This document shows, one piece after another, positions 1-64,000 of a stretch of 64,000 bases of DNA. The notes under the pieces are model-generated. The model searched no databases. It saw only the letters and a list, made by a program, of their open reading frames with translations, and was not told the DNA's origin. The DNA comes from Anaerolineae bacterium (GTDB lineage: Bacteria > Chloroflexota > Anaerolineae > Aggregatilineales > J027). The stretch is taken from the NCBI GenBank assembly GCA_034437655.1, contig DAOTTU010000001.1, forward strand, positions 1,017 through 65,016. Direction: 5' to 3'. Both the position numbers and the translations under genes were made by a program. Positions within the stretch are counted from its first letter, which is position 1; each line of letters begins with the position of its first letter.

Positions 1-17
1 AAAACGTTGAGCTAAGT

Positions 18-54
18 GGTAGCGTGCCTCTCACCACTGAGCGGCCACGCTACC
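18..54 (-). terminator. Stem-loop about 20 nt downstream of the last gene of the photosynthesis operon (possible terminator, no clear U-tract)
   Basis: ggtagcgtg (18-26) is the exact reverse complement of cacgctacc (46-54). An inner ctca/tgag pair lies in the loop. There is no adjacent T-run on the minus strand. Confidence 0.3.
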
Positions 55-73
55 CACGAACATCACAAACAGG

Positions 74-649
74 CTAACTATTGTTGATCTCGTCCTGGTA
101 GGCACGGAGCCCGTCCATGTCACCGTTTTGCAATAATTCAGCCTGACGCGGCCAGGTGCTGGCGGTGTTGCCCACCACGCGGCCACCTTGCGCCCGGACA
201 GCTTCTTCAAGTTGTTCACCAGTCATGGCAGCAACTTGTTCGAAGGTGGTGATGCCAGCGGCACGTAGCGCTTCAATTGTCTTCGGCCCCATGCCAAGGA
301 TCAGGCTGAGGTCATCTTCGACACCAGCCGGTTCAACAACTTCCATATCTTCATCGTCATCAACCACCTCAGCTTCCACAACGGGCGTATCCGTCTGTGG
401 TAGTTCAGGTGGCGCTTTGACTTCTTCAATAGCGGTTGGTTGTACACCTGCGGGGCGAATAAGCACTTTGGCCCCAGAGGGGGTTTCGGCGTTAAAGGCC
501 ATCGTGACTGGTTCGGTGACCAGTGAACGACGCAGATAAGAGCGGCGGGCATTGACGTCTGTCAAAACGGCGAAGAAGATAAACCCGAGGACGACCACCG
601 CGAGCGGACCGTAACAGATCAGGATTGCATTAAAAGGAATATCTAGCAT
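74..649 (-). CDS. Membrane-anchored protein with a C-terminal helix-hairpin-helix (H3TH / COG3743-like) domain
   Basis: 191-aa ORF. It has an N-terminal hydrophobic helix (ILICYGPLAVVVLGFIFFAVL) and an acidic linker (VVDDDEDMEVVEPAGVEDD). The C-terminus carries the HhH motif LILGMGPKTIEALRAAGITTFEQVA. It lies 13 nt downstream of the DUF169 gene on the same strand. Confidence 0.6.
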   Translation of the reverse strand: MLDIPFNAILICYGPLAVVVLGFIFFAVLTDVNARRSYLRRSLVTEPVTMAFNAETPSGAKVLIRPAGVQPTAIEEVKAPPELPQTDTPVVEAEVVDDDEDMEVVEPAGVEDDLSLILGMGPKTIEALRAAGITTFEQVAAMTGEQLEEAVRAQGGRVVGNTASTWPRQAELLQNGDMDGLRAYQDEINNS

Positions 650-662
650 TTCGTTCTCCGAT

Positions 663-1394
663 TCATTCAGCAGATTCTTGTTGAGCGTAAGACGGCATAA
701 TCACCTCGCGCATCTTCTGCGGGTCAATGCGGAAGTTTTCAACCAATTCAACAACGTATTTAAAGTGGTCATGCGGGAGTGAAACGAACAGGTCGCCCCC
801 CGTCAATTTATTAAATGCACGGCCGCCACCATCCCCCAGCGCATACACGCTATTTTGCAAATGGTACGGCGCGGCAAAGATTGATGAACAGGCAGAAGCA
901 CCCAATTCACCATGCGGAAATGTACCTTCGCGCACAGAAACAGCCCCGGCAATTTGCATGGCTTGCTGTGCATTACAGACACACACCATCAAGTCTACCT
1001 CGACGCCTTCAGGAACATCGTTGAGGGGGGCTGCTGCCAGCGCCGTAATCGCACTATCGGGTAGCGAGTAGCTTTGCTGTTTATTGCAGCGGGCCCCCTC
1101 TTCCGTAAAGAAACCCTGGGCCATCGTCAAGTATTCACCATCAGTGATAAAATCATCCGCGTCCGGGTTGAGGCCAAGGTGGTACTGCCCCACCCAGCAG
1201 TCATGGTGTTGGGCGTTCACGTACACGCGGCGGCCGTCTTCGGCCAGTTTCACCAGCATACAGGCTGGAACGTTCACGGGCTCGTACCCTTCCGGCACTT
1301 CCCCTCGAATGAAAGAAACGGCCACAGGTTGGCGCTTGACACGCATACGCCCGGTCAAAATATCGTTTAAGTAGGTCAGGTCAACAGCGGTCAT
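663..1394 (-). CDS. DUF169-family protein, function unknown
   Basis: The track ORF 663..1520 was trimmed to the ATG at 1394 (MTAVDLTYLN...), which follows AAGGAGA and lies 13 nt after the bchX stop. The family call rests on recalled resemblance (PVAVSFI...ACMLVKLAEDG...HHDCWVGQYHLGL). Confidence 0.6.
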   Translation of the reverse strand: MTAVDLTYLNDILTGRMRVKRQPVAVSFIRGEVPEGYEPVNVPACMLVKLAEDGRRVYVNAQHHDCWVGQYHLGLNPDADDFITDGEYLTMAQGFFTEEGARCNKQQSYSLPDSAITALAAAPLNDVPEGVEVDLMVCVCNAQQAMQIAGAVSVREGTFPHGELGASACSSIFAAPYHLQNSVYALGDGGGRAFNKLTGGDLFVSLPHDHFKYVVELVENFRIDPQKMREVIMPSYAQQESAE

Positions 1395-1407
1395 GAATGT
1401 CGTCTCC

Positions 1408-2586
1408 TTAGTGGAACGAGGGTGCGTTGACTTGACGCACGTCAATTTGCGAGAAGGTCTGGCCACTGCGGAACAGCGCCGCGAGAAACGCTGATTTTTC
1501 GTGCAGCTCGATTGCCTCACCGATCAAAATCTCGGTGGCGCCTGAGGTTACAGTGATCCCGTCGTCGTCATCGCGGTCTAGCCCGGTGACATGCACACCA
1601 ATCGCCTCCATCATTTCCTGCACTTTGGCCTGTGTCGGGTCAGTGGTTAGCACCTGGCGCACTGGCATCAGCGGAATTTCCTGCATGATGGTTGGCGTAG
1701 ACGGAATGTCTGCAAACAGGTCTGCATCGGACGCTGAATCAGGTACACCGGGCGGTTTCTGCGCATCAAACACGGCCAGGAACTCGTCGTATTCCAGCGG
1801 CGCATAGTCGGTGCAGGGCGGAATTTCGTCCTGAGCAATGCGCCCGGCCAGATCACCAAAAAGCTGGTCAAATTCTGGCACTTCAAATGAGAGCTTGCAC
1901 GCATCGGCTAGCACACGCACACGCTGATTGAGCGGGACGCGCATCAAAATCGGAATGCCAGACGCCGCCGCGTAACGATCCGCAGTGTCGGTGCCATCGT
2001 CGCGATTGACGATCATGCCGAGGATTTGCGTGGTGCCGCCCATCGACTGGAAGTATTTCGCAGCTTTGGCGATGTTATTAGCCGCATAGAGCGATTGGCG
2101 GTCATGCCCGACGACAATGATGATTTGCTCGGCCAGGGAGCGTGCCAGCGGCGTTGCAAAGCCACCACACACCACATCGCCAAGAAAGTCCATCACGATA
2201 AAGTCCAGGTTCCAGCGCGAGAGGCCAAGGCGTTCCAGCACTTTAAAGCCGTGGGAAATTCCCTGCCCGCCGCAACCACGTCCCACATCTGGCCCGCCGA
2301 TTTCACAGCCAAACATCGGAACGCCATCACCAACTTCCGTGCGAAAAATCACGTTACCAACGTTCATGCTGTCTTCAGTGTCAGCGTCTTTGTGCGCTCG
2401 CCAGACATCACCAAGTGTCGGCAATGAGTGCCCACCGAAAATGGTATTGCAAGAGTCGTGCTTGGGGTCGCAGCCAAGCTGTAAGACCCGGAAACCGTCT
2501 AATGCAAGGCGTGCTGTCAGGTTAGAGGTTGTAAAGCTCTTGCCAATGCCGCCTTTGCCGTAAATTGCTAACATACGTGCTGTCAT
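1408..2586 (-). CDS. bchX: Chlorophyllide a reductase iron protein subunit X (NifH/BchL/BchX family) with a long C-terminal extension
   Basis: P-loop YGKGGIGKS, CDPKHDS, GGPDVGRGCGGQGI and LGDVVCGGF cluster-ligand motifs. AAGGAGAG RBS. About 110 extra C-terminal residues lie beyond the conserved core. Confidence 0.85.
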   Translation of the reverse strand: MTARMLAIYGKGGIGKSFTTSNLTARLALDGFRVLQLGCDPKHDSCNTIFGGHSLPTLGDVWRAHKDADTEDSMNVGNVIFRTEVGDGVPMFGCEIGGPDVGRGCGGQGISHGFKVLERLGLSRWNLDFIVMDFLGDVVCGGFATPLARSLAEQIIIVVGHDRQSLYAANNIAKAAKYFQSMGGTTQILGMIVNRDDGTDTADRYAAASGIPILMRVPLNQRVRVLADACKLSFEVPEFDQLFGDLAGRIAQDEIPPCTDYAPLEYDEFLAVFDAQKPPGVPDSASDADLFADIPSTPTIMQEIPLMPVRQVLTTDPTQAKVQEMMEAIGVHVTGLDRDDDDGITVTSGATEILIGEAIELHEKSAFLAALFRSGQTFSQIDVRQVNAPSFH

Positions 2587-2610
2587 TGTGTTCTCTCCTT
2601 GGCTATGCTT

Positions 2611-3582
2611 CTACTGTGTACCTTCAGCGTCCCACTCGAGGACGATCTTCAGGCAGTCGCGGTCGTTCATGGCGATGTCATATGCCTCAGCAACCGCTGT
2701 GATGGGTCTGGTGTGTGTGAGTAGCGGCCCGACTGACAGCGTGCCAGCGGCGATCATATCGCGACAGCGGTCGAGGTCGCCGGGTGCCCATTCTTTGGCC
2801 GTTAATAGCCGTGCTTCTTTGAGAAACAGCGGCATATAGGGCACGGAAAGGATCTGGTAGTAGCCAAGTAGCAGGATGGTTCCGCCCTTGTCGAGCAATG
2901 GCAGCGCCTCCGCAAGCGCCTGCATCGAACCACTGGCTTCTATGATGTATTGAACAGGTTCTTCAAGGGTGTCTTGTAGCGACGTTTCATCAACATTAAT
3001 GATGGCGTCGCCTTCGGAAAAACTGAGGCGAGTCGGGTTTGGGTCACTGACCGCCACCCATGCACCAGCCTCACGGGCAATCCGCGCAGCAAGTTGCCCC
3101 ACAACGCCCTGCCCAATAACCAGCACCCGTTCGCCGGGTTGGAGTTCAAGCAGATCAATACCATGTAGCGACGTTGCAGTCAGTGCCATCATCACGCCAT
3201 GCCGTGGTTCAGTGAAACCATCCAGCGGCACAACACGTGCAGCATCGGTGAACAGCGTTGCTGCCTGCCCACCCCATGCCGCGTTAATGCCGTCGTAGCA
3301 AAATGATCCACCCACATACACCCAGCGCCCCACAAGGTCTTGCGGTGCATCAACGCCAGCTTCGACCACCCGCCCGACTGTTTCATAGCCGGGGATGACC
3401 GGGAGCTGTTGCATGGGGTGTTGCATCTGCCCGGCCAGCAACATGCGCTCGGTACCTGCACTGATTGATGTGAAGGCCGTGCGAATGATGACATCGGCGG
3501 GCCCCGGTTCACGGAGCTTGACTTGTTGTAGGCCCACGTGACCGGGTTTGGAGATCACAACTGCTTGCGTGTTCACGTTCAT
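2611..3582 (-). CDS. bchC: 3-hydroxyethyl bacteriochlorophyllide a dehydrogenase (MDR / zinc-ADH fold)
   Basis: 323 aa with an MDR-type fold (GHVGLQQVKL...ISAGTE; Rossmann VIGQGVVGQL). It sits between bchF and bchX, the typical bchFCX context. Confidence 0.8.
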   Translation of the reverse strand: MNVNTQAVVISKPGHVGLQQVKLREPGPADVIIRTAFTSISAGTERMLLAGQMQHPMQQLPVIPGYETVGRVVEAGVDAPQDLVGRWVYVGGSFCYDGINAAWGGQAATLFTDAARVVPLDGFTEPRHGVMMALTATSLHGIDLLELQPGERVLVIGQGVVGQLAARIAREAGAWVAVSDPNPTRLSFSEGDAIINVDETSLQDTLEEPVQYIIEASGSMQALAEALPLLDKGGTILLLGYYQILSVPYMPLFLKEARLLTAKEWAPGDLDRCRDMIAAGTLSVGPLLTHTRPITAVAEAYDIAMNDRDCLKIVLEWDAEGTQ

Positions 3583-3591
3583 ACTCCGAAC

Positions 3592-4071
3592 TCAGACAGC
3601 CGCTTCTTGTTGGAAAGCAACACGTTCTTTGTGGCCGCGCCAGCCACGATAGGCAAACTGGGCGAAGTTGATAATGTAAGTGACATAAGCCACCAGCATC
3701 AGCGTCATTATTGAGTCATGCGACCAGCCGAGGAACAACGCCACGAAATACAGGTTATGGGTAAACATCGCCACAGCATTAAAAGCGTCTTCCCAGAAAA
3801 ATTCAGGGGCAAGGAACCATTTACCGTACATTTCCTTTTCCCAGAACATGCCCGTCACGGTAATCAGCCACATCAGCAAAATTTTCAGCAGTACGCTAGC
3901 ATTGGCGATGGTGTAACCGTCCCCTGTGGTCAGGTAGTTCACGATCAGGGCGAAGCTGATGAAAAAGGTCAAAAGCTGCAACGGTGCCAGCACCATTTGT
4001 ACTTTCGTCCAGATGCTGTTGTTGCGCTTGTCCATCAATTCACGTGAATAGTGTTTTTTTTGTATGTCCAT
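3592..4071 (-). CDS. bchF: Chlorophyllide a 3(1)-hydratase (2-vinyl bacteriochlorophyllide hydratase)
   Basis: 159-aa polytopic membrane protein. Its N-terminus (RNNSIWTKVQMVLAPLQLLTFFISFAL) resembles BchF. It lies 9 nt upstream of bchC. Confidence 0.8.
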   Translation of the reverse strand: MDIQKKHYSRELMDKRNNSIWTKVQMVLAPLQLLTFFISFALIVNYLTTGDGYTIANASVLLKILLMWLITVTGMFWEKEMYGKWFLAPEFFWEDAFNAVAMFTHNLYFVALFLGWSHDSIMTLMLVAYVTYIINFAQFAYRGWRGHKERVAFQQEAAV

Positions 4072-4142
4072 AATGAAATCCGTCCTATCCTTTAACCCTC
4101 ACCGTACCGTATGACGGTGCTGCTCATAACTGCAAAAAGTCA

Positions 4143-4997
4143 TTATAAAATGGTTAGATACTCCTCTGGTTTTTCGATCATGGGCATATGACCACAGTCT
4201 TCGATCCAAATCACCTCAGAGTCGGGAATGATTTCGGCGGTACGGGCAACGTTCCCCGGCGGCATCATCTGGTCATACCGACCGATCACCAGCAGCGTTG
4301 GCACTTGAATGCGAGCGCCTGCGTCGGGGATGGCATCGCTGGGTGCATCATTTGCACACGCAACGGCCGTACCCGCATCAAGTTCTAAGTAGTCAAGCAA
4401 GCCTTGCTTCAACAGTGCGTTGTCGTCTGGCAAACGATGGAAGTAACGCATTCCCATCATTTGGGGTAAGCCGGGCATGTTCGCCAACCAGCTTGGCCGC
4501 AGCGGCATCGTCAATTTAAAGACCTGCATCACACCGTGATAAACTTGCTTTTCCCATGTTTTCAGGAAGAAGCTCAACGACGTCAACACCAGGCGCTCCA
4601 CACGTTGAGGTTGTGAGTCTGCCAGAAGAAGTGCCATCGCGCTTCCCATGGAATGACCCACAACCTGCACGCTGTCCAAAGCCATAACTTCAAGGAGGTC
4701 AACCAGGGTTTGCACCTGGTCAAACATGTCTTGAGGGGTACTAACGGGTTGAGAACGCCCCGTCCCCGGCAAATCGGGCACAATGACAGTAGTTGTTTCG
4801 GAAAGAGCAGCGGCCGTGCTTGCCCAATAGCCACCCGTACCGCCCCACCCATGAATCAGGAGGATGGGCGAAGCATCACCGGGTTGGCGTGCAGACCACA
4901 CATCCACAACCAACACACCTGTGTCGATTGTGAAGCGATGCGTTGCTTTGTTCGTGGACAATTCATCTAAACGCTGTGTCTTGTAGGTAGTCGTCAT
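4143..4997 (-). CDS. Alpha/beta-fold hydrolase (possibly BchO-like), function unknown
   Basis: HGWGG oxyanion-hole motif, nucleophile elbow GHSMGS, and a C-terminal catalytic His (DCGHMP). Its start overlaps the puhE stop as TAATG at 4995-4999. Confidence 0.7.
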   Translation of the reverse strand: MTTTYKTQRLDELSTNKATHRFTIDTGVLVVDVWSARQPGDASPILLIHGWGGTGGYWASTAAALSETTTVIVPDLPGTGRSQPVSTPQDMFDQVQTLVDLLEVMALDSVQVVGHSMGSAMALLLADSQPQRVERLVLTSLSFFLKTWEKQVYHGVMQVFKLTMPLRPSWLANMPGLPQMMGMRYFHRLPDDNALLKQGLLDYLELDAGTAVACANDAPSDAIPDAGARIQVPTLLVIGRYDQMMPPGNVARTAEIIPDSEVIWIEDCGHMPMIEKPEEYLTIL

Positions 4998-5866
4998 TAG
5001 ACAGGCTCTTTCAATGCCTCTGCTGAAGCCGTTTCGACTGGCTTCGTTTCAAAATGGGCAGATGGTGGTCTGGATTCATCATCAAGGGCATTATTGTGGT
5101 GCAGCACAATTTCCCATAAGCGGTCAGGAAGCGGCAACATCAGCACCCAGTGTTCAAGCAACCCAAGCCCGATCATGGTCGCCACCAGGAAGTAGCCGGC
5201 AGCTTCAGCGGTATCGGTGATGCGCAACGACGCCTCAAAAAACAGAATGACCACCGCTATCGTTGACCATGCCACTGACATTGGGAACAGCACATTGTTT
5301 GACTGCTTGCCGAGCAACTTGCCAATGTACTGCATTTTGGCGGGCAGCAGCTCAATACGAAAGTTACGGACCCCCATAAACACATTCAGTTTGGCACTGC
5401 TATGCATGACTAACAGCGCTAAATACATCCACAGCGCCCATTGGTTGGGGGAGTCCCATGTCAACGCCGCCAGCACCACCGCACCGACCACCACCAGCAC
5501 CTCGTGATAAATACTGAAGCGCAAGGCTGCATTAAAGCGGGTGAGCAAGTCTTGGCCGGCAGCATGTGCGGTGCGCCCCGCGAGGTTATCGTCGGGCCCG
5601 GTGACAAAGCCGAGATAGTACCCGGCTACCTGCCAGCCCCACAGCGTCACGCCACATGTCACCGCGAGGTATACATCAATCGGTTGCATACTGTCGCGGG
5701 TTAGCACCACCCCCCCTATTGCCAGGGGGAGCAGCAATGTACCGAACAGAAATCCACGCCGCATGACCTGCACAGAACGCCCATATAGCGCCATAACAAT
5801 CCCTGTCGAAAACCACCACAGGAACACGGCATAGGTGATCGGCAGCAGCGCGTTAAGCACAGACAT
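4997..5866 (-). CDS. puhE: Photosynthetic complex assembly protein PuhE (DUF3623 family)
   Basis: 289-aa polytopic membrane protein with a WWFSTG motif near the N-terminus. It sits in a bch/puf context. PuhE homologues are known from purple bacteria and Chloroflexus. Confidence 0.7.
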   Translation of the reverse strand: MSVLNALLPITYAVFLWWFSTGIVMALYGRSVQVMRRGFLFGTLLLPLAIGGVVLTRDSMQPIDVYLAVTCGVTLWGWQVAGYYLGFVTGPDDNLAGRTAHAAGQDLLTRFNAALRFSIYHEVLVVVGAVVLAALTWDSPNQWALWMYLALLVMHSSAKLNVFMGVRNFRIELLPAKMQYIGKLLGKQSNNVLFPMSVAWSTIAVVILFFEASLRITDTAEAAGYFLVATMIGLGLLEHWVLMLPLPDRLWEIVLHHNNALDDESRPPSAHFETKPVETASAEALKEPV

Positions 5867-5870
5867 CGGT

Positions 5871-7073
5871 TTAGCGGGCTCCCGGCATGTAGTGCCGCAC
5901 TTGCGACACGATAATGTCTCCGGTCATCCGCATTTGTGCCAGCCAGGGCACGGTCGCCATTTCTTTGAACATGTACGACTCAAACGTGAGTTGCTGCACA
6001 TCCTGGTTCAGGCACATGTCTGTGAAAACTTCCATCTGGCGCGGGTTGCCGTAACCCCAAACCTGTAGCCAGCGTAGGAAACGGTACATAAAACCGTATT
6101 CTTTCCACCAGCGCTTTTCGTAGCGGCGGAACGCTTGCTCAGAAAAGTCCGGCGTCGTTTCAAGGATCGTCTCGGCGGCGCGTTGGGCACTTTTCATCGC
6201 CCAGTAAATGCCTTCGCCAGATGTCCCCGCCACCAGCCCGGCTGCATCCCCCACAAGCATCACCCGTTCAAAGGCCATGTGCTTGCGTGGATGAATCGGT
6301 AGAGCGTGGGCTTCGCGCATGAAGATGTCGCCACCTTCGATGTCAGCCGACACACGGGCTTTCAAATTCTCAAGCAGTTGCTTCATTTCTTTGGTCTTGC
6401 CGGGGCCAGCACCACAACCAACAGCAACGTGATCTGCCTTGGGGAACACCCAGGCGTAGAGGTCCGGGCTAACTTCTTTGCCGAGGTACAGGTGCGCGGT
6501 GTCGCCCCATGCGCCGTTCATCTGCTCGTCAGAGAGACGAATGCGTTCTTGAATGGCGACACAGTGCGGCACACGCTCTAAACCAAGCAGCTTGGCCGTA
6601 GTAGAGTATGCGCCATCTGCACCGATAACGGCATCAACGCGGGTGGTGACTTCCTGATTGGTAGCCTTTAGCTTGTACGTGGCATCCACGCCGTCAGCAT
6701 CGACGCGCAGCGCTGTCAATTTGGCTTCAACAAGTTCGGCCCCGGCATCAACGGCGCGTTGCCGCAGCCAGGGGTCAAGGTCTTCACGGCGAACCATTGC
6801 AACATAGTCGTTGTCGCGAGGGTGAATGCCCGTCACAGGGAAGCGGGCGGTGCGTTCAGTCGGCGAATGGATTTGCGCGTGGTTGACCTTGCGCGAAATC
6901 AATGAGGTCGGAATGTCGAACTCGTCAAAAGCCACGGGCGGCATGGCACCCCCACAGGGCTTGACAAAAGACAGGTCACGTTCGAGCAAAATAACGGGTA
7001 CACCAGCCTGGGCTAAGGTGTGTGCGGCGGTGGAACCCCCAACAGATGCACCAACAACTAAAATAGGATTCAT
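5871..7073 (-). CDS. bchP: Geranylgeranyl-bacteriochlorophyll / geranylgeranyl diphosphate reductase
   Basis: FAD fingerprint VVGASVGGSTAA...LLER followed by KPCGGAMP. 400 aa. Adjacent to bchG. Confidence 0.85.
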   Translation of the reverse strand: MNPILVVGASVGGSTAAHTLAQAGVPVILLERDLSFVKPCGGAMPPVAFDEFDIPTSLISRKVNHAQIHSPTERTARFPVTGIHPRDNDYVAMVRREDLDPWLRQRAVDAGAELVEAKLTALRVDADGVDATYKLKATNQEVTTRVDAVIGADGAYSTTAKLLGLERVPHCVAIQERIRLSDEQMNGAWGDTAHLYLGKEVSPDLYAWVFPKADHVAVGCGAGPGKTKEMKQLLENLKARVSADIEGGDIFMREAHALPIHPRKHMAFERVMLVGDAAGLVAGTSGEGIYWAMKSAQRAAETILETTPDFSEQAFRRYEKRWWKEYGFMYRFLRWLQVWGYGNPRQMEVFTDMCLNQDVQQLTFESYMFKEMATVPWLAQMRMTGDIIVSQVRHYMPGAR

Positions 7074-7114
7074 GTCTAAAGACTACCTTTCACAAACAGT
7101 TTCAGTGTAGACAG

Positions 7115-8035
7115 CTACAGCCCACGAATACCCACAGCCGTAAAGATCATGCCCCATACAAAGAAGGTGACACCGATCGCGCTGAATTTGAGGTAATTTT
7201 CCATGGGTTGCTGTACAAAACGACGTTGAAGGGGCAATTGCACCAGCATGACGCCAACGATGACAATTGCAAATAATAGTTCACCCCACAGCAAGAAAGC
7301 GGCAATAACGCCAATTTGGGACAGGTTCATCGTAAGGACAATGAGCCAGGCGGCGCGCTGCGGGCCTAACAAAACCGGGATCGTGCGGATACCACCGCGC
7401 TTATCCCCGTCGATACTCTTATAATCATTAATACTCATAATCCCATGCGTGCCGAAGGAATACAGCAACGCCATGAGAACAGTTGCTTCAGTAAGTTGAC
7501 CGAAGGCAAGGTGTCCAGCAATCCAGGCCAGACCTTCGTAAGAAACAGCAACAAGGCTATTACCCACCCACCCGTTGCGCTTGGCACGGAATGGTGGTGC
7601 GCTGTAGGCGTATGCCAGGAACATGCCCAGCGTGACGGCCGTCAGCACTTCAAGTCCAAGGTACAGCGCCATGCTGACACCGAGGAAAGTAAGTACGGCA
7701 ATCGTCAACATCACCTGTGAAATAGAAACCAGACCGGCTGGAATAAGTCGATTGGGTTCGTTGACAGCATCAATCTCACGATCGAAGTAGTCATTCATTA
7801 CCTGGGAAAGCCCACATAGTATCGGGCCGGCCATGATGACCCCTAGCAGCAATCGTCCGGCATTTGAAACATCCCAGAGCGTCGCACCACTAGCGATTGC
7901 GCCACAAAGAAACGCCCACATAGGTGCAAACCATGTGATTGGCTTCATCAACACGATCGAACGTGCCAGCAGCGCCGGGCGCTCTGGAGGGATCGAAACG
8001 TTTTTCATTGATTGCAGCGGTATGTTCATGTACAC
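7115..8035 (-). CDS. bchG: Bacteriochlorophyll a synthase (UbiA prenyltransferase family)
   Basis: UbiA motif NDYFDREIDAVNEPNRLIPAG and a polytopic membrane profile. The track start at 8035 is GTG; an in-frame ATG at 8029 is an alternative. Confidence 0.85.
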   Translation of the reverse strand: MYMNIPLQSMKNVSIPPERPALLARSIVLMKPITWFAPMWAFLCGAIASGATLWDVSNAGRLLLGVIMAGPILCGLSQVMNDYFDREIDAVNEPNRLIPAGLVSISQVMLTIAVLTFLGVSMALYLGLEVLTAVTLGMFLAYAYSAPPFRAKRNGWVGNSLVAVSYEGLAWIAGHLAFGQLTEATVLMALLYSFGTHGIMSINDYKSIDGDKRGGIRTIPVLLGPQRAAWLIVLTMNLSQIGVIAAFLLWGELLFAIVIVGVMLVQLPLQRRFVQQPMENYLKFSAIGVTFFVWGMIFTAVGIRGL

Positions 8036-8139
8036 GTTAGATCCAATCGTTGATACGGGTTATGAACCGTAAAACTCTCGTGCAAAAATAAGCGAGCAAG
8101 CCAGAAACAAAGACCCTGGCCTGCCCAAGACGCAAGCGA

Positions 8140-9288
8140 CTATCCGAGAATGTCTTCGGTCTCGGCTTCTGCTTCTTCCATATCGTCTGCCGATGCGTCC
8201 GCATCCATGTCAGCATCTGCATCCATGGCGTCGTCGTTCATCTCAGTTTCGGCAGCCGGGGCGTCGGCGTCTTCCATAGGTGCTGCATTGTCCTCAAGGT
8301 TGAAGCCCGGCAAGTTGGGACCAGCTTCATAGTCAGAGCGAAGTGCTTCTGGCATGATGTCCGCGTTGCGTACGGCCCCACCCGGAATCGGCGCACCGTT
8401 GTGGCACATATTACACGAGGGTTGCTGCCCCCCGAGGATGTCTGCGTAGTTGTTCCAGATATACTGCGTCATTTGCAGCATATTGATGGTGTAGTTCTTG
8501 GCCGGAACGCCTTGATAGTCTGGGAAGTAGCGGGAATTGTGGCAGTGCGTGCAGCCAACACCCAGGCTGGTGTTCATGTGATACATCACGGCCTGGTTGT
8601 ATTGCACTGCATCCAGCGAAATGTCGTTCCGTGCATTGACGTTAAGGATGCCCTGTTCGTCGACGCTATAGACAACTTCGGGGTCCAGCGCGAGCCGCAG
8701 GTCTTCGTTTTCTGGCCAGGTTTGGGGAACCGCTTGCCCATAGTGGCAGGTTGCACAGCTAATTTGTGCGCCATAGGGCTGCTTGGTGTCCACCAGGTCG
8801 GGTAGTTGCGTCAGCCAGTTCTGGTTCAGGTCAGCAACCATGCGCAGATACTCGCGGGCCAGCATCTTGTTAGCCATTGCTTCTTCAGCGCCGGGGCCTT
8901 CCCAAACATCAGCCGCAAAGTTGTCTAACGAGTGACAATAGGTACAGTTGACGCCCATTGCCGCCGTCATGTGGTTGAGCATATAGCCGATGACGCCGGT
9001 TGTACTCAAGCCTTCCAGCACGATGACGTTCTGCGGTTCTGGAAATTCGCCCGCATACTGCCCCATCGCAAGGTATGAATCACCACTGACATATTGGTCA
9101 GCGTTGTTATAGTAGTCCACGTAGATGGCGGAAAGCGCTTCATCTACCTCGATATCAGCCTGTTCTTCATCAGCTTCGACCGTCGTATTGTAGACAAAGG
9201 TGATGACTCCGAACGTTATCAGAACCAGAGCACCTGTCACCAGGACGAAGACGATAAGAAAGGCGATGTAGTTTCTTGATTGATCCAT
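8140..9288 (-). CDS. pufC: Reaction-centre tetrahaem cytochrome c subunit
   Basis: Four CxxCH motifs (CTYCH, CATCH, CTHCH, CNMCH). N-terminal TM anchor (IAFLIVFVLVTGALVLITFGVITFV). GGAGGA RBS. Lies directly downstream of pufLM. Highly acidic C-terminal tail. Confidence 0.85.
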   Translation of the reverse strand: MDQSRNYIAFLIVFVLVTGALVLITFGVITFVYNTTVEADEEQADIEVDEALSAIYVDYYNNADQYVSGDSYLAMGQYAGEFPEPQNVIVLEGLSTTGVIGYMLNHMTAAMGVNCTYCHSLDNFAADVWEGPGAEEAMANKMLAREYLRMVADLNQNWLTQLPDLVDTKQPYGAQISCATCHYGQAVPQTWPENEDLRLALDPEVVYSVDEQGILNVNARNDISLDAVQYNQAVMYHMNTSLGVGCTHCHNSRYFPDYQGVPAKNYTINMLQMTQYIWNNYADILGGQQPSCNMCHNGAPIPGGAVRNADIMPEALRSDYEAGPNLPGFNLEDNAAPMEDADAPAAETEMNDDAMDADADMDADASADDMEEAEAETEDILG

Positions 9289-9344
9289 GTAATTCTCGTC
9301 CTCCGTTACATCGGATTTATTACGATACCGTTACGCGGGAACAG

Positions 9345-11222
9345 CTACGGTAACGGTGCAACAAAACCAGCGTCGACAGCCCAGGCATACCAGTCATTAA
9401 TGACGGTGCCCGTTAGCAACAGGCCGATGCCACCTGTAATCCCGGTGAGTGCGGCAAACCACCATAACCAGTCATGGATCGTCTTCGAGGTCGCCTGGAA
9501 GCCCATGCACCAGCGCCAGTAGAGTTGAGCGCGGTGGGTACCGGGGCCTTCAGCCATCATCTCATCCATTTCTTTGTGAGAACCCCAGCGCGATGTGGCG
9601 ACGATGGTTGCACCATGCATTGCCAGCAGCAGCGTAGAGCCCAACAAGAAGAAAATCGACAGCATGTGGAATGGGTTGTAATAGAAGTTGCCGTATTGAA
9701 CGCTTACATTATTCGTCCACTCAAGAATAGCCCGGAAGCCATGGCCAGAAGCCTGCGCCCAGTTACCAATGAGGATTGGACGAATCAGATAAATAACTAG
9801 ATACAAGAAGATTGCAGCACCAAAGCCCCACGCCAGTTGTGGGCCCATGCCAGCCGAGTTCGCACGACGATAGACGCGCACCAACCATGCCAGCACAGCA
9901 ACATGCAGGAAGCCAGTTGCAAAGATCCATGCACCACCTTCACGCCACGGGGCCAGCTCCAGCCCATATTCGTACCCGGGTGGGTCGAGGGTCAGGTTCC
10001 AGAACTCACGTGCGAAGAGGATCGGGTTGTAGTCCACCGTCCACAGGTAATGCTCAATAATAATGAATGAGGTCAATGCGCCAGCGGCGACTGAGACGAC
10101 ACCTGCAATACCCAGGTAAACCGGCCCAACCTGACCTTCATCAAACAAACGGCGCATCAGCGGTACTTCAATAGGCTGCTTGATCGCTGTGTTTTCCAGG
10201 CCACGACCACCGTATTCATATTCGTCAGGGTCCACTGGCTTACCAAACGCGCGGCTACGCCAGATTACGACACCGATGAGGAACAGGGATGCGGCTGATG
10301 TTGTCTGCCAGAAGGGGAAGTCGTCCCAGAAGTTCCAGAAGCCAACCCAGTCGTCCACGAGGGTACCGGACAGGAAAATACACAGGTTCGAGAACAGCAC
10401 GGAAAGTACACCAACCCAAAATGCAAGGCGGTGAATGCCGATTTCGCCAATACTGTAGCCCAACAAGTTACGCCAGAAGCCGTCTTCGTTGCCTTCTCTC
10501 ATATACGGGCGGTTACGCACACTCAGGATCACTGAGCCGTGCATTGCCAGAATCAAGGTAGAGGCAAACAGCAGCGTAATGCCAATGGCGTGGAACGGAT
10601 TATAGAAGAAATTGTAATATTGGTAGCCAATGTTGGATACCCAGTCGAGGTGGTGCGTAATGCCGAGCGCAAACCCATTGCCCCATGCCCCCATTGCAAC
10701 TGGGCGCAAGAATTGCAGCGTAATCCATGAGGACAATACTGCACCAAAGGCAATCGGTACTTCATAGCTCATGTCGAGCTTACGAGCAATGTCAACTTGC
10801 CGTATCAGCCAACCGACAAAAGCCAGCGTGGCAAAAAACACCGTGAGTTGCCAGAAAAAACCTGGTTCGTTGGGGCCAACTAGGCTAAGCCCAGCGCTAA
10901 TCGGTGGCGGGTCAAGCCGTGCCTGTAGAATGTTGTACTTTCCTTCAATAATCCATGCCTGATACATGTAAAAGATTACGCCAAAGAAAGTACCTAACAG
11001 AGACAAGACACCGAAGGTTCCCAGATAGAAACGACCAATCCAAAAGTCGAAAGGGTCTGCCCCAAAGAGCGCGTGCATCAGGGTTCCGCCAGGTTTTTTA
11101 TAATACTGCTCCATCTCCAGCATGGAGAGGTTTCTGCCTTCTTTTACTTTCTCAAGGACAAGTCGGTGACGCTTTTCTTCCATCGGCTCGTCAGGAATTG
11201 CCCCTGTTAAAATCTTGGCCAT
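9345..11222 (-). CDS. pufLM: Fused reaction-centre L and M subunits (type II RC)
   Basis: A single 625-aa ORF. The L-like half contains THHLDWVSNIGYQYYNFFYNPFH...AMHGS. The M-like half contains AILEWTNNVSVQYGNFYYNPFH...AMHGATI. A fused pufLM gene is known from Roseiflexus. Confidence 0.9.
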   Translation of the reverse strand: MAKILTGAIPDEPMEEKRHRLVLEKVKEGRNLSMLEMEQYYKKPGGTLMHALFGADPFDFWIGRFYLGTFGVLSLLGTFFGVIFYMYQAWIIEGKYNILQARLDPPPISAGLSLVGPNEPGFFWQLTVFFATLAFVGWLIRQVDIARKLDMSYEVPIAFGAVLSSWITLQFLRPVAMGAWGNGFALGITHHLDWVSNIGYQYYNFFYNPFHAIGITLLFASTLILAMHGSVILSVRNRPYMREGNEDGFWRNLLGYSIGEIGIHRLAFWVGVLSVLFSNLCIFLSGTLVDDWVGFWNFWDDFPFWQTTSAASLFLIGVVIWRSRAFGKPVDPDEYEYGGRGLENTAIKQPIEVPLMRRLFDEGQVGPVYLGIAGVVSVAAGALTSFIIIEHYLWTVDYNPILFAREFWNLTLDPPGYEYGLELAPWREGGAWIFATGFLHVAVLAWLVRVYRRANSAGMGPQLAWGFGAAIFLYLVIYLIRPILIGNWAQASGHGFRAILEWTNNVSVQYGNFYYNPFHMLSIFFLLGSTLLLAMHGATIVATSRWGSHKEMDEMMAEGPGTHRAQLYWRWCMGFQATSKTIHDWLWWFAALTGITGGIGLLLTGTVINDWYAWAVDAGFVAPLP

Positions 11223-11258
11223 AGGTCGCCTTACTTTCTATCTGTTTGAGATATGCAA

Positions 11259-11305
11259 GTGTCGGGCGAAACTACGCTTCGACACATCGACAGGTAATTT
11301 CGCCC
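11259..11305 (-). promoter_or_regulatory. Structured intercistronic RNA between pufA and pufLM
   Basis: gggcgaaa (11264-11271) is complementary to tttcgccc (11298-11305). gtgtcg (11259-11264) is complementary to cgacac (11280-11285). The two helices interleave. Confidence 0.4.
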
Positions 11306-11339
11306 TAAAACACCTAACAGTGTCATTCACGACAGACTT

Positions 11340-11504
11340 TTACAGCCAGTTATAGGTTTCGCTGCTCAAGAGGATGAAGTGAATGGTGAGTGCAACCCCG
11401 ATACCCAGCAGGATATAGAGGATCATAACCGTCGTAAATTCAATTGGACGATTCTTCTTGCTCGGAACAATATACTTTTCTTCAATATTCGGTTGGTCGG
11501 CCAT
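11340..11504 (-). CDS. pufA: Light-harvesting complex alpha polypeptide (54 aa; not in the supplied ORF track)
   Basis: Hand translation: MADQPNIEEKYIVPSKKNRPIEFTTVMILYILLGIGVALTIHFILLSSETYNWL. It has one TM helix with the BChl-ligand His in the context ALTIHFILLSS..YNWL, as in the Chloroflexus B806-866 alpha chain. The ATG lies 4 nt after the pufB stop. Confidence 0.8.
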   Translation of the reverse strand: MADQPNIEEKYIVPSKKNRPIEFTTVMILYILLGIGVALTIHFILLSSETYNWL

Positions 11505-11507
11505 CTT

Positions 11508-11726
11508 TTATGCGTCTCCTAACCAGGGTTCCCAAATGTAAACGAGCGTATGTGCGACAATAGCGATGACCATAAAGCCGTAGGTAGCTTTAACGACGAT
11601 GTCGTGCATCAGCCATTCTTCATTGTTGAACAGACCCCTCCAACGATCTGGGACCAGGTCGTTGTCAGCTTGTACCATTTCTTGATACTCTTCTGTCCGG
11701 ATGATTACGTCTCTGCTTTCTGACAT
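11508..11726 (-). CDS. pufB: Light-harvesting complex beta polypeptide
   Basis: The [47 protein letters not shown] segment closely resembles Chloroflexus/Roseiflexus LH beta. GGAGG lies upstream of the ATG at 11726. An internal ATG at 11678 is an alternative start. Confidence 0.85.
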
Positions 11727-11772
11727 GATTGTTGCTTTGCCTCCATATTATGGCAGTTGGACGAACATTAAC

Positions 11773-11802
11773 CTAAAAGGGTGGGGTTGCGGGTCTCCCC
11801 AC
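11773..11802 (-). terminator. Putative intrinsic terminator between the ACIII operon and pufBA
   Basis: On the minus-strand RNA: GTGGGG-AGACCCGCAA-CCCCAC followed by CCUUUUAGG. This is a 6-bp GC-rich stem with a 10-nt loop and a short U-tract. Confidence 0.45.
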
Positions 11803-11845
11803 AACCAGCGCTATCCCTGAGGTTACAAAAGTTAAACCAGCGCTA
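11803..11845. repeat. 11-nt direct repeat aaccagcgcta x2, 32 bp apart, upstream of pufB
   Basis: Exact copies at 11803-11813 and 11835-11845. Each contains the palindrome AGCGCT. Confidence 0.6.
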
Positions 11846-11856
11846 ATTTCAGTCTA

Positions 11857-11889
11857 ACATTTGTGCTATTTACTGAAAGTGACAAATGT
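11857..11889. repeat. 8-bp perfect inverted repeat ACATTTGT-N17-ACAAATGT just after the stop of the 87-aa gene
   Basis: acatttgt at 11857-11864 and acaaatgt at 11882-11889. Confidence 0.6.
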
Positions 11890-11891
11890 CA

Positions 11892-12155
11892 TCATCTCTT
11901 GTTACGGATACTTTTGACAATCTTGTCAACCGCTGGTGCAAAACCGCCTTTGCGCAAACCACTCAAGAAACTGAGCGTATTGGCTGCGGCGTCTTCAAAT
12001 TTGAGTGACACACCATTGAACTGGCAGTCTACGAAAGATGGCAATTCGCCACCGGCATAGACAAGCGCTGAATTTTCGAAGGTGCAGCCCTTGAACTCTA
12101 TGCCGTCTACCGTGACTGCCTTGTTGCTGAAAGTCTGTTTTTCAACCGTGTTCAT
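11892..12155 (-). CDS. Hypothetical 87-aa soluble protein, paralogous to the N-terminal domain of the upstream 220-aa protein
   Basis: Collinear similarity by eye: FSNKAVTVDGIEFKGCTFENSALVYAGGELPSFVDCQFNGVSLKFEDAA..LSFLSGLRKGGF versus FTNTAVEVDGNRFEACVFTNCRLLYRGGELPNFVRCEFEGVNIQLEDGA..LDYLTALYKGGF. Its start overlaps the upstream stop as ATGA. Confidence 0.65.
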   Translation of the reverse strand: MNTVEKQTFSNKAVTVDGIEFKGCTFENSALVYAGGELPSFVDCQFNGVSLKFEDAAANTLSFLSGLRKGGFAPAVDKIVKSIRNKR

Positions 12156-12814
12156 TCCGGGTCTTCTCCTTCAGCTTCGGCAGGTACTGCTTCTAGTGAA
12201 TCGTCGGCGGCGATAATTGACATCGCGTCTTCGATTGTGATACTTCCGATACCATTTGCTTCATCGATCCATTCATAGCTTGCCAGGTTCGCACGTTGTC
12301 CGGCGTCCAGGTCGTCATAAATGACAGCCAGGTCATCTGGTAAAGCTGGCATAAGATCGAGCGGAATTTCTTGTCGAAGTGGGCGGCCTTCTGCGAGAAT
12401 TTCTTCGTCAGGGTAAATAATAAAGCCATACCACAAGCCCGCAATCAGCCCTACAGTCAGCACAATCAGCGTCAAATTGAGTACTGCAAGCTGGCCATAG
12501 TTAGTGCCTGTTGCTTCGGCATTGACGTTGCGGTCATACGCTGGCATTGGTTTCTCGCCGCGTTCAACAACAGTCAATGTCTCTTCAACTTGTTTGGTAA
12601 ACCCACCCTTATAGAGTGCCGTCAGGTAGTCGAGGGTCCGGTAGGCACCGTCCTCAAGCTGGATATTCACGCCTTCAAATTCACACCGCACAAAGTTGGG
12701 CAACTCACCACCCCGATAGAGCAGGCGGCAGTTCGTGAAGACACATGCTTCAAAGCGGTTGCCATCAACTTCAACGGCGGTGTTAGTGAAGGACTGGTTC
12801 TGAAATGTTGCCAT
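12152..12814 (-). CDS. Hypothetical single-pass membrane protein encoded at the 3' end of the ACIII operon
   Basis: 220 aa. It has an ~85-aa N-terminal domain shared with the 87-aa protein and one TM helix (LAVLNLTLIVLTVGLIAGLWYGFIIY). An acidic C-terminal domain follows. A GGGAGG RBS lies in the 13-nt gap after the actE stop. Confidence 0.7.
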   Translation of the reverse strand: MATFQNQSFTNTAVEVDGNRFEACVFTNCRLLYRGGELPNFVRCEFEGVNIQLEDGAYRTLDYLTALYKGGFTKQVEETLTVVERGEKPMPAYDRNVNAEATGTNYGQLAVLNLTLIVLTVGLIAGLWYGFIIYPDEEILAEGRPLRQEIPLDLMPALPDDLAVIYDDLDAGQRANLASYEWIDEANGIGSITIEDAMSIIAADDSLEAVPAEAEGEDPE

Positions 12815-12827
12815 CGTATATGCCTCC

Positions 12828-13571
12828 CTATTCGCCTTCGTTGCCCATCATGTCGCCGTCCATTGCCTCGCCACCGTCGGCAGCATCAGCATCCGGCGCA
12901 CCGAAATTGGTCATTTCGGCCGTATCGGCGTCAGTCATGGTTTCACCAGCGGTCACAGCAGACATAAAGCTGCTCTGGACATCGCTCGGTAGGGCTTCGA
13001 TTTCGGCGTATTCGGCCAGTTGCAAAGCACGGATGTAGGCGATCACGGCCCAACGTTCTTCTGGGTCAAGGGTATACGCCTGGTTGTACATTGCCCCGCG
13101 CCCCTGCGTGATAATCAGGTAGAAAACACCAACCGGCGCATTCCGCGAGGATTCGGTGTGCAACGAGGGTGCAACCAACCCTTCCTGGGCAAGAACACCC
13201 TGGCCATAGCCAGCTTCACCATGACACGCTGCGCAAACGCCGTTGTAAAGGCGCTGGCCTTCGTGCAAGACATCTTCTGTGATTTCGATGGGGAAGGTTG
13301 TGGCAAAGGTGCCATCAACGCGCCCTTCGTACAGATGGGTGTCTTCACGTAAGAAGCCAACCGGGACAGCATTTGGGTCCAGCTCGGGGGCACCAACTTC
13401 AAAGTTCGTACTTGGGCCGAAAGGATCTCTGATCTTGGGTTGATCTTTCATGTTGCCAATTTCAGTACAGCCCGTCACCATCAGCAATACGGCTAACATG
13501 ACCAGAACCCAGAACTTCGGCGTTGCCGGAGAGCTACGGGTCACAAACTGTGGAAAGTATTTCTTGTTCAA
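12828..13571 (-). CDS. actE: Alternative Complex III monohaem cytochrome c lipoprotein subunit
   Basis: A single CAACH haem motif and a lipobox-like LLMVTGC after a hydrophobic signal. The TTG start overlaps the actD stop (TTGA). Acidic, Met-rich C-terminal tail. Confidence 0.75.
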   Translation of the reverse strand: MNKKYFPQFVTRSSPATPKFWVLVMLAVLLMVTGCTEIGNMKDQPKIRDPFGPSTNFEVGAPELDPNAVPVGFLREDTHLYEGRVDGTFATTFPIEITEDVLHEGQRLYNGVCAACHGEAGYGQGVLAQEGLVAPSLHTESSRNAPVGVFYLIITQGRGAMYNQAYTLDPEERWAVIAYIRALQLAEYAEIEALPSDVQSSFMSAVTAGETMTDADTAEMTNFGAPDADAADGGEAMDGDMMGNEGE

Positions 13572-14113
13572 CTTTGAACCTCACTCACATTAATCGGTTC
13601 TAGACCCTCCAGGAACGCTTTCGTCGATTGCGGGTCAAATTGCCGATCGGTCGCTTCAATGACGAGGAAAAAGTGGCTGTGTGAGGCCGTGTCGATGTTC
13701 TCGGCATTAAAGATTGGGTGATAGGGTAGCGGCAGGCCGTTTTGGGCGAACATAAACCCGACAGCAACCAACCCGGCGGTCAAAATTCCAAGTTCAAAAA
13801 TCACAGGGATAAACGCAGGGATACTCAATTCAGGGCGGCCACCGACGTTTAGTGCATACACTTCGGTCGAGGTCCATGCCTGGATGATGTAGCCTACGAA
13901 GAATCCAAAGAAGATCGCCGCTGGAACCAGATACGGCAGGAAATTGATACGGTCTTCTAGCACGTCGGCCAGACCTTCGACATGGAAGGGCGTATGTGCC
14001 CGTAGTTTTTGGTAGCCAGCCGCACGTGCTTCAACGGCGGCGTCCATCAAACTTTCCGGATTGTCAAATTCAGCGGTCAAGCCATAGAGTGTGCCATTAC
14101 CATTAGTGCTCAT
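13568..14113 (-). CDS. actD: Alternative Complex III membrane subunit ActD (DUF3341-like)
   Basis: The N-terminus LYGLTAEFDNPESLMDAAVEARAAGY is followed by two TM helices. I prefer the ATG at 14113 (MSTNGNG...), which overlaps the actC end by 11 nt. The track ORF extends to 14155. Confidence 0.75.
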   Translation of the reverse strand: MSTNGNGTLYGLTAEFDNPESLMDAAVEARAAGYQKLRAHTPFHVEGLADVLEDRINFLPYLVPAAIFFGFFVGYIIQAWTSTEVYALNVGGRPELSIPAFIPVIFELGILTAGLVAVGFMFAQNGLPLPYHPIFNAENIDTASHSHFFLVIEATDRQFDPQSTKAFLEGLEPINVSEVQS

Positions 14114-15503
14114 GTCCGTGGGCCTCCTCGGTAGCTTGTGCTTGTGTCTCAGCAATCGGGATCACTGGCACAAAGCGAATGAACAGGAACAGCGGTGTCA
14201 GGAATAGACCAAACGGTGAAATCAGTGTCAGCCAATCCCAGATCCCGAAGGTGAACGGATCCCACATGGTTTCCATGAAGGGGTACGCCAAGCTAACCGG
14301 GACGATCACGAAGCGTTCAAGCCACATGCCCACCAAGACAAAGACCGACACCACCACAATCGTGAGATGATTGGTGCGGAAGCGCCGGAACCAGAATAGC
14401 TGGATCACCGCCGCATTGAAGATAATCATGCCCCAGAAGGCCGGTGCATACGTCCCCAGTGCGCGTTCAACGGTCAGCGCCCACTCATTAACATCGCCAC
14501 TGAACCAGGCGCCGAAGGTTTCAACGAAGTAACCATAGGTCACCAGCAAACCCGTGATGAGCATGAGAATGCCCGCCTTGTTCAAGTGGTCTTCAGTGAT
14601 GAGATTGTGCATCTTAAAGCCTGCACGCAGGATGACCGCGAAGATCATCACCATCGCCATACCAGAGAACACTGCACCTGCGACAAAGAAGGGGGGGAAG
14701 ATCGTATGGTGCCAGCCCGGAAGCTGCGAAATCGCAAAGTCTAGACCGACGATACTGTGAACGGAAACAACCAGCGGGGTTGCCAGCACTGCCAGGAAGA
14801 AAGCCGTCTTGTGCAGACCTTCCCAGTGTTGGGCATCGCCACGCCAGCCCATCGCCGGAATTGCAAACGCCAGCCGTACCCACCTGGACCGCGCACGGTC
14901 CCGCATCGTCGCGAGGTCGGGTACAAGGTCAATGTACCAGAACAGCGCCGAGATGATGCCGTAAGTGCTAATGGCGAACATGTCCCATACGAGCGGGCTG
15001 CGCCACTGTGGGAACAGATACAGCGTGTTGGGATATGGCAAAATGTAGTAGGCAAATTCGATACGCCCGAGGTGGATCAGCGGGAACAAGCCCGCCACTG
15101 CCAGCGCAAAGAGCGTCATTGCTTCAGCAAAACGGCTAAAGGCAACACGCCAGCTTTGCCGCATCAAAAGCAAGAATGCGGAAATGAACGTCCCCGCGTG
15201 ACCGATACCGATCCAGAAGATCAGGTTAACAATTGCCATACCCCAGACAACGGGAATATCAATATTCCAGAGCCCGGTGCCACGAATCGTGACCGATGCA
15301 ATTGTGAAAAAGAAAACCAGCATCAAAATTGAGGAAATCCCGAAGCCAATGAACCACCACAGCGGTGTGCGGCCAAAGATATTCCGTGCAATTTTGTCAG
15401 CAATACTGCCGGGTTCTTCCCAGGTCGGCGGGTCTGGCACGGGGATAATCGCCCGTCGTGTCCGGTTGCTACCTTGCTGTGGTACTGTGTCAAGTGTTGT
15501 CAT
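14103..15503 (-). CDS. actC: Alternative Complex III quinol-interacting membrane subunit (NrfD/PsrC family)
   Basis: 466-aa polytopic membrane protein positioned after the Fe-S/molybdopterin-like subunit, the typical actABC order. Confidence 0.8.
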   Translation of the reverse strand: MTTLDTVPQQGSNRTRRAIIPVPDPPTWEEPGSIADKIARNIFGRTPLWWFIGFGISSILMLVFFFTIASVTIRGTGLWNIDIPVVWGMAIVNLIFWIGIGHAGTFISAFLLLMRQSWRVAFSRFAEAMTLFALAVAGLFPLIHLGRIEFAYYILPYPNTLYLFPQWRSPLVWDMFAISTYGIISALFWYIDLVPDLATMRDRARSRWVRLAFAIPAMGWRGDAQHWEGLHKTAFFLAVLATPLVVSVHSIVGLDFAISQLPGWHHTIFPPFFVAGAVFSGMAMVMIFAVILRAGFKMHNLITEDHLNKAGILMLITGLLVTYGYFVETFGAWFSGDVNEWALTVERALGTYAPAFWGMIIFNAAVIQLFWFRRFRTNHLTIVVVSVFVLVGMWLERFVIVPVSLAYPFMETMWDPFTFGIWDWLTLISPFGLFLTPLFLFIRFVPVIPIAETQAQATEEAHGHEH

Positions 15504-15512
15504 CGCAGTCCC

Positions 15513-18500
15513 CTATTCTCCTTCGCCCTGACCGTGCAGCGCCTCGTTCGGGTTCGACAGGCGTGCCAGGTAGGTCGTACGCGGGCGGGTGCCCAGTTCA
15601 CCAAGCAGCTCGTAGTTGAGTGGTTCTGCACGATGCTGGTTTACCTGAGAGTTTTCGGTATTCAAGTCCCCGAAGGAAATGACCTGTGTCGGGCAAGCCA
15701 CAGCACACGCTGGCTGAATTTCGCCATCAAACACGCGGCGATCTTCGTTCTTAGCGTGGATGCGGGCTGCACTGATGCGTTGAATGCAGTAGGTGCATTT
15801 TTCCATCACACCTTCAGACCGTACGGTGACGTCTGGGTTGCGTTGTTCCTCAAGGATGGTTTCGTCGTCGTCAATCCATTTCAGGAAGTTGAAACGGCGT
15901 ACGTTGTAGGGGCAGTTTGCAGAACAATACCGCGTGCCGATACAACGGTTGTATACCATTGTGTTGAGGCCTTCGGAGTCGTGGACAGTTGCTTCGACCG
16001 GGCAAACGATTTCGCAGGGTGCAGTTTCGCAGTGCATACACGGCACCGGCAAGAACGCCACGTGGGTTTCATCACCTTCAGTCAGGAAGTGACGGTCAAC
16101 ACGAAGCCAGTGCATTTCACGAGCTTTGAGAACCTGTTCCTTACCGACAGTAGGGATTGTGTTTTCTGATTGGCAAGCAATGATACAAGCGTTGCAGCCC
16201 ATGCAGGCTGTCAGATCAAGCGTCATTGCCCAGGCATAGCCTTCTTCGTATTCACGCAAGTCAAACGCAGTCGCCATCGGGACGCTGGTTTCGCCTTCAT
16301 GCGCAAAATTGGGGTTCTGGCGATACTCATTAAGCGTGCCGGTCCGCACGAGCGGTTCCAGGTACCCTTCAAGGTCGTCCAGATCAATTTCGCCACGAAT
16401 GGCTGCCAGTTTATAGCTTTCGTCCAGCGCGTTCAGCGATGCGCCAGCGGCTGTCCACATAGCGGCTGTGGTGCGAATGTCATAGGCGTTGAAGTTACGG
16501 TCATCGTCCACATCAGCGCCACCGCTAGTGCCATACCCTAAGAAGATAGAGACGGTGTTGTCCGCGTGCCCGGGCACTACCCAGACGGGGACTTCCATCG
16601 TGTTGTCGTTAAGTTGAACTTCAACGAGGTCTTCAAAACTGACATCTAGCCGTTCAGCAGTTGCCGGGCTGAGCAATGCCGCTGTGTCCCATGACAATTG
16701 GGTGATGGGTTTGGGCAGTTCTTGCAGCCAGCTATTGTGTGAGAAGCGACCGTCATAGATGTTCGGGTCAGTGCGGAAGACCAGTTCCAGATCATTGGAG
16801 CTAGCAGTAGGTTCGTTGTTCACCTGCGCACCGAAGTCAGCGCGAAGGGCAACCTCTAGTGCTGCATAGGCGCTGTCTGGTGCAAGACCGTCGTGCAAGG
16901 TCCGTCGCCAGTAGGCTTCAAAATCGTCGCCTTCATACAAGTCTTCCCAGAGGGCACGAACAACATCGTAGTCAGAATCATCGTCTTCGAGCAACAAGCC
17001 AAGCATCTGGTTTGCAGAACGCACGGTGTCGTACAGCGGGCCGATTGGTGGTTGAACCACACTCAAAGACCCGTCATAGGCGCGGCCATCGCTCCACTCT
17101 TCAATGAAGTGTGTTTGCGGAATGTGCCATTCGCACTGGCGTGAGGTTTCGTCGTTATACAGTGACAAATGCACCGTGAACGGCACCTCGGCAAGCAAGT
17201 CTGCAAACGGTACGTCAGCAGGTGCGTTATAGACCGGGTTACCACCGAGGATAAAGACAGCTTCAACCTGGCGGGCCGTAATGTCATCGACCAATGCGGT
17301 GATTTGTTCAGTATAAGAAACCGGGTTTGCTTCAACAGGCGCGGTGTAGTAAACCGTATTGCCAACGTTCCCCAGAGCAGCGTTAATGGCATGAACAAGC
17401 GCGTGTACGACTGGTGGTTGTTCGTCACCAGCGACAACGATGCTCGCGCCTTCGTTTTGCTCTAAGTCTTCAAGCAATGCATTGAACCAGGCTGCATCCC
17501 ATGCGTCAGAGGTCACACGGCCACTGACATCAACACCCAGTTCGGACGCAATGGCCCGGGCGAGTGCTTCAACGTCACTGGGGCTGAGTGCCAGACGGTG
17601 GTCTGCCATTGTCCCGGTTACTGAGGGCGTGCTTTCAGCCACATACAGGCGGTTCATTTCGGCCGTATCGGGGTCAGCACCAAGCACCTTACGCCGTGCA
17701 GCGAAATCACGCGCATAGCGCAGGCTACCGGGCATTGCGTACATAAAATTCGCGTCTAATGAGACGACGACATTGGCCTGATCAAAGCGATAGACAGTAT
17801 TGACGACCTGGTCAAACGCAAGCTGTGCGCCAGCGATAACGTTATCGCGTGTCACAGGCTCGTACTGATACCACCGCGCACCGGGGTACGCTTCCAGGAC
17901 AGCGTTCAAGCGGCTTGCGATTGTTGGGGAAGAAACGCCTTCAGTCAAAATCGCAATGCGTGAACTTTGCGCGTCAGAAAGCACACTTTCCAGGTCTTGC
18001 AAGAAGTTATCAAATGTATCTGGTTGACGATTGCGCAGTACCCGTGTTTCACGATCAGGGTTATATAGCTCAAGAATCGAGCCCTGCATGTAAGTATTGC
18101 TGCCACCGAGTGCGGCGGGGTGTTCGGGGTTACCGTCTACCCGTGTTGGACGCCCCTGGTGGGTTTCAATGGTGACGCCTGTCGCAAAACCACCGATAGT
18201 CATGGTGGAATTGAAATAAAGCGGAATGCCGGGGACCAGAACCTCTGGCGCGATCACATAAGGAATGATCTCTTCACCGGGTGGTTCGGCAGTACAGGCT
18301 GCACCGAAACCGACAATGGCAAGTGAGCCACCCATCAGCTTCATAAAGGTTCGCCGATCCATGCCATATTGTCGGCGCACGGCAGCTTCACGCGGGCGTT
18401 CGCGCTGAAGCAAGTCGTCAAATTCCTGATCTGACAGGTGTTCTACTGACAGATGCTGGTTTTCAACGCCACGGCCGACAGCATTAGGATCGTAGTGCCG

Positions 18501-18518
18501 ATTACTCTCGTTTGTCAT
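15513..18518 (-). CDS. actB: Alternative Complex III large subunit ActB (molybdopterin-oxidoreductase-like B1 fused to a 4Fe-4S ferredoxin-like B2 domain)
   Basis: Tat-type signal (DRRTFMKLMGGSLAIVGFGAA). C-terminal Cys clusters CMGCNACIIAC, CMHCETAPCEIVCP, CIGTRYCSANCP and CTYC...CAVACP. I prefer the ATG at 18518, preceded by AAAGGA. The track ORF begins at a TTG at 18545. Confidence 0.85.
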   Translation of the reverse strand: MTNESNRHYDPNAVGRGVENQHLSVEHLSDQEFDDLLQRERPREAAVRRQYGMDRRTFMKLMGGSLAIVGFGAACTAEPPGEEIIPYVIAPEVLVPGIPLYFNSTMTIGGFATGVTIETHQGRPTRVDGNPEHPAALGGSNTYMQGSILELYNPDRETRVLRNRQPDTFDNFLQDLESVLSDAQSSRIAILTEGVSSPTIASRLNAVLEAYPGARWYQYEPVTRDNVIAGAQLAFDQVVNTVYRFDQANVVVSLDANFMYAMPGSLRYARDFAARRKVLGADPDTAEMNRLYVAESTPSVTGTMADHRLALSPSDVEALARAIASELGVDVSGRVTSDAWDAAWFNALLEDLEQNEGASIVVAGDEQPPVVHALVHAINAALGNVGNTVYYTAPVEANPVSYTEQITALVDDITARQVEAVFILGGNPVYNAPADVPFADLLAEVPFTVHLSLYNDETSRQCEWHIPQTHFIEEWSDGRAYDGSLSVVQPPIGPLYDTVRSANQMLGLLLEDDDSDYDVVRALWEDLYEGDDFEAYWRRTLHDGLAPDSAYAALEVALRADFGAQVNNEPTASSNDLELVFRTDPNIYDGRFSHNSWLQELPKPITQLSWDTAALLSPATAERLDVSFEDLVEVQLNDNTMEVPVWVVPGHADNTVSIFLGYGTSGGADVDDDRNFNAYDIRTTAAMWTAAGASLNALDESYKLAAIRGEIDLDDLEGYLEPLVRTGTLNEYRQNPNFAHEGETSVPMATAFDLREYEEGYAWAMTLDLTACMGCNACIIACQSENTIPTVGKEQVLKAREMHWLRVDRHFLTEGDETHVAFLPVPCMHCETAPCEIVCPVEATVHDSEGLNTMVYNRCIGTRYCSANCPYNVRRFNFLKWIDDDETILEEQRNPDVTVRSEGVMEKCTYCIQRISAARIHAKNEDRRVFDGEIQPACAVACPTQVISFGDLNTENSQVNQHRAEPLNYELLGELGTRPRTTYLARLSNPNEALHGQGEGE

Positions 18519-18532
18519 AACTTGATCCTTTT

Positions 18533-19222
18533 CTAACGGTGACAAATCCAGCAGCCATCAAGACGATCAACGTTAATGTTCTGTTCTTCGACGAGTTGCA
18601 AGCCAAATTCTTCCTGGTTTGCGGGCGGTTCGTAATCGAAGTTGTAAACCTCCGACACGGGACGAATAAACTGCTCCGGTGCCCAGTGGCAGTCCAAGCA
18701 CCACGACATGGTCATATTTTCTGCCTGCCACACCAACGGCATTTCGTTCACCGGGCCATGACAAGTTTCGCAAGCGAAGCCCACATTTACATGTGCGCTA
18801 TGGTTGAAATACACGTGGCCTGCAAGGTCATGCACTCGGTTCCATTCCAACCGTTCGCCCGTTTCCAAGTAGCTTGTACGCACGGGTTCCAGCAGTTCGC
18901 TGTAGGTTGCAATCTGCGAATGGCAGGTCATGCAAGTGTGTGTATGTGGAATACCACCATACGGTCCTTGTTCGGCCGATTTGTGGCAATAGATACATTC
19001 GATGTTCAGAACGTCGCTATGCAACTCATGGCTAAAACGAACCGGTTGTTCGATCGCGATACCAACGGGTGCTCTGGTATATGGTGAGCGGTTTTGCACC
19101 AGTAGTAGTGCAACGCCGACCACAACCACCAGCAGCCCCCCCAGCAAACTCAGTCGAGCGATGGTGTTGGCAGAGGGATTGAATAGTTGTGACATGTCAC
19201 CCCAATCTAGCTCAGTAGACAA
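18533..19222 (-). CDS. actA: Alternative Complex III pentahaem cytochrome c subunit
   Basis: Five CxxCH motifs (CIYCH, CMTCH, CETCH, CLDCH, CWICH) and an N-terminal TM anchor. It is the first gene of the operon. Confidence 0.85.
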   Translation of the reverse strand: MSTELDWGDMSQLFNPSANTIARLSLLGGLLVVVVGVALLLVQNRSPYTRAPVGIAIEQPVRFSHELHSDVLNIECIYCHKSAEQGPYGGIPHTHTCMTCHSQIATYSELLEPVRTSYLETGERLEWNRVHDLAGHVYFNHSAHVNVGFACETCHGPVNEMPLVWQAENMTMSWCLDCHWAPEQFIRPVSEVYNFDYEPPANQEEFGLQLVEEQNINVDRLDGCWICHR

Positions 19223-19493
19223 AAATCGACTATTGGGAGTCTTTCTCCCAGCTCTCTATTGCTATGCTATTGCGTTGACGATGATGTAGTGGTGACAGTG
19301 ATGTGATGTCGGTCGTTGATGTGTGATGGTCAATAAATAACGTAGTAATTTTCACCGTCTTAGGTGTTGATTAAAATGATACGGCACGGGGCACAGACAT
19401 ACCAATGACTATTGTCACGTACACGCATGGCAGAATGTAATCTCCAACGTATTTCAAACAGCCAGAAACGCCTGAATTTTCGTACTATTACAT

Positions 19494-19644
19494 CAATACC
19501 TTCGCCAAAAATCAGCATGGTAGAAAAAATGACCATTTTGGCGGAAATTTGATACGTCATGAGCTTTTGTGAACCCAATTTTCGCGCCATTCATTACGTT
19601 TTCCAGCGAGTTCTACCCAAATTTCAAAATTGGCGAAGGTATTG
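19494..19644. repeat. 15-bp perfect inverted repeat flanking ~120 bp in the AT-rich divergent intergenic region
   Basis: caataccttcgccaa (19494-19508) is the exact reverse complement of ttggcgaaggtattg (19630-19644). A related ttggcgga lies at 19537-19544. Confidence 0.6.
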
Positions 19645-19978
19645 TTACATAAGAGGCGTGATTGCTAATTTTTTGAATGAGCGGGCTATATGTGTAACGT
19701 TAACATTTGTGACGGCCGAGAGAAATGCCCCATGCAAGCGCTCCTTTATCCATCAGGTCTGCACGCTCGCATAAGTGCTTGGTACGGTGCTGTTTTGCAG
19801 CCTTACGTCAATAGCTATAAAACCCAGAAGCGGCATCATATGTCATGTTGCAGAAATATCAACTGGCTGGCATGGTGTTGAATATGACATTTGTCATCAT
19901 CTTTTCCTTTTCAGGTCGCGGACTACAAAGCGCCCTACCCTTACACCTCACCCCAAATTGGGCAAAGACTTTTATAAT

Positions 19979-21797
<1,819 letters not shown>

Positions 21798-21836
21798 AAT
21801 CCATTTCCAAAAAACAAATACCACCCCGCTTTGCAG

Positions 21837-21861
21837 AGGAGGCCACGTGCCTCCTTATTAT
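21837..21861 (+). terminator. Putative terminator of sat-cysC
   Basis: aggaggc (21837-21843) pairs with gcctcct (21849-21855) around a 5-nt loop. The stem is followed by ttattatct. Confidence 0.45.
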
Positions 21862-22027
21862 CTGTCACCGGTTTATCCCAAATACAGCTCCCCCAAAGAT
21901 ATGCGGTATAGATACAATAGGAAATTGATGCCAACTCGCGATCAGTGCATATTCATGCTATTATGAGGCTGTAGGTTTATTGCGAACTGCTTCGCCATTT
22001 GTAGGTCATTTAACGAGATGAAACGCC

Positions 22028-23182
22028 GTGAAACTTGATATTGCCAGTTTAGAAGCCAATCCCCTCGTAAAATGGAGTATCATTACCCTATCTGTTGCCT
22101 TTGGTGCCGGGCTGTTTGTGTGGTTCTTCACCCAGCTAGACACAGAAGGTAACAACCTCGGCATTGACCTTATCTTCTATGCCTTTCGCGGATGGGATAT
22201 TCATTACCACGTAGTCAATGGGCTACGCAACCCACCCTGGAGTGTGTTGGTACTGATCCCGTTCGGCGCATTACTTCCCGACACCGCATCCTGGGGGTTA
22301 CTGGCATACGCGACCCTCATTGGCTTAATTCTTAGTGTGCCCGGCAATCAACCAAAGTGGAAATTTAACCTCTCCATCATCCTGCTTGTTACTGCGTTTC
22401 CGACACTGCGCGTTATCGCTGACGCGCAACTTGAAATACTGGTGATTGGCGGTATTCTCGCCACTGTCTATGGTCTAGCACACCAGAACCCTTACGCGCT
22501 GGCATTGGGGAGCTTGTTTGCGACTACTAAACCTCAAGCCGTTTTCGTGCTGATGCCGATTGTGGGCATTTACATGTTGCTGAACTGGCCACGCAAGACC
22601 TTTTTCCAAGCGGTTGCGCTGGTCGGTGCTGTGGTCATTCCAACGATGTTGTGGCGCGGCGAAGAGTGGCTTGCAGCAGTAGAAGGCACCTATCAACGTG
22701 GTGGCTTGATTGACATCAGCATGTCGGCGGCGCTCCACAGGATGGAATTCGTTCCGATACCGATCATCTATATCATTTTGGCAACATTCTTTCTTGCGAC
22801 GATGTGGATGGTCTGGATAAGCGACCGTAGCATTAGCCGCGAAAAAGCTGCGTTTCTCAGTGCTGCGTCGATGTTGCTTGCGCCATATACGGCCGGCAAC
22901 AGTGTTTTGATTGTGCTGGCTGTCGGGATTGTTTCTCTCTTACGGCGGCGATTGTTGATTGCTTTGCTCATATTTGCAGTCACCAACTCGTTCTACTACT
23001 TCAATCAGCCAGAGAATGCCACATGGTTTGCCTACTTCTGGACAACATATCTGCTTGCTAATTGGCTCATCCTTGCCTGGGACATTTATCAGGTCGAAGT
23101 GCGCAAAAGTCAGGAAACAGCGGTCGATTCCACTGGCCCAACGCCTGTACCAAACCATCAGCATGTACCACACAGCAGTTAA
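22028..23182 (+). CDS. Polytopic integral membrane protein, function unknown (possibly a GT-C-like glycosyltransferase)
   Basis: 384-aa ORF with a GTG start and at least 9 hydrophobic segments. I recognise no diagnostic motif. Confidence 0.5.
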   Translation: MKLDIASLEANPLVKWSIITLSVAFGAGLFVWFFTQLDTEGNNLGIDLIFYAFRGWDIHYHVVNGLRNPPWSVLVLIPFGALLPDTASWGLLAYATLIGLILSVPGNQPKWKFNLSIILLVTAFPTLRVIADAQLEILVIGGILATVYGLAHQNPYALALGSLFATTKPQAVFVLMPIVGIYMLLNWPRKTFFQAVALVGAVVIPTMLWRGEEWLAAVEGTYQRGGLIDISMSAALHRMEFVPIPIIYIILATFFLATMWMVWISDRSISREKAAFLSAASMLLAPYTAGNSVLIVLAVGIVSLLRRRLLIALLIFAVTNSFYYFNQPENATWFAYFWTTYLLANWLILAWDIYQVEVRKSQETAVDSTGPTPVPNHQHVPHSS

Positions 23183-23229
23183 TGCTCCTCGAGAATTGTA
23201 TTGGTTAACGAAACTTTAGGATCAATTTG

Positions 23230-23258
23230 TTGACGCTTTTCTTAACCCGTGCTATCCT
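23230..23258 (+). promoter_or_regulatory. Sigma-70-type promoter of the aromatic amino-acid operon
   Basis: TTGACG (23230-23235), a 17-nt spacer, then TATCCT (23253-23258). Confidence 0.5.
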
Positions 23259-23279
23259 CACTATCACTTGACCAATTGA

Positions 23280-23435
23280 ATGAGGTTTTTTGTGCGTACT
23301 CTAGCTGCTACCAAAACTGTGAAATTTGATAATTTTACACCTGCGACCACTGTCGACAGCAGCTGGCAGTTTTTTGGTTTCTTTTATTTTTACTACTTTA
23401 GCAGCCCCACCAAGCGGAGACCCCTGCGCACCTAA
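23280..23435 (+). CDS. Aromatic-rich leader peptide (51 aa; not in the supplied ORF track)
   Basis: Hand translation: MRFFVRTLAATKTVKFDNFTPATTVDSSWQFFGFFYFYYFSSPTKRRPLRT, ending at a TAA. Codons 29-40 (23364-23399) are W Q F F G F F Y F Y Y F. No obvious SD precedes the ATG. Confidence 0.7.
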   Translation: MRFFVRTLAATKTVKFDNFTPATTVDSSWQFFGFFYFYYFSSPTKRRPLRT

Positions 23436-23465
23436 ACGGTCAAGTTTAGCAGATAAGACAGCAAC

Positions 23466-23504
23466 AGCACGGCGTCTCCCATCAGGCGCGGTGCTTTTTT
23501 GTTG
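23466..23504 (+). terminator. Attenuator terminator in the aro leader
   Basis: agcac-g-gcgtc (23466-23476) pairs with ggcgc-g-gtgct (23485-23495) around the 8-nt loop tcccatca. One G.G mismatch and one G.U pair are present. TTTTTTGTTG follows. It lies 24 nt upstream of the aroH ATG. Confidence 0.65.
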
Positions 23505-23527
23505 TCTGGAACCAGAAAGAGGGCATT

Positions 23528-23977
23528 ATGGAGAATGTTACACCATCGGAAGAACAGTTGATTTGTCGGGGGATTCGCGGGGCAACCACCTGCGCGGAAA
23601 ATACCCGCGAATCAATCCTTGACGCCACCCGCGAACTGCTGATGGCCATTATTAAACTAAACGGCATCCGGCCAGAGGACGTCGGCAGTGCATTCCTCAC
23701 CACCACCACCGATTTAAATGCCGACTATCCTGCGGTTGGTGCCCGCCAAATTGGTTGGCATGACGTTCCGCTGCTTTGTGCCCACGAAATGAATGTTCCG
23801 CACGGCTTACCACGTTGCATCCGTGTGATGGTGATGTGGAATACTGCCAAACCGCAGGATGAAATTGTACATGTCTATCTGCGTGAAGCAGGTAACCTGC
23901 GCCCCGACCGCTCGCTGGAAATGCCTGAACTCATCGCTGAAATTCAAAAAGAACTACAAACTTTACCTATTGATTAA
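23528..23977 (+). CDS. aroH: Chorismate mutase, AroH class
   Basis: The motifs [22 protein letters not shown] and LRPD are collinear with B. subtilis AroH. Confidence 0.85.
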
Positions 23978-24006
23978 TTAACACCTGTCTTGAGGAGATT
24001 CTAACC

Positions 24007-25044
24007 ATGATCGTCATTATGCATTCAACCGCCAGCGCCCGTCAGATTTCCGAAGTTATCGCCCGTATCCGTGCGATGGGCTACGATGTCCATCTTTCTG
24101 AAGGTGAAGACCGCACCATCATTGGCGTTATTGGTCAGGGACGCGCCCTCGACCGTGAACAGCTCAGCACCATGGCTGGTGTCGAAGATGTCCTGCGCGT
24201 CACCCATCCCTACAAAATCGCCAGCCGCCACTACCACCCCGACAACACCGTTTTCCCGCTGGGCAATACTCAGGTTGGCAGCAACGACTTAACCATCATT
24301 GCGGGGCCGTGTTCAGTTGAAGGGCGCAGCGAATTATTAGAAGTCGCGCACATGGTCAAAGAAGCCGGTGCAACCGCGCTGCGTGGCGGGGCCTTCAAAC
24401 CACGAACCAGCCCATACAGCTTCCAGGGGCTCGGAGAAGAGGGGTTGAAATATCTTGCTGAAGCGCGTGAACAGACCGGCCTGCCCGTGGTTACTGAAGT
24501 CATGGACCCCAGCCTGGTGCCGCTTGTGACTCAATACGCCGACGTGCTGCAAATCGGAGCGCGCAACATGCAGAACTACACGTTGCTGCACGCGGCCGGC
24601 GAAAGTATGCACCCGGTACTGCTCAAACGCGGCATGAGTAGCACGCTGGACGAATTGTTGCAAGCCGCCGAATACATCCTCAGCCACGGCAACATGCGTG
24701 TGATGGTCTGTGAACGTGGCATCCGCACCTTCGGCAAAGAAACCCGCAACACCTTCGACCTCAATGCCATTGTTGCCCTCAAGCAACTCACCCACCTCCC
24801 TGTCATTGCCGACCCCAGCCACGCCACCGGAAAATGGGAATATGTTGAAGGCGTCGCGCTGGGAGCAATTGCCGCAGGTGCCGATGGCGTCATCGTAGAA
24901 GTCCATCAACAACCAGATGTCGCGCTCTCAGACGGTCGCCAATCATTGAAGCCGGCCAAATACACGGCCATGCTCGACAAAATTCGGGGGCTGGCAACGG
25001 TACTCGGGCGCAATGTCCCTGAAGCACAGCCGGTACTGACGTAA
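24007..25044 (+). CDS. 3-deoxy-7-phosphoheptulonate (DAHP) synthase, type I-beta, with an N-terminal ferredoxin/ACT-like regulatory domain
   Basis: IAGPCSVE...[19 protein letters not shown]...KRG...DPSH motifs. An ~80-aa N-terminal extension is present, as in Thermotoga-type DAHPS. Confidence 0.85.
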
Positions 25045-25922
25045 TGAGCGACCACAGCGACGTTGACATCGGTGACTTTCATGTCCACATCATCGGTCTG
25101 GGGTTGATGGGGGCGTCGTTGGCAATGGTATGGCGGGATAAGCTGCGCCGTATCACTGCCGATGACTTATCTCCAGATGTGTTGTCTCATGCGTTGAACA
25201 CTAATTTGATTGACGCAGCGGGCGCAACATGTTTGCCCCGCGCCGATGTTGTGGTGATCGCCGTGCCATCCGACCATATTATAGATGTTCTTGCGGGGCT
25301 CCCACTCCGCGACGGTCAGCTTGTGATCGACATCGGCAGCACAAAGGCCAACATCTGCGCTGCACTGGACACTCTGCCAGCGGGGGTAATGTCTGTGGGG
25401 GGGCACCCGATGTGTGGTCTGGCAGAAAACGGATACTATAATGCCGTTTCCGACCTATACAACGGGGCACGGTTTGTATTGTGCAAAACAAACGGCACCA
25501 CACCTTATGCGCAGGCCGTCGCTGAACAGTTGGCTTGCGCGGCGGGGTCAAATCCGCTGTGGATGGATCGTGAACAGCACGACTACCTGACCGCCCTGAC
25601 CAGTCACCTACCGCATCTGCTCAGTTTTGCGTTGATGCGGTTGGCGGTCGATGTTTCGTCTGAAGATGACGCCCTCTACAAGCTGGCGGCGGGTGGCTTC
25701 GACGGTGCAACACGCCTGGCCCGTACCAACGAAAGCATGATTCGTGGGATGTTGACCACCAATATTGCTAATATTCGCAGCTTAACCGCCCGACTGCGTG
25801 AACACCTCGACCGTCTCGACACCATGCTAGAAGACCCGGCTGCTTTGGTCGAAGAACTGGCGCTTATTGTCGAAGCACGGCGACATTATTCAAGCGATTA
25901 TGGTGAAAGGCCGATTGCATGA
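25044..25922 (+). CDS. tyrA: Prephenate/arogenate dehydrogenase
   Basis: Rossmann fold IIGLGLMGASLA and a conserved GGHPMCG motif. Its start overlaps the DAHPS stop (TAATG). Confidence 0.8.
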   Translation: MSDHSDVDIGDFHVHIIGLGLMGASLAMVWRDKLRRITADDLSPDVLSHALNTNLIDAAGATCLPRADVVVIAVPSDHIIDVLAGLPLRDGQLVIDIGSTKANICAALDTLPAGVMSVGGHPMCGLAENGYYNAVSDLYNGARFVLCKTNGTTPYAQAVAEQLACAAGSNPLWMDREQHDYLTALTSHLPHLLSFALMRLAVDVSSEDDALYKLAAGGFDGATRLARTNESMIRGMLTTNIANIRSLTARLREHLDRLDTMLEDPAALVEELALIVEARRHYSSDYGERPIA

Positions 25923-27244
25923 CCAACTCTGCTACCACAACCAGAACCCGGGTTCGTGTACGGCCGGGACGCGAATTGTCTGGAACGGTGCGTGTCCCGG
26001 GTGACAAGTCTATTTCGCACCGCGCGCTGATTCTGGGAGCGCTGGCAACCGGCGTCACCGAGGTGCGGGGCTGGTTGCCGGCCGGCGATACCCTCGCGAC
26101 ATTGAACTGTATGCGGGCACTCGGCGTCAACATCGAGCAGCACGACGATACAACGCTCACTGTGCATGGCGTGGGGCTGGATGGGCTTGAACAACCAACA
26201 GAGACACTAAATTGTGTCAACGCAGGTACGCTCATGCGCTTGCTGGTAGGTGTGCTGGCGGGTCAACAATTCACCAGTGTGCTAGATGGCAGCGACCAAC
26301 TCCGTAAGCGCCCGATGGGACGTGTCACCAATCCATTACGTTTGATGCACGCCAATATTGAAGAAGACGACGGCCGGGCACCGCTGTATATGAGCCCTTC
26401 CTTTTTGCAGGGCATCACCTACAAAATGCCTGTGGCCAGTGCGCAGGTAAAAAGCTGCCTGTTGCTGGCGGGGCTTTATGCAGCGGGAGATGTCACCGTT
26501 ATAGAACCCGGGCCAGCACGTGACCACACCGAGCGCATGTTGACAGCAATGGGAGCAAACCTGAGCATTAACGGCAATACCATCACCCTGCACGACACCT
26601 CGCAATTGCACCCGCTAAATTTAACCGTCCCCGGTGATATTTCTTCGGCGGCCTTTGTGCTGGTAGCCGGGGCCTTGCTCGGACGGGATACAATACGGAT
26701 TGAAGGCGTCGGCGTGAACCCCACGCGCACCGGGATTCTGGACGTATTGACACAGATGGGGCTTGACGTACAGCAAGACAATCCACGCAATGAAGGTGGT
26801 GAACCCGTAGCCGACCTGGTGCTGAGTGGGCAAGCCTTGCAGGGCACATCTATCGGCGGCGCGGTTGTGGTGCGGATGATTGACGAATTCCCGGCGCTGA
26901 TGGTCGCAGCCACGCAGGCCAGAGGGCGCACTGAGGTCACTGACGCCCGTGAGTTGCGCGTCAAAGAAACAGACCGTATCGCCGTGATGGCGTCCGAACT
27001 ACGCAAGATGGGTGCAACTATTGACGAACGTGAGGACGGCTTTATGCTCAGCGGGCCGCAGATGCTCAAGGGCGCAACAGTCGATGGCCATGACGATCAC
27101 CGCGTGGCGATGAGTTTGGTGCTGGCCGGTTTGCTGGCCAATGGTGAGACGGTTGTTGAAGACGCGAGGTGCATTAATGACTCATTTCCGGGCTTTGTGG
27201 AAGTACTGCAAACGCTCGGTGCAGATGTCGAATGGGCGGAATAG
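25919..27244 (+). CDS. aroA: 3-phosphoshikimate 1-carboxyvinyltransferase (EPSP synthase)
   Basis: PGDKSISHRALILGALA and RVKETDR motifs. ATGA overlap with tyrA. Confidence 0.9.
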   Translation: MTNSATTTRTRVRVRPGRELSGTVRVPGDKSISHRALILGALATGVTEVRGWLPAGDTLATLNCMRALGVNIEQHDDTTLTVHGVGLDGLEQPTETLNCVNAGTLMRLLVGVLAGQQFTSVLDGSDQLRKRPMGRVTNPLRLMHANIEEDDGRAPLYMSPSFLQGITYKMPVASAQVKSCLLLAGLYAAGDVTVIEPGPARDHTERMLTAMGANLSINGNTITLHDTSQLHPLNLTVPGDISSAAFVLVAGALLGRDTIRIEGVGVNPTRTGILDVLTQMGLDVQQDNPRNEGGEPVADLVLSGQALQGTSIGGAVVVRMIDEFPALMVAATQARGRTEVTDARELRVKETDRIAVMASELRKMGATIDEREDGFMLSGPQMLKGATVDGHDDHRVAMSLVLAGLLANGETVVEDARCINDSFPGFVEVLQTLGADVEWAE

Positions 27245-27375
27245 GGCGGGACACCCATTTTAAACACAGCGTAGATAGTTTTAGGTCGCATACCCAACAC
27301 AGGTGAACTGATCTACAATCATCCTTGCAACACGCGATCACTTTTGATCATCAACAGAAAAAGGGATTCATAATC

Positions 27376-28254
27376 ATGCATATCGGACTTCAAGTTTTTC
27401 GCTACAATTGGGATGGTAGCCCGGATAACATTGGCGTCAAGTTTGCAGAAATTGCGCGTCGCGCCGAAAGTAATGGCTTCTATAGCCTGTGGGTAATGGA
27501 CCATTATTTTCAGATGGAATTTCTCGGTAATGCAGATGAACCGATGCTCGAAGCCTACACCACGCTTGGATTCGCAGCGGGGATCACAGAAAAGCTAAAG
27601 CTCGGCGCACTGGTAACAGGCGTTAACTATCGTCATCCCGGTTTTCTGGTGAAAACGGTCACCGCGCTGGATGTCCTGTCAGGTGGACGCGCCTACCTTG
27701 GCATCGGGGCTGGTTGGTACGAACGCGAGGCGCAGGGCCTGGGCTTCCCATTCCCGCCGCTGGCTGAACGCTTCGAGCGCTTAGAGGAAACCCTACAAAT
27801 TGCGCACCAGATGTGGTCCCGGGAACCTGTCACGGCTTATGCAGGGCAACATTATCACCTCGCCGAACCCCTCAATAATCCCCCGGCCCAGACAACACCA
27901 CACCCCCCAATCATGGTTGGCGGTGGTGGCGAGAAAAAGACCTTACGGCTGGTGGCTCAATATGCTGACGCCTGTAACCTGTTCTTGCAGCTTGGCATGG
28001 ATGGCATTCAACACAAACTGAACGTCCTTAAGGATCACTGCGAAACGGTTGGGCGTGACTATGACGAGATCGAGAAGACCACGCTTGGCACTGCCAGCCT
28101 GCAAGCAGATGGCGCAGACGGTATTATCGAGACGTGTCGTCAACTTGCGGCGCTAGGAGTGAGCCACGCCATCTTTAACATGATGGACTATACCGACCTC
28201 CAGCAACTTGATGTGTTCGGGCAGGAAATCATCCCGGCGGTGGCAGAACTTTAA
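27376..28254 (+). CDS. Luciferase-like monooxygenase (LLM) family flavin/F420-dependent oxidoreductase
   Basis: FYSLWVMDH...LGIGAGW...ERFERLEE pattern typical of the LLM family. I prefer the ATG at 27376 after AAGGGA; the track ORF starts at 27325. Confidence 0.7.
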   Translation: MHIGLQVFRYNWDGSPDNIGVKFAEIARRAESNGFYSLWVMDHYFQMEFLGNADEPMLEAYTTLGFAAGITEKLKLGALVTGVNYRHPGFLVKTVTALDVLSGGRAYLGIGAGWYEREAQGLGFPFPPLAERFERLEETLQIAHQMWSREPVTAYAGQHYHLAEPLNNPPAQTTPHPPIMVGGGGEKKTLRLVAQYADACNLFLQLGMDGIQHKLNVLKDHCETVGRDYDEIEKTTLGTASLQADGADGIIETCRQLAALGVSHAIFNMMDYTDLQQLDVFGQEIIPAVAEL

Positions 28255-28287
28255 TATGCTGCAAACGCATAGCTCGCATGTTAACGG

Positions 28288-28317
28288 ATGACACAAATGG
28301 ATTGCACGCGGTATAAT
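28288..28317 (+). promoter_or_regulatory. Internal promoter upstream of the GNAT-aroE-aroC-aroKB-aroQ block
   Basis: ATGACA (28288-28293), an 18-nt spacer, then TATAAT (28312-28317). Confidence 0.5.
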
Positions 28318-28360
28318 TAAACTTATTCTTCAATTTATTAACATAAAAGGCGTGTAATTC

Positions 28361-29374
28361 ATGAGTATTTCAAATTTTACTTCAATTCCTGAAGGCTACC
28401 GACCCGAGACGCTACAACCAGACCATATTCCGCAAATGGTAGAACTTATCAACCATGTCACTGCCGACTATGATCCGGATAGTCAGCGGAGCATGACCGT
28501 TGAGGAGCTTGAACATCAGTTTCAAACGCCGGGGATTGACCTTGAGAGTGGGACGTTCAACGTGTTCTCGGGCCAGCATCTGGTGCTGTCAGCCGTCGCG
28601 TTTTCAATGCCGCCCTATGTTGAGGCGAACTTGCGGTTTTTCGTTCATCCAGCGCATCGCCAGCCAGAACTGACCGAGGCCGTCTACAGCCGTTGTGAAA
28701 AGCACGTTCGATCCTTCGTTGCACTGGCCGATCCTGAGCAGCGTGTTATCTGGAGTACCGGGACGGATGGCAAAGAAACCTGGCTGCGTGAGTTCCTGAA
28801 GTCGCATGGGTTTGGGATTGCGCGTGCCTTCTGGCGGATGCGAATTGATATGGATGAACAGCCCCCGGCTCCGAACTTTGACGGCCTGCAACTACGCCCC
28901 TTCGATCCTGACCAACACATGCGCCCGGTCTATGACGCAATCGGTGATGCGTTTAAGGATCACCATGGGTATCGGGAATCTGAAGACGAAGACGCCGACT
29001 TCGAACGCTGGCGGCATAACATGACCAGTAGTGAACGTTTTGACCCATCACTATGGTTTGTGCTGGTTGATGGCGCGGAAATCGCAGGGGCAGCGTTGGG
29101 CCGCCCCGAAGCAACAAGTCATCCAGAAGCAGGCTATATTGATATACTCGGCGTGCGGCCGCAGTGGCGGCGACGAGGATTGGGTAAGGCACTATTGTTG
29201 CACAGTTTCAACGAATTCTGGAAACGGGGCAAGCGGAGTGTTACTCTAGGTGTTGATGCCGACAGCCTGACCGGAGCCACACGGCTGTATGAAAAGGCCG
29301 GCATGTATCGCGATTCAGAATGGTTCATCTATGAAAAGGAACTGCGCCCCGGCACAGACCCCATTCGCCGCTAG
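28361..29374 (+). CDS. GNAT-family N-acetyltransferase (two tandem GNAT-like halves)
   Basis: The C-terminal acetyl-CoA motif is ILGVRPQWRRRGLGKALL. A second, degenerate GNAT-like half occupies the N-terminus. Confidence 0.7.
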   Translation: MSISNFTSIPEGYRPETLQPDHIPQMVELINHVTADYDPDSQRSMTVEELEHQFQTPGIDLESGTFNVFSGQHLVLSAVAFSMPPYVEANLRFFVHPAHRQPELTEAVYSRCEKHVRSFVALADPEQRVIWSTGTDGKETWLREFLKSHGFGIARAFWRMRIDMDEQPPAPNFDGLQLRPFDPDQHMRPVYDAIGDAFKDHHGYRESEDEDADFERWRHNMTSSERFDPSLWFVLVDGAEIAGAALGRPEATSHPEAGYIDILGVRPQWRRRGLGKALLLHSFNEFWKRGKRSVTLGVDADSLTGATRLYEKAGMYRDSEWFIYEKELRPGTDPIRR

Positions 29375-29409
29375 TTTTGTACCCACACGGAGAGAAGTCA
29401 GCAACACCT

Positions 29410-30261
29410 ATGAATAAAGTTGGATTGATCGGCTACCCGGTTGAACACAGCGTCTCCCCCGCCATGCATAACGCCGCCTTCGCGCATCTCGGCATGGACG
29501 ACTGGCACTATGAATTGCTCCCTACCCCACCAGCGGAATTGCCGCAGCGCATTGCAGCATTGAAAGCCGAGGGCTACGTGGGGGCGAACGTGACCGTGCC
29601 ACACAAGCAAGCGGTTATCCCTCTGCTGGACAGGGTTGGAATGGCGGCGCGGGGCGTCAACGCCGTGAATACCATTCTGCGTAACGAGGCCGGGCAGCTT
29701 GAAGGCCATAATACCGACACCCCCGGCTTTATCCTTGACCTCGAAGCTCATAACGTTGAGGTGGCAGGCAAGCACGCGCTGGTCTTGGGGGCAGGCGGTT
29801 CGGCGCACGCGGTCGTGTTAGGATTAGCCAATCGCGGTGCGACAGTGACAATCATCAACCGCACCGAGCATAACGCCTGGCAATTGCGTGAGGATGTGCG
29901 CAAGGGGGTGTCTCGACAGTTCAGGGTTAACGTGCAGCCGCAAAAGTCACTGCAAACGGTGCTGAATGATGCTGACCTTATTGTAAATTGCACACCGTTG
30001 GGGATGTGGCCAGAGGTGAATGCTTCGCCACTTCCTGATGACGTACAGCTTAAAGCCGATAGTATCATATATGATCTGGTCTATCGTCCGGCTAAAACCC
30101 GTTTACTGGAACAAGCTGAACAAGCCGGCGCACAGGCCATTGGTGGTATTGGAATGTTAATTTATCAGGGTGCGGCCGCGTTTGAACTGTGGACAGGGCA
30201 AACGGCCCCGGTTGAAGTCATGCGCAAAGCGGCCCTGCAAGCACTGGAGCAACACGAATGA
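29410..30261 (+). CDS. aroE: Shikimate 5-dehydrogenase
   Basis: GLIGYPVEHSVSPAMHNAAF, NVTVPHK and NTD motifs. I prefer the ATG at 29410 after GGAGAG; the track ORF starts at 29377. Confidence 0.85.
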   Translation: MNKVGLIGYPVEHSVSPAMHNAAFAHLGMDDWHYELLPTPPAELPQRIAALKAEGYVGANVTVPHKQAVIPLLDRVGMAARGVNAVNTILRNEAGQLEGHNTDTPGFILDLEAHNVEVAGKHALVLGAGGSAHAVVLGLANRGATVTIINRTEHNAWQLREDVRKGVSRQFRVNVQPQKSLQTVLNDADLIVNCTPLGMWPEVNASPLPDDVQLKADSIIYDLVYRPAKTRLLEQAEQAGAQAIGGIGMLIYQGAAAFELWTGQTAPVEVMRKAALQALEQHE

Positions 30262-31448
30262 ACAACACACGCATTCGCTTCTTAACCGCAGGCGAAAGCC
30301 ACGGCCCATTATTGACAACGATTCTTGAAGGTATCCCGGCCGGGCTGGAACTCTTGCCAGACGACATTGCCCTACAACTGGCACGTCGTCAAAAGGGCTA
30401 CGGCAGTGGCGGCCGCATGCACATTGAACGCGACCGCGCCCGCTTAACCGGGGGCTGGATGGCCGGCAAAACCACAGGCGGTCCCATCAGCATGATTGTC
30501 GAAAACCGGGACTGGAAAAACTGGGCCGAGCGCGACATCACCCCGATGACGACGCCGCGCCCCGGCCATGCTGACCTGACAGGCACCATCAAATACGGTT
30601 ACGACGATCTGCGCCTGTCATTGGAACGGGCCAGCGCGCGCGAAACGACGATGCGTGTCGCCGTTGGTGCGGTGTGTCAGCAATTGTTAGCAGAGTTTGG
30701 CATCATTGTCGGCGGTTATGTGACCGAAATCGGGGGGGAATGCGCCCACTTTGATGACGACCCACCCGACTACGAAGCTCGGTTCGCAGCGGCCGAAGAA
30801 TCCGAAGTGCGTTGCCCCGACCCTGACGCCTCTGAACGTATCCGGGCTGCCATTCGCCAGGTAAAAATCGACAAAGACACCCTCGGCGGTGTTATAGAGG
30901 TCGCAGTGTTGAACCTGCCACCGGGCCTGGGTTCACATGTACATTACGACCGTCGCTTAACCGGGCGTCTGGTCGGGGCGGTGTGTAGCATTCAAAGTAT
31001 CAAGGGCGCTGAAGTGGGCACAGCCTTTGACAACACCCGCAAGCGCGGCACACAGGTGCATGACGAAATTGAACAGGACGCCGATGGCAACCTCCACCGC
31101 CGGACGAATCGTGCCGGGGGGCTGGAAGGTGGCATTACAACCGGAGAGCCGCTGGTCGTCCGCGCCGCAATGAAACCCATCAGCACCACCCTTACGCCAC
31201 TCGACTCAGTAGACCTCTTTACAGGCGAAAATGGGCAGACGGTCTATGAACGCAGCGACTTCTGCGCCACCCCTCGTGCTGTACCCGTCATTGAGGCGAT
31301 GGTGTCGATCATATTGGCGGACGCGCTGCTGGAAAAACTCGGCGGCGATTCGATGGACGAAATGCGCCCACGTTTCGAGCAGTTAAAGCGCGGCAATATC
31401 AAAGACTTTCAACTCCACAATAAAGAATGGCGGTTCGGCTATGAATAA
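30258..31448 (+). CDS. aroC: Chorismate synthase
   Basis: FLTAGESHG, RPGHAD and SARETTMRV motifs. ATGA overlap with aroE. Confidence 0.9.
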   Translation: MNNTRIRFLTAGESHGPLLTTILEGIPAGLELLPDDIALQLARRQKGYGSGGRMHIERDRARLTGGWMAGKTTGGPISMIVENRDWKNWAERDITPMTTPRPGHADLTGTIKYGYDDLRLSLERASARETTMRVAVGAVCQQLLAEFGIIVGGYVTEIGGECAHFDDDPPDYEARFAAAEESEVRCPDPDASERIRAAIRQVKIDKDTLGGVIEVAVLNLPPGLGSHVHYDRRLTGRLVGAVCSIQSIKGAEVGTAFDNTRKRGTQVHDEIEQDADGNLHRRTNRAGGLEGGITTGEPLVVRAAMKPISTTLTPLDSVDLFTGENGQTVYERSDFCATPRAVPVIEAMVSIILADALLEKLGGDSMDEMRPRFEQLKRGNIKDFQLHNKEWRFGYE

Positions 31449-33003
31449 ACTCGTGATTACTGGCTTCATGGGCACTGGCAAAAGTACACTCGGGCACAAA
31501 ATCGCTGAAGCAATGGAACTGCCCTTCATTGACACCGACGACCTCATCGCAGAACGGCTGGGCATGAGCGTGCCAGAAATTTTCGCGCAACAGGGCGAGG
31601 CAGCCTTCCGCGCCTGGGAAGCAACCATCGCGGCTGAACTGAGCCAGGACGAGGAAACCGCCATCATCAGCACCGGGGGCGGGATGATGTTACGGCAAGA
31701 CAACCGCCAGACCTTCGCAGCGGATACCGTAATATGTCTCAATGCCTCGCCAGAGGTTATCGTCCAGCGCTTAGAGGGTGACGGCGACGAGCGGCCGTTG
31801 CTGCGCGGGGATGATCCGCTGGCGAAAGTCGAAGAACTGTTGCGCCACCGTCAGCCGCAATATCGCCAATTCCGCTGGCAAATAGACACCTCTGAGCGTA
31901 CCCCGGACGACCTAGCCGAGGAGATTATCGACCTGTGGCGACGTGAACGGGCTGTACGTATTCATGAAATGCGCGTGCGTTCGCCGGAAGGGTTCTACCC
32001 AATTCTAGAAATGCATGGCGCACTCAGACGCCTGCCAGAAATTCTTGACATCTACGGGTTGAACGCCAAACACGTCGTTATTGGTACAGATGATCAGGTG
32101 AATGCGCTGGTTGGTGAATATGTGCTGGACATGTTGCCGCATGCACACATGGTGACAATCCCGGTCGGTGAACGAGCCAAGAATCTGGAAACGGTGCATC
32201 ATATATATAATGAATTCGCCGGGCGTGATGTCAGCCGTAGTTCAGTTGTGATTGCGCTTGGTGGTGGCGTTGTGGGTGACACCTTTGGTTATGCGGCGGC
32301 CACCTATCTGCGTGGTCTGCGTGTTGTGCAAATTCCGACGACGTTGCTGGCCATGGTGGACTCGTCTGTTGGCGGTAAAGTCGGGGTCGATGTACCGATG
32401 GGCAAGAACCTCGTCGGTGCATTTAAGCAACCTGACCTCGTTGTGATTGATCCGGCCGTACTCGAAACGCTCCCCACAGAAGAAATGCGGGCCGGTATGG
32501 CAGAAGTCATTAAACATGGCCTGCTGTCAGATAAGCTCGATACGCTCAGCGACCTGAACACCGTCCACCACCATATTCGCGACGCGGTAAAGGTCAAAAT
32601 TGACGTGGTAGAACGTGACCCGTTTGAGCAGGGAGAACGCGCTTTCCTCAACCTGGGACACACCTTTGCCCATGCCATTGAGCGGGTGAGCATGTATCAG
32701 TGGCGGCACGGCGATGCAGTGGCCGTGGGACTGGTTGCAGCCGGCCGTCTTTCCCATGAACTGGGTCTCATTGACGCGGAAACCAGCCTTCAGGTTGAGG
32801 AAATCGTCGCTGCTGCCGGCCTGCCTATCCGTATCCGTAACATGAACCCCGGCGCTATCTGGGAAGCGATGCACACCGACAAAAAGTGGCGCGATGGGCG
32901 GTCACATTTCATTGTGCTGCGGGGTATCGGACAGCCCGACATTGTGCGCGATGTACCCCGTGAGACAGTGGTGGGCGTTTTGCAAGGTCTTTGCGATGAC
33001 TGA
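31441..33003 (+). CDS. aroK/aroB: Bifunctional shikimate kinase / 3-dehydroquinate synthase (fusion)
   Basis: The N-terminal AroK P-loop is GFMGTGKST...DTD. The C-terminal AroB region has [19 protein letters not shown]...[16 protein letters not shown] and HGDAVAVG. Confidence 0.85.
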
Positions 33004-33439
33004 GCCCATCCTCGTGCTGCATGGGCCAAACCTGAACCTGCTGGGCACCCGTGAGCCTGAAATTTATGGCACACTCACGCTTGATGACATTAACGAACAG
33101 CTCTTGAAACGGGCTGAGGAATTGCAGGTCAGCCTGCGCAGCGTGCAGTCTAACCATGAGGGCGAACTGATAGACCATATCCAATCTGCTCGCGGCGAAT
33201 GCAGCGGCATGATCATTAACCCCGGTGGCTATACCCACACCTCTGTTGCCATCCGTGATGCCATTGCGGCCGTCGGACTCCCCACAGTTGAATGTCACCT
33301 CAGCAACATCCATCGTCGCGAGGCTTTCCGCCAGCATTCTTACATTGCCCCGGTCTGCATCGGGCAAATTAGCGGCTTTGGCGCACAGAGCTATTTGCTG
33401 GCACTCACCGCACTGGTCAATCATCTACGTCAGGGCTAA
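32996..33439 (+). CDS. aroQ: Type II 3-dehydroquinate dehydratase
   Basis: [29 protein letters not shown] and [12 protein letters not shown] motifs. The ATG at 32996 overlaps the aroKB end by 8 nt; the track ORF starts at 32894. Confidence 0.9.
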
Positions 33440-33536
33440 GGCTGCGCCTGTGATGCCGACGGTGGTGAAGCGTAGTTGACAGTCTACGCACACGGGTGCT
33501 AGCATTTAGCACAATGTTTATGAGTTTTATTCCTGC

Positions 33537-33565
33537 GGGACGTGATGCACATCGCGCCCTTTTTA
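33537..33565 (+). terminator. Intrinsic terminator about 100 nt downstream of aroQ
   Basis: ggg-a-cgtgat (33537-33546) pairs with atcgcg-ccc (33551-33559) around the loop gcac. TTTTTA follows. Confidence 0.55.
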
Positions 33566-33605
33566 TCGTTTCAGGGTAACACGCTTTAGAGGAGATTAAA
33601 CGCGC

Positions 33606-34892
33606 ATGGGCATGAAAATCCGTCGCGACAATTCAGCGCTGACATTTGGACGCCGCCGCCGTGGCCAGGGGCGCATGGCGTTTTTCCTGTTCTGGTTGAT
33701 TGCGATGGGCGTTGTCTTCGGCGTTATCTGGCAGTTTGACCGGGTGCAGCCACAGGTCATGGGTATGGTAATGGGACCGGCCACTGCCACCCCAAACGCA
33801 ATCAGCATGGCCCAACTCGCGCAAGATGCCTACTGGCAGGGCGATCTTGAATCTGCCATTTACTATTATGGTCAGGCCGCTGAAATGGAGCCTACCAATA
33901 CCCTGATTCAATATGAATATGTACGTGTGCTGGTCTATGGGAGCTATCGCGGACGCGGCTCACGCTTTTTGGCCCGTGACGCGCTGACGGTGGCCGACCG
34001 CACAGTGCGCCTACTGCCCAACGATGCCTATGCGCAGGCCGCCTATGCGCTGGCACTGATTGAAAATGATCGCAGTGATGAAGCAGCCGCCGCCGCCCTC
34101 AACGCTGTAGAAACCTCGCCAGGGTGGGCCGAAGCACGCGCCTATCTCGCGCTGGCGTATTATGGACAGGGGCGTTATCGCTCTGCACAGGAACAGGCCC
34201 AGCAGGCTGTGTCGCTTAACCCCAACAGCATCGACTCGCGGCGTGCGCTGGCATTGTCGCTAGCCTTTACTGGCAATTACGACATCTCGATTCAACAGTA
34301 TCAGGCCGCCATTGAAATCCACCCCCGGCTAGATGCGCTGTATTTTGAGCTTGCACCCTATTACATCATCCTCGACAACTTCGACGCCGCGATTCAATCC
34401 TACGACCGTGTGTTGATCAATGACCCGGCGAACGTCAAAGCCTGGACGCGCAAATGCGAAACCTTCTTCCGCCAGCGTGATGACGTGTCTGCGCAGGACT
34501 CATGCGAACGCGCAATCGAGCTTGACCCCAGTTTCCCCGAAGCCCATGCCCAGCTTGGCATGGTGCGCTATACTCGACGTAACTACGAAGGCTCAATCGA
34601 GTCCTTTGAAACGTGTATCGGATTAATGGATTCGCAGGGCTGGGAGATGTCTGAACGCTTGCAAGAGTGCTATTACCTGCATGGGCTGGCATACTATCGC
34701 CTTGACCGCTGTGAACTGGCGATGCCGCTGTTCCGTGAAGCCCTGACCGTAGACATTGACCAGCGTCCACGCGAACTAACCATGATCGGGATGCAGGACT
34801 GCGCCGCTGTGGACGACGACATTACCATTGCCGATATTCCGACACCTGTGCCACCAACGCCAACCCCACCGCCACCCATCGGCATTTATTAG
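33606..34892 (+). CDS. Membrane-anchored TPR-repeat protein with a Pro/Thr-rich C-terminal tail
   Basis: N-terminal TM helix (MAFFLFWLIAMGVVFGVIW). Repeated A..Y...G....A...Y..A......P motifs. The tail is PTPVPPTPTPPPPIGIY. GGAGA RBS. Confidence 0.7.
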   Translation: MGMKIRRDNSALTFGRRRRGQGRMAFFLFWLIAMGVVFGVIWQFDRVQPQVMGMVMGPATATPNAISMAQLAQDAYWQGDLESAIYYYGQAAEMEPTNTLIQYEYVRVLVYGSYRGRGSRFLARDALTVADRTVRLLPNDAYAQAAYALALIENDRSDEAAAAALNAVETSPGWAEARAYLALAYYGQGRYRSAQEQAQQAVSLNPNSIDSRRALALSLAFTGNYDISIQQYQAAIEIHPRLDALYFELAPYYIILDNFDAAIQSYDRVLINDPANVKAWTRKCETFFRQRDDVSAQDSCERAIELDPSFPEAHAQLGMVRYTRRNYEGSIESFETCIGLMDSQGWEMSERLQECYYLHGLAYYRLDRCELAMPLFREALTVDIDQRPRELTMIGMQDCAAVDDDITIADIPTPVPPTPTPPPPIGIY

Positions 34893-34913
34893 GGCAAAGG
34901 AGCGTTTTTTCTA

Positions 34914-36209
34914 ATGCAGTTACGAGTTCCAAAACGCTACCAGTCGAAAGCACGACGTCGGCGGGGGTTTCTCAAGCGGCGTAGCACATGGTTATTTCTG
35001 TTTGCGGTGCTGGCCAGCGTTGCTGCGTACTTTATCTTGCGCAATCCGGTGCCGTTCCGCGCCGGGGCGACCAACTTTGCTAACAATGTCGGCAACGAAA
35101 TCAGTCAGACCCGTTCCGAGATGTTCCCCGACGCGCCTACAGCCACCCCCGACGTGCGTCAGGATATTGTCGAGTGCGAAAACGCTTACATGCTTGGGGA
35201 TTTGAATACGGTCATGGAGGCCTGTCAGCGGGCATTGGTCGGCCGGCCAAATGACGTAGAATTGCATCACCGCGAAGCCTATACGCTCGTGATTACCTCT
35301 AGCCTCGGCCAGAATACTGATCGCATTAATGAGGCCATAGAGATTGCTGACCTCACCATCCTCGCCAATCCATTGGCACCCGAAGGATATGCCGTCAAAG
35401 CGATGGCGCTGGACTGGGGGCGGCGGCATGCCGAGGCATTGCCTTATGCGTTGCGTGCGTTGGAAATTGACCCCAATCATACCATGGCCAAAGCCCATCT
35501 CGGGAATATCTACCGCAACCTTGGCCGCCCTGAACTGGCGCGGCCGCTATTGCAAGAAGCGCTTGAAGATGTACAGAACGGGAGTGTTACGCCCGAAACC
35601 CGCGCTCAGGCCTACCGCAACTACGGGCGTTTCCTGGCCAGTAGTGCAGACGCTGACTTTGATGCTGCGCTCGAAGCAATGCAGGTGGCCCGGCAAGCTA
35701 TGCCCAGCCATACTTATATCGCCATTGAAATGTCCGATATTTATCTTGCGCAGGGACAACCCAACCAACAGCTTGAAATTCTCGAAAACGCACTACAGGC
35801 AAACCCGCTTGATATTTCGCTACTCTCACGGCTGGGAGATGTTTACTACAATCAAGGGCTGACCACACCCGCCACAGATATGTATACGCGGTGTCTGGAT
35901 CGTGACCCGAACTTTGTCAACTGTCTGTCGCCGTTGGGGCGCATTCAGTACCTCACCAATCGCAATTATGAAATTGCACTCGGGCACTTCGAAAATGCCA
36001 TCGAAAACGGCTCCACCAATCCGTATGATTGGTATTTGTTGGGACGTTCGCATTACAATTTGCAACAGTGCCAGTTTGCAGGCGACCCCTTGCGGCGGGG
36101 TTATGAATTGCTGCAAGAAGACATCGCAGCAGATAGCCCGAGCCCCTTCGTCGGCATTGAGGACTTCGTGCGGGCTTTCCGTGAATGTGGGTTGCCTGCG
36201 CCAAATTAG
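34914..36209 (+). CDS. Membrane-anchored TPR-repeat protein
   Basis: N-terminal TM helix (WLFLFAVLASVAAYFIL) followed by multiple TPR-like repeats. Confidence 0.7.
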   Translation: MQLRVPKRYQSKARRRRGFLKRRSTWLFLFAVLASVAAYFILRNPVPFRAGATNFANNVGNEISQTRSEMFPDAPTATPDVRQDIVECENAYMLGDLNTVMEACQRALVGRPNDVELHHREAYTLVITSSLGQNTDRINEAIEIADLTILANPLAPEGYAVKAMALDWGRRHAEALPYALRALEIDPNHTMAKAHLGNIYRNLGRPELARPLLQEALEDVQNGSVTPETRAQAYRNYGRFLASSADADFDAALEAMQVARQAMPSHTYIAIEMSDIYLAQGQPNQQLEILENALQANPLDISLLSRLGDVYYNQGLTTPATDMYTRCLDRDPNFVNCLSPLGRIQYLTNRNYEIALGHFENAIENGSTNPYDWYLLGRSHYNLQQCQFAGDPLRRGYELLQEDIAADSPSPFVGIEDFVRAFRECGLPAPN

Positions 36210-36214
36210 CGCGA

Positions 36215-39064
36215 TTAACCACTTTCCTCCATATCGAACCAGTTTTTGCCGACTGACGTCTCGACCTTGAGTGGCACGGATAACTCATAAGCAGACTCCA
36301 TCGTCTTCACCACCAGTTCGCGGGTAGCACTGACATCTGCCTCGGCCACTTCAAGCACCAACTCGTCATGCACCTGTAGAATCAAGTGTGCATCTAGCCC
36401 AGATTCGCGCAGGTTAGCGTGCAGATTCAGCAGAGCCAATTTCAAAATATCGGCGCTGGTGCCCTGAATCGGCATGTTAATCGCTTCACGCTCGGCGCGT
36501 TGGCGAACGTTATTGTTCACCCCAAAGTGTTGCAGCACACTGAAGTTACGTCGCCGCCCCAGTAACGTTGTGACATAGCCATGTTCACTGGCAAAGGCTT
36601 TGCTTTCGTCCAGATACTTTTTCACACCCGGGAAGCGCTCAAAGTAGGCTTCAATAAATTCACGTGCTTCACCCAATGTCAGGTCTGAGCTTTGTGCAAG
36701 GCGATAGGCCCCCATGCCATACATCAACCCAAAGTTCACTGTCTTGGCAAAGCTGCGTTGCTCATAGCTGACGTCCTCAATGGCGATATGATGCACCGCA
36801 GCGGCCGTACTGGCATGGATGTCACGCCCCTGCTGGAAGGCGTCAATCAAGGCTGCATCTCCCGAAAAGTGTGCCAGAATCCGCAATTCGATCTGCGAAT
36901 AGTCTGCGCCCAACAGGACATACCCTTCTGGCGCGATGAATGCCTTACGAATCCGGCGGCCTTCTTCGGTGCGGATGGGGATGTTTTGCAGGTTGGGGTC
37001 GCTGGAGGAGAAGCGGCCGGTCGTCGTGCCCGTCTGGTTATAGGAGGTATGAATGCGCCCTGTCACGGGATGAACCAGCGCGGGCAGAGCATCAACATAG
37101 GTGCTTTTGAGCTTTTGCACCTGCCGATATTCAAGTACCTTGGGGATGATGGGGTGTTCGTCACGCATGTTTTCGAGCGTGTCGGCTGTCAGTGAATAAT
37201 TGCCACTTTTGGTCTTTTTAACGCCACGTGTGGAGAGTTGCAGCTTGCCAAAGAGAACATCTGCGAGTTGCTGCGTGCTGTTGATGTTAAACTCGCCATA
37301 GCTGCTTTCAAGGAAGATGTCTTGCTCAAGCTGGTGCAACTGCTGGCTGAGTTCTGCGCTGACCCCGTGCATAAAGTCTACGTCCAGCAATACACCCTGC
37401 ATTTCTATGTCCGCGATGATCGGCACCAGTGGCATTTCCATCTCATCTAGCAAGGCTTGCAGACGATCATGGTGGCTGAGTTCAGCTTCCAGCTTAACCC
37501 GTAGCGCAAACAACAAGGCCGCATCAGCCGCTGCATATTTCGCCGCTTCGGCAATCGGTACCCGCGCCATCGTGATCGCTTTTTTGCCTTTGCCGATGAG
37601 TTCGGTGATTTCCGTCATCTGAATGCTGAGGTAGTCCAGCACCATATCTTTCAAACCAAGCCGCGCCGCCGGGTCCAGCAACCAGCGTGCAATCATCGTG
37701 TCGTAACCAACAGGCTGCACATCCAACCCATAGCGCCGCAAGACCATCAGGTCATATTTGGCATTCTGGGCAATTTTGGAAATGTCAGGGTTCGTGAGGG
37801 CTGGCCGTATGGCTTCGATCACGTGTTCGAGCTTGAGTTGGGGCGGCGGGGGTGCGTCTAATAAAGAACCCTGGCTTAGTTCACCACTGGCAGCGGCCGC
37901 ACTGTGTTCAGGCAACAACCCTTCCCGGGCCCCATCTTCGGCGTTGGGGTCAATGTGCCCGAGGGGGATGTAATAGCCATGCGCGGCGGTGGTCGCCAGT
38001 GAAATCCCGACCAGGTACGCTTGCATCTGGTCAACACTGGTGGTTTCGGTGTCAAAGGCGATCATCGCAGCAGCGTTGAGTTCTTCAACGAGGGCGTTGA
38101 GCTTTTCCGGCGTATCAACAATGGTATAGGACACATCCGCTTCAGTCGCGGCTTCTTCAGCGGTGGCCGGCGTATCAGCAATAGATTCGTCGGCGTGTAG
38201 TTCTCGCAGGCGGCGGCGAAAACTGCGAAATTCGAGTTCTTCGAAGAGCGCGTCCACTGTAAAGGGGTCGTAATCGGTCGCGATACACTGATCCAGCACA
38301 ATATCAATCGGGAGATCACGTTGAATGGTCGCCAATTCTTTGCTGAGATAGGCCAGTTCGCGCCCGGCATCCAGTTTTTTATGCTGTGAACCTCTGATCT
38401 CGTCAAGGTGTTCGTAAATCCCCTCTACGCTGTCATACTGCCCCAACAGCTTGAGCCCGGTCTTTTCACCGATGCCTTTTACCCCCGGGATATTGTCAGA
38501 ACTGTCGCCCATTAAGCCTTTCAAGTCGGGGAGTTGTGCCGGGGTCAGGCCCGGGTATTTTTCCGCATAACCGTTCAGATCATACACCACATCATCATCA
38601 CCACGTTTCGGAAGCTGCACATGGATATGCGCGGTAACAAGCTGCAACAGGTCACGGTCGCCAGTGATGATGCGAATACGGCACCCTTCGTTTTCGGCCT
38701 GCGTCGCGACGGTACCAATCACATCGTCGGCTTCGTAACCGTCAACTTCCAGCACAGGGATATTGAAGCTGTCAACAAGCTGCTTAATCCGCTGAATTTG
38801 TATAGCCAATTCTTCGGGCATATCGTCGCGATTGGCTTTGTAGTCGCTGTAGATTTCCTCGCGCCCACTCAAGCCCGCGTCAAAGCATACCGCAACATAG
38901 TCGGGGTTTTCATCGAGTACATCCAGAATCACCCGTGTGAATCCATAAACGGCAGTGGTCGGTTCCCCGGCACTGGTTGAAAACGCGGCAGATTTCAGGG
39001 CGTGGTGTTGTCGGTAGGCAACGGCGTGGGCATCAATAAGCACAAGCAAGGGACGGTCTGACAT
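36215..39064 (-). CDS. polA: DNA polymerase I
   Basis: 949 aa. It has a 5'-nuclease domain (LIDAHAVAYR), a 3'-5' exonuclease region (FDTETTS), and polymerase motifs DYSQIELR, RRxAKxxNFGxxYG and QVHDE. Confidence 0.95.
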   Translation of the reverse strand: MSDRPLLVLIDAHAVAYRQHHALKSAAFSTSAGEPTTAVYGFTRVILDVLDENPDYVAVCFDAGLSGREEIYSDYKANRDDMPEELAIQIQRIKQLVDSFNIPVLEVDGYEADDVIGTVATQAENEGCRIRIITGDRDLLQLVTAHIHVQLPKRGDDDVVYDLNGYAEKYPGLTPAQLPDLKGLMGDSSDNIPGVKGIGEKTGLKLLGQYDSVEGIYEHLDEIRGSQHKKLDAGRELAYLSKELATIQRDLPIDIVLDQCIATDYDPFTVDALFEELEFRSFRRRLRELHADESIADTPATAEEAATEADVSYTIVDTPEKLNALVEELNAAAMIAFDTETTSVDQMQAYLVGISLATTAAHGYYIPLGHIDPNAEDGAREGLLPEHSAAAASGELSQGSLLDAPPPPQLKLEHVIEAIRPALTNPDISKIAQNAKYDLMVLRRYGLDVQPVGYDTMIARWLLDPAARLGLKDMVLDYLSIQMTEITELIGKGKKAITMARVPIAEAAKYAAADAALLFALRVKLEAELSHHDRLQALLDEMEMPLVPIIADIEMQGVLLDVDFMHGVSAELSQQLHQLEQDIFLESSYGEFNINSTQQLADVLFGKLQLSTRGVKKTKSGNYSLTADTLENMRDEHPIIPKVLEYRQVQKLKSTYVDALPALVHPVTGRIHTSYNQTGTTTGRFSSSDPNLQNIPIRTEEGRRIRKAFIAPEGYVLLGADYSQIELRILAHFSGDAALIDAFQQGRDIHASTAAAVHHIAIEDVSYEQRSFAKTVNFGLMYGMGAYRLAQSSDLTLGEAREFIEAYFERFPGVKKYLDESKAFASEHGYVTTLLGRRRNFSVLQHFGVNNNVRQRAEREAINMPIQGTSADILKLALLNLHANLRESGLDAHLILQVHDELVLEVAEADVSATRELVVKTMESAYELSVPLKVETSVGKNWFDMEESG

Positions 39065-39185
39065 TATGATTCCTCAATCAAATTGGTCGTCATCATAGAT
39101 GCGATCAACGAACACTTGTGCGGATTATAGCATATCCACTATCATTCAGCGGAACCTAAATCCAACGGGAGAAAGCACACACAGC

Positions 39186-39527
39186 ATGAACACCGACACC
39201 CTGCACGCACTCATCCAATCCACCGTTGACCTGTATGCCCGCTTTGACCGTCCATTCAACCGGGACCGTCAATTGCCCATTTTTGAAGAAGAAGTCCGTG
39301 AATTGATTGAAGCAGCCCGTGACGGCACCAACACTGCCCACGTCGCTGAAGAAGCGGGCGATGTTTTCGTGACGGCGATTGGCCTGGCATTGGCGGCCGG
39401 CGCAACACCCGAACAGCTTATGCAACAGGCGCAGGCCGTTATCGACAAAAACAACGCCAAAACACATGCCACCCACCACGTAAACGCGCATGGAAAGATC
39501 GCCCGCCGCAAACCAGAGACCGAGTAA
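39186..39527 (+). CDS. MazG-like nucleoside triphosphate pyrophosphohydrolase domain protein
   Basis: EEEVRELIEA...EEAGDV (an ExxE...ExxD-type motif). I prefer the ATG at 39186 after GGGAGAAAG; the track ORF starts at 39099. Confidence 0.55.
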   Translation: MNTDTLHALIQSTVDLYARFDRPFNRDRQLPIFEEEVRELIEAARDGTNTAHVAEEAGDVFVTAIGLALAAGATPEQLMQQAQAVIDKNNAKTHATHHVNAHGKIARRKPETE

Positions 39528-39635
39528 CTTAGCAATCTCGCACAAATTGTGACGTTTGTTGAGTTTTCTATCATCCTTTTATCATGCGTATCTGTTAGAC
39601 TATTCAGGTTCAATTAGTTGCTGAAATGAGGATTC

Positions 39636-41486
39636 ATGCAGAAACGGGACGATATTCGTAATATCGCGATTATTGCGCACGTTGACCACGGCAAAACCAC
39701 GCTGGTCGACGGGATGCTGAAGCAGGCCAACGTCTTTCGAGAGGGCCAATCCATTGAAGACCGCGTGCTGGACAACAACGACCTCGAACGCGAACGCGGC
39801 ATTACTATCCTGGCGAAAAATACTGCCATCACCTGGAACGATGTCAAACTCAATATCGTAGACACCCCCGGCCACGCGGATTTTGGCGGCGAGGTTGAGC
39901 GTGTGTTAAACATGGTCGATGGTGCGCTGCTGCTCATTGACGCTGTGGAAGGGCCCATGCCGCAAACCCGTTTCGTGTTGCGCAAGGCACTTGAGCTTGG
40001 ATTGCGTGTGATCGTCGTCATCAATAAGATTGACCGTCCCTTCCAGCGGGCTGACGACGTACTTAACGAAACTTTTGACCTATTCATTGAACTCGGTGCA
40101 ACGGACGAACAGGCCGACTTCCCGGTTGTGTATGCCATCGGGCTGCATGGCAAGGCAGGGCATACAGCAGACAGCCTTGAAGACACGCTCGAACCGCTTT
40201 TTGAAACCATCTTAGAGGAAATACCGCCCCCCCAGATTGACACCGAACAACCAGCACGCCTCCTCGTTACAACACTGGAATATGACACCTACAAAGGGCA
40301 ACTTGGTATCGGGCGGTTACAGTCTGGTATCCTCAAGCGCGGTATGTCGGTGGTCCGCATTACGCCAGATGGCAAGCGCATTCCCGGCAAAATCGAGTAT
40401 CTTTTTACCCATCATAACCTGACCCGCGAAGAAATTGATCAGGCTGAAGCCGGCGATATTGTGGCGTTCGGTGGGCTGGATGTCGTTCAAATCAGTGATA
40501 CTATCGCCCATACCGACGTGAAAGAGGGGTTGCCACCCATTTCGGTTGAAGAACCAACCGTGCGCATGATGTTCGGTGTCAACACATCCCCTTTCGCCGG
40601 GCGTGAAGGCAAAACCGGCTATGGCACGTCACGACGTTTGCGGCAACGCTTCATGGAAGAAACCCGCAGTAATGTGGCGCTCCGGGTTGCAGACGGTGAA
40701 AGCCCCGAAAAATTCATCATCAGCGGGCGTGGGGAACTGCATCTGGGTATTTTGATTGAAACCATGCGTCGCGAGGGGTATGAGTTCGAGGTCAGTGCGC
40801 CCGAAGTTATCTACAAAGAAGACCCTGAAACAGGTGCTGTGCTGGAACCGATTGAAGAAGTTGAGATTGAAGTTGCCGATGAAATGGCCGGCACCGTGAT
40901 GGAAATGCTCGGCTCACGTAAGGCAACGATGGCGAATATGCACAGCCAGAACGGGACCACATTTATACGCTATTTTGTCCCCACACGGTTGTTGATTGGC
41001 TTTCAGTCCCAGTTTATGCGGGCGACCAGTGGCATGGGGCAAATTCACAGCATCTTCCACGGTTACGAACCACTCGCGGGCGGCGAAATTCCACAGCGGC
41101 GCTTTGGGAGCCTGGTCGCATGGGAGCGCGGTACGTCAACGAGCTATGCACTGGTCAACGCGCAGCAACGCGGCACGTTCTTCATTGGCCCGGGTGTCGA
41201 AGTCTATGAGGGCATGATCGTCGGCGAAAATATCCGCCCTGAAGACCTTGCTGTTAACGTCGCCAAGGCCAAGCATGTCACCAATCACCGCGCCAAGCCC
41301 AGCGAAACTGTAGACGGGCTGACCCCACCGCGCCAGTTGAGCCTGGACGACTGCATTGAATTCCTTGCCGAAGACGAATTGCTAGAAGTTACGCCAAACA
41401 GTTTGCGCCTGCGGAAGCGCATTCTCAACAACGACGAGCGCCAGAAAGAAGTCAAACGTCGCAAAGCGCTGCTTGAAAGCAGTTAG
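39636..41486 (+). CDS. typA: Translational GTPase TypA/BipA
   Basis: [25 protein letters not shown] and NKID G-motifs. 616 aa with BipA-like C-terminal domains. Confidence 0.9.
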
Positions 41487-42223
41487 TCGCTGCTGCATCC
41501 ACAAAATTTCGCAAACCGCTCCTCGTCACCATTGCGCCAGAAACCCTGGGCTTTGCGTTTGGCGAGGAGTTTTTTCACCTGTTCCGGCGGCAGGTCGGGC
41601 CCACCGCCTAGCTGTTGCACCTGAAAGATAATCTTCGCAGTATATTCCAGATATTCTAAACGTTCATACGCCGACCATACATCTGTCGCGGCTGTCAGTG
41701 ACCCGTGATAGGCCAGCACAATCGCGTCGTGTTCTTTGATCAAGTCGCGGATGGCATCGCTATTTTCGGTGCTAGAGGGCGTCGAATAAGGCGCAGTCGG
41801 CACCAACCCCAGTTCCACAACCGCTTCTGGCACCAAACAACGTTGCAAACTAATCCCCGCGACACTCAACGCCACCGTGACGGGTGGGTGCGCGTGAACC
41901 ACCGCATGTAGATCATCGCGCTGGCGATAGACTTCAAGGTGCATGGCCAGTTCCGAGGTGGGTTGCAGGTCAGCATTTTCGGGCGTTGTGGGCCCAATCT
42001 TTTCGCCCTGCATATTCACAATGATAAGCTGCCCGGGCGACATGAAGCCCTTTGCCAGTCCGGAAGGTGTTGCTAAAATGCGGTTTGCGTCCAGGCGTAC
42101 AGAAACATTGCCCGCCGCGCCATCAATCATGCGGAACTGATGCAATAAGCGCCCTATTTTGCAAATCATCTCGCGGAGTTGTTGCTCATGCGTGGAAGGT
42201 TTATGCTCAGTCACGTGCATCAC
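41483..42223 (-). CDS. Class II aldolase/adducin-family protein
   Basis: [14 protein letters not shown] and VLAYHG motifs. It is convergent with typA and overlaps it by 4 nt. Confidence 0.7.
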
Positions 42224-42240
42224 AGGTATTCATCCTCATC

Positions 42241-42816
42241 ATGTTGACCTATCTAGAAGCCGGCCCCGGCCTCGCTATTGTGATGTGGATTCAGTCGCGC
42301 CGCAACCCGTGGTCCGACCGAATAGCGCGTGCCTTGAATGTTTTGGGTCACCCCGCCGTCAGCGCAACGCTAATTTCTGCCTATGCCCGCCAGCAGGGAA
42401 ATTTACCACTGGTGACCAGAGTGCGACGGGTCACCGTCTGGCAACTGGTCATTATCTACGGTCTGAAGCTGATCTTGCGCCGGCCGCGCCCGCACCTTGC
42501 CCGTCCAGAGCAGGTCACAGGCCTGGTCTGGCAACCCGGCTACGGCATCCTCAGCGGGCACGTGATGGGGGCGCTGGTGTATGGACTAATTATCGCCCAA
42601 ACATCCGAGCAACGCGCACTGATAACAGCAACAGGTGCTTACACTGTTTTGGTCGCCTGGGCCCGGATGTACCTGGGCGTGCATTATCCTCAAGATGTGG
42701 TCATTGGCGCAGCGTTGGGGTTGCTCATCATTTTACATTATGAGCGTACCAGCCACCCGCCACGCCCCGACCAGATAGTGACGCACCTTAGACTTCCCAG
42801 ATGGTGTCGCCGTTGA
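42241..42816 (+). CDS. PAP2-family phosphatase
   Basis: KLILRRPRP, SGH and ARMYLGVHYPQD match the K(x6)RP / SGH / SR(x5)H(x3)D signature. I prefer the ATG at 42241; the track ORF starts at 42052. Confidence 0.7.
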   Translation: MLTYLEAGPGLAIVMWIQSRRNPWSDRIARALNVLGHPAVSATLISAYARQQGNLPLVTRVRRVTVWQLVIIYGLKLILRRPRPHLARPEQVTGLVWQPGYGILSGHVMGALVYGLIIAQTSEQRALITATGAYTVLVAWARMYLGVHYPQDVVIGAALGLLIILHYERTSHPPRPDQIVTHLRLPRWCRR

Positions 42817-43174
42817 GGATTTGTTCAAGGTTACGCTGAAACTGCTGCGCGTTGAGTGGCTTACCAAGAAAGCCATCAAAGCCAGCTTGCCGCGCCCGGT
42901 CAATTTCGCTGATATGGACGCTGTAGGCAACAATGGGCGTGTTATTCAGCAACGGGTTGTCACGCAACACGGCGAAGATGTCAAAGCCATCATAGTTCGG
43001 AAATTCGAGGTCCAGGAAGATCACCGACGGTACCCCTACCGCGTCGATGGTCTCCTCAACAGCCTGAGGTGATTCGATAGCAACAGTTTTTACACCATGT
43101 TGCTCCAGTAGTGTTAACAACACGTCATTGTTCAACGGGTTGTCGTCGATAACGAGTGCAGAGTAGCCTGTCAT
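42788..43174 (-). CDS. Stand-alone response-regulator receiver (CheY-like)
   Basis: VIDDN, IFLDLEFPNYDG and KP motifs. I prefer the ATG at 43174 (MTGYSALVIDD); the track ORF extends to 43231. Confidence 0.75.
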   Translation of the reverse strand: MTGYSALVIDDNPLNNDVLLTLLEQHGVKTVAIESPQAVEETIDAVGVPSVIFLDLEFPNYDGFDIFAVLRDNPLLNNTPIVAYSVHISEIDRARQAGFDGFLGKPLNAQQFQRNLEQILNGDTIWEV

Positions 43175-43199
43175 AATTATACCCCTTGTCCAAAAAAGG

Positions 43200-43607
43200 T
43201 TAGTTCGCAAACCAGACGACTTCACCCTCAATAAGCGCCTTAATTTGCTGTGGAAAATCGATCAAGCTAATCGGTTTGCTGATAAAACCCGAAAAGCCAT
43301 AGGCGCGTGCCTTAGACATTTCTATCGAGGGATCAGCAGCAGAAAGTGCAACAATCGGGACTGCATTAAAATGTTCGTCCTCTCGAATTGCATTAAAAAT
43401 GTCGTAGCCAGAAACGTTGTCGGGCAGCATCAAGTCCAGCAAGATGAGGTCTACCGGAGCGAAGTCATGCAACCGTCGCAGGGCGTCGTCAGTTCCCCAA
43501 CGTTCAAAACGCATTGAGGCCCCATGTTGTTCCAGCACGAGCTGTACCAACGAACGATTGGTAAGGTCGTCTTCTACGTAAAATATACGTTTGCCTTTAA
43601 GTAACAC
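43200..43607 (-). CDS. Stand-alone response-regulator receiver (CheY-like)
   Basis: YVEDD, ILLDLMLPDNVSG, ALSA and KP motifs. Confidence 0.8.
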   Translation of the reverse strand: MLLKGKRIFYVEDDLTNRSLVQLVLEQHGASMRFERWGTDDALRRLHDFAPVDLILLDLMLPDNVSGYDIFNAIREDEHFNAVPIVALSAADPSIEMSKARAYGFSGFISKPISLIDFPQQIKALIEGEVVWFAN

Positions 43608-43654
43608 CAGTTGATTTCTCCTTTACTGGTTGAGTTTGACTGTATGTAGTGAGC

Positions 43655-44233
43655 CTATTGCAACGTCAGCATCATGACTGCTTCACGAGCAGCCGTCCGG
43701 ACATGCGGGTTCATATGCTGGGTAAACGGCTGGATAAAGACCACAGCACGATTATCACCGAGGGCCGCGAGTGCGTCCATGACTTGCGTTTGTACTGAAA
43801 TTGAGTGTGTATAGCGCAATACTGCAATCAGCGTGTGCAGTGCTTCTTGTCGTTGTTGTTGACGAATGTAGCCAATGATACGCATCTGAACAGTAGGAAT
43901 GGCATAAGGCAATGCTTTCAGGAGTGTTTGCGTAGTTGTATTGCAACGATTTCTTTCAAGGTATTCGAAGACCAGATGCCCGATCATCGGGTGCGATGAA
44001 GTCAACATGTCATGCAGCAATCGGTCGTCAATACAGTCCATATGTTCAAGAAAAAGCTGGGCGGATTCGTAGCTCTGATAGCCGCGATGTTGCTGAATTG
44101 ACGCAATCAGGCGTCCTTGGATACTGTCCAGGCTATATGCAGCCAACCGTTGCCGGGCTGCTTCTCGCACAGAAAATTCGGGGCTGTCAAGATACGTAAA
44201 CAGCTCATCCAGTTGTTTTTCTTGATCGGTCAT
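43655..44233 (-). CDS. HEAT-repeat protein
   Basis: HEAT/PBS-lyase-like repeats (SVREAARQRLA; ALAALGDNRAV...HMNPHVRTAAREAV). The start is uncertain: the ATG at 44233 avoids overlap with the upstream REC gene, while the track ORF extends to 44269. Confidence 0.55.
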   Translation of the reverse strand: MTDQEKQLDELFTYLDSPEFSVREAARQRLAAYSLDSIQGRLIASIQQHRGYQSYESAQLFLEHMDCIDDRLLHDMLTSSHPMIGHLVFEYLERNRCNTTTQTLLKALPYAIPTVQMRIIGYIRQQQRQEALHTLIAVLRYTHSISVQTQVMDALAALGDNRAVVFIQPFTQHMNPHVRTAAREAVMMLTLQ

Positions 44234-44240
44234 TGTTCTC

Positions 44241-44651
44241 TCAATCACCAATGTGCCAAACATGTTCACCTCTCACAATGCGCTCAATCAAGGACGGGAA
44301 CTCCTGTACGCTCAGCGGCTTGGCAATTGCACCATCAAAGCCACTTTCACGCAGTTGCTCAACCTCTTCGTTCATCACACTAGCAGTGAGCGCCACAATC
44401 TTCGAGTTTTGTAACGTTTCCAACGCACGGAGCTGGCGTAGCATTTCAAAGCCATCAATCGGCTTGACGTGAATATCCAACAAAATGATTGTTGGGGATG
44501 GTTGCAATGCCTGTACCCGCTGAACAAAGTCCGCGCTGTCTGCAAGCATCACCAGCGAGTCGGCCTCAATGATGTTATCGACAAGCATCTGCATCACATC
44601 ACGGCTCAGTGGGTCGTCTTCCACATAGAGAATATGCTCATGAATGGGCAT
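44241..44651 (-). CDS. Stand-alone response-regulator receiver (CheY-like)
   Basis: YVEDD, ILLDIHVKPIDG, ALTA and KP motifs. Its start overlaps the 3' end of the kinase gene by 14 nt. Confidence 0.8.
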   Translation of the reverse strand: MPIHEHILYVEDDPLSRDVMQMLVDNIIEADSLVMLADSADFVQRVQALQPSPTIILLDIHVKPIDGFEMLRQLRALETLQNSKIVALTASVMNEEVEQLRESGFDGAIAKPLSVQEFPSLIERIVRGEHVWHIGD

Positions 44652-46557
44652 GGGTTGTCACCTTCACATTCACACTATCAATCATTTGCAGCAATTCTTC
44701 AGAATGGGCCGGCAAATCAACATAGAATGTCGTGCCCGCGCCAATTTCACTTTCAACCCATAATTTGCCACCATGCGCTTCAACCAGCCGCTTGGTAATC
44801 GGGAGCCCCAGGCCGGTGCCCCCGGCATGACGAATTCCGGTTTCGGTTTGCTGGAAGGGTTCGAAAACGATGGGCATATCTTCAGCAGCAATACCGGGGC
44901 CGGAATCTTCGACAATGAAGCGCACACGATCATCGTGCCGGAACACGCGCAACTTTACCCCACCTTGCTCGGTGAATTTGATGGCGTTTGAAAGCAGATT
45001 TAGCAACACCTGACGAATACGTCGTTTGTCCCCAACAATGGTCGGCAGGTCGTCTTCAATCTCCTGTGTGAACGCAATATCTTTGTTCCGTACGAGGCTG
45101 TTTGCCGACGCCACAACTGTTGAAAGTTCCTGTTTGAGGTCAACGTCGTCTTCAATGAACAAGCGCATCATCCCGGCTTCAATCTTCGTAATGTCCAGAA
45201 TGTCATTGATCAATGACAGCAGGTGGCGTCCGCTGGAAAGGGCTTTTGCCAATGCATCTTTCTGCTTATCGGTGACGGGGCCGAGCATTCCCATATGCAG
45301 AAACTCGGTGAAGTTGAGGATGGCGTTTAGTGGGGTGCGCAGCTCATGGCTCATGCTGGCGAGGAATTGGCTTTTCATCGTGTCCAGCGTGCGGAGTTCT
45401 TCAGCAATTTCGACCTGTTCGGCATAGAGACGGCTACGTTCAGTAGCAGCGGCGGCGAGATCACCAACCGCCTGAATCAGCTCACGTTCAAATTCTGTAA
45501 AGCGGCGTTGGGTGCGGCTGGCGAAAGTCAACGCGCCGATTGTGCGGTCACCGAGGTCAAAGTCATAGCTCAGTACTGCTTGTAGGTCAAGGTGTTTGAA
45601 ATTCTGCAAAACGTCCGGCTGGTCAGCAAGCTGCGTATTGACATCTTCAATAACCAGCAGGCCCGTATGATCAGGAGAAGCACCCGTTAACGGGATGCGC
45701 AGTGAGGTTACTTCGGCTTTGGTCTGGTGCGGCTGCAACATCGCGACCGCTTCGAGGTAAGTTGCCTCTTTGGCGTCATGGTTCTCAAAAATATTCAGCG
45801 CAATCAAGTAGTCAACCGTACCGATTTCCTGAACGATTGCTTCAAGAATTTCGGTGTAGGTTGTGGCGGCGTTGGTCGTCCGTCCAATGTTCGAGAGCGT
45901 TTCCGCGAAATTGCGGTTTTCCTCTAACTCACGGGTACGGTCAGCAACACGGGTTTCAAGCTGCTGATTGAGGTTTTCAAGGGCAACGGCGCTGTGCTGG
46001 GCATGGATGAGGCTTTGTTGCAGGGTATCAATGATGAGGCGCAAGATGACAATAGCGCCAATCAGGTAGGCGGTGATGTAGGTGATGCTGCTAAATTCTT
46101 TTGATTCACTGAGTACCATCGAATGGCTTGCAATGCCTGTACTGGCTGCAATGTAGAGCCACCACACGCAAAAAATCGACAGAGTGCCGTATAGTAGTAC
46201 CCCGCGTTGCCCAATCAGCAAGCCCGCCATCAACATCACGATGGTAAAGCCAAAAATACCCGGGTCTACGATGCCCCTGCCATTATACGCAAAGATGGTC
46301 AGGGCTATCATCAGTGACACAGGGATCAGATGTACTGCGACCTGCAACTGTTCGCGATGCGTCATCAACAGGGTTAAGAACCCGACGCCAATCAAAGCAA
46401 CGGCGGCAAGACGATTGTACGGATTTTGAACCTGTACCATGACCACGCTCAATGCAAAAAACGTGAACACAATGTTGCGCAAATAGTGCTTAAGGCGTTC
46501 GTTATCCTGTAAAACAGTTTGTTGATTGGTCGGGAATGCAGTTGTAGCGGTCGTCAT
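44638..46557 (-). CDS. Membrane sensor histidine kinase (multi-TM N-terminus, GAF-like domain, HisKA, HATPase_c)
   Basis: About 6 N-terminal TM helices. H-box FLASMSHELRTPLNAI. N-box LLNLLSNAIKF. G-boxes DSGPGI and GTGLGL. Confidence 0.85.
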   Translation of the reverse strand: MTTATTAFPTNQQTVLQDNERLKHYLRNIVFTFFALSVVMVQVQNPYNRLAAVALIGVGFLTLLMTHREQLQVAVHLIPVSLMIALTIFAYNGRGIVDPGIFGFTIVMLMAGLLIGQRGVLLYGTLSIFCVWWLYIAASTGIASHSMVLSESKEFSSITYITAYLIGAIVILRLIIDTLQQSLIHAQHSAVALENLNQQLETRVADRTRELEENRNFAETLSNIGRTTNAATTYTEILEAIVQEIGTVDYLIALNIFENHDAKEATYLEAVAMLQPHQTKAEVTSLRIPLTGASPDHTGLLVIEDVNTQLADQPDVLQNFKHLDLQAVLSYDFDLGDRTIGALTFASRTQRRFTEFERELIQAVGDLAAAATERSRLYAEQVEIAEELRTLDTMKSQFLASMSHELRTPLNAILNFTEFLHMGMLGPVTDKQKDALAKALSSGRHLLSLINDILDITKIEAGMMRLFIEDDVDLKQELSTVVASANSLVRNKDIAFTQEIEDDLPTIVGDKRRIRQVLLNLLSNAIKFTEQGGVKLRVFRHDDRVRFIVEDSGPGIAAEDMPIVFEPFQQTETGIRHAGGTGLGLPITKRLVEAHGGKLWVESEIGAGTTFYVDLPAHSEELLQMIDSVNVKVTTHAHS

Positions 46558-46679
46558 TGGAAAGGCCTATCTGTCTTTACTCATTTGCCAGCGTTGTTAT
46601 CAGTATAACGCGCCGCAAGGGGCTATAACGCTGTACAAAGAGAGGGTTTTGCTACTGGCCAATCGGACAGGTAAGCCAG

Positions 46680-47327
46680 CTAGACCAATCCTGTTTTCGC
46701 CGCGATGACGATGGCCTCGGCACGGGTTTCGACTTGCATCTTGCGTAGAATGTTGCTGAGGTGGAATTTGACCGTGGACGGGCTGATGAAAAGTTCGCTT
46801 GCAATCTGTGGGTTCGTCATGCCGGACGCAACCAACCGTAGCACCTCAAGTTCACGCTCAGTCAACTCAAATTCGGGTACGAGTGTGGTTTCGGGGGTAC
46901 GCACAAAGAGGTCACGTGTACTGGCCGGAAGTACGGTGTTGCCATCCACCACAGATCGGATTGCACTAACGAGGCTACGCGCGATGGTGTCTTTGGGAAT
47001 ATAGCTGACAGCGCCTTTACGCAGCATCTCACGGATACTTTGATCGTCGTCATAGCTAGACAGTGCCAGAATCATAATGTCGGGGAACTGCTGATGGATC
47101 AGATGTGTGGCCTCAATGCCGTTCATACCCGCCATCACAACATCCATCAACACGATTTGTGGTTGCAGGGTTTCACAAAGCAAAAGCGCTTCATCACCGC
47201 TGCTGCCGTGCCCGACAATTTCAAAGCTACTGTCAACAGAGAGGGCCAACTCAACAGCCTCGTGAATGTGGCGATGATCATCTACAATTAGAATACGAAT
47301 AGGCGATTGTGTACTCATCTTTAGCAC
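46680..47327 (-). CDS. NarL/LuxR-family response regulator (REC plus LuxR HTH)
   Basis: ILIVDDH and VLMDVVMAGMNG receiver motifs. The C-terminal HTH is LTERELEVLRLVASGMTNPQIASELFISPSTVKFHLSNI. Confidence 0.85.
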   Translation of the reverse strand: MLKMSTQSPIRILIVDDHRHIHEAVELALSVDSSFEIVGHGSSGDEALLLCETLQPQIVLMDVVMAGMNGIEATHLIHQQFPDIMILALSSYDDDQSIREMLRKGAVSYIPKDTIARSLVSAIRSVVDGNTVLPASTRDLFVRTPETTLVPEFELTERELEVLRLVASGMTNPQIASELFISPSTVKFHLSNILRKMQVETRAEAIVIAAKTGLV

Positions 47328-47415
47328 TATTATGTCGTATCAATTATCTATAGTATCAGCGGAAACGATGACAATTGCAAACCTGTTCTTCAAGTTCGTC
47401 AGGTGACCAAAGCCC

Positions 47416-48513
47416 ATGCGTCTAACTGTTTTCTTAGAACTCAAGGGGTCGCTACAACGATGGGCAGCGTATGGACTTTTATCTCGAGAATTAGCACTCT
47501 ACACCGAATTGTACACGCAATTTGGTGTTCACACGACATTCGTTTCGTATGGAACTACCGGTGATCAAGCCATCATTGCACCATACGCAGGGCTAGCAGT
47601 ACGTTGTAATGCCCGGGGGTTGCCAGCACGGATGTATCAACGTTTTATCCACCTGATTCACGCGCCAACGCTGCGCCGCACTGACCTCATCAAAACAAAT
47701 CAACATTACGGCAGCAACGTGGCATTACGGGCAGCCCGCTTCTGGCGTAAACCGTTGATTGTGCGTGGCGGCTATGTGTGGTCGCAGTTTATGGTCAAGC
47801 AGTATGGTGTAGATTCACCTGAGGCGCAACATGCTCGTCGTATTGAGACAAGCATCTTTCACCATGCCGACGCCATCGTCCTCACTGCCGAACACATGCG
47901 CGACTACGTGCAGCAACACTACTCGCCCTCCACCGAGTCAATCATTATCCCTAACTATGTGGACACGACACGCCATCGGCCACTGGATGTGACAAAAGAG
48001 TTTGATGTGGGCTTTGTTGGGCGTCTGGAGTCACAAAAAAACCCTGAACTGCTGTTGCAAGCCATTGCGACTACTGGCTCCTCATTGCTTGTCGTCGGTG
48101 ATGGCACGCTACGAGAGCAGCTACAACGCGACTATGCACACCTGGGGACACAAATTACGTGGCAAGGTACTGTTCCCCATGCAGCGCTACCCGCGTTGTT
48201 GAACCGTTGCCGGGTGTATGTTCTGCCCTCACAGTACGAAGGACACCCTAAAACACTGCTCGAGGCGATGGCCTGTAGTTTACCTGTCATCGGCACCAAC
48301 GTCGTCGGGATTCGTGAGGCCATTGAACACGGCGTCACAGGTTGGCTGTGCGAACCAACGCTTGAATCAATTGTATGGGCGTTGCAAACCGCTCTGCATT
48401 CCCCGCAGCGTGCCGAAGTTGGGCACAATGCGCGTCGATATATTCAGGAGCGCATGGCATTAGACATTGTAGCCGCTCAGGAATATGCCCTTTATCAACA
48501 GCTATTGAGTTGA
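47416..48513 (+). CDS. Glycosyltransferase, GT4 (GT-B) family
   Basis: C-terminal EGHPKTLLEAMACSLPVIGTNVVGIREAIEHGVTGWL (E-x7-E motif). Confidence 0.75.
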   Translation: MRLTVFLELKGSLQRWAAYGLLSRELALYTELYTQFGVHTTFVSYGTTGDQAIIAPYAGLAVRCNARGLPARMYQRFIHLIHAPTLRRTDLIKTNQHYGSNVALRAARFWRKPLIVRGGYVWSQFMVKQYGVDSPEAQHARRIETSIFHHADAIVLTAEHMRDYVQQHYSPSTESIIIPNYVDTTRHRPLDVTKEFDVGFVGRLESQKNPELLLQAIATTGSSLLVVGDGTLREQLQRDYAHLGTQITWQGTVPHAALPALLNRCRVYVLPSQYEGHPKTLLEAMACSLPVIGTNVVGIREAIEHGVTGWLCEPTLESIVWALQTALHSPQRAEVGHNARRYIQERMALDIVAAQEYALYQQLLS

Positions 48514-48591
48514 ACGTTGCGCCGCACTCCATTCCTCGGCATACTTACTGGCCAATAGTGTTTTATGTCCTGGCACAGAAGGAAATTTATT

Positions 48592-50289
48592 ATGACTGAG
48601 CAGCCCACCAAAACCCCGCCCAACACCAACAGCCGTACCCTGGTTGATGGCCCCGAACGCGCCGCCACCCGTGCGATGTTCAAAGCCATCGGCCTGACCG
48701 ATGAGGACCTCAAGAAACCACTGGTCGCGATTGCAAATACATGGACCGAAGTCGGCCCCTGTAATTTTCATTTGCGGCGTTTGGCTGCCAGGGTCAAAGA
48801 GGGGATTAAACGCGCTGGCGGGACACCCTTCGAGTTCAACACTGTCAGTATCAGCGATGGCATTACGATGGGTACCGAGGGCATGAAAGCCTCGCTCATC
48901 AGCCGCGAAGTGATTGCCGACAGCATCGAGTTGGTCACGCGGGCGAACTACTTTGACGGGGTGATTGCGCTCAGTTCTTGCGACAAGACCATTCCGGGCA
49001 CCATTATGGCGCTCATCCGCCTCAATATCCCCTCTTTGATGCTCTATGGTGGCACTATCATGCCCGGCAACTACAACGGCCAGAAGATGGACATCGTTTC
49101 CGTATTTGAAGCCATCGGCAAGTATCAGACAGGCGAAATTGACGAAGACGAACTCCACGCAATCGAGAACGTTTCGTGTCCGGGACCGGGGGCGTGTGGC
49201 GGACAGTTCACGGCGAACACGATGGCCACCGTCAGCCAGGTGATAGGCATCAGCCCGGTCGGAATGAATGACGTCCCCGCCGAAGATAAGGAAAAGGAAG
49301 ACGTTGCGATGCAGGCCGGCGCCATGATGTTGGACCTCATTGAACGCGACATCCGCCCACGTGACATTATTGACCGCAAAGCGTTGGAAAACGCGGTTGC
49401 CATCGCCACGGGGACGGCCGGCAGCACCAATGCGGTTCTCCATCTGCTCGCCTTTGCGCGTGAGGCGGGTGTTGAGTTGACGCTGGATGACATCGAAGCC
49501 ATCAGTCAACGCACCCCCGTGATTACCGATATGCGCCCTACCGGGAAATTCGTCGCCGTTGACCTCTACCGAGCCGGCGGTGTCAAGTTCCTGGCCAAAC
49601 GGATGCTGGACGGTGGCTTGTTACATGGCGATGTGAAGACAGTCACCGGGCAAACGCTGGCCGAAGAACTCGCCGACGCCACCGAAACCCCCGGCCAGGA
49701 GATTGTCACGACATTGGACGCCCCCAAGAAACCTACCGGCGGTCTGGTGATCCTCAAGGGGAATCTCGCCCCGAATGGTGCGGTGGTTAAACTCAAAGGC
49801 GATGAACCGCAGTACCACAAAGGCCCGGCACGCATCTTTGAATGCGAAGAAGACGCTTTCGCCGCTGTGCAAGCCCAGAAGATCAAAGCCGGGGATGTCG
49901 TCGTTGTGCGTTATGAGGGGCCGGTCGGTGGGCCGGGGATGCGCGAAATGCTACAAGTTACCGCTGCCATTGTTGGTCAAGGACTCGGCCGCGATGTGAT
50001 GCTCCTTACCGATGGGCGGTTCAGTGGCGGCACGCGGGGCTTGATGATCGGGCATATTGCGCCAGAAGCGATGGTCGGTGGCCCGATTGGTTTGCTGCAA
50101 GAAGGTGATATGGTCGAGGTTGATGTCGCGGCCCGCTCACTGAATGTCTTGCTGGACGAGGACGAACTCGAAGCCCGTCGCGCACAGTGGCAAGCCCCCG
50201 AACCGCATTACGCCTCGGGTGTACTGGCCAAGTATGCTCGCCTGGCCAAGCAAGCCGACGACGGTGCTGTTAGCAACGTCTGGCTGTAG
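48592..50289 (+). CDS. ilvD: Dihydroxy-acid dehydratase
   Basis: [18 protein letters not shown] and TDGRFSGG motifs. I prefer the ATG at 48592 after AGAAGGAAA; the track ORF starts at 48565. Confidence 0.9.
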
Positions 50290-50319
50290 ACTGCCAGATC
50301 AGATTGGAGCCAAAACGCT

Positions 50320-51060
50320 ATGCCCCATCCCATCTCCGCTGCAAGCCTTTTTGACCTGAACGCGACCGCACTGGCCAGCCTGTTCGACGGGACAACCTAC
50401 GCATGGGAGGTTATTCCGCGCATTGGTGAGCTAATTGCCGCTCAATTTGCACAGGGGTTGCCCATTTTTTCCGCCGAAAAACGAACAGCCTATCATCCCT
50501 CCACCCACTTTGGCGACAAACCGATCTACATCGGGGAAAATGTCACGATTGAACCCGGCGTTTACATTGAAGGGCCGGCGATCATTCATAACGGTGCAAT
50601 GTTGCGTCATGGGGCCTATGTGCGGGCCAATGTCATCCTTGCGCCGGGCGCGATGGTCGGGCACGCGACGGAAATTAAGAACACCATCATGCTGGAAGAT
50701 GCCCACGCCCCCCACTTCGCCTATCTGGGTGATAGTATTCTAGGGCAGCGGGTCAATCTGGGGGCAGGCACAAAGCTCTCTAACCTGGCCGTGTCTTCCG
50801 CTACAGACCCTGCCACTGGCAAGCGGCCGACCATCCAGATTCCGTTTCAGGGTGAACGGCTGGACACAGGCTTGACCAAATTTGGCGCAGTGTTGGGCGA
50901 TGACGTGCAAATCGGCTGCAATGCGGTGACCAACCCCGGCACAGTGATCGGGGCGCGGACATGGGTCTATGCGGTGGCGTCCCTGGCCAAAGGGTATTAT
51001 CCGTCGGATAGCGTCATCAAGCTACGGCAAAACGTCGAAATCATAGAAAAGCGCCGCTAA
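50320..51060 (+). CDS. Left-handed beta-helix (hexapeptide-repeat) acyl/acetyltransferase, GlmU C-terminal-domain-like
   Basis: Repeated [LIV]G hexapeptide periodicity (IGENVTIEPGVYIEGPAIIHNGAMLRHGAYVR...). Confidence 0.65.
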   Translation: MPHPISAASLFDLNATALASLFDGTTYAWEVIPRIGELIAAQFAQGLPIFSAEKRTAYHPSTHFGDKPIYIGENVTIEPGVYIEGPAIIHNGAMLRHGAYVRANVILAPGAMVGHATEIKNTIMLEDAHAPHFAYLGDSILGQRVNLGAGTKLSNLAVSSATDPATGKRPTIQIPFQGERLDTGLTKFGAVLGDDVQIGCNAVTNPGTVIGARTWVYAVASLAKGYYPSDSVIKLRQNVEIIEKRR

Positions 51061-51066
51061 TATTAG

Positions 51067-52506
51067 ATGGTGCAGTATACAGTATACAAAGGACACCCAT
51101 TGACTGAACTTTCTCAGAAGATTTTCCGTGCTTACGATGTTCGCGGCACTGTTGCTGGCCCCAACATCAATCTCACGGCGGGCATCATGACCGACATCGG
51201 CCGCGCCTATGGCAGCCACCTGCATACTGAAAAGCTCGGCACCACAGTGGTCGTCGGGCAAGACACGCGCCCTTCATCCGCAAGCCTGGCCGCCGCGTTC
51301 ATTGAGGGCTTGCTGGCGACAGGCTGTGATGTGATTGACCTTGGCCCATGTCCGACGCCCGTTAGTTACTGGTACGCCACCCGACAGGGCAACCTGCCAC
51401 GTGCCATGATTACGGGTAGCCACCTTGAAGCGTCGAAAAACGGCGTTAAATTCAGTATCGGCAACCGTCCGTTGTATGGTGATACGATTCAGGCATTCTA
51501 TCAGCGTATTCAGAATCAAGATTTTGTGCAGGCCAGCACGCCCGGCACGCGAACGACACATGACGCCAAAGCAGACTATATCGCGGACATTCAGCAGGAC
51601 ATAACCCTCGAACATCCACCCCGCGTCGTACTCGAATGCTACAGGGGCGCAACAGCCCTCATTGCCAGAGAACTTTTCACAGCACTAGGCTGCGAGATCG
51701 TCGAATGCCTGAATTGTTCGGTTAGCGACGGCACATTTTCCACCCACCAACCCAACCCATCCGAAGCCGAAAATCTACGCGAGTTAATCGCGGCTGTGCA
51801 GCACCACAACGCTGAACTGGGCATCGCCTTTGACGGGGATGGTGATCGCGTCGGAATAGTGGACAACAACGGCACGATTATTGACGCTGACCGCTTGCTG
51901 GCACTGCTCGCCCGTGATCTGTTAAGCCGCCAGCCGGGGGCAGTCGTCGTGGTCGATGTTTCCGGCAGTAGCGTGGTGACAAATGAGGTGCGGCGGTTGG
52001 GTGGCACCCCGATCATGTGTCGCAACGGTCATCCGTTCATTAAAGTCGCGATGGATAAGCACGCGGCCGCACTGGGCGGTGAGGTCAGCGGGCATATTTT
52101 CATTGACGATAACTACTATGGTTTCGATGATGGGTTATACGCGGCCGTGCGTCTTGTAGAAGCTATTGCCAATGCCGGCAAACCCCTCAGCGAGATTGAC
52201 GCCAGTATCCCCCGCCTCTACAGCACACCCGTTTATCGGCCCCACTGCCCACCCGAGCAAATGCCAGACGCCATCGCTGCGGTGAAAGCTGAACTCAGCG
52301 CACAGGCGCAAACTGTAACCGAAATTGACGGCCTACGCCTCGACTTTGACAACGGCTGGGGACTCATCCGCGCCAGCAACACTGAGCCCGTGTTGAGTAT
52401 GCGTTTTGAAGGCAACACTGAAACCGACGCCACACAACACCGCGACGCCTTTTTTGCCGTGCTGGCAACATTTCCAGACATCGACCTGTCGAAATATCGC
52501 GACTAG
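51067..52506 (+). CDS. Alpha-D-phosphohexomutase (phosphoglucosamine / phosphomanno / phosphoglucomutase family)
   Basis: The metal loop FDGDGDR, sugar loop GGEVSGH and phosphate loop RASNTEP are present. The catalytic loop reads TGSHLEASKNG rather than the usual SHNP. Confidence 0.8.
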   Translation: MVQYTVYKGHPLTELSQKIFRAYDVRGTVAGPNINLTAGIMTDIGRAYGSHLHTEKLGTTVVVGQDTRPSSASLAAAFIEGLLATGCDVIDLGPCPTPVSYWYATRQGNLPRAMITGSHLEASKNGVKFSIGNRPLYGDTIQAFYQRIQNQDFVQASTPGTRTTHDAKADYIADIQQDITLEHPPRVVLECYRGATALIARELFTALGCEIVECLNCSVSDGTFSTHQPNPSEAENLRELIAAVQHHNAELGIAFDGDGDRVGIVDNNGTIIDADRLLALLARDLLSRQPGAVVVVDVSGSSVVTNEVRRLGGTPIMCRNGHPFIKVAMDKHAAALGGEVSGHIFIDDNYYGFDDGLYAAVRLVEAIANAGKPLSEIDASIPRLYSTPVYRPHCPPEQMPDAIAAVKAELSAQAQTVTEIDGLRLDFDNGWGLIRASNTEPVLSMRFEGNTETDATQHRDAFFAVLATFPDIDLSKYRD

Positions 52507-52520
52507 AGGATAAACCTATA

Positions 52521-53234
52521 ATGGATGCAATCATTATGGCGGCGGGCAAAGGCACACGGATGCAGCCGCTCACCGAGACCACGCCCAAGCCGCTCCTTAT
52601 GCTGCAAGGTCAACCGATTTTGCACTGGTCGCTGCAAGGACTGCGCACCGTAGCCGACCGCGTACTGGTTGTCGTGAGCTATCTGGGTGAGCAGATTGAA
52701 GCCTACATGCAACAACAGGGCATCTTCAGCGACTATGCTATTGTACGTCAGACGCCAAAACCTCTCGGCACCGGGCATGCGCTGCAATGCTGCCAACCAC
52801 ACTTGCACAGCGATGCATTTATGGTCCTCAACGGCGACGACCTTTATAATGTCAGCGCCTTGCAACGGCTTGCAGCGACTTCGACCGGGCTGCTGGCAGT
52901 GTGGAAAGACGACCCGACCAAATACGCAGCCGTGATCCGTAATGACGATGACAGCTTGCAGCGTCTGCACGAAAAACCCCCCGAAGGCATGTATACACCG
53001 CCTGTGCTGGTCAACATTGGGGGGTATAAACTCGATCAATCAATTTTCGCGCATGAATTGGAACTGTCAGCACGCGGTGAGTATGAACTAACCGATTATG
53101 TCACCTATTTAGCTGGACAAAAGCCGATGGCAGTGATTGAAGCCGACTTCTGGCAGCCCATCGGCTATCCGCATGACCTTGACGCTGCCCAGAAACTTGA
53201 TCTGCAAGCGTTGGTATTCGACCATCAAACATAA
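52521..53234 (+). CDS. Sugar-phosphate nucleotidyltransferase (GlmU N-terminal / RmlA-like)
   Basis: IIMAAGKGTRMQPLTETTPKPLL signature. Confidence 0.8.
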   Translation: MDAIIMAAGKGTRMQPLTETTPKPLLMLQGQPILHWSLQGLRTVADRVLVVVSYLGEQIEAYMQQQGIFSDYAIVRQTPKPLGTGHALQCCQPHLHSDAFMVLNGDDLYNVSALQRLAATSTGLLAVWKDDPTKYAAVIRNDDDSLQRLHEKPPEGMYTPPVLVNIGGYKLDQSIFAHELELSARGEYELTDYVTYLAGQKPMAVIEADFWQPIGYPHDLDAAQKLDLQALVFDHQT

Positions 53235-53334
53235 ACACCAGATGTGCATTGGGGACGATTCTATTGGTTTGTAAATGTCTGTGCCTTAAAATGGATGGTA
53301 TAGCATAGCAAATACCATAGAGGAGCCACATTCT

Positions 53335-53754
53335 ATGTCTGACCAACCCAGAGTGCAACGCAGCGAAGAAGAATGGCGTCAACTCCTAACCCCTGAACAA
53401 TACGCCGTGCTGCGTCAACAAGGCACTGAACGCCCCTTCACTGGCAAATATGTCAATGAAAAGACGCCCGGTGTTTATCGTTGTGCGGCTTGTGGCAATG
53501 CCCTTTTTGACGCAGACACCAAGTTCGAATCTGGTTCAGGCTGGCCGAGCTTTTACGACGTCATTGAAGAAGGCAACGTTGAACTGCGCGAGGACTTGAG
53601 CCACGGTATGCGTCGGGTAGAGGTTGTCTGCGCTAATTGCGAGTCTCATCTGGGGCATGTCTTCGAAGACGGTCCGCGTGACAAAACGGGGCTGCGCTAC
53701 TGCATTAATTCGCTGGCGCTCGATCTCGACGCGCAGAATGATAACAACACCTGA
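53335..53754 (+). CDS. msrB: Peptide-methionine (R)-S-oxide reductase
   Basis: CAACGNALF and [12 protein letters not shown] zinc motifs plus the catalytic RYCIN. Confidence 0.9.
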
Positions 53755-53884
53755 TCCTGCAAGCCACCCCCCTACAACTTGCCCCCCTGTCGCTGGATGA
53801 TGTTGCTCCACATTGCATCGTCCGGCGATTTTCGCTATAAGTGAAAGATGATCATCGCAACCATGCAGGAACCCTGAAGGCGCT

Positions 53885-55636
53885 ATGCTCAAACCTTACC
53901 TGCCCTTCCTTGAATGGGGACGCGCTTATCAGTGGCGTTACCTCCCAGATGACATCACTGCCGGGTTAACCGTCGCGACGATGCTCGTGCCCCAAAGCCT
54001 CGCATATGCCACATTAGCCGGCTTGCCACCCATTATGGGGCTTTATACCAGCCTGCTGCCTGTTTTCCTCTATGGGTTGCTGGGCTCAACACCTGTGCTG
54101 ACACTCGGGCCGACTGCGATTACGTCGGTAATGATCTTCGCTACGCTGCAACCACTGGCAGAAACCGAGTCTGAGGAATACATTGCGCTGGCAATTACGA
54201 TGGCGCTGTTTTTGGGGCTGATCTATCTGGCGGCCGGGTTGTTGCGCCTCGGGTGGATCATTAACCTGCTCAGTCGGCCGGTGTTGCTTGGTTATGTGAA
54301 TGCCGCCGCGTTAATCATCGCCTTCAGCCAGGTACAACACCTGCTCGGTATTGAAACGCCCAATAGTTCTTATCCGCACGAACTCGTCCTGCATCCGTTA
54401 CTGCATCTGGATGAAGTGAACATCGCGACGTTGATACTTGCCCTGGCAGGCATTGGGGTGATTGTCTTTTTTCGCACCCGGGTCGAAAAGCTGTTGCGTG
54501 CCATCATTCCACGTGCAACCCTGCGGCTCTACATCGTGCGTAGCGCCCCATTGGTGATCATCTTCTTGAGTATCATCGTCGTTGCCGTGTTACGCCTGGA
54601 CACAAGCTACGACGTGGAAATTATCGGCGATATTCCCAGTGGCCTACCACAAGCCATTTCGCCCACAGACCTGACTTTCTCTCACAGTCCGCAGTTGATG
54701 ATCGGGGCGGCGGCCATTGCTTTTGTCGGGTTTATGGAAGGCATCTCCACCGCAAACGCTTTCGCAGCCCAACAACGTCGCCGTGTGGATACCAACCAGG
54801 AGCTAATCGCGATGGGGGTAGCAAATATCGCCTCAGCGTTAAGTGGCGGGCACGCAGGAACTACCTCGATCAGCCGTAGCGCTGTGAACTATGCAGCCGG
54901 CGCACGTTCGGGGATATCGTCAATGGTAGCGTCGTTCGTGATTCTGCTCACCGTGCTGGTATTGACACCGTTATTTTATTTTTTGCCACGAGTGACACTC
55001 TCGATCATCATTCTCACGGGCATCGTCAATTTGATTGACTTTTCGGTGGTCAGCAAAATCTGGCGTTATAGCCGCTCTGAGACTACTGCTTTTTTTGTAA
55101 CGTTCATCGGTGTGTTTGTGGCTGGCATTGAAGTCGGGATTTTCGGGGGGATTATTGCATCATATCTGTTGCATCTAGCCCGCACCTCGCGCCCACATAT
55201 TGCGATTCTGGGGCGAGTCGGTAACTCCCAGACCTATGTTGACATCAGGTCCAACCCCAGCGCCCGCCTGATGCAACGCACCCTCATCATTCGCATCGAC
55301 GAAAGCCTCTATTTTGGCAACATTCGCTATTTTGAGAGCTTTGTACGCAATGCAATTGCTGAATATCCGCAGACAGAATATATCGTGCTGGCTTGTGACT
55401 CAGTGAATCGCATTGACGGGACTGCACTCGAACACCTGCGCGACTTGATCACTGAACTGGATGCTGCCAGGTTGCGCGTCTTATTTGCCGGGCTCAAGCC
55501 ACAGGTATTTGTACGGTTACGGCCAATTCAGTTTGAACAAGAAATCGGCGAGGAACGCTTTTTCCCCGCCATTCATGACGCTATTCGTGAGACGGAGCCA
55601 CACCCCGACCTATTGCTAGAGGAATATCATATTTGA
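53885..55636 (+). CDS. SulP-family anion (sulfate) permease with a C-terminal STAS domain
   Basis: 583 aa with a polytopic N-terminus (GLTVATMLVPQSLAYATLAGLPP) and a STAS-like C-terminus (IIRIDESLYFGN). Confidence 0.85.
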   Translation: MLKPYLPFLEWGRAYQWRYLPDDITAGLTVATMLVPQSLAYATLAGLPPIMGLYTSLLPVFLYGLLGSTPVLTLGPTAITSVMIFATLQPLAETESEEYIALAITMALFLGLIYLAAGLLRLGWIINLLSRPVLLGYVNAAALIIAFSQVQHLLGIETPNSSYPHELVLHPLLHLDEVNIATLILALAGIGVIVFFRTRVEKLLRAIIPRATLRLYIVRSAPLVIIFLSIIVVAVLRLDTSYDVEIIGDIPSGLPQAISPTDLTFSHSPQLMIGAAAIAFVGFMEGISTANAFAAQQRRRVDTNQELIAMGVANIASALSGGHAGTTSISRSAVNYAAGARSGISSMVASFVILLTVLVLTPLFYFLPRVTLSIIILTGIVNLIDFSVVSKIWRYSRSETTAFFVTFIGVFVAGIEVGIFGGIIASYLLHLARTSRPHIAILGRVGNSQTYVDIRSNPSARLMQRTLIIRIDESLYFGNIRYFESFVRNAIAEYPQTEYIVLACDSVNRIDGTALEHLRDLITELDAARLRVLFAGLKPQVFVRLRPIQFEQEIGEERFFPAIHDAIRETEPHPDLLLEEYHI

Positions 55637-55642
55637 GGCGTG

Positions 55643-56596
55643 TTACTGTTGTCGATACCAGGCAACCGTGCGCTTCAGACCTTCGTCAAAGTCCACCACA
55701 GGCGCAAAGTCTAATAGTTCACGGGCTTTGTCGATCCCCGCTTGTGAATGCAGGATGTCACCAGCGCGTGGCGGATCATGTTGGGGCGCAAATTCTGTCC
55801 CCAGGATAGTGTTGAGTTTGTCCACCAGTGCCAGCAAGGAGACGTTTCCCCCCGTGGCCATATTCATAACCTCACCAATCGCATCCGGCGCACTCGCCGC
55901 CAGCAGATTGCCATACACCACATTGTCGATGTACGTAAAATCGCGTGATTGGTGCCCATCGCCATAAATGATGGGTGGTTGGTCGTTCAACATCCGGGTG
56001 ATGAATTTGGGGATTACCGCCGCATATTGTGAAGTTGGGTCCTGCCGGGGACCGAAGACGTTGAAATACCGTAACGCCACCGTTTCAAGCTGATAGGTGT
56101 GCCAGAACGTACGACAATATTGTTCGCCCATCAGTTTCGCCGCGCCATAGGGTGAAATCGGATCGTTGGGCAGCGTTTCAACTTTGATCTGCTCGGCGGC
56201 ATCGCCATAAGCCGACGACGAGGCCGCATAGACTACGCGCCGCACACCAGCATCACGCGCAGCCACAAGCACACTCAGCGTACCGGTAACGCAATGTTCA
56301 TGGGTTGCCAGCGGGTTCTTGACACTACGCGGAACAGAAGCCAGCGCCGCCTGATGAAAGACGATCTCTGCCCCCTGAAAGATTTGCGTGATGGCCTCAG
56401 TGTCAAGAATACTCTGCTCGTGATAGGTGAAATCCCCGTTGAGAGATTCAAGATGCTCAATGTTGGCACGTTTACCCGTCAACAGATTATCAATTACATG
56501 CACGGCATGTCCGTCTCGCAGCAGATGCTCGGCAATGTGAGAGCCGATAAAGCCAGCCCCCCCGGTCACGACATAAGTTGTTGCCACAGCTCGCAC
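55643..56596 (-). CDS. NAD-dependent nucleotide-sugar epimerase/dehydratase (SDR extended family)
   Basis: VTGGAGFIGSH and a catalytic S...YGAAK motif. The GTG start directly abuts the stop of the upstream dehydrogenase. Confidence 0.8.
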   Translation of the reverse strand: MRAVATTYVVTGGAGFIGSHIAEHLLRDGHAVHVIDNLLTGKRANIEHLESLNGDFTYHEQSILDTEAITQIFQGAEIVFHQAALASVPRSVKNPLATHEHCVTGTLSVLVAARDAGVRRVVYAASSSAYGDAAEQIKVETLPNDPISPYGAAKLMGEQYCRTFWHTYQLETVALRYFNVFGPRQDPTSQYAAVIPKFITRMLNDQPPIIYGDGHQSRDFTYIDNVVYGNLLAASAPDAIGEVMNMATGGNVSLLALVDKLNTILGTEFAPQHDPPRAGDILHSQAGIDKARELLDFAPVVDFDEGLKRTVAWYRQQ

Positions 56597-57919
56597 CTAG
56601 CTTTCCATAGAAAGGCCGATAACGACCTTTTCGGGCACGGTTTTCTTAATTGCGTTGCGTGTATCAATCACCAGACCACTGTGCGCAGCAATGAATTTCC
56701 AGTCAAATGCATCGTGGTCAGTCACCACCACAACACAATCTAATGATTCGAGCCATTCAGCGGTTAATTCATCACCAACTGACAGTCGATCGTTCGAAAG
56801 CATGACTTGCTCAACGTGCGGGTCTGTCCATGTGACATCTGCGCCACGTTGTTCAAGTAATTCAATGATGTCAAGCGCCGGGCTTTCGCGCACATCGTCC
56901 ACATTTTTCTTGTACGCAACCCCGAGGATACCCACCCGCGACCCGCGCACTGCTTTGGCGTGTTCGTTCAAGGCGTAAATCACTTTATCAATCACATACA
57001 ACGGCATCGAGGTGTTGATTTCGCTGGCTAGCTCGATGAAGCGGGCATTGTAATTCAACGTTTTCAGCTTCCAGCTCAAATAATGCGGGTCTAGCGGAAT
57101 GCAGTGACCACCGAGCCCCGGCCCGGGATAGTGTGGCATGAAGCCAAACGGTTTGGTTGCGGCTGCCTGAATCACTTCCCAGACATCAATTTGCAGTTTG
57201 TCACACATAATCGCGACTTCGTTGGCCAGAGCAATGTTAACAGCGCGGAAGGTGTTTTCTAGCAGCTTAACCATTTCGGCACTGGTCGTTGATGAGACAG
57301 GTACAACACTATCGATGACCTGTGAATAATACGTCTCACCGATTTCGCTACAGGCAGGCGTTATACCGCCAACAACACGTGGAATATTCTTGACATTATA
57401 CACCGGGTTGGCAGGATCAATGCGTTCTGGTGAGAAGACCACAAATACATCTTCACCGACAGTAAAGCCTTGTTCAACCACACGCGGAACAACAATTTCT
57501 TCAGTTGTACCGGGGTAGGTTGTACTTTCGAGGCTGATGAGCATTCCGGCATGAATGCTTTCTCGAAGGCTATCAGCGGCTTGAATCACATAGGTCAAGT
57601 CCGGGTCTTTTGTTTTGCGGAGCGGGGTTGGCACACAGAGACTGACAGCATCGGCTTCTTGCAAGGCTTGGTAGTCGGTCGTTGCCTTGAACTTGCCATT
57701 GTCGACAATTGTTTTCAGCCGCTCTGACGAAAGGTCTATAATGTAACTGGTTCCTGCATTGAGTTTAGCGACCTTGTCTTCGGCCACATCAACACCAATG
57801 ACACTAAATCCTGCTTCGGCAAAGGCAACTGCAAGCGGCAACCCTACATAACCCAGCCCTACAACGCCAATGACAGCGGTTTTATCGGCAAACTTATCCA
57901 GCAAAACTTGCTGTTCCAT
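56597..57919 (-). CDS. UDP-N-acetyl-hexosamine (nucleotide-sugar) 6-dehydrogenase
   Basis: VVGLGYVGLPLAVAFA Rossmann motif and a catalytic GGHCIP. I prefer the ATG at 57919 after GGGAG; the track ORF begins at a GTG at 57937. Confidence 0.8.
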   Translation of the reverse strand: MEQQVLLDKFADKTAVIGVVGLGYVGLPLAVAFAEAGFSVIGVDVAEDKVAKLNAGTSYIIDLSSERLKTIVDNGKFKATTDYQALQEADAVSLCVPTPLRKTKDPDLTYVIQAADSLRESIHAGMLISLESTTYPGTTEEIVVPRVVEQGFTVGEDVFVVFSPERIDPANPVYNVKNIPRVVGGITPACSEIGETYYSQVIDSVVPVSSTTSAEMVKLLENTFRAVNIALANEVAIMCDKLQIDVWEVIQAAATKPFGFMPHYPGPGLGGHCIPLDPHYLSWKLKTLNYNARFIELASEINTSMPLYVIDKVIYALNEHAKAVRGSRVGILGVAYKKNVDDVRESPALDIIELLEQRGADVTWTDPHVEQVMLSNDRLSVGDELTAEWLESLDCVVVVTDHDAFDWKFIAAHSGLVIDTRNAIKKTVPEKVVIGLSMES

Positions 57920-58085
57920 TTTTATACTCCCATGCACCAGGCAAAGTATGTCAAATTATGTGCTGTTCAGTCTAACACACGCACCCAACGGACGCGCTAT
58001 GCATTTCTGCCAGACAGATAAGATGATCATTGTCACCAGACAGGGTGTTGATAGACACGATATAAGGATTCTCATTCAATATTCA

Positions 58086-58114
58086 TTGACATTTTTTTCG
58101 ATTAGCCTAAAAAT
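58086..58114 (+). promoter_or_regulatory. Promoter of the metal-uptake operon with an embedded DtxR/IdeR-core-like palindrome
   Basis: TTGACA (58086-58091), a 16-17 nt spacer, then TAAAAA/AAAAAT. The spacer/-10 region contains TTAGCCTAA (58102-58110), which matches the central 9 nt of the IdeR/DtxR box. The flanks are poorly conserved. Confidence 0.4.
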
Positions 58115-58150
58115 ATATTTAGAACATTCTATAAAACAGCAGGAGAAATC

Positions 58151-59194
58151 ATGATGTTCCGCATACGTAATGTAGTCCTTGCTATCGCTCTGTTGATACT
58201 GGCTACGATGGCACCCGTTGCAAGCGCCCAGGACAACGAAAGCACCCTGAATATCGTTACCACTACCACGCAGGCAACCGACCTCGCCACCATTCTTGCC
58301 GAAGATGTTGAGGGTGTCTCCATCACCGCGTTGATGGGGGCTGGCGTGGACCCGCATCTGTACCAACCGACATCCTCTGACATCGAAGCAATGAATGATG
58401 CCGATGTGGTTATCTACAGCGGGCTGAACCTTGAAGGGCAATTCGACGCGGTTTTTGAAGCCCTTGGTGAACAGGGTGTGCTGGTTTATGCACTGTCGCA
58501 ACCTGTTAAAGACGCTGGTTTTATCATCGGGGCATTTGAAGAAGAAGCCGATGTCGCAGGCGCAGACGACCCGCACTTCTGGTTTGACCCCCGCAACTGG
58601 GAACTTACAGCGCTCGACCTTGCCGAAACGCTGGGTGAACTTGACACAGACAACGCCACAACCTACCTTGAAAATGCAGAGACCTATGGTGAGCAGCTAC
58701 GCCTCCTCTATGAATGGGCTGATGAAGGAATGCGGACAGTGCCGGGTAATCAGCGCTATCTGGTGACATCCCATGATGCGTTCCAGTATTTCGGGGCGGC
58801 TTTTGGCTGGCGTATGGCCGCCATTCAGGGCATCAGTACGGAGGATGAAGCTGGCGTCGGGGATGTTCAAGAAACCGTCGATTTCGTGATTGCTAATGAA
58901 ATTCCGGTACTGTTTGTCGAGAGTAGTATTCCGCCTGACAGTATTCAGGCCGTAGTTGAGGCCGTCGAAGACGAAGGCGGCACAGTTCGCGTCGGGCTAC
59001 GGGAACTGTATTCAGATGCAATGGGCGAACCAGATACATTCGGCGGCACCTATGTTGGCATGATCGCAGAAAATGTCTATACCATCCTGACATCGTATCA
59101 GTGCGCAGGGGTAGAAATTGACATTCCAGAATGGCCAGAAGAACTGGAACCAACACCGTCAGAGGAACTTCTCAACCCTGATTGTGACGTCTAA
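58151..59194 (+). CDS. Metal (Mn/Zn/Fe) ABC transporter substrate-binding protein, cluster A-I (TroA/ZnuA/MntC-like)
   Basis: Signal peptide (VVLAIALLILATMAPVASAQ). DPHLY, DPHFW and SHDAFQYF motifs. AGGAGA RBS. Confidence 0.8.
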   Translation: MMFRIRNVVLAIALLILATMAPVASAQDNESTLNIVTTTTQATDLATILAEDVEGVSITALMGAGVDPHLYQPTSSDIEAMNDADVVIYSGLNLEGQFDAVFEALGEQGVLVYALSQPVKDAGFIIGAFEEEADVAGADDPHFWFDPRNWELTALDLAETLGELDTDNATTYLENAETYGEQLRLLYEWADEGMRTVPGNQRYLVTSHDAFQYFGAAFGWRMAAIQGISTEDEAGVGDVQETVDFVIANEIPVLFVESSIPPDSIQAVVEAVEDEGGTVRVGLRELYSDAMGEPDTFGGTYVGMIAENVYTILTSYQCAGVEIDIPEWPEELEPTPSEELLNPDCDV

Positions 59195-59254
59195 CATGTC
59201 AGTAAACGGCTGCTGTGTGCCGTTATGATGAACTATAGAGATACACAGATCCCA

Positions 59255-59286
59255 GACATCAGGGGGCAGCCTTGCGTCCTGATGTC
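59255..59286 (+). other. Intercistronic 9-bp hairpin between the binding-protein and ATPase genes
   Basis: gacatcagg (59255-59263) is complementary to cctgatgtc (59278-59286). The loop is 14 nt. Confidence 0.4.
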
Positions 59287-59310
59287 CGCTTATCAACTAA
59301 CGGAGGTAGA

Positions 59311-60099
59311 ATGCAATTTAGTTCACAACAAACGCGCGCAAACCAGACTACCGCACTGGCGATTGACGACCTGACGGTGGCTTACGACAGCAAGCCCGCG
59401 CTCTGGGATGTTGATCTGGAGATTCCAGAAGGTGTTTTGCTGGGGATTGTCGGGCCCAACGGTGCAGGCAAAAGCACGCTGATAAAATCTGTACTGAACC
59501 TGATTCCACGTGCGGCCGGGACGGTTCGGTTCTATGGCAAGCCCTATGAGCAGGCGCGTTCGATTGTTGGGTATGTTCCCCAACGTGGCAGCGTCGATTG
59601 GGACTTCCCCACCTCAGTGATTGATGTCGTGACGATGGGCTTGTATGGAAAACTGGGCTGGTTCAAGCGTCCCGGTCGTGCCGAAAAAGACCTCGCGCTG
59701 CATGCTCTGGGTCAGGTTGGCATGGCAGATTTTGCCCAGCGGCAGATCAGTCAACTTTCAGGTGGCCAACAGCAACGCACCTTTCTGGCACGAGCGCTGG
59801 TGCAAGATGCCCAGATTTACTTTATGGATGAGCCTTTCACTGCGGTCGATGCGGTGACCGAACGAGCAATTATCAATATTTTGCGCGAACTGCGTGAACG
59901 GGGCAAAACGGTGCTTGTTGTTCACCATGACTTGCAAACCGTTGAAGATTATTTTGACTGGGTAACACTACTCAACGTCGAGATCATCGCCAGTGGCCCT
60001 ACCGCCGACACATTTACACCAGAAAACCTGCGCAAAACATATGGTGGGCGTGTCGCCTACCTGGAAGACAATCAACCCACCACGCCAGCAGGAGCGTAA
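59311..60099 (+). CDS. Metal ABC transporter ATP-binding protein
   Basis: Walker [10 protein letters not shown], signature LSGGQQQR and Walker B IYFMDEP. I prefer the ATG at 59311 after GGAGG; the track ORF starts at 59272. Confidence 0.85.
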
Positions 60100-60102
60100 G
60101 CC

Positions 60103-61431
60103 ATGTTGCAACTTTCAAAAGAGGATCAACGGGTCTGGCTATTGATAGGTGCTGTCGTCATGCTGGCACTGCTATTTATTCCATTCAGTCAAATAGCGCT
60201 GGATGTTCGGTATACCTATACACTTCGCACGGTGTCGCTTGGTGGTGCGTTTTTGGGTGTTGTTAGCGGGGTGTTGGGGTGTTTTGCCGTTCTTCGCCAT
60301 GAGAGCCTGATGGGTGATGCGCTTTCACATGCAGCGTTGCCGGGTGTCGGGGTTGGGTTCTTGCTTGCCGGGCGTGAACTGAGCGTGCTGCTAATAGGCG
60401 CAGGGGTCGCCAGTTGGGTTGGTGTGCAATTCATTCGTGCCGTGTTACATACAACGCGCCTTAAACAGGACGTTGCAATGGGGATTGTATTAGCCGGATG
60501 GTTTGCTATTGGGATTGCCATTCTCACCTACATTCAATCGCGTCCAGACGCCAGCCAGGCCGGCCTTGAAACATTTATCTTTGGACAGGCGGCCACCATT
60601 GTTGCCAGCGATGTGCAGCTCATTGGCGGGGTTGGGTTTATTGCCTTCGTCGTGCTGGGGTTGTTCTGGAAGGAATTCAAGCTGGTGACCTTTGATCCTG
60701 AGTTCGCTGGCGCAAACGGATTTCGGATCGGGGCAATTAACACACTACTCTCAACGCTAATTGTCGTGGCGATTGTGTTGGGTCTACAACTGGCCGGGGT
60801 GATCTTGATGGTGGGGATGTTGATTGCGCCGGGTATTGCGGCCCGCCAATGGACACAGAAACTTGACCAGATGGTTATTCTCGCCGGGATTTTTGGTGGA
60901 TTCGCAGGTAGCACAGGCGCAATTTTAAGTGCCATTGAGGCCAATATTCCAACCGGGCCTATGATTATCGTCGTCGCCTTTTCAATTGTGGTTGTCTCCA
61001 TCACGCTTGCACCCGGACGTGGGCTGGTGTGGACGTCCCTTCGGCAACGCGCAGACCGTCGTCGCTTTGCCGCCCAAACCACACTCCGCGACCTGTACCG
61101 CTATGCACAGTCTCATGGTAGCGACACCTACCCGGTTCCAGACGCCTTCATTCGTAGTGTCGGCAGCAACTTTGTGGGTCTGGGGCTGAAACAACTGGAA
61201 AAAGCAGGCCACATTCAACCGCAGGATAACGCCTGGATACTCACCCCTACTGGCATCCAGTCCGCCACCGCAGATGCACACAACCAGCAACTCTGGGAAA
61301 TCTACCGCGAATACGGCGATGAGCTACAGCTTCCACTGATTATGGAGGATCGTCAGCGCGACATTCATGAAGTGTTGCCAGAACCAGCTATCCATAAACT
61401 TGAGCAGAAATTGGAAGGAGCGTCGGTCTGA
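60103..61431 (+). CDS. ABC-3 family metal transporter permease fused to a C-terminal DtxR-like winged-helix / dimerisation segment
   Basis: Residues 1-305 form a polytopic ABC-3-like core. The ~130-aa C-terminal soluble region (LKQLEKAGHIQ...WILTPTGIQSA...LWEIY...DIHEVLPEPAIHKLEQKL) is collinear with DtxR/MntR N-terminal domains. Confidence 0.75.
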   Translation: MLQLSKEDQRVWLLIGAVVMLALLFIPFSQIALDVRYTYTLRTVSLGGAFLGVVSGVLGCFAVLRHESLMGDALSHAALPGVGVGFLLAGRELSVLLIGAGVASWVGVQFIRAVLHTTRLKQDVAMGIVLAGWFAIGIAILTYIQSRPDASQAGLETFIFGQAATIVASDVQLIGGVGFIAFVVLGLFWKEFKLVTFDPEFAGANGFRIGAINTLLSTLIVVAIVLGLQLAGVILMVGMLIAPGIAARQWTQKLDQMVILAGIFGGFAGSTGAILSAIEANIPTGPMIIVVAFSIVVVSITLAPGRGLVWTSLRQRADRRRFAAQTTLRDLYRYAQSHGSDTYPVPDAFIRSVGSNFVGLGLKQLEKAGHIQPQDNAWILTPTGIQSATADAHNQQLWEIYREYGDELQLPLIMEDRQRDIHEVLPEPAIHKLEQKLEGASV

Positions 61432-62864
61432 TGCTATTCGAACTCGAACGCCTCATTATTGACCTGCTGTTGAACGTATTCTCACGCGAAGAGATCAATC
61501 AGTTCTTGCGTGACCCGCAACATACAGCCGTTATTGTCGGGAGTTTGATTGCTGTTTCTGGAGCGCTGCTCGGTACATTTTTGCTGCTACGCGGGCTGGC
61601 CCTGACCAGTGATGCCATCAGCCATACCGTCTTACTGGGAATTGTGGTCGCCTTTCTCGTAATGACAGCGCTGCCAGAGGTCGAAGCAGAGTTGTCATCC
61701 CCATGGTTGATTATCGGGGCGGCACTTTCTGGTGTGGCAACAGTCGTTCTGACAGAGTTGATCTATCGTTCAGGGTTGGTGCGTCAGGACGCGGCGCTTG
61801 GGCTGGCGTTTCCATTACTTTTTGCGGTCTCCATCATTCTGATCTCGCGCTATGCGGACGACGTTCATCTTGATGAACATGCTGTGATGGTTGGTGAAAT
61901 TGGTGTCGCATGGGCAGACGCGAATCGCCATTGCTTTGAAAACTGTGAAACGGTTGACATAACGCCGGAAGATGAACGCGCCAACATTATTCGCGAATGT
62001 GTGAACTGTCGTGAACTCGCAATCAGTCCGCGTGATGCTGCGAATGATGACCGGGCGATTTTCCGTGAAACCTGCACCAATTGCGGTGAATACTCTCCCC
62101 GACAGGCCTTCAATGCAGGGTTTACAGAGGGTGAGCCTGTGCAGGTCTTCTGGCCGAAGTCGATTACCGTGAATGCGGTGCTGATGTTGCTGTCGGTTGG
62201 GTTCGTGACGGTATTCTACAAGGAATTGAAGCTGGCCGCCTTTGACGAAGCGCTGGCGAAGGCACTCGGTTTTCGGCCGGGTGTACTGCATTATGCCCTG
62301 ATGATACTCGTCAGCCTGGTAGCAGTCGGCGCGTTCGATGCGGTGGGGTCGATTCTCGTCATCGCGTTTTTCATCATTCCGCCGGCCGCCGCCTACCTGT
62401 TGACTGATCGCCTCGCAGTGATGCTGGTGTTGAGCGCAGTCATTGGTAGCGCGGGGGCATTTCTGGGTTATGAACTGGTCAATTATCTGGACACGTCGCC
62501 TTCAGCCGCGATGGTCCTCATGATGCTGGTACTGTTTGCGGTGACATGGATGTTGTCGCCTAAATATGGGCTGGTTTCAACAATTATTCGTCGCGCCAAT
62601 CAACGCCGCCGCTTTGATAATCAGGTCGTGATGGGGCATATTTACAACCATCAACACATCGAAAGCCAGCGCCACGAACTGACCGCCGACGAGTTGCACG
62701 AGCATTTCCGCTGGTCACAAAGCAGAATGGAGCGGGTCTTGTCGCGGTTGCGTAGCGCCCACCTGATCGACATACAGCAAAATCTCATCGGGTTGACACC
62801 AGATGGCGAAGGACGGGTGCAACAGTTCCGGCAGCAAGCGTTGTCACAAAACGCCGGACACTAG
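61431..62864 (+). CDS. ABC-3 family metal transporter permease with a Cys-rich loop insertion and a C-terminal DtxR-like winged-helix domain
   Basis: ABC-3-like TM core. An ~80-aa insertion (aa 161-240) carries C-x3-C, C-x2-C and C-x2-C. The C-terminus (LTADELHEHFRWSQSRMERVLSRLRSAHLI...LIGLTPDGEGRV) looks like a wHTH. Confidence 0.75.
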   Translation: MLFELERLIIDLLLNVFSREEINQFLRDPQHTAVIVGSLIAVSGALLGTFLLLRGLALTSDAISHTVLLGIVVAFLVMTALPEVEAELSSPWLIIGAALSGVATVVLTELIYRSGLVRQDAALGLAFPLLFAVSIILISRYADDVHLDEHAVMVGEIGVAWADANRHCFENCETVDITPEDERANIIRECVNCRELAISPRDAANDDRAIFRETCTNCGEYSPRQAFNAGFTEGEPVQVFWPKSITVNAVLMLLSVGFVTVFYKELKLAAFDEALAKALGFRPGVLHYALMILVSLVAVGAFDAVGSILVIAFFIIPPAAAYLLTDRLAVMLVLSAVIGSAGAFLGYELVNYLDTSPSAAMVLMMLVLFAVTWMLSPKYGLVSTIIRRANQRRRFDNQVVMGHIYNHQHIESQRHELTADELHEHFRWSQSRMERVLSRLRSAHLIDIQQNLIGLTPDGEGRVQQFRQQALSQNAGH

Positions 62865-63004
62865 CTGCGGGGTTGCCACCGTCAGTTGACCCATTCTGAC
62901 AGGGGCACATGAGCCAGGCCCAAATGCACTGGTGGCCAGATGCGGTCCGGGTTAGTTTTCGGTACGATTAAAGACTGACAACATTCGGAAAGGATACGCA
63001 ATCC

Positions 63005-63832
63005 ATGACTATGACATTTGCACTCGACAGCACCGTAACGCTTCACAACGGCGTTGAAATGCCACGCTTTGGACTCGGCACCTACAAAACCGACGCCGCC
63101 ACCGAAGCCGAACAAGCCGTTCACGCTGCACTGAATGCTGGCTATCGGGCTGTTGACACGGCCGCGCTGTATGGGAACGAGGCCGAGGTTGGCAAAGCAG
63201 TGCTAGAAAGCGATGTCCCGCGTGAGGACGTTTTTGTGACCAGCAAGGCGTGGGTAGACCACCTCAGCTATGATGGGGCCCACAAAGCCTTTAACGACAG
63301 TATGGAAAAGCTCGGTTTTGATACCCTCGATCTATACTTGATTCACTGGCCAGTCAATGACTGGCAGGGAGCCTGGCGTGCCTTTGAGGAGATTTATCAG
63401 TCGGGGCGGGTGCGGGCCATCGGTGTCAGCAATTTCCTGGAACATCATCTGGATGAGCTGCTGTCATTTGCCACAGTGCGCCCGATGGTGAATCAAGTCG
63501 AGTTACACCCACATCTCCAGCAACCCACCCTGCGCACCTTCTGCCACGATAACGACATTCAAGTAACGGCGTGGTCGCCCATTAAAAAGGGGGCAGTGCT
63601 CGATATGCCTGAAATCGTGGAAATCAGCGAACGGCACAACAAAAACGCCGTACAGGTCACGCTCCGTTGGATGTTGCAAATTGGACTATTGACGATACCA
63701 AAATCTGCGAAAACACACCGCATTAAAGGCAACGCCGACCTTTTCGACTTTGTGCTGACCGACGCCGAAATCGACACCATCAATGGGCTGGACCGTGACG
63801 AGCGTATCGGGCCACACCCTGATCATTTCTAG
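63005..63832 (+). CDS. Aldo/keto reductase (DkgA-like)
   Basis: GLGTYK, DTAALYGNE and LDLYLIHWP motifs. 275 aa. Confidence 0.85.
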   Translation: MTMTFALDSTVTLHNGVEMPRFGLGTYKTDAATEAEQAVHAALNAGYRAVDTAALYGNEAEVGKAVLESDVPREDVFVTSKAWVDHLSYDGAHKAFNDSMEKLGFDTLDLYLIHWPVNDWQGAWRAFEEIYQSGRVRAIGVSNFLEHHLDELLSFATVRPMVNQVELHPHLQQPTLRTFCHDNDIQVTAWSPIKKGAVLDMPEIVEISERHNKNAVQVTLRWMLQIGLLTIPKSAKTHRIKGNADLFDFVLTDAEIDTINGLDRDERIGPHPDHF

Positions 63833-64000
63833 CGCATATACTGCATACAAAATGCGCCGGGCGAGAGCACCTGCACGGGCAGTTGTTCTCGCACCGAGAG
63901 TAAATCATCATCATTGGTCACCAACACCCCACCAACCGCCACCGCCAGCGCCGCAAACTTGCGATCATCATCATCAGCCACCTGTGCATAGCGTTCTGGC
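63829..64000 (-). CDS. C-terminal part of a PIN-domain-like protein (truncated by the window edge)
   Basis: Minus-strand translation: ...ADDDDRKFAALAVAVGGVLVTNDDDLLSVREQLPVQVLSPGAFCMQYMR, then stop. The D..FLALA...LVT.D.DL pattern is typical of PIN-family toxin C-termini. It is convergent with the AKR gene and overlaps it by 4 nt. Confidence 0.4.
   Translation of the reverse strand, partial: PERYAQVADDDDRKFAALAVAVGGVLVTNDDDLLSVREQLPVQVLSPGAFCMQYMR

What the first reader, a model, noticed from the sequence alone, without database searches (positions are those of the whole stretch)
11892..12814. Paralogous pair of unknown proteins (220 aa membrane-anchored, 87 aa soluble) occupying the actF/actG position
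The 220-aa ORF starts 13 nt after actE behind a GGGAGG RBS. The 87-aa ORF overlaps its stop (ATGA at 12152-12155).

The 87-aa protein aligns by eye along its whole length with the first ~85 residues of the 220-aa protein. Shared positions include F.N.AV.VDG..F..C.F.N..L.Y.GGELP.FV.C.F.GV....ED.A...L..L..L.KGGF. The alternating pattern is faintly reminiscent of a beta-helix or pentapeptide-like fold.

The larger protein adds one TM helix and an acidic C-terminal domain (...ASYEWIDEANGIGSITIEDAMSIIA...). I cannot assign either protein to a known family from memory. Their position and coupling suggest novel ACIII-associated or RC-ACIII-linking subunits.
Basis: seen in the sequence. Interest (0 to 1): 0.7.

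Follow-up and report, generated by a model that had tools for sequence, protein, structure and literature searches.

The report
ActG subunit fused to mini beta-helix
The two "unknown" genes after actE encode a known small subunit of alternative complex III (ActG) with a tiny pentapeptide-repeat beta-helix domain fused to its front, plus a free-standing copy of that domain; this is a lineage-specific elaboration of a known complex, seen here in an operon that also lacks actF.

Summary
On the minus strand, a 220-aa ORF (12152-12814) follows actE by 13 nt behind a GGGAGG site. An 87-aa ORF (11892-12155) overlaps its stop in ATGA. The two share 46% identity over 84 residues (E 1e-27).

Neither protein is unassignable.
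- **C-terminal half of the 220-aa protein.** The TM helix plus C-terminal domain is homologous to ActG, a solved subunit of Chloroflexus ACIII (hhalign 99.4%, E 3.8e-21). A canonical-ActG HMM hits only this ORF in the window.
- **Shared ~85-aa domain.** It is a divergent mini pentapeptide-repeat beta-helix of about 2.5 coils with two capping helices (AF2 pLDDT 96). It belongs to a broad uncharacterised family (phrog_26297; more than 1000 cluster representatives).

In related uncultured Chloroflexota, fused ActG always comes with the free paralogue, and unfused ActG comes with neither. The pair stays next to actE even where puf genes do not follow.

All these operons lack actF, which is otherwise near-universal in ACIII.

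The most likely reading is a cytoplasmic beta-helix module, possibly a heterodimer, tethered to ACIII through the ActG helix. Topology, pairing and role are inferred, not shown. I rate this a new variant of a known kind, of moderate interest.

The parts
12152..12814 (-). 220-aa gene ('X220'): a mini pentapeptide-repeat domain fused to an ActG-like subunit of alternative complex III
   Evidence: ORF. Twelve close homologues exist, all unnamed. Synteny is conserved after actE. It is under purifying selection.
12560..12814 (-). X220 residues 1-85: mini pentapeptide-repeat-type beta-helix (about 10 pentapeptides, roughly 2.5 coils) plus two helices. It is paralogous to the 87-aa protein.
   Evidence: BLASTP 46%/84 aa, E 1e-27. 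AF2 gives strands every 5 residues, with pLDDT about 84-88 over residues 1-50 and lower in the two helices. phrog_26297 match at E 1.6e-12. The best family-profile hits in the PDB are MfpA, AlbG, Qnr and SV2C.
12398..12505 (-). X220 residues ~104-139: single transmembrane helix, preceded by the conserved juxtamembrane motif G-x-N-Y-x-Q-L
   Evidence: Kyte-Doolittle maximum at 109-127. AF2 helix 104-139 with pLDDT up to 92. G103 is invariant and N105 nearly invariant in the family. This stretch aligns to the TM helix of canonical ActG.
12200..12397 (-). X220 residues 140-205: ActG-type C-terminal domain. It carries a conserved P-L..EIPLD.MPALPD.LA..YD segment followed by the ActG signature L.SY.W[VI]DE..GI..I[PT]I.DA
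   Evidence: The only PDB hit of the C-terminal profile is ActG 8k9e_G, E 0.0034. hhalign against 20 ActG sequences gives 99.4%, E 3.8e-21 over 96 columns. A canonical ActG HMM hits only this ORF among 850 window ORF segments, E 1.4e-5.
12155..12199 (-). X220 residues 206-220: acidic low-complexity tail (…LEAVPAEAEGEDPE)
   Evidence: Read from the translation. Low pLDDT. Orthologues have variable acidic tails.
11892..12155 (-). 87-aa gene ('Y87'): free-standing soluble mini pentapeptide-repeat protein with no signal peptide and no TM helix
   Evidence: ORF. AF2 pLDDT 96, pTM 0.80. Orthologues at 49-84% identity lie immediately after X220-type genes. phrog_26297 match at E 5.7e-14.
12152..12155 (-). 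ATGA stop/start overlap coupling X220 and Y87
   Evidence: Read from the sequence. The corresponding gap in five other loci is 2-20 nt.
12823..12828 (-). GGGAGG ribosome-binding site of X220, 8 nt before the ATG, overlapping the last base of the actE stop codon
   Evidence: Read from the sequence.
12828..19222 (-). actA (18533-19222), actB (15513-18545), actC (14103-15503), actD (13568-14155) and actE (12828-13571). There is no actF.
   Evidence: Pfam ActD and cytochrome c hits. tblastn synteny with canonical operons. An ActF HMM finds only ActC, weakly.
9345..11726 (-). Downstream co-oriented puf genes: pufB (11508-11726), pufA (11340-11504) and fused pufLM (9345-11222)
   Evidence: Pfam LHC and Photo_RC hits. 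Gene calls of the identical JGI contig.

Best explanation
**What the genes encode**
- The 220-aa gene encodes the ActG subunit of this organism's photosynthetic alternative complex III.
- It keeps the ActG core: one transmembrane helix followed by the conserved C-terminal domain with the Y-x-W-[VI]-D-E..G-I..I-P-I..D-A signature.
- About 100 residues have been added at its N-terminus. These form a miniature pentapeptide-repeat-type right-handed beta-helix (about 2.5 coils, capped by two helices), followed by a flexible linker.
- The 87-aa gene is translationally coupled to it and encodes a soluble paralogue of that same domain.

**Inferred mechanism**
- ActG inserts N-in/C-out.
- Its C-terminal domain docks on the periplasmic side of ACIII, as canonical ActG is reported to do as a stabilising subunit.
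- The N-terminal beta-helix and the free 87-aa paralogue both lack a signal peptide, so they lie on the cytoplasmic face.
- There they most likely pair into a small two-beta-helix module tethered to the complex.
- That module would act as a structural or docking element, not a catalytic one.

**Shown versus inferred**
- Shown: paralogy, ActG homology, fold class, strict co-occurrence of the fused and free copies, purifying selection, and linkage to act genes.
- Inferred: topology, heterodimerisation, physical presence in ACIII, and the functional role.
For: **Paralogy.** 46% identity over 84 aa, E 1e-27.

**ActG homology**
- A profile of the C-terminal half hits only ActG (8k9e_G) in the whole PDB, E 0.0034 (full-length profile E 0.025).
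- The weakest database hit, P0166, sits exactly after actF in a canonical actABCDEF-x-SCO1-COX2 operon.
- 80 ActG loci from Chloroflexus, Oscillochloris, Chloroploca, Acidobacteriota and Verrucomicrobia were fetched.
- Full-length ActG sequences taken from 18 of these loci, plus P0165 and P0166, align to the X220 C-terminal profile with hhalign probability 99.4%, E 3.8e-21, over 96 columns including the TM helix.
- Reciprocally, an HMM of 36 canonical ActG sequences finds only X220 among 850 six-frame ORF segments of the window (E 1.4e-5).

**Fold of the shared domain**
- AF2 models Y87 at pLDDT 96 and pTM 0.80. Strands recur every 5 residues and coils every ~20 residues, followed by two helices.
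- The X220 N-domain gives the same pattern.
- The best PDB sequence hits of the family profile are the pentapeptide-repeat proteins MfpA (E 0.002), AlbG, Qnr and SV2C.
- Foldseek hits are almost all pentapeptide-repeat proteins.

**Co-occurrence**
- Fused ActG with an adjacent free paralogue occurs in the window, L001/2, L003, L010/11, L012 and L099/100.
- Unfused ActG-like genes (P0162 in L006-8; P0164 in L097/98) have neither the domain nor the small gene.
- None of the 80 canonical ActG loci contains a Y87-like sequence.

**Linkage to act rather than puf.** In L010/L011, actE-X-Y is followed by a convergent phytoene synthase gene, not puf.

**Selection and coupling.** pN/pS is 0.24-0.55 with saturated synonymous sites. 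The X-Y gap is always 20 nt or less.

**Topology.** K+R counts are higher on the N-side of the TM helix: 58 vs 37 in canonical ActG and 27 vs 16 in the X220 family. The C-side is acidic. Neither the X220 N-terminus nor Y87 has a signal peptide.

**ActG as a genuine ACIII subunit.** See, and the PDB molecule name. That ActG contributes to complex stability is my recollection of the abstract of Xin et al. 2024 (Plant Cell 36:4212). The reference was confirmed, but the text is not held.
Against: - There is no direct evidence that either protein is in the complex.
- I could not run a multimer prediction, and no interface was identified.
- Clade-specific conserved residues are few. Net charges of the two domains show only a weak complementary trend (tree and charges are uninformative on pairing).
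- In a rough NJ tree the two clades are not sisters, so an in-situ duplication is not demonstrated.
- The positive-inside signal is modest. I could not inspect the 8K9E coordinates to confirm the orientation of ActG or whether it contacts ActF, which is absent here.
- Related lineages with unfused ActG also lack actF. The beta-helix pair is therefore not needed for an ActF-less complex, and its selective benefit is unknown.
- The domain scores below Pfam's pentapeptide gathering thresholds (18 vs 27 bits).
- Foldseek E-values are weak (0.0095 or worse, TM 0.46 or lower).
Confidence: 0.6

Rival explanations
1. The two proteins are subunits or assembly partners of the reaction centre-light harvesting complex, or a physical RC-ACIII linker. 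On this reading they are expressed with pufBA-LM-C rather than functioning as part of ACIII proper.
For: - They lie directly upstream of, and co-oriented with, pufB-pufA-pufLM-pufC in the window and most related loci.
- Chloroflexota RCs lack an H subunit (established knowledge). A TM-anchored cytoplasmic domain could in principle cap the RC.
- The scan called no terminator between Y87 and pufB.
Against: - The membrane-anchored protein is a clear ActG homologue, and ActG is resolved in ACIII.
- X-Y are separated from actE by 13 nt but from pufB by 165 nt. That gap contains a 9-bp GC-rich hairpin on the sense strand.
- In L010/L011 the pair follows actE without any puf gene after it.
- Profiles of either protein hit no RC-LH chain in the PDB.
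Confidence: 0.12
2. X220 is the ActG subunit, but Y87 is not a stable partner. It would be a soluble cytoplasmic factor that acts transiently or on another target, for example an assembly or regulatory protein that competes with or mimics the tethered domain.
For: - The domain family is overwhelmingly free-standing ~90-aa proteins in unrelated contexts. Examples are Deinococcus koreensis next to a pullulanase and a methyltransferase, and one phage.
- The AF2 monomer is very confident on its own (pTM 0.80), so folding does not require a partner.
- No specific interface residues emerged.
Against: - Strict co-occurrence of the free copy with the fused copy, and absence of both together.
- Translational coupling is conserved in all loci. 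This pattern is typical of stoichiometric partners.
Confidence: 0.2
3. The beta-helix genes are a fortuitous insertion of a promiscuous small orphan gene, possibly prophage-derived, into the operon. One copy happened to fuse to actG, and neither has an ACIII-specific function.
For: The domain matches a PHROG of unknown function. It is scattered across bacteria and in giant multi-repeat proteins. X-N and Y clades are not resolved as sisters.
Against: - Both copies are retained with intact frames, tight spacing and strong purifying selection across lineages. X220 identity in those lineages falls to ~40%.
- The family-core residues are conserved in both copies.
Confidence: 0.05

Closest known systems
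ActG of alternative complex III (Chloroflexus aurantiacus Caur_0627; PDB 8K9E/8K9F/8X2J/9ILT chain G)
   Same: - It occupies the last position of the act operon.
- It has a single TM helix followed by a C-terminal domain ending in the signature L-x-S-Y-G-[WY]-x-D/E-x-x-G-x-V-H-I-P-I-D-R-A-M-D-L.
- Profile-profile match is 99.4% over 96 columns.
- Reciprocal HMM hits agree.
   Different: - Canonical ActG is ~100-175 aa with only a short N-terminal tail and always follows actF.
- Here an ~85-aa beta-helix domain plus linker precedes the TM helix.
- An extra conserved P-L..EIPLD.MPALPD.LA..YD segment and an acidic tail are present.
- The gene follows actE directly because actF is missing.
Pentapeptide-repeat proteins (MfpA, Qnr, AlbG/McbG, cyanobacterial Rfr proteins, SV2 luminal domain; Pfam Pentapeptide clan)
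   Same: - 5-residue periodicity with a central F/L and a small residue (C/S/A) two positions before it.
- About 20 residues per coil in the AF2 model.
- The best PDB sequence and fold hits are all of this class.
   Different: - Only ~10 pentapeptides (2.5 coils) against 20-40 in characterised members.
- Scores fall below the Pfam thresholds.
- A conserved Y-x-G-G-x-L-P bulge and a two-helix C-terminal cap are present.
- There is no evidence for DNA mimicry or gyrase protection, and the genomic context is a membrane redox complex.
phrog_26297 / free-standing ~90-aa mini-PRP family (e.g. Deinococcus koreensis WP_103312491, hypothetical protein)
   Same: It is the same domain end to end: E 5.7e-14 for Y87 and 1.6e-12 for X220. 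The core residues F9, D17, C24, F26, Y33, G35, G36, P39, C44, F46, A57, T60 and G71 are shared.
   Different: Members elsewhere are orphan genes in unrelated neighbourhoods and have no known function. Only in this Chloroflexota lineage is the domain fused to ActG and paired with a coupled free copy.
Lineage-specific accessory ACIII subunits: ActH of Rhodothermus marinus; ActI of Chloroflexus aurantiacus
   Same: The concept is the same. These are small, non-catalytic, taxonomically restricted proteins bound to the conserved ActABCDE(F) core. ActH is proposed to enhance stability (PMC5928083).
   Different: There is no sequence relationship: the ActH and ActI chains are in the PDB and were not hit. 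ActH is a periplasmic helical bundle, whereas the module here is a predicted cytoplasmic beta-helix.

Membership tests
ActG (ACIII subunit G) | Significant sequence or profile similarity to ActG proteins of solved or canonical ACIII operons | tested here: met
   The only PDB hit is ActG 8k9e_G, E 0.0034. hhalign gives 99.4%, E 3.8e-21. A canonical ActG HMM hits only X220 in the window, E 1.4e-5.
ActG (ACIII subunit G) | Single TM helix followed by a C-terminal domain with the conserved ...SYGW.D..G..HIPIDRAM.L motif | tested here: met
   TM helix at 104-133. X220 reads ASYEWIDEANGIGSITIEDAMSII. The family consensus is Y.WVDE..GI..IPI.DA.
ActG (ACIII subunit G) | Gene at the 3' end of the act operon, after actF | tested here: inconclusive
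   It is the last act-linked membrane gene, 13 nt after actE. However, actF, which precedes actG in essentially all canonical loci with enough upstream sequence (at least 76 of 80), is absent here.
ActG (ACIII subunit G) | Small protein (~100-175 aa) with only a short N-terminal tail | tested here: not met
   X220 carries an extra folded ~85-aa N-terminal domain plus linker. Unfused relatives P0162 (152 aa) and P0164 (195 aa) in sister lineages do meet this feature.
ActG (ACIII subunit G) | Physically present in purified ACIII | not testable with these tools
   This needs proteomics or cryo-EM of ACIII from this uncultured lineage.
Pentapeptide-repeat proteins (Pfam PF00805/PF13576/PF13599) | Score above the Pfam gathering threshold | tested here: not met
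   Y87 scores 18.0 bits on Pentapeptide_3 against a cutoff of 27. X220 scores 10.3 bits. Only 8 of 63 family members reach E<0.01.
Pentapeptide-repeat proteins (Pfam PF00805/PF13576/PF13599) | Tandem 5-residue repeats with a central hydrophobic (L/F) residue and a small residue at i-2 | tested here: met
   Read from the Y87 sequence. F21, F26, L31, (G36), F41, F46 and L51 occupy the central position. I19, C24, S29, A34, P39, C44 and V49 occupy i-2. V4, F9 and V14 occupy the central position in the first coil. These positions are the family-core conserved ones.
Pentapeptide-repeat proteins (Pfam PF00805/PF13576/PF13599) | Right-handed quadrilateral beta-helix fold | tested here: inconclusive
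   The AF2 model has three-residue strands every 5 residues and ~20 residues per coil, at pLDDT 96. The top Foldseek hits are PRPs, but with E 0.0095 or worse and TM 0.46 or lower.
phrog_26297 (unknown function) | Significant full-length HMM match | tested here: met
   Y87 E 5.7e-14 (residues 1-79 to profile 1-82 of 93). X220 E 1.6e-12.
ActF (second NrfD-like ACIII subunit), considered because of the 'actF position' | ~400-aa, 10-TM NrfD-like protein | tested here: not met
   X220 has one TM helix. ActF tblastn and an ActF HMM find no ActF in the window; the HMM detects only ActC at E 4.5e-10.
RC-LH small subunits (LH alpha/beta, PufX-like, Roseiflexus X/Y/Z) | Sequence similarity to antenna or RC-associated polypeptides | tested here: not met
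   Neither protein hits Pfam LHC, while the neighbouring pufB does. PDB profile searches at E<=10 return no RC-LH chain.

The most novel reading that the evidence does not exclude
This lineage's ACIII has lost ActF. The ActG-tethered beta-helix, together with its free paralogue, would form a cytoplasmic docking platform. That platform would either couple an ActF-less ACIII physically to the H-subunit-less RC-LH encoded immediately downstream, giving a dedicated cyclic-electron-flow supercomplex, or mediate ACIII dimerisation in place of the ActC/ActF pseudo-dimer. It would be the first pentapeptide-repeat module known to be an integral part of a bioenergetic membrane complex.
Probability: 0.12. 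Interest if true: 0.8.

Novelty: new variant of a known kind. Interest (0 to 1): 0.5.

Why it matters
- **ActG function.** ActG is the least understood ACIII subunit, and it is optional across taxa. A natural ActG variant carrying a folded cytoplasmic domain with a dedicated soluble paralogue offers a handle on what ActG contacts and why it is kept.
- **The domain family.** This is the first functional context for a large, unnamed family of ~90-aa mini pentapeptide-repeat proteins (more than 1000 50%-identity clusters; phrog_26297).
- **ACIII without ActF.** These operons apparently lack actF and are welded to the puf/bch cluster. This bears on whether ActF is needed for ACIII function, since it has no quinol site and a poorly conserved proton path. 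It also bears on how photosynthetic electron-transport modules are packaged and transferred among Chloroflexota.

Tried and rejected
- **Pfam and NCBIfam** on both proteins gave only sub-threshold pentapeptide hits and spurious weak hits such as HalA and DUF5516. PADLOC gave nothing.
- **Genome and metagenome scans** with the X220 or family alignments failed for lack of a sufficiently conserved stretch. The single-protein scan found no relative. I therefore could not name the organism or scan its whole genome for actF.
- **Charge complementarity** between X-N and Y showed only a weak trend: X-N mostly -1 to -10, Y about -2 to +2, with exceptions. I do not use it as evidence.
- **Clade-specific conservation** gave few discriminating positions and no obvious interface.
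- **The NJ tree** of the domain did not resolve whether X-N and Y are sister clades.
- **The Y87-pufB spacer** as a conserved RNA element: overall z-score is -1.3 and there is no sequence conservation. Only a local hairpin is noted.
- **Phage search** found a single phage homologue, a hypothetical protein, which is uninformative.
- **The Chloroflexus ACIII structure paper** (Xin et al. 2024) is not in the library. ActG's orientation and contacts could not be read from it.
- **ActF replacement** was considered and rejected. X220 is not a degenerate ActF, since it has one TM helix and no NrfD similarity. The beta-helix pair does not compensate for ActF loss, because sister lineages lack both ActF and the pair.
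Full report
**1.
All genes concerned are on the minus strand. The order is actA (18533-19222), actB (15513-18545), actC (14103-15503), actD (13568-14155) and actE (12828-13571). A 220-aa ORF (12152-12814, here X220) and an 87-aa ORF (11892-12155, Y87) follow. After them come pufB (11508-11726), pufA (11340-11504), fused pufLM (9345-11222), pufC, bchG and bchP.

X220 starts 13 nt after the actE stop. GGGAGG lies 8 nt before its ATG. The X220 stop and the Y87 start overlap as ATGA at 12152-12155.

BLASTP of Y87 against X220 gives 39/84 identities (46%), ungapped, E 1e-27. X220 has one hydrophobic helix at about residues 104-133 and an acidic tail.

Both ORFs are real genes. Against five orthologous loci, synonymous sites are saturated (pS 0.68-0.87) while pN is 0.18-0.41. 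The X-Y spacing is always between -4 and +20 nt.

**2. The C-terminal half of X220 is ActG.**
- A profile of 18 X220-type proteins hits exactly one sequence in the whole PDB: chain G of the Chloroflexus aurantiacus ACIII structures (8K9E and related), named ActG (E 0.025).
- A profile restricted to the TM helix plus C-terminus improves this to E 0.0034.
- That same profile, searched against 5.8 billion proteins, recovers unfused relatives (P0162-P0164) and two weak hits.
- One of the weak hits, P0166, lies exactly after actF in a canonical actABCDEF-x-SCO1-COX2 operon.
- Using the ActG peptide shown in the PDB alignment, I fetched 80 ActG loci from Chloroflexus, Oscillochloris, Chloroploca, Acidobacteriota, Verrucomicrobia and Binatia and extracted full-length ActG proteins from 42 of them.
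- An alignment of 20 of these ActG sequences matches the X220 C-terminal profile with hhalign probability 99.4%, E 3.8e-21, over 96 columns that include the TM helix.
- In the reverse direction, an HMM of 36 canonical ActG sequences finds only X220 among all 850 six-frame ORF segments of the window (E 1.4e-5).
- The shared signature is ...L-x-S-Y-G/E-W-[VI]-D-E-x-x-G-I/V-x-x-I-P-I-x-[DR]-A-M-x-L.

ActG is an accepted ACIII component. It is Caur_0627 in Chloroflexus, is absent from Roseiflexus, and was detected by mass fingerprinting in Rhodothermus ACIII.

**3. The shared ~85-residue domain is a miniature pentapeptide-repeat-type beta-helix.**
Pfam gives only sub-threshold Pentapeptide_3 hits. 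An exhaustive phmmer search with Y87 finds 1085 cluster representatives at E<=1e-3. Most are free-standing proteins of ~90 aa, and a few are giant proteins with up to 25 copies.

A 63-sequence alignment gives an AF2 model with pLDDT 96 and pTM 0.80. It has nine short strands spaced every five residues, about 20 residues per coil, then two helices. The N-domain of X220 models the same way.

The family profile's best PDB hits are MfpA (E 0.002), AlbG, Qnr and the SV2C luminal domain. Foldseek returns almost only pentapeptide-repeat proteins, but weakly.

The sequence shows the expected periodicity: F/L at the central position and C/S/A two residues earlier. The family core is conserved alike in the X-N clade, the Y clade and the wider family. 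It comprises F9, D17, C24, F26, Y33, G35, G36, P39, C44, F46, A57, T60 and G71.

The domain also matches phrog_26297, of unknown function (E 5.7e-14 and 1.6e-12). Members elsewhere have no functional annotation. One is a Deinococcus koreensis hypothetical protein in an unrelated neighbourhood, and one is in an Elizabethkingia phage.

**4. Comparative anatomy.**
X220-type genes are rare: 12 close homologues, all from metagenomes or MAGs labelled Chloroflexi.

Wherever enough sequence is available, the order is actCDE-X-Y-pufB-pufA-pufLM-pufC-bchG-bchP.... In L003 the small gene was not called, but it is present as an intact 88-aa ORF.

Two sister lineages have an unfused ActG-like gene in the same slot: P0162 (152 aa) and P0164 (195 aa). 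They lack both the beta-helix domain and the small gene. None of the 80 canonical ActG loci contains a Y87-like sequence. The fused domain and the free paralogue are thus gained or lost together.

In L010/L011 (GCA_020063765.1), actE-X-Y is followed by a convergent phytoene synthase gene instead of puf. This ties the pair to act rather than to puf.

A rough NJ tree places X-N domains and Y proteins in two separate old clades but does not resolve them as sisters.

**5. Mechanism.**
*Shown.* X220 is an ActG homologue with an added N-terminal mini-PRP domain. Y87 is a soluble paralogue. The two genes are translationally coupled, co-inherited and under purifying selection.

*Inferred.*
- ActG inserts N-in/C-out. 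K+R residues are enriched on the N-side of the helix, 58 vs 37 in canonical ActG and 27 vs 16 in the X220 family, and the C-side is acidic.
- A 100-residue N-terminal domain without a signal peptide should stay in the cytoplasm, as should Y87.
- The ActG-type C-domain therefore faces the periplasm, where the ActA/B/E subunits lie. The beta-helix of X220 and Y87 lie on the cytoplasmic face.
- Given paralogy, coupling and strict co-occurrence, the simplest model is a pseudo-symmetric pair (heterodimer) tethered to ACIII. It would serve a structural or docking role.
- No redox-cofactor binding motif was apparent in the sequences, so a catalytic role is unlikely.

I could not test the pairing. No multimer tool or model coordinates were available, and the charge and conservation analyses were uninformative.

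**6. The missing actF.**
In essentially all canonical loci with enough upstream sequence (at least 76 of 80) the order is actABCDEFG, and ActF is detected at 31-40% identity. No ActF is detectable in the 64-kb window or in the flanks of related loci, either by tblastn or by an ActF HMM, which finds only ActC weakly.

A survey of NrfD-like subunits counted 521 ActC and 516 ActF sequences (PMC8076601), so ActF is near-universal in ACIII. Whether actF is encoded elsewhere in these genomes could not be tested.

The beta-helix pair cannot simply compensate for ActF, because the unfused sister lineages lack ActF too.

**7. Comparison with what is known, and novelty.**
X220 is a member of the ActG family by sequence, architecture of the conserved half, and operon linkage. 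It departs from the family in three ways: the extra N-terminal domain, an extra conserved periplasmic segment, and the absence of actF upstream.

The added domain works like, and is distantly related to, pentapeptide-repeat proteins, but it fails the Pfam thresholds. It belongs to an unnamed family.

No paper in the library mentions pentapeptide repeats together with ACIII. Lineage-specific accessory subunits of ACIII are already known (ActH; ActI, recalled from Xin et al. 2024, reference confirmed).

I therefore rate this a new variant of a known kind. A specialist would find it moderately interesting, mainly because of the ActF-less act-puf supercluster and the first context for the mini-PRP family.

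**8. Verdict.**
- Observation: confirmed.
The ACIII association is right. 'Unassignable/novel subunits' is wrong for the ActG half. The RC link is untested.
- Confidence by component: ActG homology ~0.9, PRP-type fold ~0.85, cytoplasmic paired module on ACIII ~0.45. Overall 0.6.
- Interest: 0.5.

Noticed in passing
window 12828-19222 (act operon) and the whole 64-kb window; also L001, L003, L006/7, L097, L099: The act operon has no actF, and none is detectable anywhere in the window or in the flanks of related loci. ActF precedes ActG in essentially all canonical loci with enough upstream sequence (at least 76 of 80), and a published survey counts 521 ActC versus 516 ActF. This may be a genuinely ActF-less ACIII, or actF may be encoded elsewhere.
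   Followed up: partly
window ~4143-19222 (-); L001, L003, L006, L099: A conserved, co-oriented photosynthesis supercluster: actABCDE-(ActG-like)-pufB-pufA-fused pufLM-pufC-bchG-bchP-DUF3623-alpha/beta hydrolase, continuing into bchF-bchC-bchX in the related loci. Phototrophy genes are scattered in Chloroflexus. In L003 and L006 the DUF3623 and hydrolase genes are fused into one ~580-595-aa product.
   Followed up: partly
window 11785-11806 (sense = minus strand), in the 165-nt spacer between Y87 and pufB: A 9-bp GC-rich hairpin, GGUUGUGGG-(GAGAC)-CCCGCAACC, followed by CCACCCUUUU. It pairs better on the sense RNA (one G-U) than on the opposite strand. The terminator scan did not call it, and it is not conserved in sequence in four related loci. 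It could be an intercistronic stability or attenuation element.
   Followed up: partly
window 12828-12900 (ActE C-terminus) and 12155-12199 (X220 C-terminus): Both the periplasmic cytochrome ActE and X220 end in acidic low-complexity tails (…DADAADGGEAMDGDMMGNEGE and …AEAEGEDPE). X220 orthologues carry even longer D/E/T-rich tails. This is consistent with a halophilic source or with a shared periplasmic docking role.
   Followed up: no
P0013 (4975 aa), P0023 (2576 aa), P0128 (1896 aa); P0061, P0068, P0130: The mini-PRP domain also occurs 9-25 times in giant proteins. It is also fused to N-terminal zinc-ribbon-like CxxC modules or to TM segments in other bacteria. It is therefore a versatile, uncharacterised module that matches phrog_26297.
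   Followed up: partly
L010/L011 (GCA_020063765.1, GCA_020064125.1) 567-1325; P0012: Some X220 orthologues are called with a ~30-40-residue basic, Ser/Thr/Gly-rich N-terminal extension before the beta-helix. This is probably a mis-called start codon, but I did not check it.
   Followed up: no
window 20013-21797 (+): A fused ATP sulfurylase/APS kinase gene (PUA_2 + ATP-sulfurylase + APS_kinase domains) lies upstream of actA and is divergently oriented to it.
   Followed up: no

Follow-up and report, generated by a model that had tools for sequence, protein, structure and literature searches.

The 64-kb stretch of DNA analysed here (the window) carries five tightly packed act genes on its minus strand (positions 12828–19222), followed on the same strand by a gene for a 220-aa protein, a small gene that we call orf87 and a run of puf and bch genes (Table 1). 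The sequence-only reading had recognised actA to actE as a tightly coupled set encoding subunits of alternative complex III (ACIII), with five CxxCH motifs in ActA, one CxxCH and a lipobox in ActE, a Tat signal and Fe-S clusters in ActB, and an NrfD-like ActC; each of these assignments is confirmed. Public gene calls are slightly shorter than the maximal open reading frames for actA, actB and actD, and for the pigment genes we took precomputed Pfam hits on a public contig identical to the window.

Table 1 Features of the act–puf–bch locus, in window positions (negative positions lie beyond window position 1)
Feature	Position	Strand	Basis
spacer upstream of actA, 790 bp	19223–20012		A+T-richer, GC 0.48; likely act promoter region
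actA, pentahaem cytochrome c, N-terminal membrane anchor	18533–19222 (public call: start 19195, 220 aa)	-	5 CxxCH; cytochrome c3/c7 Pfam; QrcA-like NCBIfam
actB, Tat-exported, molybdopterin-like and Fe-S domains	15513–18545 (public call: start 18518, 1001 aa)	-	Fer4_7, Fer4_11, QrcC-like, QrcB-like
actC, NrfD-like membrane subunit, predicted quinol-binding, 466 aa	14103–15503	-	PF03916, E = 2.6e-24
actD	13568–14155 (public call: 13568–14113, 181 aa)	-	PF11821 ActD, E = 2.1e-49, full profile covered
actE, monohaem lipoprotein cytochrome c, acidic C-terminal tail	12828–13571	-	1 CxxCH; Cytochrome_CBB3, Cytochrom_C
actG homologue, extra N-terminal domain, 220 aa	12152–12814	-	profile match to 8k9e_G; directly after actE
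orf87, free paralogue of the ActG-like N-terminal domain, 87 aa, no signal peptide	11892–12155	-	46–47% identical to residues 1–84 of the 220-aa protein
stem-loop, 9-bp G+C-rich stem, then CCACCCUUUU	11785–11806	-	in the 165-nt orf87–pufB spacer
pufB	11508–11726	-	LHC Pfam, NCBIfam pufB
pufA	11340–11504	-	LHC Pfam, NCBIfam pufA
fused pufLM	9345–11222	-	Photo_RC; NCBIfam bifunctional L/M, E = 7e-253
pufC	8140–9288	-	CytoC_RC
bchG	7115–8029	-	Pfam
bchP	5871–7073	-	Pfam
DUF3623 gene	4997–5866	-	Pfam
alpha/beta hydrolase	4143–4997	-	Pfam
bchF	3592–4071	-	Pfam
bchC	2611–3582	-	Pfam
bchX	1408–2586	-	Pfam
DUF169 gene	663–1394	-	DUF169 hit
191-aa HHH protein	74–649	-	HHH_5 hit
actF, called 403 aa (Ga0153773_1000061)	-8963 to -10174	opposite to act operon	matches ActF chains only

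The act operon and its junction with puf

The hydrophobic N-terminal stretch of ActA, read off the sequence, and its five haem motifs fit a membrane-anchored pentahaem ActA. In ActB, the twin-arginine leader RRTFMK scores above threshold (TIGR04519, 23.2 bits; cut-off 20.6), Fer4_7 and Fer4_11 are dicluster domains, and NCBIfam models recognise a QrcC-like region (E = 7e-57) and a QrcB-like region (E = 5.5e-22); these domain and leader matches point to the Tat-exported fusion of a molybdopterin-like B1 and a four-cluster Fe-S B2 part that is expected of ACIII. ActC can be aligned over its full length with four solved ActC chains, 8k9e_C, 6lod_C, 6f0k_C and 6btm_C (E = 1e-136 to 3e-98), and among solved structures it matches ActC chains only (best 8k9e, E = 1.3e-136; 6lod_C, E = 1.6e-131). 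This full-length alignment and the PF03916 match predict an NrfD/PsrC-like protein with 10 transmembrane (TM) helices and a quinol site, as in ACIII. Being collinear with solved chains of 471–486 aa, the gene encodes a plain ActC and not an ActC–ActF fusion. ActD, a subunit found only in ACIII, is recognised by its own Pfam model. ActE has the lipobox-like sequence MVTGC, read directly in the sequence. The window genes therefore account for ActA, ActB, ActC, ActD and ActE of ACIII, and a menaquinol:periplasmic-acceptor oxidoreductase activity is predicted for the encoded complex.

The operon had been said to end about 170 bp before pufB. The last gene does end 165 bp upstream of pufB, but the earlier coordinates stopped at actE and omitted both the 220-aa gene and orf87. 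The spacer between orf87 and pufB folds better than 200 of 200 shuffled sequences (z = -2.7). Its stem-loop was not called by a simple terminator scan, and terminator and promoter scans gave counts at shuffle expectation. The corresponding spacers of relatives contain differing hairpins, some followed by U-runs, with no common sequence evident in five unaligned spacers. From 19222, the co-directional block of ACIII, LH1, reaction centre, reaction-centre cytochrome and late bacteriochlorophyll genes continues to the window start, as had been read from the sequence, and on beyond it into bchY, bchZ and pucC.

The act–puf layout is repeated in at least 10 related loci, all compared sequences being metagenome assemblies. 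Among named relatives, the closest is a phototrophic MAG from the Anaerolineae order SBR1031/Aggregatilineales, and the window organism is a separate species from the MAG TC_152 (ActD 66% and ActG-like protein 53% identical). The phototrophs CP2_42A, TC_152 and TC_71 of this order (Ward et al. 2018, 2020) have fused pufLM, ACIII and bchXYZ, as here, and the act–puf layout of TC_152 is identical to that of the window; TC_152, too, has a distal actF (see below). In the available text of two reports (PMC5826079, PMC8067394), fused pufLM, ACIII and a bc complex are described for these phototrophs and ACIII is proposed to have been acquired along with the phototrophy genes; that text gives gene presence and phylogeny, and we found in it no mention of ActF, act–puf synteny or an operon. 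The conserved act–puf–bch block physically supports what had been proposed before, namely that horizontal transfer brought ACIII and the fused-pufLM reaction centre into Anaerolineae together.

actF lies outside the window on the same contig

Searches of the 64-kb window by tblastn with ActC and six ActF queries found no second NrfD- or ActF-like gene, and the six ActF queries found neither actF nor a remnant of it in the spacer upstream of actA. We rejected two hidden forms of the gene: an actF pseudogene upstream of actA, of which there is no trace in that spacer or in the matching region of the related locus L011, and a 384-aa gene (22028–23182) that has no Pfam hits and no similarity to ActF or ActC. 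The claim that actF is absent from the locus is therefore correct at the scale of the window. The public contig Ga0153773_1000061 differs from the window by 1 mismatch in 10,649 nt and 2 mismatches in 21,401 nt, indicating the same organism, and it runs on beyond window position 1. Approximately 9–10 kb further along, 28.2 kb from actA, it carries actF. A search for actF homologues had been set as the check on an ActF-less complex, and its outcome speaks against that reading.

The full length of actF is that of the public gene call, and sequence comparison covers the 320 C-terminal residues of 403, without the 5′ 83 codons. Among solved structures, this readable part matches ActF chains only (6lod_F, 5.8e-36; 8k9e_F, 1.1e-31; 6f0k_F, 2.4e-28; 6btm_F, 3.5e-12), and it is 55% identical to the ActF of TC_152. 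The contig gene outside the window thus corresponds to the second NrfD-like subunit of ACIII, the one without a quinol site. A metagenome scan for the actF 5′ end returned only one unrelated 1.6-kb contig. The ActF proteins of the window organism and of two relatives were not among the 100 matches listed in a protein homologue search; since these proteins are themselves missing from it, that list is uninformative on absence.

The same split is found on one contig in two relatives: JAADYW010000057, which is TC_152 (L005 act operon, L020 actF; ActF matches 6lod_F, E = 7.7e-59), and DAOTVD010000427 (L011 act operon, L023 actF). In five loci with the same act–puf layout (L013, L016, L018, L024 and L067), actF lies directly upstream of actA. 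Given that two split relatives retain actF on the contig and that others have it at the head of the operon, we conclude from gene order that actF has moved within the photosynthesis gene cluster and has not been lost. Three gene orders occur: two have actF first, one of them with a short actG and the other with an extended actG and orf87, and in the third actF is relocated. These orders could mark rearrangements within the clade.

Relocation of the gene leaves a second reading of the operon, in which its complex works without ActF, Qrc-like with one NrfD subunit, and the distal ActF has been recruited elsewhere together with a methyltransferase and an FAD monooxygenase. actF is indeed apart from the operon on the opposite strand, and the methyltransferase and FAD monooxygenase genes beside it have the same orientation as actF in the window organism, L020, L022 and L023. 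Because it stands in such a run, actF may be regulated differently from the other act genes. In L016, however, these two genes already adjoin an actF that heads the act operon, so that the association is older than the relocation. Qrc complexes, which are related, contain just one membrane subunit of NrfD type and, to our knowledge, lack ActD and ActE; ActA and ActB do have Qrc-like NCBIfam matches, but here ActD and ActE are present and an ActF homologue occurs in the same gene cluster and in relatives. The authors of the Roseiflexus structure argue that conservation of the ActF proton passage is poor and that a driving force is probably missing, yet the solved complexes show extensive contacts of ActD, ActB and ActC to ActF (PMC7439408), and ActD and ActC are conventional here. 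Moreover, ActF is still intact, at 44–55% identity, across three diverged lineages. We consider an ActF-free complex improbable. Nothing in these data points to an ACIII working with a single NrfD-like subunit, which removes a false lead, and a gene missing from one operon or from a 64-kb window is not by that token missing from the genome.

The operon encodes an ActG homologue with an N-terminal addition

The statement that actG, like actF, is absent from the locus does not hold. A profile of the 220-aa protein from its TM helix to the C terminus matched 8k9e_G ('ActG') with E = 1.9e-6, over the ~47 C-terminal residues only, and the equivalent gene of a respiratory ACIII cluster matches the same chain (E = 4.3e-7). 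The protein has the features of ActG: one predicted TM helix (residues ~106–139), a gene position at the 3′ end of the act run, and the conserved C-terminal tail seen in 8k9e chain G; in the 220-aa protein this tail carries the motif SYxW[IV][DN]xxxGxxx[IL]P[IV]xxAxxL. Where it differs from the ActG family is in an N-terminal addition of ~100 aa, in which residues 1–85 comprise a β-solenoid-like domain and two helices. An AF2 model (pLDDT 82–87 for residues 1–50 and 111–130) has nine 3-residue strands across residues 3–53. The best Foldseek matches to this model, the SV2 luminal domain and pentapeptide proteins, are weak, with none at E ≤ 0.001, and the only sequence matches to pentapeptide-repeat proteins, in which tandem A(D/N)LXX repeats form a right-handed quadrilateral β-helix, are likewise below threshold (Pentapeptide_3, E = 0.0035, 18 bits, cut-off 27; PDB 2w7z, E = 2.3).

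The ~90-aa proteins to whose family orf87 belongs are widespread (1085 cluster representatives at E ≤ 1e-3) and have no Pfam model; orf87 itself is kept at the same position in L005, L008, L011, L018, L024 and L067. We rejected the idea that the N-terminal domain and orf87 compensate for loss of actF, since L018, L024 and L067 have both in addition to an operon-head actF.

The 220-aa gene lies between actE and pufB in all 12 homologues, and both genes do so in every locus, a position that would suit accessory proteins of RC-LH1 heading the puf transcription unit. Filamentous anoxygenic phototrophs are not known to have an H subunit, Roseiflexus RC-LH has small extra TM proteins, and no link of orf87 to any Act protein was detected. 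On the other hand, the 220-aa protein is, in its TM/C-terminal part, a homologue of the ActG present in a solved ACIII, and the same part follows actF in L009, a non-phototrophic ACIII–cox cluster without puf. Spacing also separates the pair from puf: the 220-aa gene begins 13 bp after actE and overlaps orf87 by 4 bp, whereas the 165-nt hairpin-bearing spacer precedes pufB. It is thus very improbable that the two are RC-LH1 proteins and not ACIII subunits. We conclude that the ActG N-terminal domain and orf87 are lineage-specific and probably cytoplasmic additions. More speculatively, and with low odds in our judgement, they might form a module on the cytoplasmic face of the Aggregatilineales photosynthetic ACIII that docks or regulates the complex relative to RC-LH1; if so, this would be a new ACIII accessory part, encoded exactly at the act–puf junction.

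Composition of the complex and comparison with known systems

Although every sequence is a metagenome assembly, it is hardly credible that faulty assembly or binning produced the apparent absence or displacement of actF: three assemblies of the window organism made independently (JGI, ENA and Logan) have identical junctions, and these recur in the two split-arrangement MAGs, which stem from separate studies and show them on one contig each (31 kb and 84 kb). Since an ActG homologue belongs to the operon and the same contig carries actF, the operon is not the stripped-down, five-core-subunit variant proposed from the sequence. We conclude that a full photosynthetic ACIII (ActA–ActG) is very probably encoded, with six subunit genes in the operon and actF in trans 28 kb away.

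[quoted passage not shown] By analogy with the solved Roseiflexus, Chloroflexus and Rhodothermus complexes, menaquinol made by the PufLM reaction centre would be oxidised at a periplasmic pocket of ActC. The Fe-S clusters of ActB would take up the electrons, which would then move along the five haems of ActA to the single haem of ActE; a soluble carrier in the periplasm would accept them there and return them through PufC to the special pair. The ActC/ActF pair would provide putative proton paths. The location of the act operon directly upstream of pufBA would allow co-regulation, and the spacer stem-loop possibly sets relative transcript levels.

All seven subunit types of the Chloroflexus aurantiacus photosynthetic ACIII (actABCDEFG, Caur_0621–0627; PDB 8k9e) are shared with the window organism, and the ActG proteins share the C-terminal motif IPIDxAMDL..ERGLP. 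The window organism differs in that its actF is detached, its ActG has the N-terminal addition and is followed by a free paralogue, and its act operon abuts pufBA; the accessory subunits do differ from those of Chloroflexus, as had been suggested. In the available text of PMC9316378, the photosynthesis genes of Chloroflexus are described as scattered and not clustered, and a second, respiratory (Cr) operon, actABEG, is proposed to borrow ActCDF, a precedent for membrane subunits encoded in trans. Like the window operon, the Cr operon relies on a membrane subunit gene elsewhere in the genome, but it lacks actC, actD and actF and is itself a second copy, whereas only actF is detached here and no second act operon is known.

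The Roseiflexus castenholzii photosynthetic ACIII (ActABCDEF; PDB 6lod) is likewise accompanied by a fused pufLM reaction centre type, and its 6lod_F is the best match of the distal ActF. The purified Roseiflexus complex has six subunits and no ActG (PMC7439408), in contrast to the window operon, which encodes an ActG homologue. The extended ActG and orf87 are the sole mildly novel feature of the locus, the rest being a further example of a known ACIII type, and both would be cheap targets once ACIII is purified from these mat organisms. Splitting of act genes between loci is already known elsewhere.

Core act genes and the location of actF

The description of actA to actE given in the sequence-only reading is borne out by motif counts, domain matches and structure matches. 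The five genes are closely packed on the minus strand from 19222 to 12828. ActA carries five CxxCH motifs and cytochrome c3/c7 domains; ActB (~1000 aa) has a twin-arginine leader (RRTFMK), scores above the TIGR04519 cut-off, and pairs a molybdopterin-like part with Fe-S dicluster domains; ActD matches PF11821 (E 2e-49); and ActE has one CxxCH motif and a lipobox-like MVTGC. ActC matches NrfD and aligns end to end with ActC from each of the four solved alternative complex III (ACIII) structures (E 1.3e-136 to 2.7e-98), with no ActF chain among its structure matches. Strongly acidic low-complexity C-terminal tails, e.g. DADAADGGEAMDGDMMGNEGE and EAEGEDPE, occur on ActE (12828-13000) and the ActG-like protein (12152-12200), and ActB is also Asp/Glu-rich; these features would fit a saline mat origin.

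The reported absence of actF holds for the 64-kb window, which contains no ActF-like sequence and no remnant upstream of actA, but not for the genome. In three related loci (L013, from GCA_050331055.1, L015 and L016), a ~398-aa gene lies directly upstream of actA; the L013 product is 37% identical to ActF of L009, a respiratory, non-phototrophic ACIII-cytochrome oxidase cluster. When an alignment of ActF from related loci was used to scan GTDB representative genomes, matches fell on both contigs with the two other "actF-less" operons: JAADYW010000057 of the MAG TC_152 (match at 6835-7965, act-puf block at 18000-30884) and DAOTVD010000427 (38925-40100 and 53170-73715, respectively). TC_152 ActF matches solved ActF chains (6lod_F, E 7.7e-59).

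The window sequence recurs in a public microbial-mat contig (JGI 3300012009 Ga0153773_1000061), with one or two mismatches over 10.6 and 21.4 kb, and was independently assembled also from ENA PRJEB25599 reads. Beyond window position 1, the public contig continues on the act-puf strand with bchY, bchZ, pucC, three small genes and a hydrolase gene, followed on the opposite strand by genes for an FAD monooxygenase, a methyltransferase, a 64-aa protein and a 403-aa protein. The last gene extends past the stretch analysed; its 320 readable residues share 55% identity with TC_152 ActF (E 2e-116) and, among solved structures, match ActF chains only (6lod_F, E 5.8e-36; 8k9e_F, 1.1e-31; 6f0k_F, 2.4e-28; 6btm_F, 3.5e-12). 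Hence, an actF homologue does exist elsewhere in the genome, 28.2 kb from actA.

Features of the act-puf region, in window coordinates (negative values lie beyond window position 1)
Feature	Position	Strand	Remarks
220-aa gene (ActG-like)	12152-12814	minus	directly 3' of actE, gap 13 bp
N-domain coding stretch	12560-12814	minus	~85-aa N-terminal domain of the 220-aa protein, same family as orf87
orf87	11892-12155	minus	87 aa; 4-bp overlap with 220-aa gene
Stem-loop	11785-11806		9 bp, G+C-rich; orf87-pufB spacer
actF	-8963 to -10174	opposite to act-puf	called 403 aa; distance measured from actA start
384-aa polytopic membrane protein	22028-23182	plus	between sat/cysC-like and chorismate mutase genes; no Pfam match

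The ActG homologue and orf87

The act run does not stop at actE; the 220-aa gene and orf87 are also members. The orf87 product shares 46-47% identity with the N-terminal ~85 residues of the 220-aa protein. Past this point, the 220-aa protein consists of a hydrophobic helix and an acidic tail that bears the conserved motif SYxW[IV][DN]xxxGxxx[IL]P[IV]xxAxxL. A profile of this helix and tail matches chain G ("ActG") of Chloroflexus aurantiacus ACIII (8k9e/8k9f/8x2j/9ilt; E 1.9e-6), and the equivalent small gene 3' of actF in L009 matches the same chain (E 4.3e-7). Both matches identify the 220-aa gene, on sequence grounds, as a homologue of actG, so the operon includes one, contrary to the earlier claim.

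AlphaFold2 models the 220-aa protein with moderate confidence as nine short strands (residues 3-53) and two helices in the N-domain, a transmembrane helix at 106-139, and a tail of helix, hairpin and helix. A fold search turned up nothing stronger than weak similarity to beta-helices of the pentapeptide-repeat and SV2-luminal types, and the sequence evidence for pentapeptide repeats in the N-domain is sub-threshold. The N-domain family has no Pfam model and is large (1085 cluster representatives at E <= 1e-3), its members being mostly stand-alone proteins of ~90 aa. The domain is also matched in 25 separate stretches of a 4975-aa protein (P0149), beside Ig-like and cadherin-like domains. Since neither the extra ActG domain nor orf87 has a signal peptide, both are predicted to be cytoplasmic. 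The extended ActG and its orf87 paralogue are the sole new accessory feature of the locus, and a modest one.

Gene-order types and complex composition

Three gene orders occur in the clade. Type I (L013, L016) is actF-actABCDE-short actG-pufBA; Type II (L018, L024, L067) is actF-actABCDE-[N-domain-actG]-orf87-pufBA; and Type III is actABCDE-[N-domain-actG]-orf87-pufBA, with actF relocated beside methyltransferase and FAD genes. Type III comprises the window with L098 (the public-contig locus), L011 with L023 (DAOTVD010000427) and L005 with L020 (TC_152); L022 shows its actF side only. The existence of Type II rules out the extra ActG domain as a substitute for displaced ActF. The methyltransferase and FAD genes already adjoin actF in a Type I locus (L016), so the relocation is most simply explained by rearrangement within the photosynthesis gene cluster. 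There is precedent in the Chloroflexus actABEG operon (PMC9316378), from which, as here, membrane subunit genes are missing and encoded elsewhere. The nearest non-phototrophic cluster (L009, 4735-17293) reads actC-actA-actB-actD-actE-actF-actG, then SCO1 and coxBACD; with actC shifted to the front, it is a further case of membrane-subunit gene shuffling.

The distal ActF very probably assembles into the ACIII complex of this operon. By homology with solved photosynthetic complexes (PMC7439408), ActC would oxidize menaquinol at a periplasmic pocket, and electrons would pass from the ActB Fe-S clusters through the ActA haems and ActE haem to a soluble carrier, which would return them via PufC to the reaction centre. 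Proton passages are expected in ActC and, less certainly, in ActF. With an ActG homologue in the operon and actF on the same contig, a five-subunit variant is unsupported, and the original observation is only partly confirmed. We conclude that the locus encodes an ordinary, complete ACIII of a known phototroph lineage in a split gene arrangement. TC_152, a Turks and Caicos mat MAG classified in Chloroflexota, Anaerolineae, order SBR1031 (Aggregatilineales), was described as having a bc complex and ACIII besides fused pufLM and bchXYZ (PMC8067394). For the related CP2_42A, acquisition of ACIII along with phototrophy genes had already been proposed (Ward et al. 2018, PMC5826079); the passages retrieved from these two papers do not mention ActF, ActG or act-puf synteny.

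Layout of the act-puf-bch run

As the sequence-only reading proposed, the act and puf/bch genes are co-directional, in a single-strand run from 19222 through the window start and ~6 kb beyond. After actA to orf87 come pufB, pufA, fused pufLM, pufC, bchG, bchP, DUF3623, hydrolase, bchF, bchC, bchX, DUF169 and helix-hairpin-helix protein genes. The act-puf junction is kept in all related loci spanning it. The 165-nt orf87-pufB spacer folds better than 200 of 200 shuffles, and its stem-loop may act on transcripts by termination, attenuation or stabilisation; relatives' spacers have other hairpins, some followed by U-runs, with no common sequence evident by eye.

The 384-aa membrane protein is unrelated to either ActC or ActF. 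In L098, actF is followed by the 64-aa ORF and the UbiE-like methyltransferase and FAD-dependent monooxygenase genes (17194-20576; window-relative about -6500 to -9900). This pair, whose products might tailor pigments or quinones, also adjoins actF in L016, L020, L022 and L023, where a divergent PucC-like gene sometimes intervenes. In two further MAGs (L019, 5849-8128; L021, 5871-8144), an ActF homologue lies near distant bchX (35% identity) and bchZ (23-24%) paralogues on the opposite strand, possibly representing a second nitrogenase-like reductase set.

Between bchX and bchY, the DUF169 gene (663-1394) and the 191-aa helix-hairpin-helix gene (74-649) form an unusual insertion in bchXYZ; L020 has two small ORFs (198 and 131 aa) just past bchY. 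The adjacent DUF3623 and alpha/beta-hydrolase genes (4143-5866) share one base, 4997, and are fused into a single protein of 557-595 aa in L007 (8817-10604), L013 (17224-18897) and L014.

Follow-up and report, generated by a model that had tools for sequence, protein, structure and literature searches.

The leader region in front of aroH in the window (the whole 64,000-nt stretch of DNA that was analysed) is very probably a classical ribosome-mediated (leader-peptide) transcription attenuator, which would gate the ~9.5-kb shikimate/chorismate-mutase/TyrA operon behind it. This reading of the sequence, put forward in a first-pass annotation of the same DNA, is supported by the conservation of the element in relatives, by the layout that these share and by an above-chance pairing between a leader segment (segment 2) and the 5′ arm of the terminator (segment 3); the conservation and geometry rest on about 40 relatives. 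The stalling of the ribosome, the kinetic competition between RNA structures, the actual 3′ ends and the response to amino acids are what we infer from it. The features are collected in Table 1.

Table 1. Coordinates of the leader element and its operon in the window
Feature	Position	Strand	Remarks
Sigma-70-type promoter TTGACG-17-TATCCT	23230–23258	+	TG precedes the -10 box
Long-range helix, 5′ arm (ACUUGACC)	23266–23273	+	Pairs with 23438–23445; in the MFE structure
Shine-Dalgarno GAGG	23282–23285	+	Invariant in the window, L122, L123 and L124
Leader ORF	23292–23435	+	47 codons, GTG start to TAA stop; frame shared with ATG 23280
Regulatory codon run W Q F F G F F Y F Y Y F	23364–23399	+	6 Phe, 3 Tyr, 1 Trp; proposed ribosome stall site
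Segment 1 (GGUUUCU), within the codon run	23376–23382	+	Pairs with segment 2 (23416–23422) in the MFE structure
Segment 2 (GGAGACCCCUGC), antiterminator 5′ strand	23416–23427	+	17 to 6 nt 5′ of the stop codon
Leader stop codon TAA	23433–23435	+	Read from the ORF translation
Long-range helix, 3′ arm (GGUCAAGU)	23438–23445	+	Partner of 23266–23273
Terminator hairpin	23466–23495	+	-17.3 kcal/mol
Segment 3, terminator 5′ arm	23466–23477	+	Plus loop bases to 23480
Segment 4, terminator 3′ arm	23484–23495	+	
T (U) tract of the intrinsic terminator	23495–23500	+	Six T, then GTTGT
Gated operon	23528–33003	+	~9.5 kb; from Pfam; nearly the whole shikimate pathway

Promoter, terminator and operon

The promoter lies where the first-pass annotation had placed it. 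Its -35 hexamer TTGACG recurs with a TATCCT or TATGCT -10 box in L002, L003, L122, L123 and L124, and the pattern TTGACN-17-TANNNT stands 5′ of the codon run in 20 of 29 leaders, compared with 0 of 27 sequences in each of two control regions. Promoter-like sites 5′ of the leader were found in 25 of 29 cases, against 0/27 in the controls. The terminator hairpin was likewise confirmed, but the T tract had been given as 23496–23501, where the last position is a G; the run of six T is 23495–23500. Pairing of an A-tract with this U-tract can lengthen the stem to 23457–23503, and the terminator helix is 97% paired in close relatives. Within the 64-kb window this is the only strong hairpin with a T-tail at most 200 nt 5′ of a long ORF, and a scan of the window found no second attenuator-like terminator.

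According to Pfam, the operon begins with an aroH-type chorismate mutase, DAHP synthase, prephenate dehydrogenase and EPSP synthase, followed by a luciferase-like monooxygenase, a GNAT protein, shikimate dehydrogenase, chorismate synthase and a shikimate kinase–DHQ synthase fusion. The four genes previously listed as gated (chorismate mutase, DAHP synthase, tyrA and aroA) are thus all present, but the operon is larger and holds aroE, aroC and aroK-aroB too. All genes lie on the plus strand with gaps of at most 107 nt, and 23528–33003 is presumably a single transcription unit, the predicted content of which fits a Phe/Tyr plus common-pathway regulon. A fused PufL–PufM gene in the window bears out the assignment of the host to a phototrophic member of the Chloroflexota; P0010, among the closest AroH relatives (80% identity), is labelled Phototrophicales.

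The translated frame and its aromatic codons

An open reading frame spans 23280–23435, translates as MRFFVRTLAATKTVKFDNFTPATTVDSSWQFFGFFYFYYFSSPTKRRPLRT* and has 14 aromatic codons among its 51, all as the first-pass annotation had described. Its choice of the ATG at 23280 as the start did not survive comparison with the closest relatives, which carry AAG or CGC there. On the other hand, the GAGG at 23282–23285, a 6-nt spacer and the GTG at 23292–23294 are unchanged across the four closest sequences, and L002 and L003 carry AAGAGG followed by 6 nt and GTG. Because the ATG is not conserved and GAGG-N6-GTG is invariant, the translated leader is most likely the 47-codon frame that starts from GTG 23292. 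The different-frame ORF noted in the gene track at 23326–23622 does exist, and it is an example of the spurious overlapping ORFs that also arise from gene calling; the leader itself is overlooked by gene callers or labelled a hypothetical protein. In L127 the leader has been called as an 81-aa hypothetical protein, and in L130 there is a 42-aa call.

Codons 29–40 of the 51-codon frame (23364–23399) read WQFFGFFYFYYF, and the count of 10 aromatic codons among these 12 stands. No other stop-free 12-codon stretch with at least eight aromatic codons occurs in any of the six frames of the 64-kb window. The run is also conserved: at least six F/Y/W codons out of nine, in an open frame 5′ of aroH, were found at 32 of the 81 AroH loci, which come from genomes and metagenomes of Chloroflexota type, with control counts of 1/81 on the antisense strand and 0/72 and 3/72 downstream. 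It was found as well in nine of ten closer relatives and in one Roseiflexus MAG. A GC hairpin with a T-tail precedes aroH in all 32 of these leader loci, where its 5′ arm starts 19–42 nt (mostly 26–37 nt) past the leader stop, and in all ten leaders added later (the nine relatives and Roseiflexus). Despite divergent nucleotides, the relatives have a common layout of promoter, Shine-Dalgarno sequence and start codon, F/Y-rich frame, stop codon, spacer of ~30 nt, terminator and aroH.

Such conservation could in principle reflect the peptide itself, so that the small ORF would encode a functional aromatic-rich micro-protein (e.g. a membrane peptide) and the hairpin would be its terminator or an insulator, with no sensing involved. 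The frame does look translated and is conserved, and the hypothetical proteins occasionally annotated from it (81 aa in L127 and 42 aa in L130) would agree with this. Nevertheless, the leader peptides of the relatives have almost nothing in common outside the F/Y run and vary in length from 22 to about 90 residues. F and Y replace one another freely, and conservation beyond the run is confined to one stretch, namely the RNA segment with which the terminator arm pairs. The element also stands always directly 5′ of aroH, although the gene on its other side differs: trpEG in relatives, but an unrelated one in the window. Furthermore, a terminator with no regulatory role would keep the operon shut off, and the 27 nt from it to aroH showed no second promoter. 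We consider a micro-protein very improbable.

The codons point instead to what the leader may sense. The 30 leaders contain 108 F, 105 Y and 14 W codons in total, so that Phe and Tyr are about equally represented, with 6–13 aromatic codons per leader, and every Chloroflexota leader has both Phe and Tyr codons. Trp codons are minor and inconsistent; they are absent from many relatives, and in one sub-family the Trp codon belongs to a hairpin arm. Other MAGs have a Tyr-only version of the leader. The earlier proposal that one leader would sense all three aromatic amino acids is therefore backed in part: Phe and Tyr codons are universal, but Trp has 14 codons in 30 leaders and is frequently absent. 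The run is most likely a sensor of Phe- or Tyr-tRNA scarcity, and perhaps of Trp-tRNA scarcity too.

The manner in which the run varies bears on a second alternative, namely an attenuator that works through RNA only or through a bound protein (riboswitch, T-box-like or TRAP-like), for which the U-rich tract would be an RNA motif and the open frame incidental. The leader does have a marked fold (23260–23510 at -78.3 kcal/mol, z = -3.68 versus dinucleotide shuffles), and close relatives use T-boxes for the neighbouring trpEG. However, a search of 22800–24000 against Rfam release 15 gave no family match even at E ≤ 10, apart from a chance snoRNA match of 11 bits, although T-boxes 5′ of trpE in L002, L003 and L004 score 111–117 bits. 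Rfam amino-acid leader families include Phe, Trp, His, Leu and Thr leaders; no gathering-level match was obtained anywhere in the window or at the leaders of 20 relatives, searches with this cut-off of the window and 40 relatives gave no known family at the leader, and the window holds no match to the T-box signature (RF00230). In all loci the frame is open from a conserved Shine-Dalgarno sequence and start, through the run, to a stop that keeps a fixed distance to the terminator. The run differs in its nucleotides between relatives while its aromatic coding is retained, and insertions and deletions in it are of whole codons, such as an in-frame 6-nt (Phe-Tyr) insertion in L124 and one additional in-frame Phe codon in L003 relative to L002. 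An RNA-only or protein-binding device thus has very little probability in our view.

Competing pairings and the proposed mechanism

The three segments that the first-pass annotation had proposed to pair (ggagacccc at 23416–23424, ggcgtctcc at 23471–23479 and ggtttc at 23376–23381) are all in place. The pairing of segment 2 with the terminator arm (2:3), extended to 23416–23427 with 23467–23479, is the best duplex at -17.9 kcal/mol (p = 0.022 versus shuffles), and in the nascent transcript 23409–23483 the antiterminator is the MFE structure at -19.6 kcal/mol. Among the unique leaders, 15 of 30 have a 2:3 duplex with p < 0.05, with a mean z of -2.1 and a Fisher combined p of 4e-17 (dinucleotide shuffles), although combined p-values overstate the independence of the leaders because their sequences are related. 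Cognate segments pair at a mean of -18.9 kcal/mol compared with -14.7 kcal/mol for non-cognate ones, and none of 20,000 permutations reached the observed mean. For loci fetched later, the 2:3 duplex has p ≤ 0.05 in 10 of 11. Among the 30 unique leaders, by contrast, L005, L050, L007, L060 and L094 are members of the family with no significant 2:3 duplex.

In an alignment of 12 sequences fitted with a covariance model, 84.5% of the 2:3 cells are paired, compared with 32–64% for slid partners; this figure was reached by none of 500 shuffles. Compensatory stem changes, for which the first-pass annotation had suggested a test, are present in the form of five pairs altered on both sides in these 12 sequences, but the window's own clade shows no change in the 2:3 helix, and the covariation appears modest in strength. 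The covariance model built on the antiterminator conformation retrieved nothing beyond the window's own sub-family; in its alignment the window and L122–L124 appear to be shifted by one base, so that some of their cells count as unpaired. Counting covariation pairwise on sequence alignments was rejected as a measure, since closely related sequences show no changes and distant ones fall out of register, which yields many false 'broken' pairs.

In the window and its relatives, segment 2 always lies within the last ~35 nt of the leader ORF. It occupies positions -21 to -1 relative to the stop in L002–L004 and L122–L132, and -33 to -17, the trailing edge of a terminating ribosome, in a second sub-family. 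In the window it starts 17 nt past the last aromatic codon and extends from 17 to 6 nt before the stop, so that a ribosome at the stop codon would cover it, as the first-pass annotation had reasoned. The pairing of segment 1 with segment 2 (1:2) fared less evenly. It belongs to the unconstrained MFE structure, but as a duplex alone it reaches -12.0 kcal/mol in the window (p = 0.12). In close relatives the helix is 87.5% paired and mostly invariant, and across the family the pairing exceeds shuffles (p < 0.05) in 10 of 27 leaders (Fisher 3.6e-6, with the same relatedness among leaders).

From this arrangement the following sequence of events can be proposed. Transcription would begin a few nucleotides past the -10 box (23253–23258), and a ribosome would load at GAGG-N6-GTG (23292) and translate the 47-codon leader. 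When Phe-tRNA or Tyr-tRNA (perhaps Trp-tRNA) is scarce, the ribosome would stall in the run at 23364–23399 and mask segment 1 (23376–23382), leaving segment 2 (23416–23427) free to capture the new terminator 5′ arm (23467–23479) before the 3′ arm exists. The 2:3 pairing would then block the terminator, and RNA polymerase would read into aroH. When charged tRNAs are plentiful, the ribosome would instead reach the TAA at 23433 and cover segment 2, upon which the hairpin at 23466–23495 with its U-tract would form and transcription would stop about 27 nt before aroH. In an untranslated leader, segment 1 would hold segment 2, and the start-codon/5′-UTR region would pair with 23426–23445, so that termination would again be expected.

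The energetics constrain how such a switch could work. At equilibrium the terminator state is 9–14 kcal/mol more stable than a forced antiterminator, even with a stalled-ribosome mask, and in the MFE structure of the nascent transcript with its 5′ part free, segment 2 stays sequestered. Since the terminator state is the more stable one, the antiterminator could win only kinetically. In E. coli trp, the antiterminator is thermodynamically weaker than the terminator and wins kinetically. The question raised earlier of whether 2:3 can compete with 3:4 therefore has a divided answer: it is competitive locally and co-transcriptionally, but the terminator wins every whole-leader equilibrium fold with ribosome masks. 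A crude simulation of the pairing probability of the terminator 5′ arm, run on truncated transcripts with masks for the free, stalled and at-stop ribosome states, separated these states poorly; it carries no information because the GC-rich arm finds a partner in each of them.

A further helix links the 5′ UTR to the region just past the stop codon. Its cells are 93.8% paired in the four closest sequences, where two double changes (UA>CG and GC>AU) are compensatory. It would cross the antiterminator pairs, and the two would therefore be mutually exclusive as nested structures. As a general feature of the family this helix was rejected, being marginal (8 of 32 leaders significant, Fisher p = 0.04). 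The idea that a hairpin just before the codon run acts as a pause site or an initial terminator was rejected too, because this hairpin is strong only in the 'WRGF' sub-family and in the window does not exceed controls.

This long-range helix, which links the start codon and 5′ UTR with the region around the stop and shows compensatory changes, lends some appeal to a third alternative. The attenuator would be coupled to translation but would respond to its general capacity or to initiation, not specifically to Phe/Tyr supply, and the U-rich codons would act mainly as a pause site or a tract resembling a terminator. In one sub-family a strong hairpin is followed at once by U-rich codons, and equilibrium folding favours termination in every state, both of which would suit such a device. 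Against it, the enriched codons specify precisely the end products that the gated pathway makes. Phe and Tyr codons both occur in every Chloroflexota leader, and neither the hairpin before the run nor the long-range helix is general. The Tyr-only version in other MAGs argues in the same direction, and U-richness alone does not explain the run because UAU/UAC (Tyr) codons match those for Phe in frequency. We regard a sensor of general translation as improbable, with a small chance of being correct, and prefer the amino-acid-specific attenuator.

Relation to known attenuators

By functional description, the closest known case appears to be aroR-aroF of Corynebacterium glutamicum. That system is reported to have a leader peptide 5′ of the aroF (DAHP synthase) operon that acts as a ribosome-mediated attenuator, has three regulatory codons (Phe-Tyr-Phe) and responds to Phe, not Tyr (Neshat et al., 2014, as summarised in PMC11802643). 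On this account, both are ribosome-mediated attenuators, ours a predicted one, with mixed Phe/Tyr codons before an operon that contains DAHP synthase, and the stalling that raises read-through at aroR would do the same at the window leader. Nevertheless, there are distinct differences. The first is the number of codons, three as described for aroR but 10 of 12 in the window run and 6–13 per leader in the family. The second is the phylum, Actinomycetota for aroR and Chloroflexota for the window. The third is the operon, which in the window begins with chorismate mutase and, unlike aroR-aroF, holds nearly the whole shikimate pathway together with tyrA. The proposed mechanism is that of the textbooks, and aroR is a precedent for a leader with mixed Phe/Tyr codons.

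The window element shares with E. coli pheL-pheA (PMC3082878) and trpL-trpEDCBA a promoter, a short ORF with a run of end-product codons and an intrinsic terminator. Mutually exclusive 1:2, 2:3 and 3:4 pairings, as proposed here, are a further likeness. Unlike these leaders, each of which is specific for a single amino acid, the window leader appears to have a mixed Phe and Tyr specificity (with or without Trp); it is also longer (47 codons), and its clade has the extra helix from the 5′ UTR to the post-stop region. Segment 2 closely precedes the stop codon in the window, but follows it in trpL.

In close relatives a T-box (RF00230) lies near the leader element, on the adjacent trpE-trpG genes. 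Each is a transcription attenuator (a predicted one in the case of the leader) in which a terminator and an antiterminator compete according to the aminoacylation status of tRNA; the T-box binds uncharged tRNA directly without translation, whereas the window element has a translated frame. The specifier of the L003 T-box reads UGG (Trp) in our reading of the alignment. Because close relatives carry a tRNA-Trp T-box on trpEG and a Phe/Tyr leader on the adjacent operon, two tRNA-sensing devices would split one pathway between them.

A broader reading is possible, though doubtful enough to be offered tentatively. It would hold that the element belongs to an ancient, phylum-wide family of Chloroflexota attenuators, found in Anaerolineae-type phototrophs and Roseiflexus, in which one leader integrates the Phe, Tyr and, in some lineages, Trp aminoacyl-tRNA pools to gate essentially the entire shikimate pathway, alongside the Trp-specific T-box on the neighbouring trpEG. 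In the window's clade, the covarying helix between the 5′-UTR/start-codon region and the post-stop region would add an extra check, such that only co-transcriptionally loaded ribosomes relieve termination.

Cultured Roseiflexus strains exist, and the Roseiflexus copy suggests a route to experiments. Leader-peptide attenuation is known mainly from Proteobacteria, Actinobacteria and some Firmicutes (PMC2965389). In line with the first-pass annotation, we found no description of it in Chloroflexota in the openly accessible literature; a well-conserved Chloroflexota family of this kind would widen the phylogenetic reach of leader-peptide attenuation.

Leader elements and their conservation

The open reading frame at 23280-23435 translates into the 51-residue peptide proposed in the first-pass annotation, and its codons 23364-23399 (the run) encode WQFFGFFYFYYF. 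Also as proposed, a promoter-like TTGACG-17-TATCCT lies at 23230-23258, where TG precedes the -10 box, and a terminator-like hairpin at 23466-23495 is followed by six T. The run is the sole stop-free stretch with at least 8 aromatic residues in 12 codons in six frames of the 64-kb window, and the leader terminator is the one site in the whole window where a scan found a strong hairpin with a T-tail no more than 200 nt ahead of a long ORF. The leader folds at -78.3 kcal/mol (z = -3.68 against dinucleotide shuffles). The start codon has to be revised: aligned with the window, the three closest relatives have AAG or CGC in place of ATG 23280 but keep GAGG (23282-23285) and, after a constant 6-nt spacer, GTG (23292), so the real leader is most likely 47 codons long, read from GTG 23292 in the same frame. 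Gene calling is poor at this locus; the different-frame ORF 23326..23622, present in the window as first noted, is spurious and spans the terminator and the aroH start. Leader frames are annotated as hypothetical proteins in two relatives (L127:901-1146 and L130:979-1107), and gene callers over-extended the AroH N-terminus by ~100 residues in P0007 (250 aa) and P0011 (252 aa).

The small ORF and its codon run are conserved in relatives, as the attenuator reading had implied. Loci of aroH were gathered blind to the leader from 40 species-representative genomes and 80 metagenomes; the 81 with at least 250 nt upstream were counted, a leader being an open frame with at least six F/W/Y codons in nine, no more than 500 nt upstream of aroH. 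Such a frame occurs on the sense strand in 32 of 81 loci, compared with 1/81 on the antisense strand and 0/72 and 3/72 in two downstream regions. In all 32 leader-bearing loci the leader stop codon is followed, before aroH, by a GC-rich hairpin with a T-tail, and the 5' arm of this terminator begins 19-42 nt (mostly 26-37 nt) past that stop. Among ten closer relatives (AroH 70-88% identical) added later via the protein database, nine have the run and the tenth a degenerate one (FPHCYLYYY). A Roseiflexus sp. MAG, of the class Chloroflexia, carries the leader MQLRSAYFFWFWYFASSLRAWLLRVG (stop), then a terminator, then aroH; immediately upstream (L132:684-1274) is a response regulator with an ANTAR RNA-binding antitermination domain. 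No leader was found in Thermomicrobiales, Dehalococcoidia and several Chloroflexia MAGs, where a long ORF with trpA-like motifs immediately precedes aroH. In two MAGs (L036:3823-3891 and L039:3838-3906) the leader before aroH is Tyr-only, VKSLKIRYSYYYDSYYYKRMGL, and comes with terminator and antiterminator pairing; its peptide is identical in the two although one MAG is labelled Aminicenantaceae and the other Eubacteriales, which suggests either that aromatic leader peptides are more widely spread or that the MAGs are mis-binned.

Several features bear on translation of the leader. The pattern TTGACN-17-TANNNT lies upstream of the run in 20/29 leaders (25/29 with a looser pattern) and in 0/27 for each of two control regions. 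Indels in the run comprise whole codons, namely a 6-nt TTCTAT (Phe-Tyr) insertion in L124 and one extra Phe codon in L003 relative to L002, and Phe and Tyr interchange among close relatives (FFAY in L006, FYAY in L051). Beyond the run and the final ~12 codons the peptides, 22 to about 90 residues long, are unrelated. A functional micro-protein in front of an ordinary terminator is unlikely, as nothing in it is conserved beyond the aromatic codons and the segment engaged in RNA pairing, and the element accompanies aroH regardless of the upstream gene (in most relatives this is trpEG, in the window an unrelated ORF of 384 residues). An element acting purely as RNA is also unlikely: the Shine-Dalgarno sequence and start are conserved, indels are codon-wise, the stop-to-terminator distance is fixed, and the leader has no Rfam match although the same search detects nearby T-boxes; no family reached gathering score, tRNA included, in the whole 64-kb window. 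Several leader ORFs have their ATG ~7-15 nt past the -10 box and no Shine-Dalgarno sequence (L007:3844, L047:1152, L050:1005, L079:1353, L090:335, L094:1213); the mRNAs encoding these peptides may be leaderless or close to it. In a 'WRGF' sub-family, a strong GC hairpin (-17 to -21 kcal/mol) inside the leader ORF ends in UGG-CGC-GGG, directly followed by U-rich Phe/Tyr codons, an arrangement suggestive of a pause or terminator-like element; its window counterpart at 23343-23370 is weak (-7.4 kcal/mol).

Competing RNA structures

For each leader we sought the best duplex that the sequence separating the run from the terminator can form with the terminator 5' arm and loop. The window duplex is CGGAGACCCCUGCG (23415-23428) with 23466-23480 (-17.9 kcal/mol, p = 0.022), which recovers the antiterminator first proposed, lengthened to 11 bp, between segment 2 (23416-23427) and segment 3, the terminator 5' arm. 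The 2:3 duplex has p < 0.05 in 15/30 unique leaders (mean z -2.1), with a combined Fisher p of 4e-17 that overstates the independence of related sequences, and p <= 0.05 in 10/11 loci of a set fetched afterwards. To control for composition, all leader segments were matched with all terminator arms: cognate duplexes averaged -18.9 and non-cognate ones -14.7 kcal/mol, and the observed mean was reached in 0/20,000 permutations. Segment 2 never falls outside the final ~35 nt of the leader ORF: counted from the stop codon, it lies at -21 to -1 in the window sub-family and at -33 to -17 in a second one. Equivalents in structural register are GGAGAC:GUCUCC (window), GGGAAC:GUUCCC (L002) and GGGGACA:UGUCCCC (L004). 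In a 12-sequence covariance-model alignment, which is structure-fitted and so biased in favour, 84.5% of antiterminator cells are paired versus 32-64% with slid partners; in this same fitted alignment the pairing percentage was reached by 0/500 shuffles and the covariation score by 1/500, and five pairs changed on both sides. Across the four closest sequences the terminator is 97% paired, and the 2:3 helix is 90.9% paired and invariant, hence uninformative either way.

In the unconstrained minimum-free-energy (MFE) fold, segment 2 is bound by GGUUUCU within the run (segment 1, 23376-23382), the 1:2 pairing originally suggested; the start-codon GUGCGU (23292-23297) pairs with 23426-23431, and the 5' UTR (23266-23273) with 23438-23445, just past the stop. 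Among the four closest sequences these helices are, in the order given, 87.5% (mostly invariant), 91.7% and 93.8% paired; two compensatory double changes fall in the 5'-UTR helix. Pairing of 1:2 exceeds shuffles in 10/27 leaders (Fisher 3.6e-6; window alone p = 0.12), and the long-range 5'-UTR/post-stop helix is not general across the leader family; it would cross antiterminator pairs and could block re-initiation. Competition between 2:3 and the terminator (3:4) holds in part: at equilibrium the terminator state leads both in the free transcript (-67.6 versus -56.1 kcal/mol for the forced antiterminator) and when the run is masked to represent a bound ribosome (-62.4 versus -53.7 kcal/mol), and the antiterminator is the MFE structure solely in the nascent transcript downstream of the stalled ribosome, before segment 4 is made (23409-23483, -19.6 kcal/mol). 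Switching must hence depend on kinetics, which is also the accepted view of E. coli trp.

From the elements observed, their order, spacing and conservation, and their above-chance pairing potential, we infer the ribosome and termination steps. A ribosome stalled on 23364-23399 would cover segment 1 and leave segment 2 free to catch the emerging terminator 5' arm, so that polymerase would continue into aroH. A ribosome reaching TAA 23433 would cover 23416-23427 and let the terminator form, and without translation the 1:2 and 5'-UTR/start-codon helices would hold segment 2, again giving termination.

Amino acids probably sensed and genes downstream

The runs of 30 unique leaders contain 108 Phe, 105 Tyr and 14 Trp codons. 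Such enrichment of precisely the pathway end-product codons would be left unexplained by a general translation sensor, a reading we regard as unlikely. The first-pass annotation had one leader sensing all three aromatic amino acids; this stands for Phe (2-8 codons) and Tyr (2-6), both present in every Chloroflexota leader, whereas Trp is minor and inconsistent, occurring in 12/28 distinct runs. Its codon is retained in the window, L122 and L123 (SSWQFF) and gone in L124 and beyond; Roseiflexus has two within the run; and in the 'WRGF' sub-family, where UGG-CGC-GGG is the 3' arm of the hairpin, its conservation may be structural. On codon content we conclude that the element is probably a joint Phe+Tyr sensor, with a Trp contribution possible. 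This fits the operon content (chorismate mutase, TyrA, common pathway) and the T-box control (RF00230, 111-117 bits) of the adjoining trpE-trpG in close relatives, whose specifier reads as UGG (Trp) in the alignment. The window has no T-box or trpEG at the leader position, where synteny is broken.

Genes and RNA features of the window and of relatives' aroH loci (L numbers)
Feature	Coordinates	Strand	Position
AroH-type chorismate mutase	23528-23977	+	first gene after leader
DAHP synthase with ferredoxin-like regulatory domain		+	second gene
Prephenate dehydrogenase		+	third gene
EPSP synthase		+	fourth gene
Luciferase-like monooxygenase		+	fifth gene
GNAT protein		+	sixth gene
Shikimate dehydrogenase		+	seventh gene
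Chorismate synthase		+	eighth gene
Shikimate kinase-dehydroquinate synthase fusion	ends 33003	+	ninth gene
T-box leader	L003:1255-1517; L002:566-826; L004:1314-1578		before trpE
trpE	L003:1548-3041		directly upstream of Phe/Tyr leader, with trpG
trpG	L003:3057-3623		directly upstream of Phe/Tyr leader, with trpE
'WRGF' hairpin	L006:3792-3819; L051:24-51; L071:1021-1048; L091:1189-1214; L005:3825-3852		before run

The nine genes downstream are separated by gaps of at most 107 nt and presumably form a single transcript; given their identity, the leader therefore fronts nearly the entire common pathway, the Phe/Tyr branch point and TyrA. The monooxygenase and GNAT acetyltransferase genes (27325-29374) are inserted between aroA and aroE, and the acetyltransferase has a ~200-residue N-terminal part without an assigned domain. 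The gene at 9345-11222 (- strand) encodes 625 residues with two Photo_RC (PF00124) domains and is a fused PufL-PufM of a type-II reaction centre, which bears out the view of the host as a phototrophic Chloroflexota; the nearest AroH proteins come from Anaerolineae MAGs, one of them, at 80% identity, labelled Phototrophicales.

Relation to known attenuators

The window leader follows the same logic as trpL and pheL. Among described cases aroR of C. glutamicum comes closest: this Phe-Tyr-Phe leader stands in front of the DAHP-synthase operon of aroF and reportedly responds to Phe and not to Tyr (PMC11802643). A 2010 survey gave Proteobacteria and Actinobacteria as the only groups with demonstrated leader peptides and itself added Firmicutes (PMC2965389). 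We found no description of leader-peptide attenuation in Chloroflexota in the literature covered, which excludes most subscription journals. Although its mechanism would be the classical one, the leader family is new in being unmatched in Rfam, in its phylum, in its unusually long mixed Phe/Tyr run and in its very large regulon.
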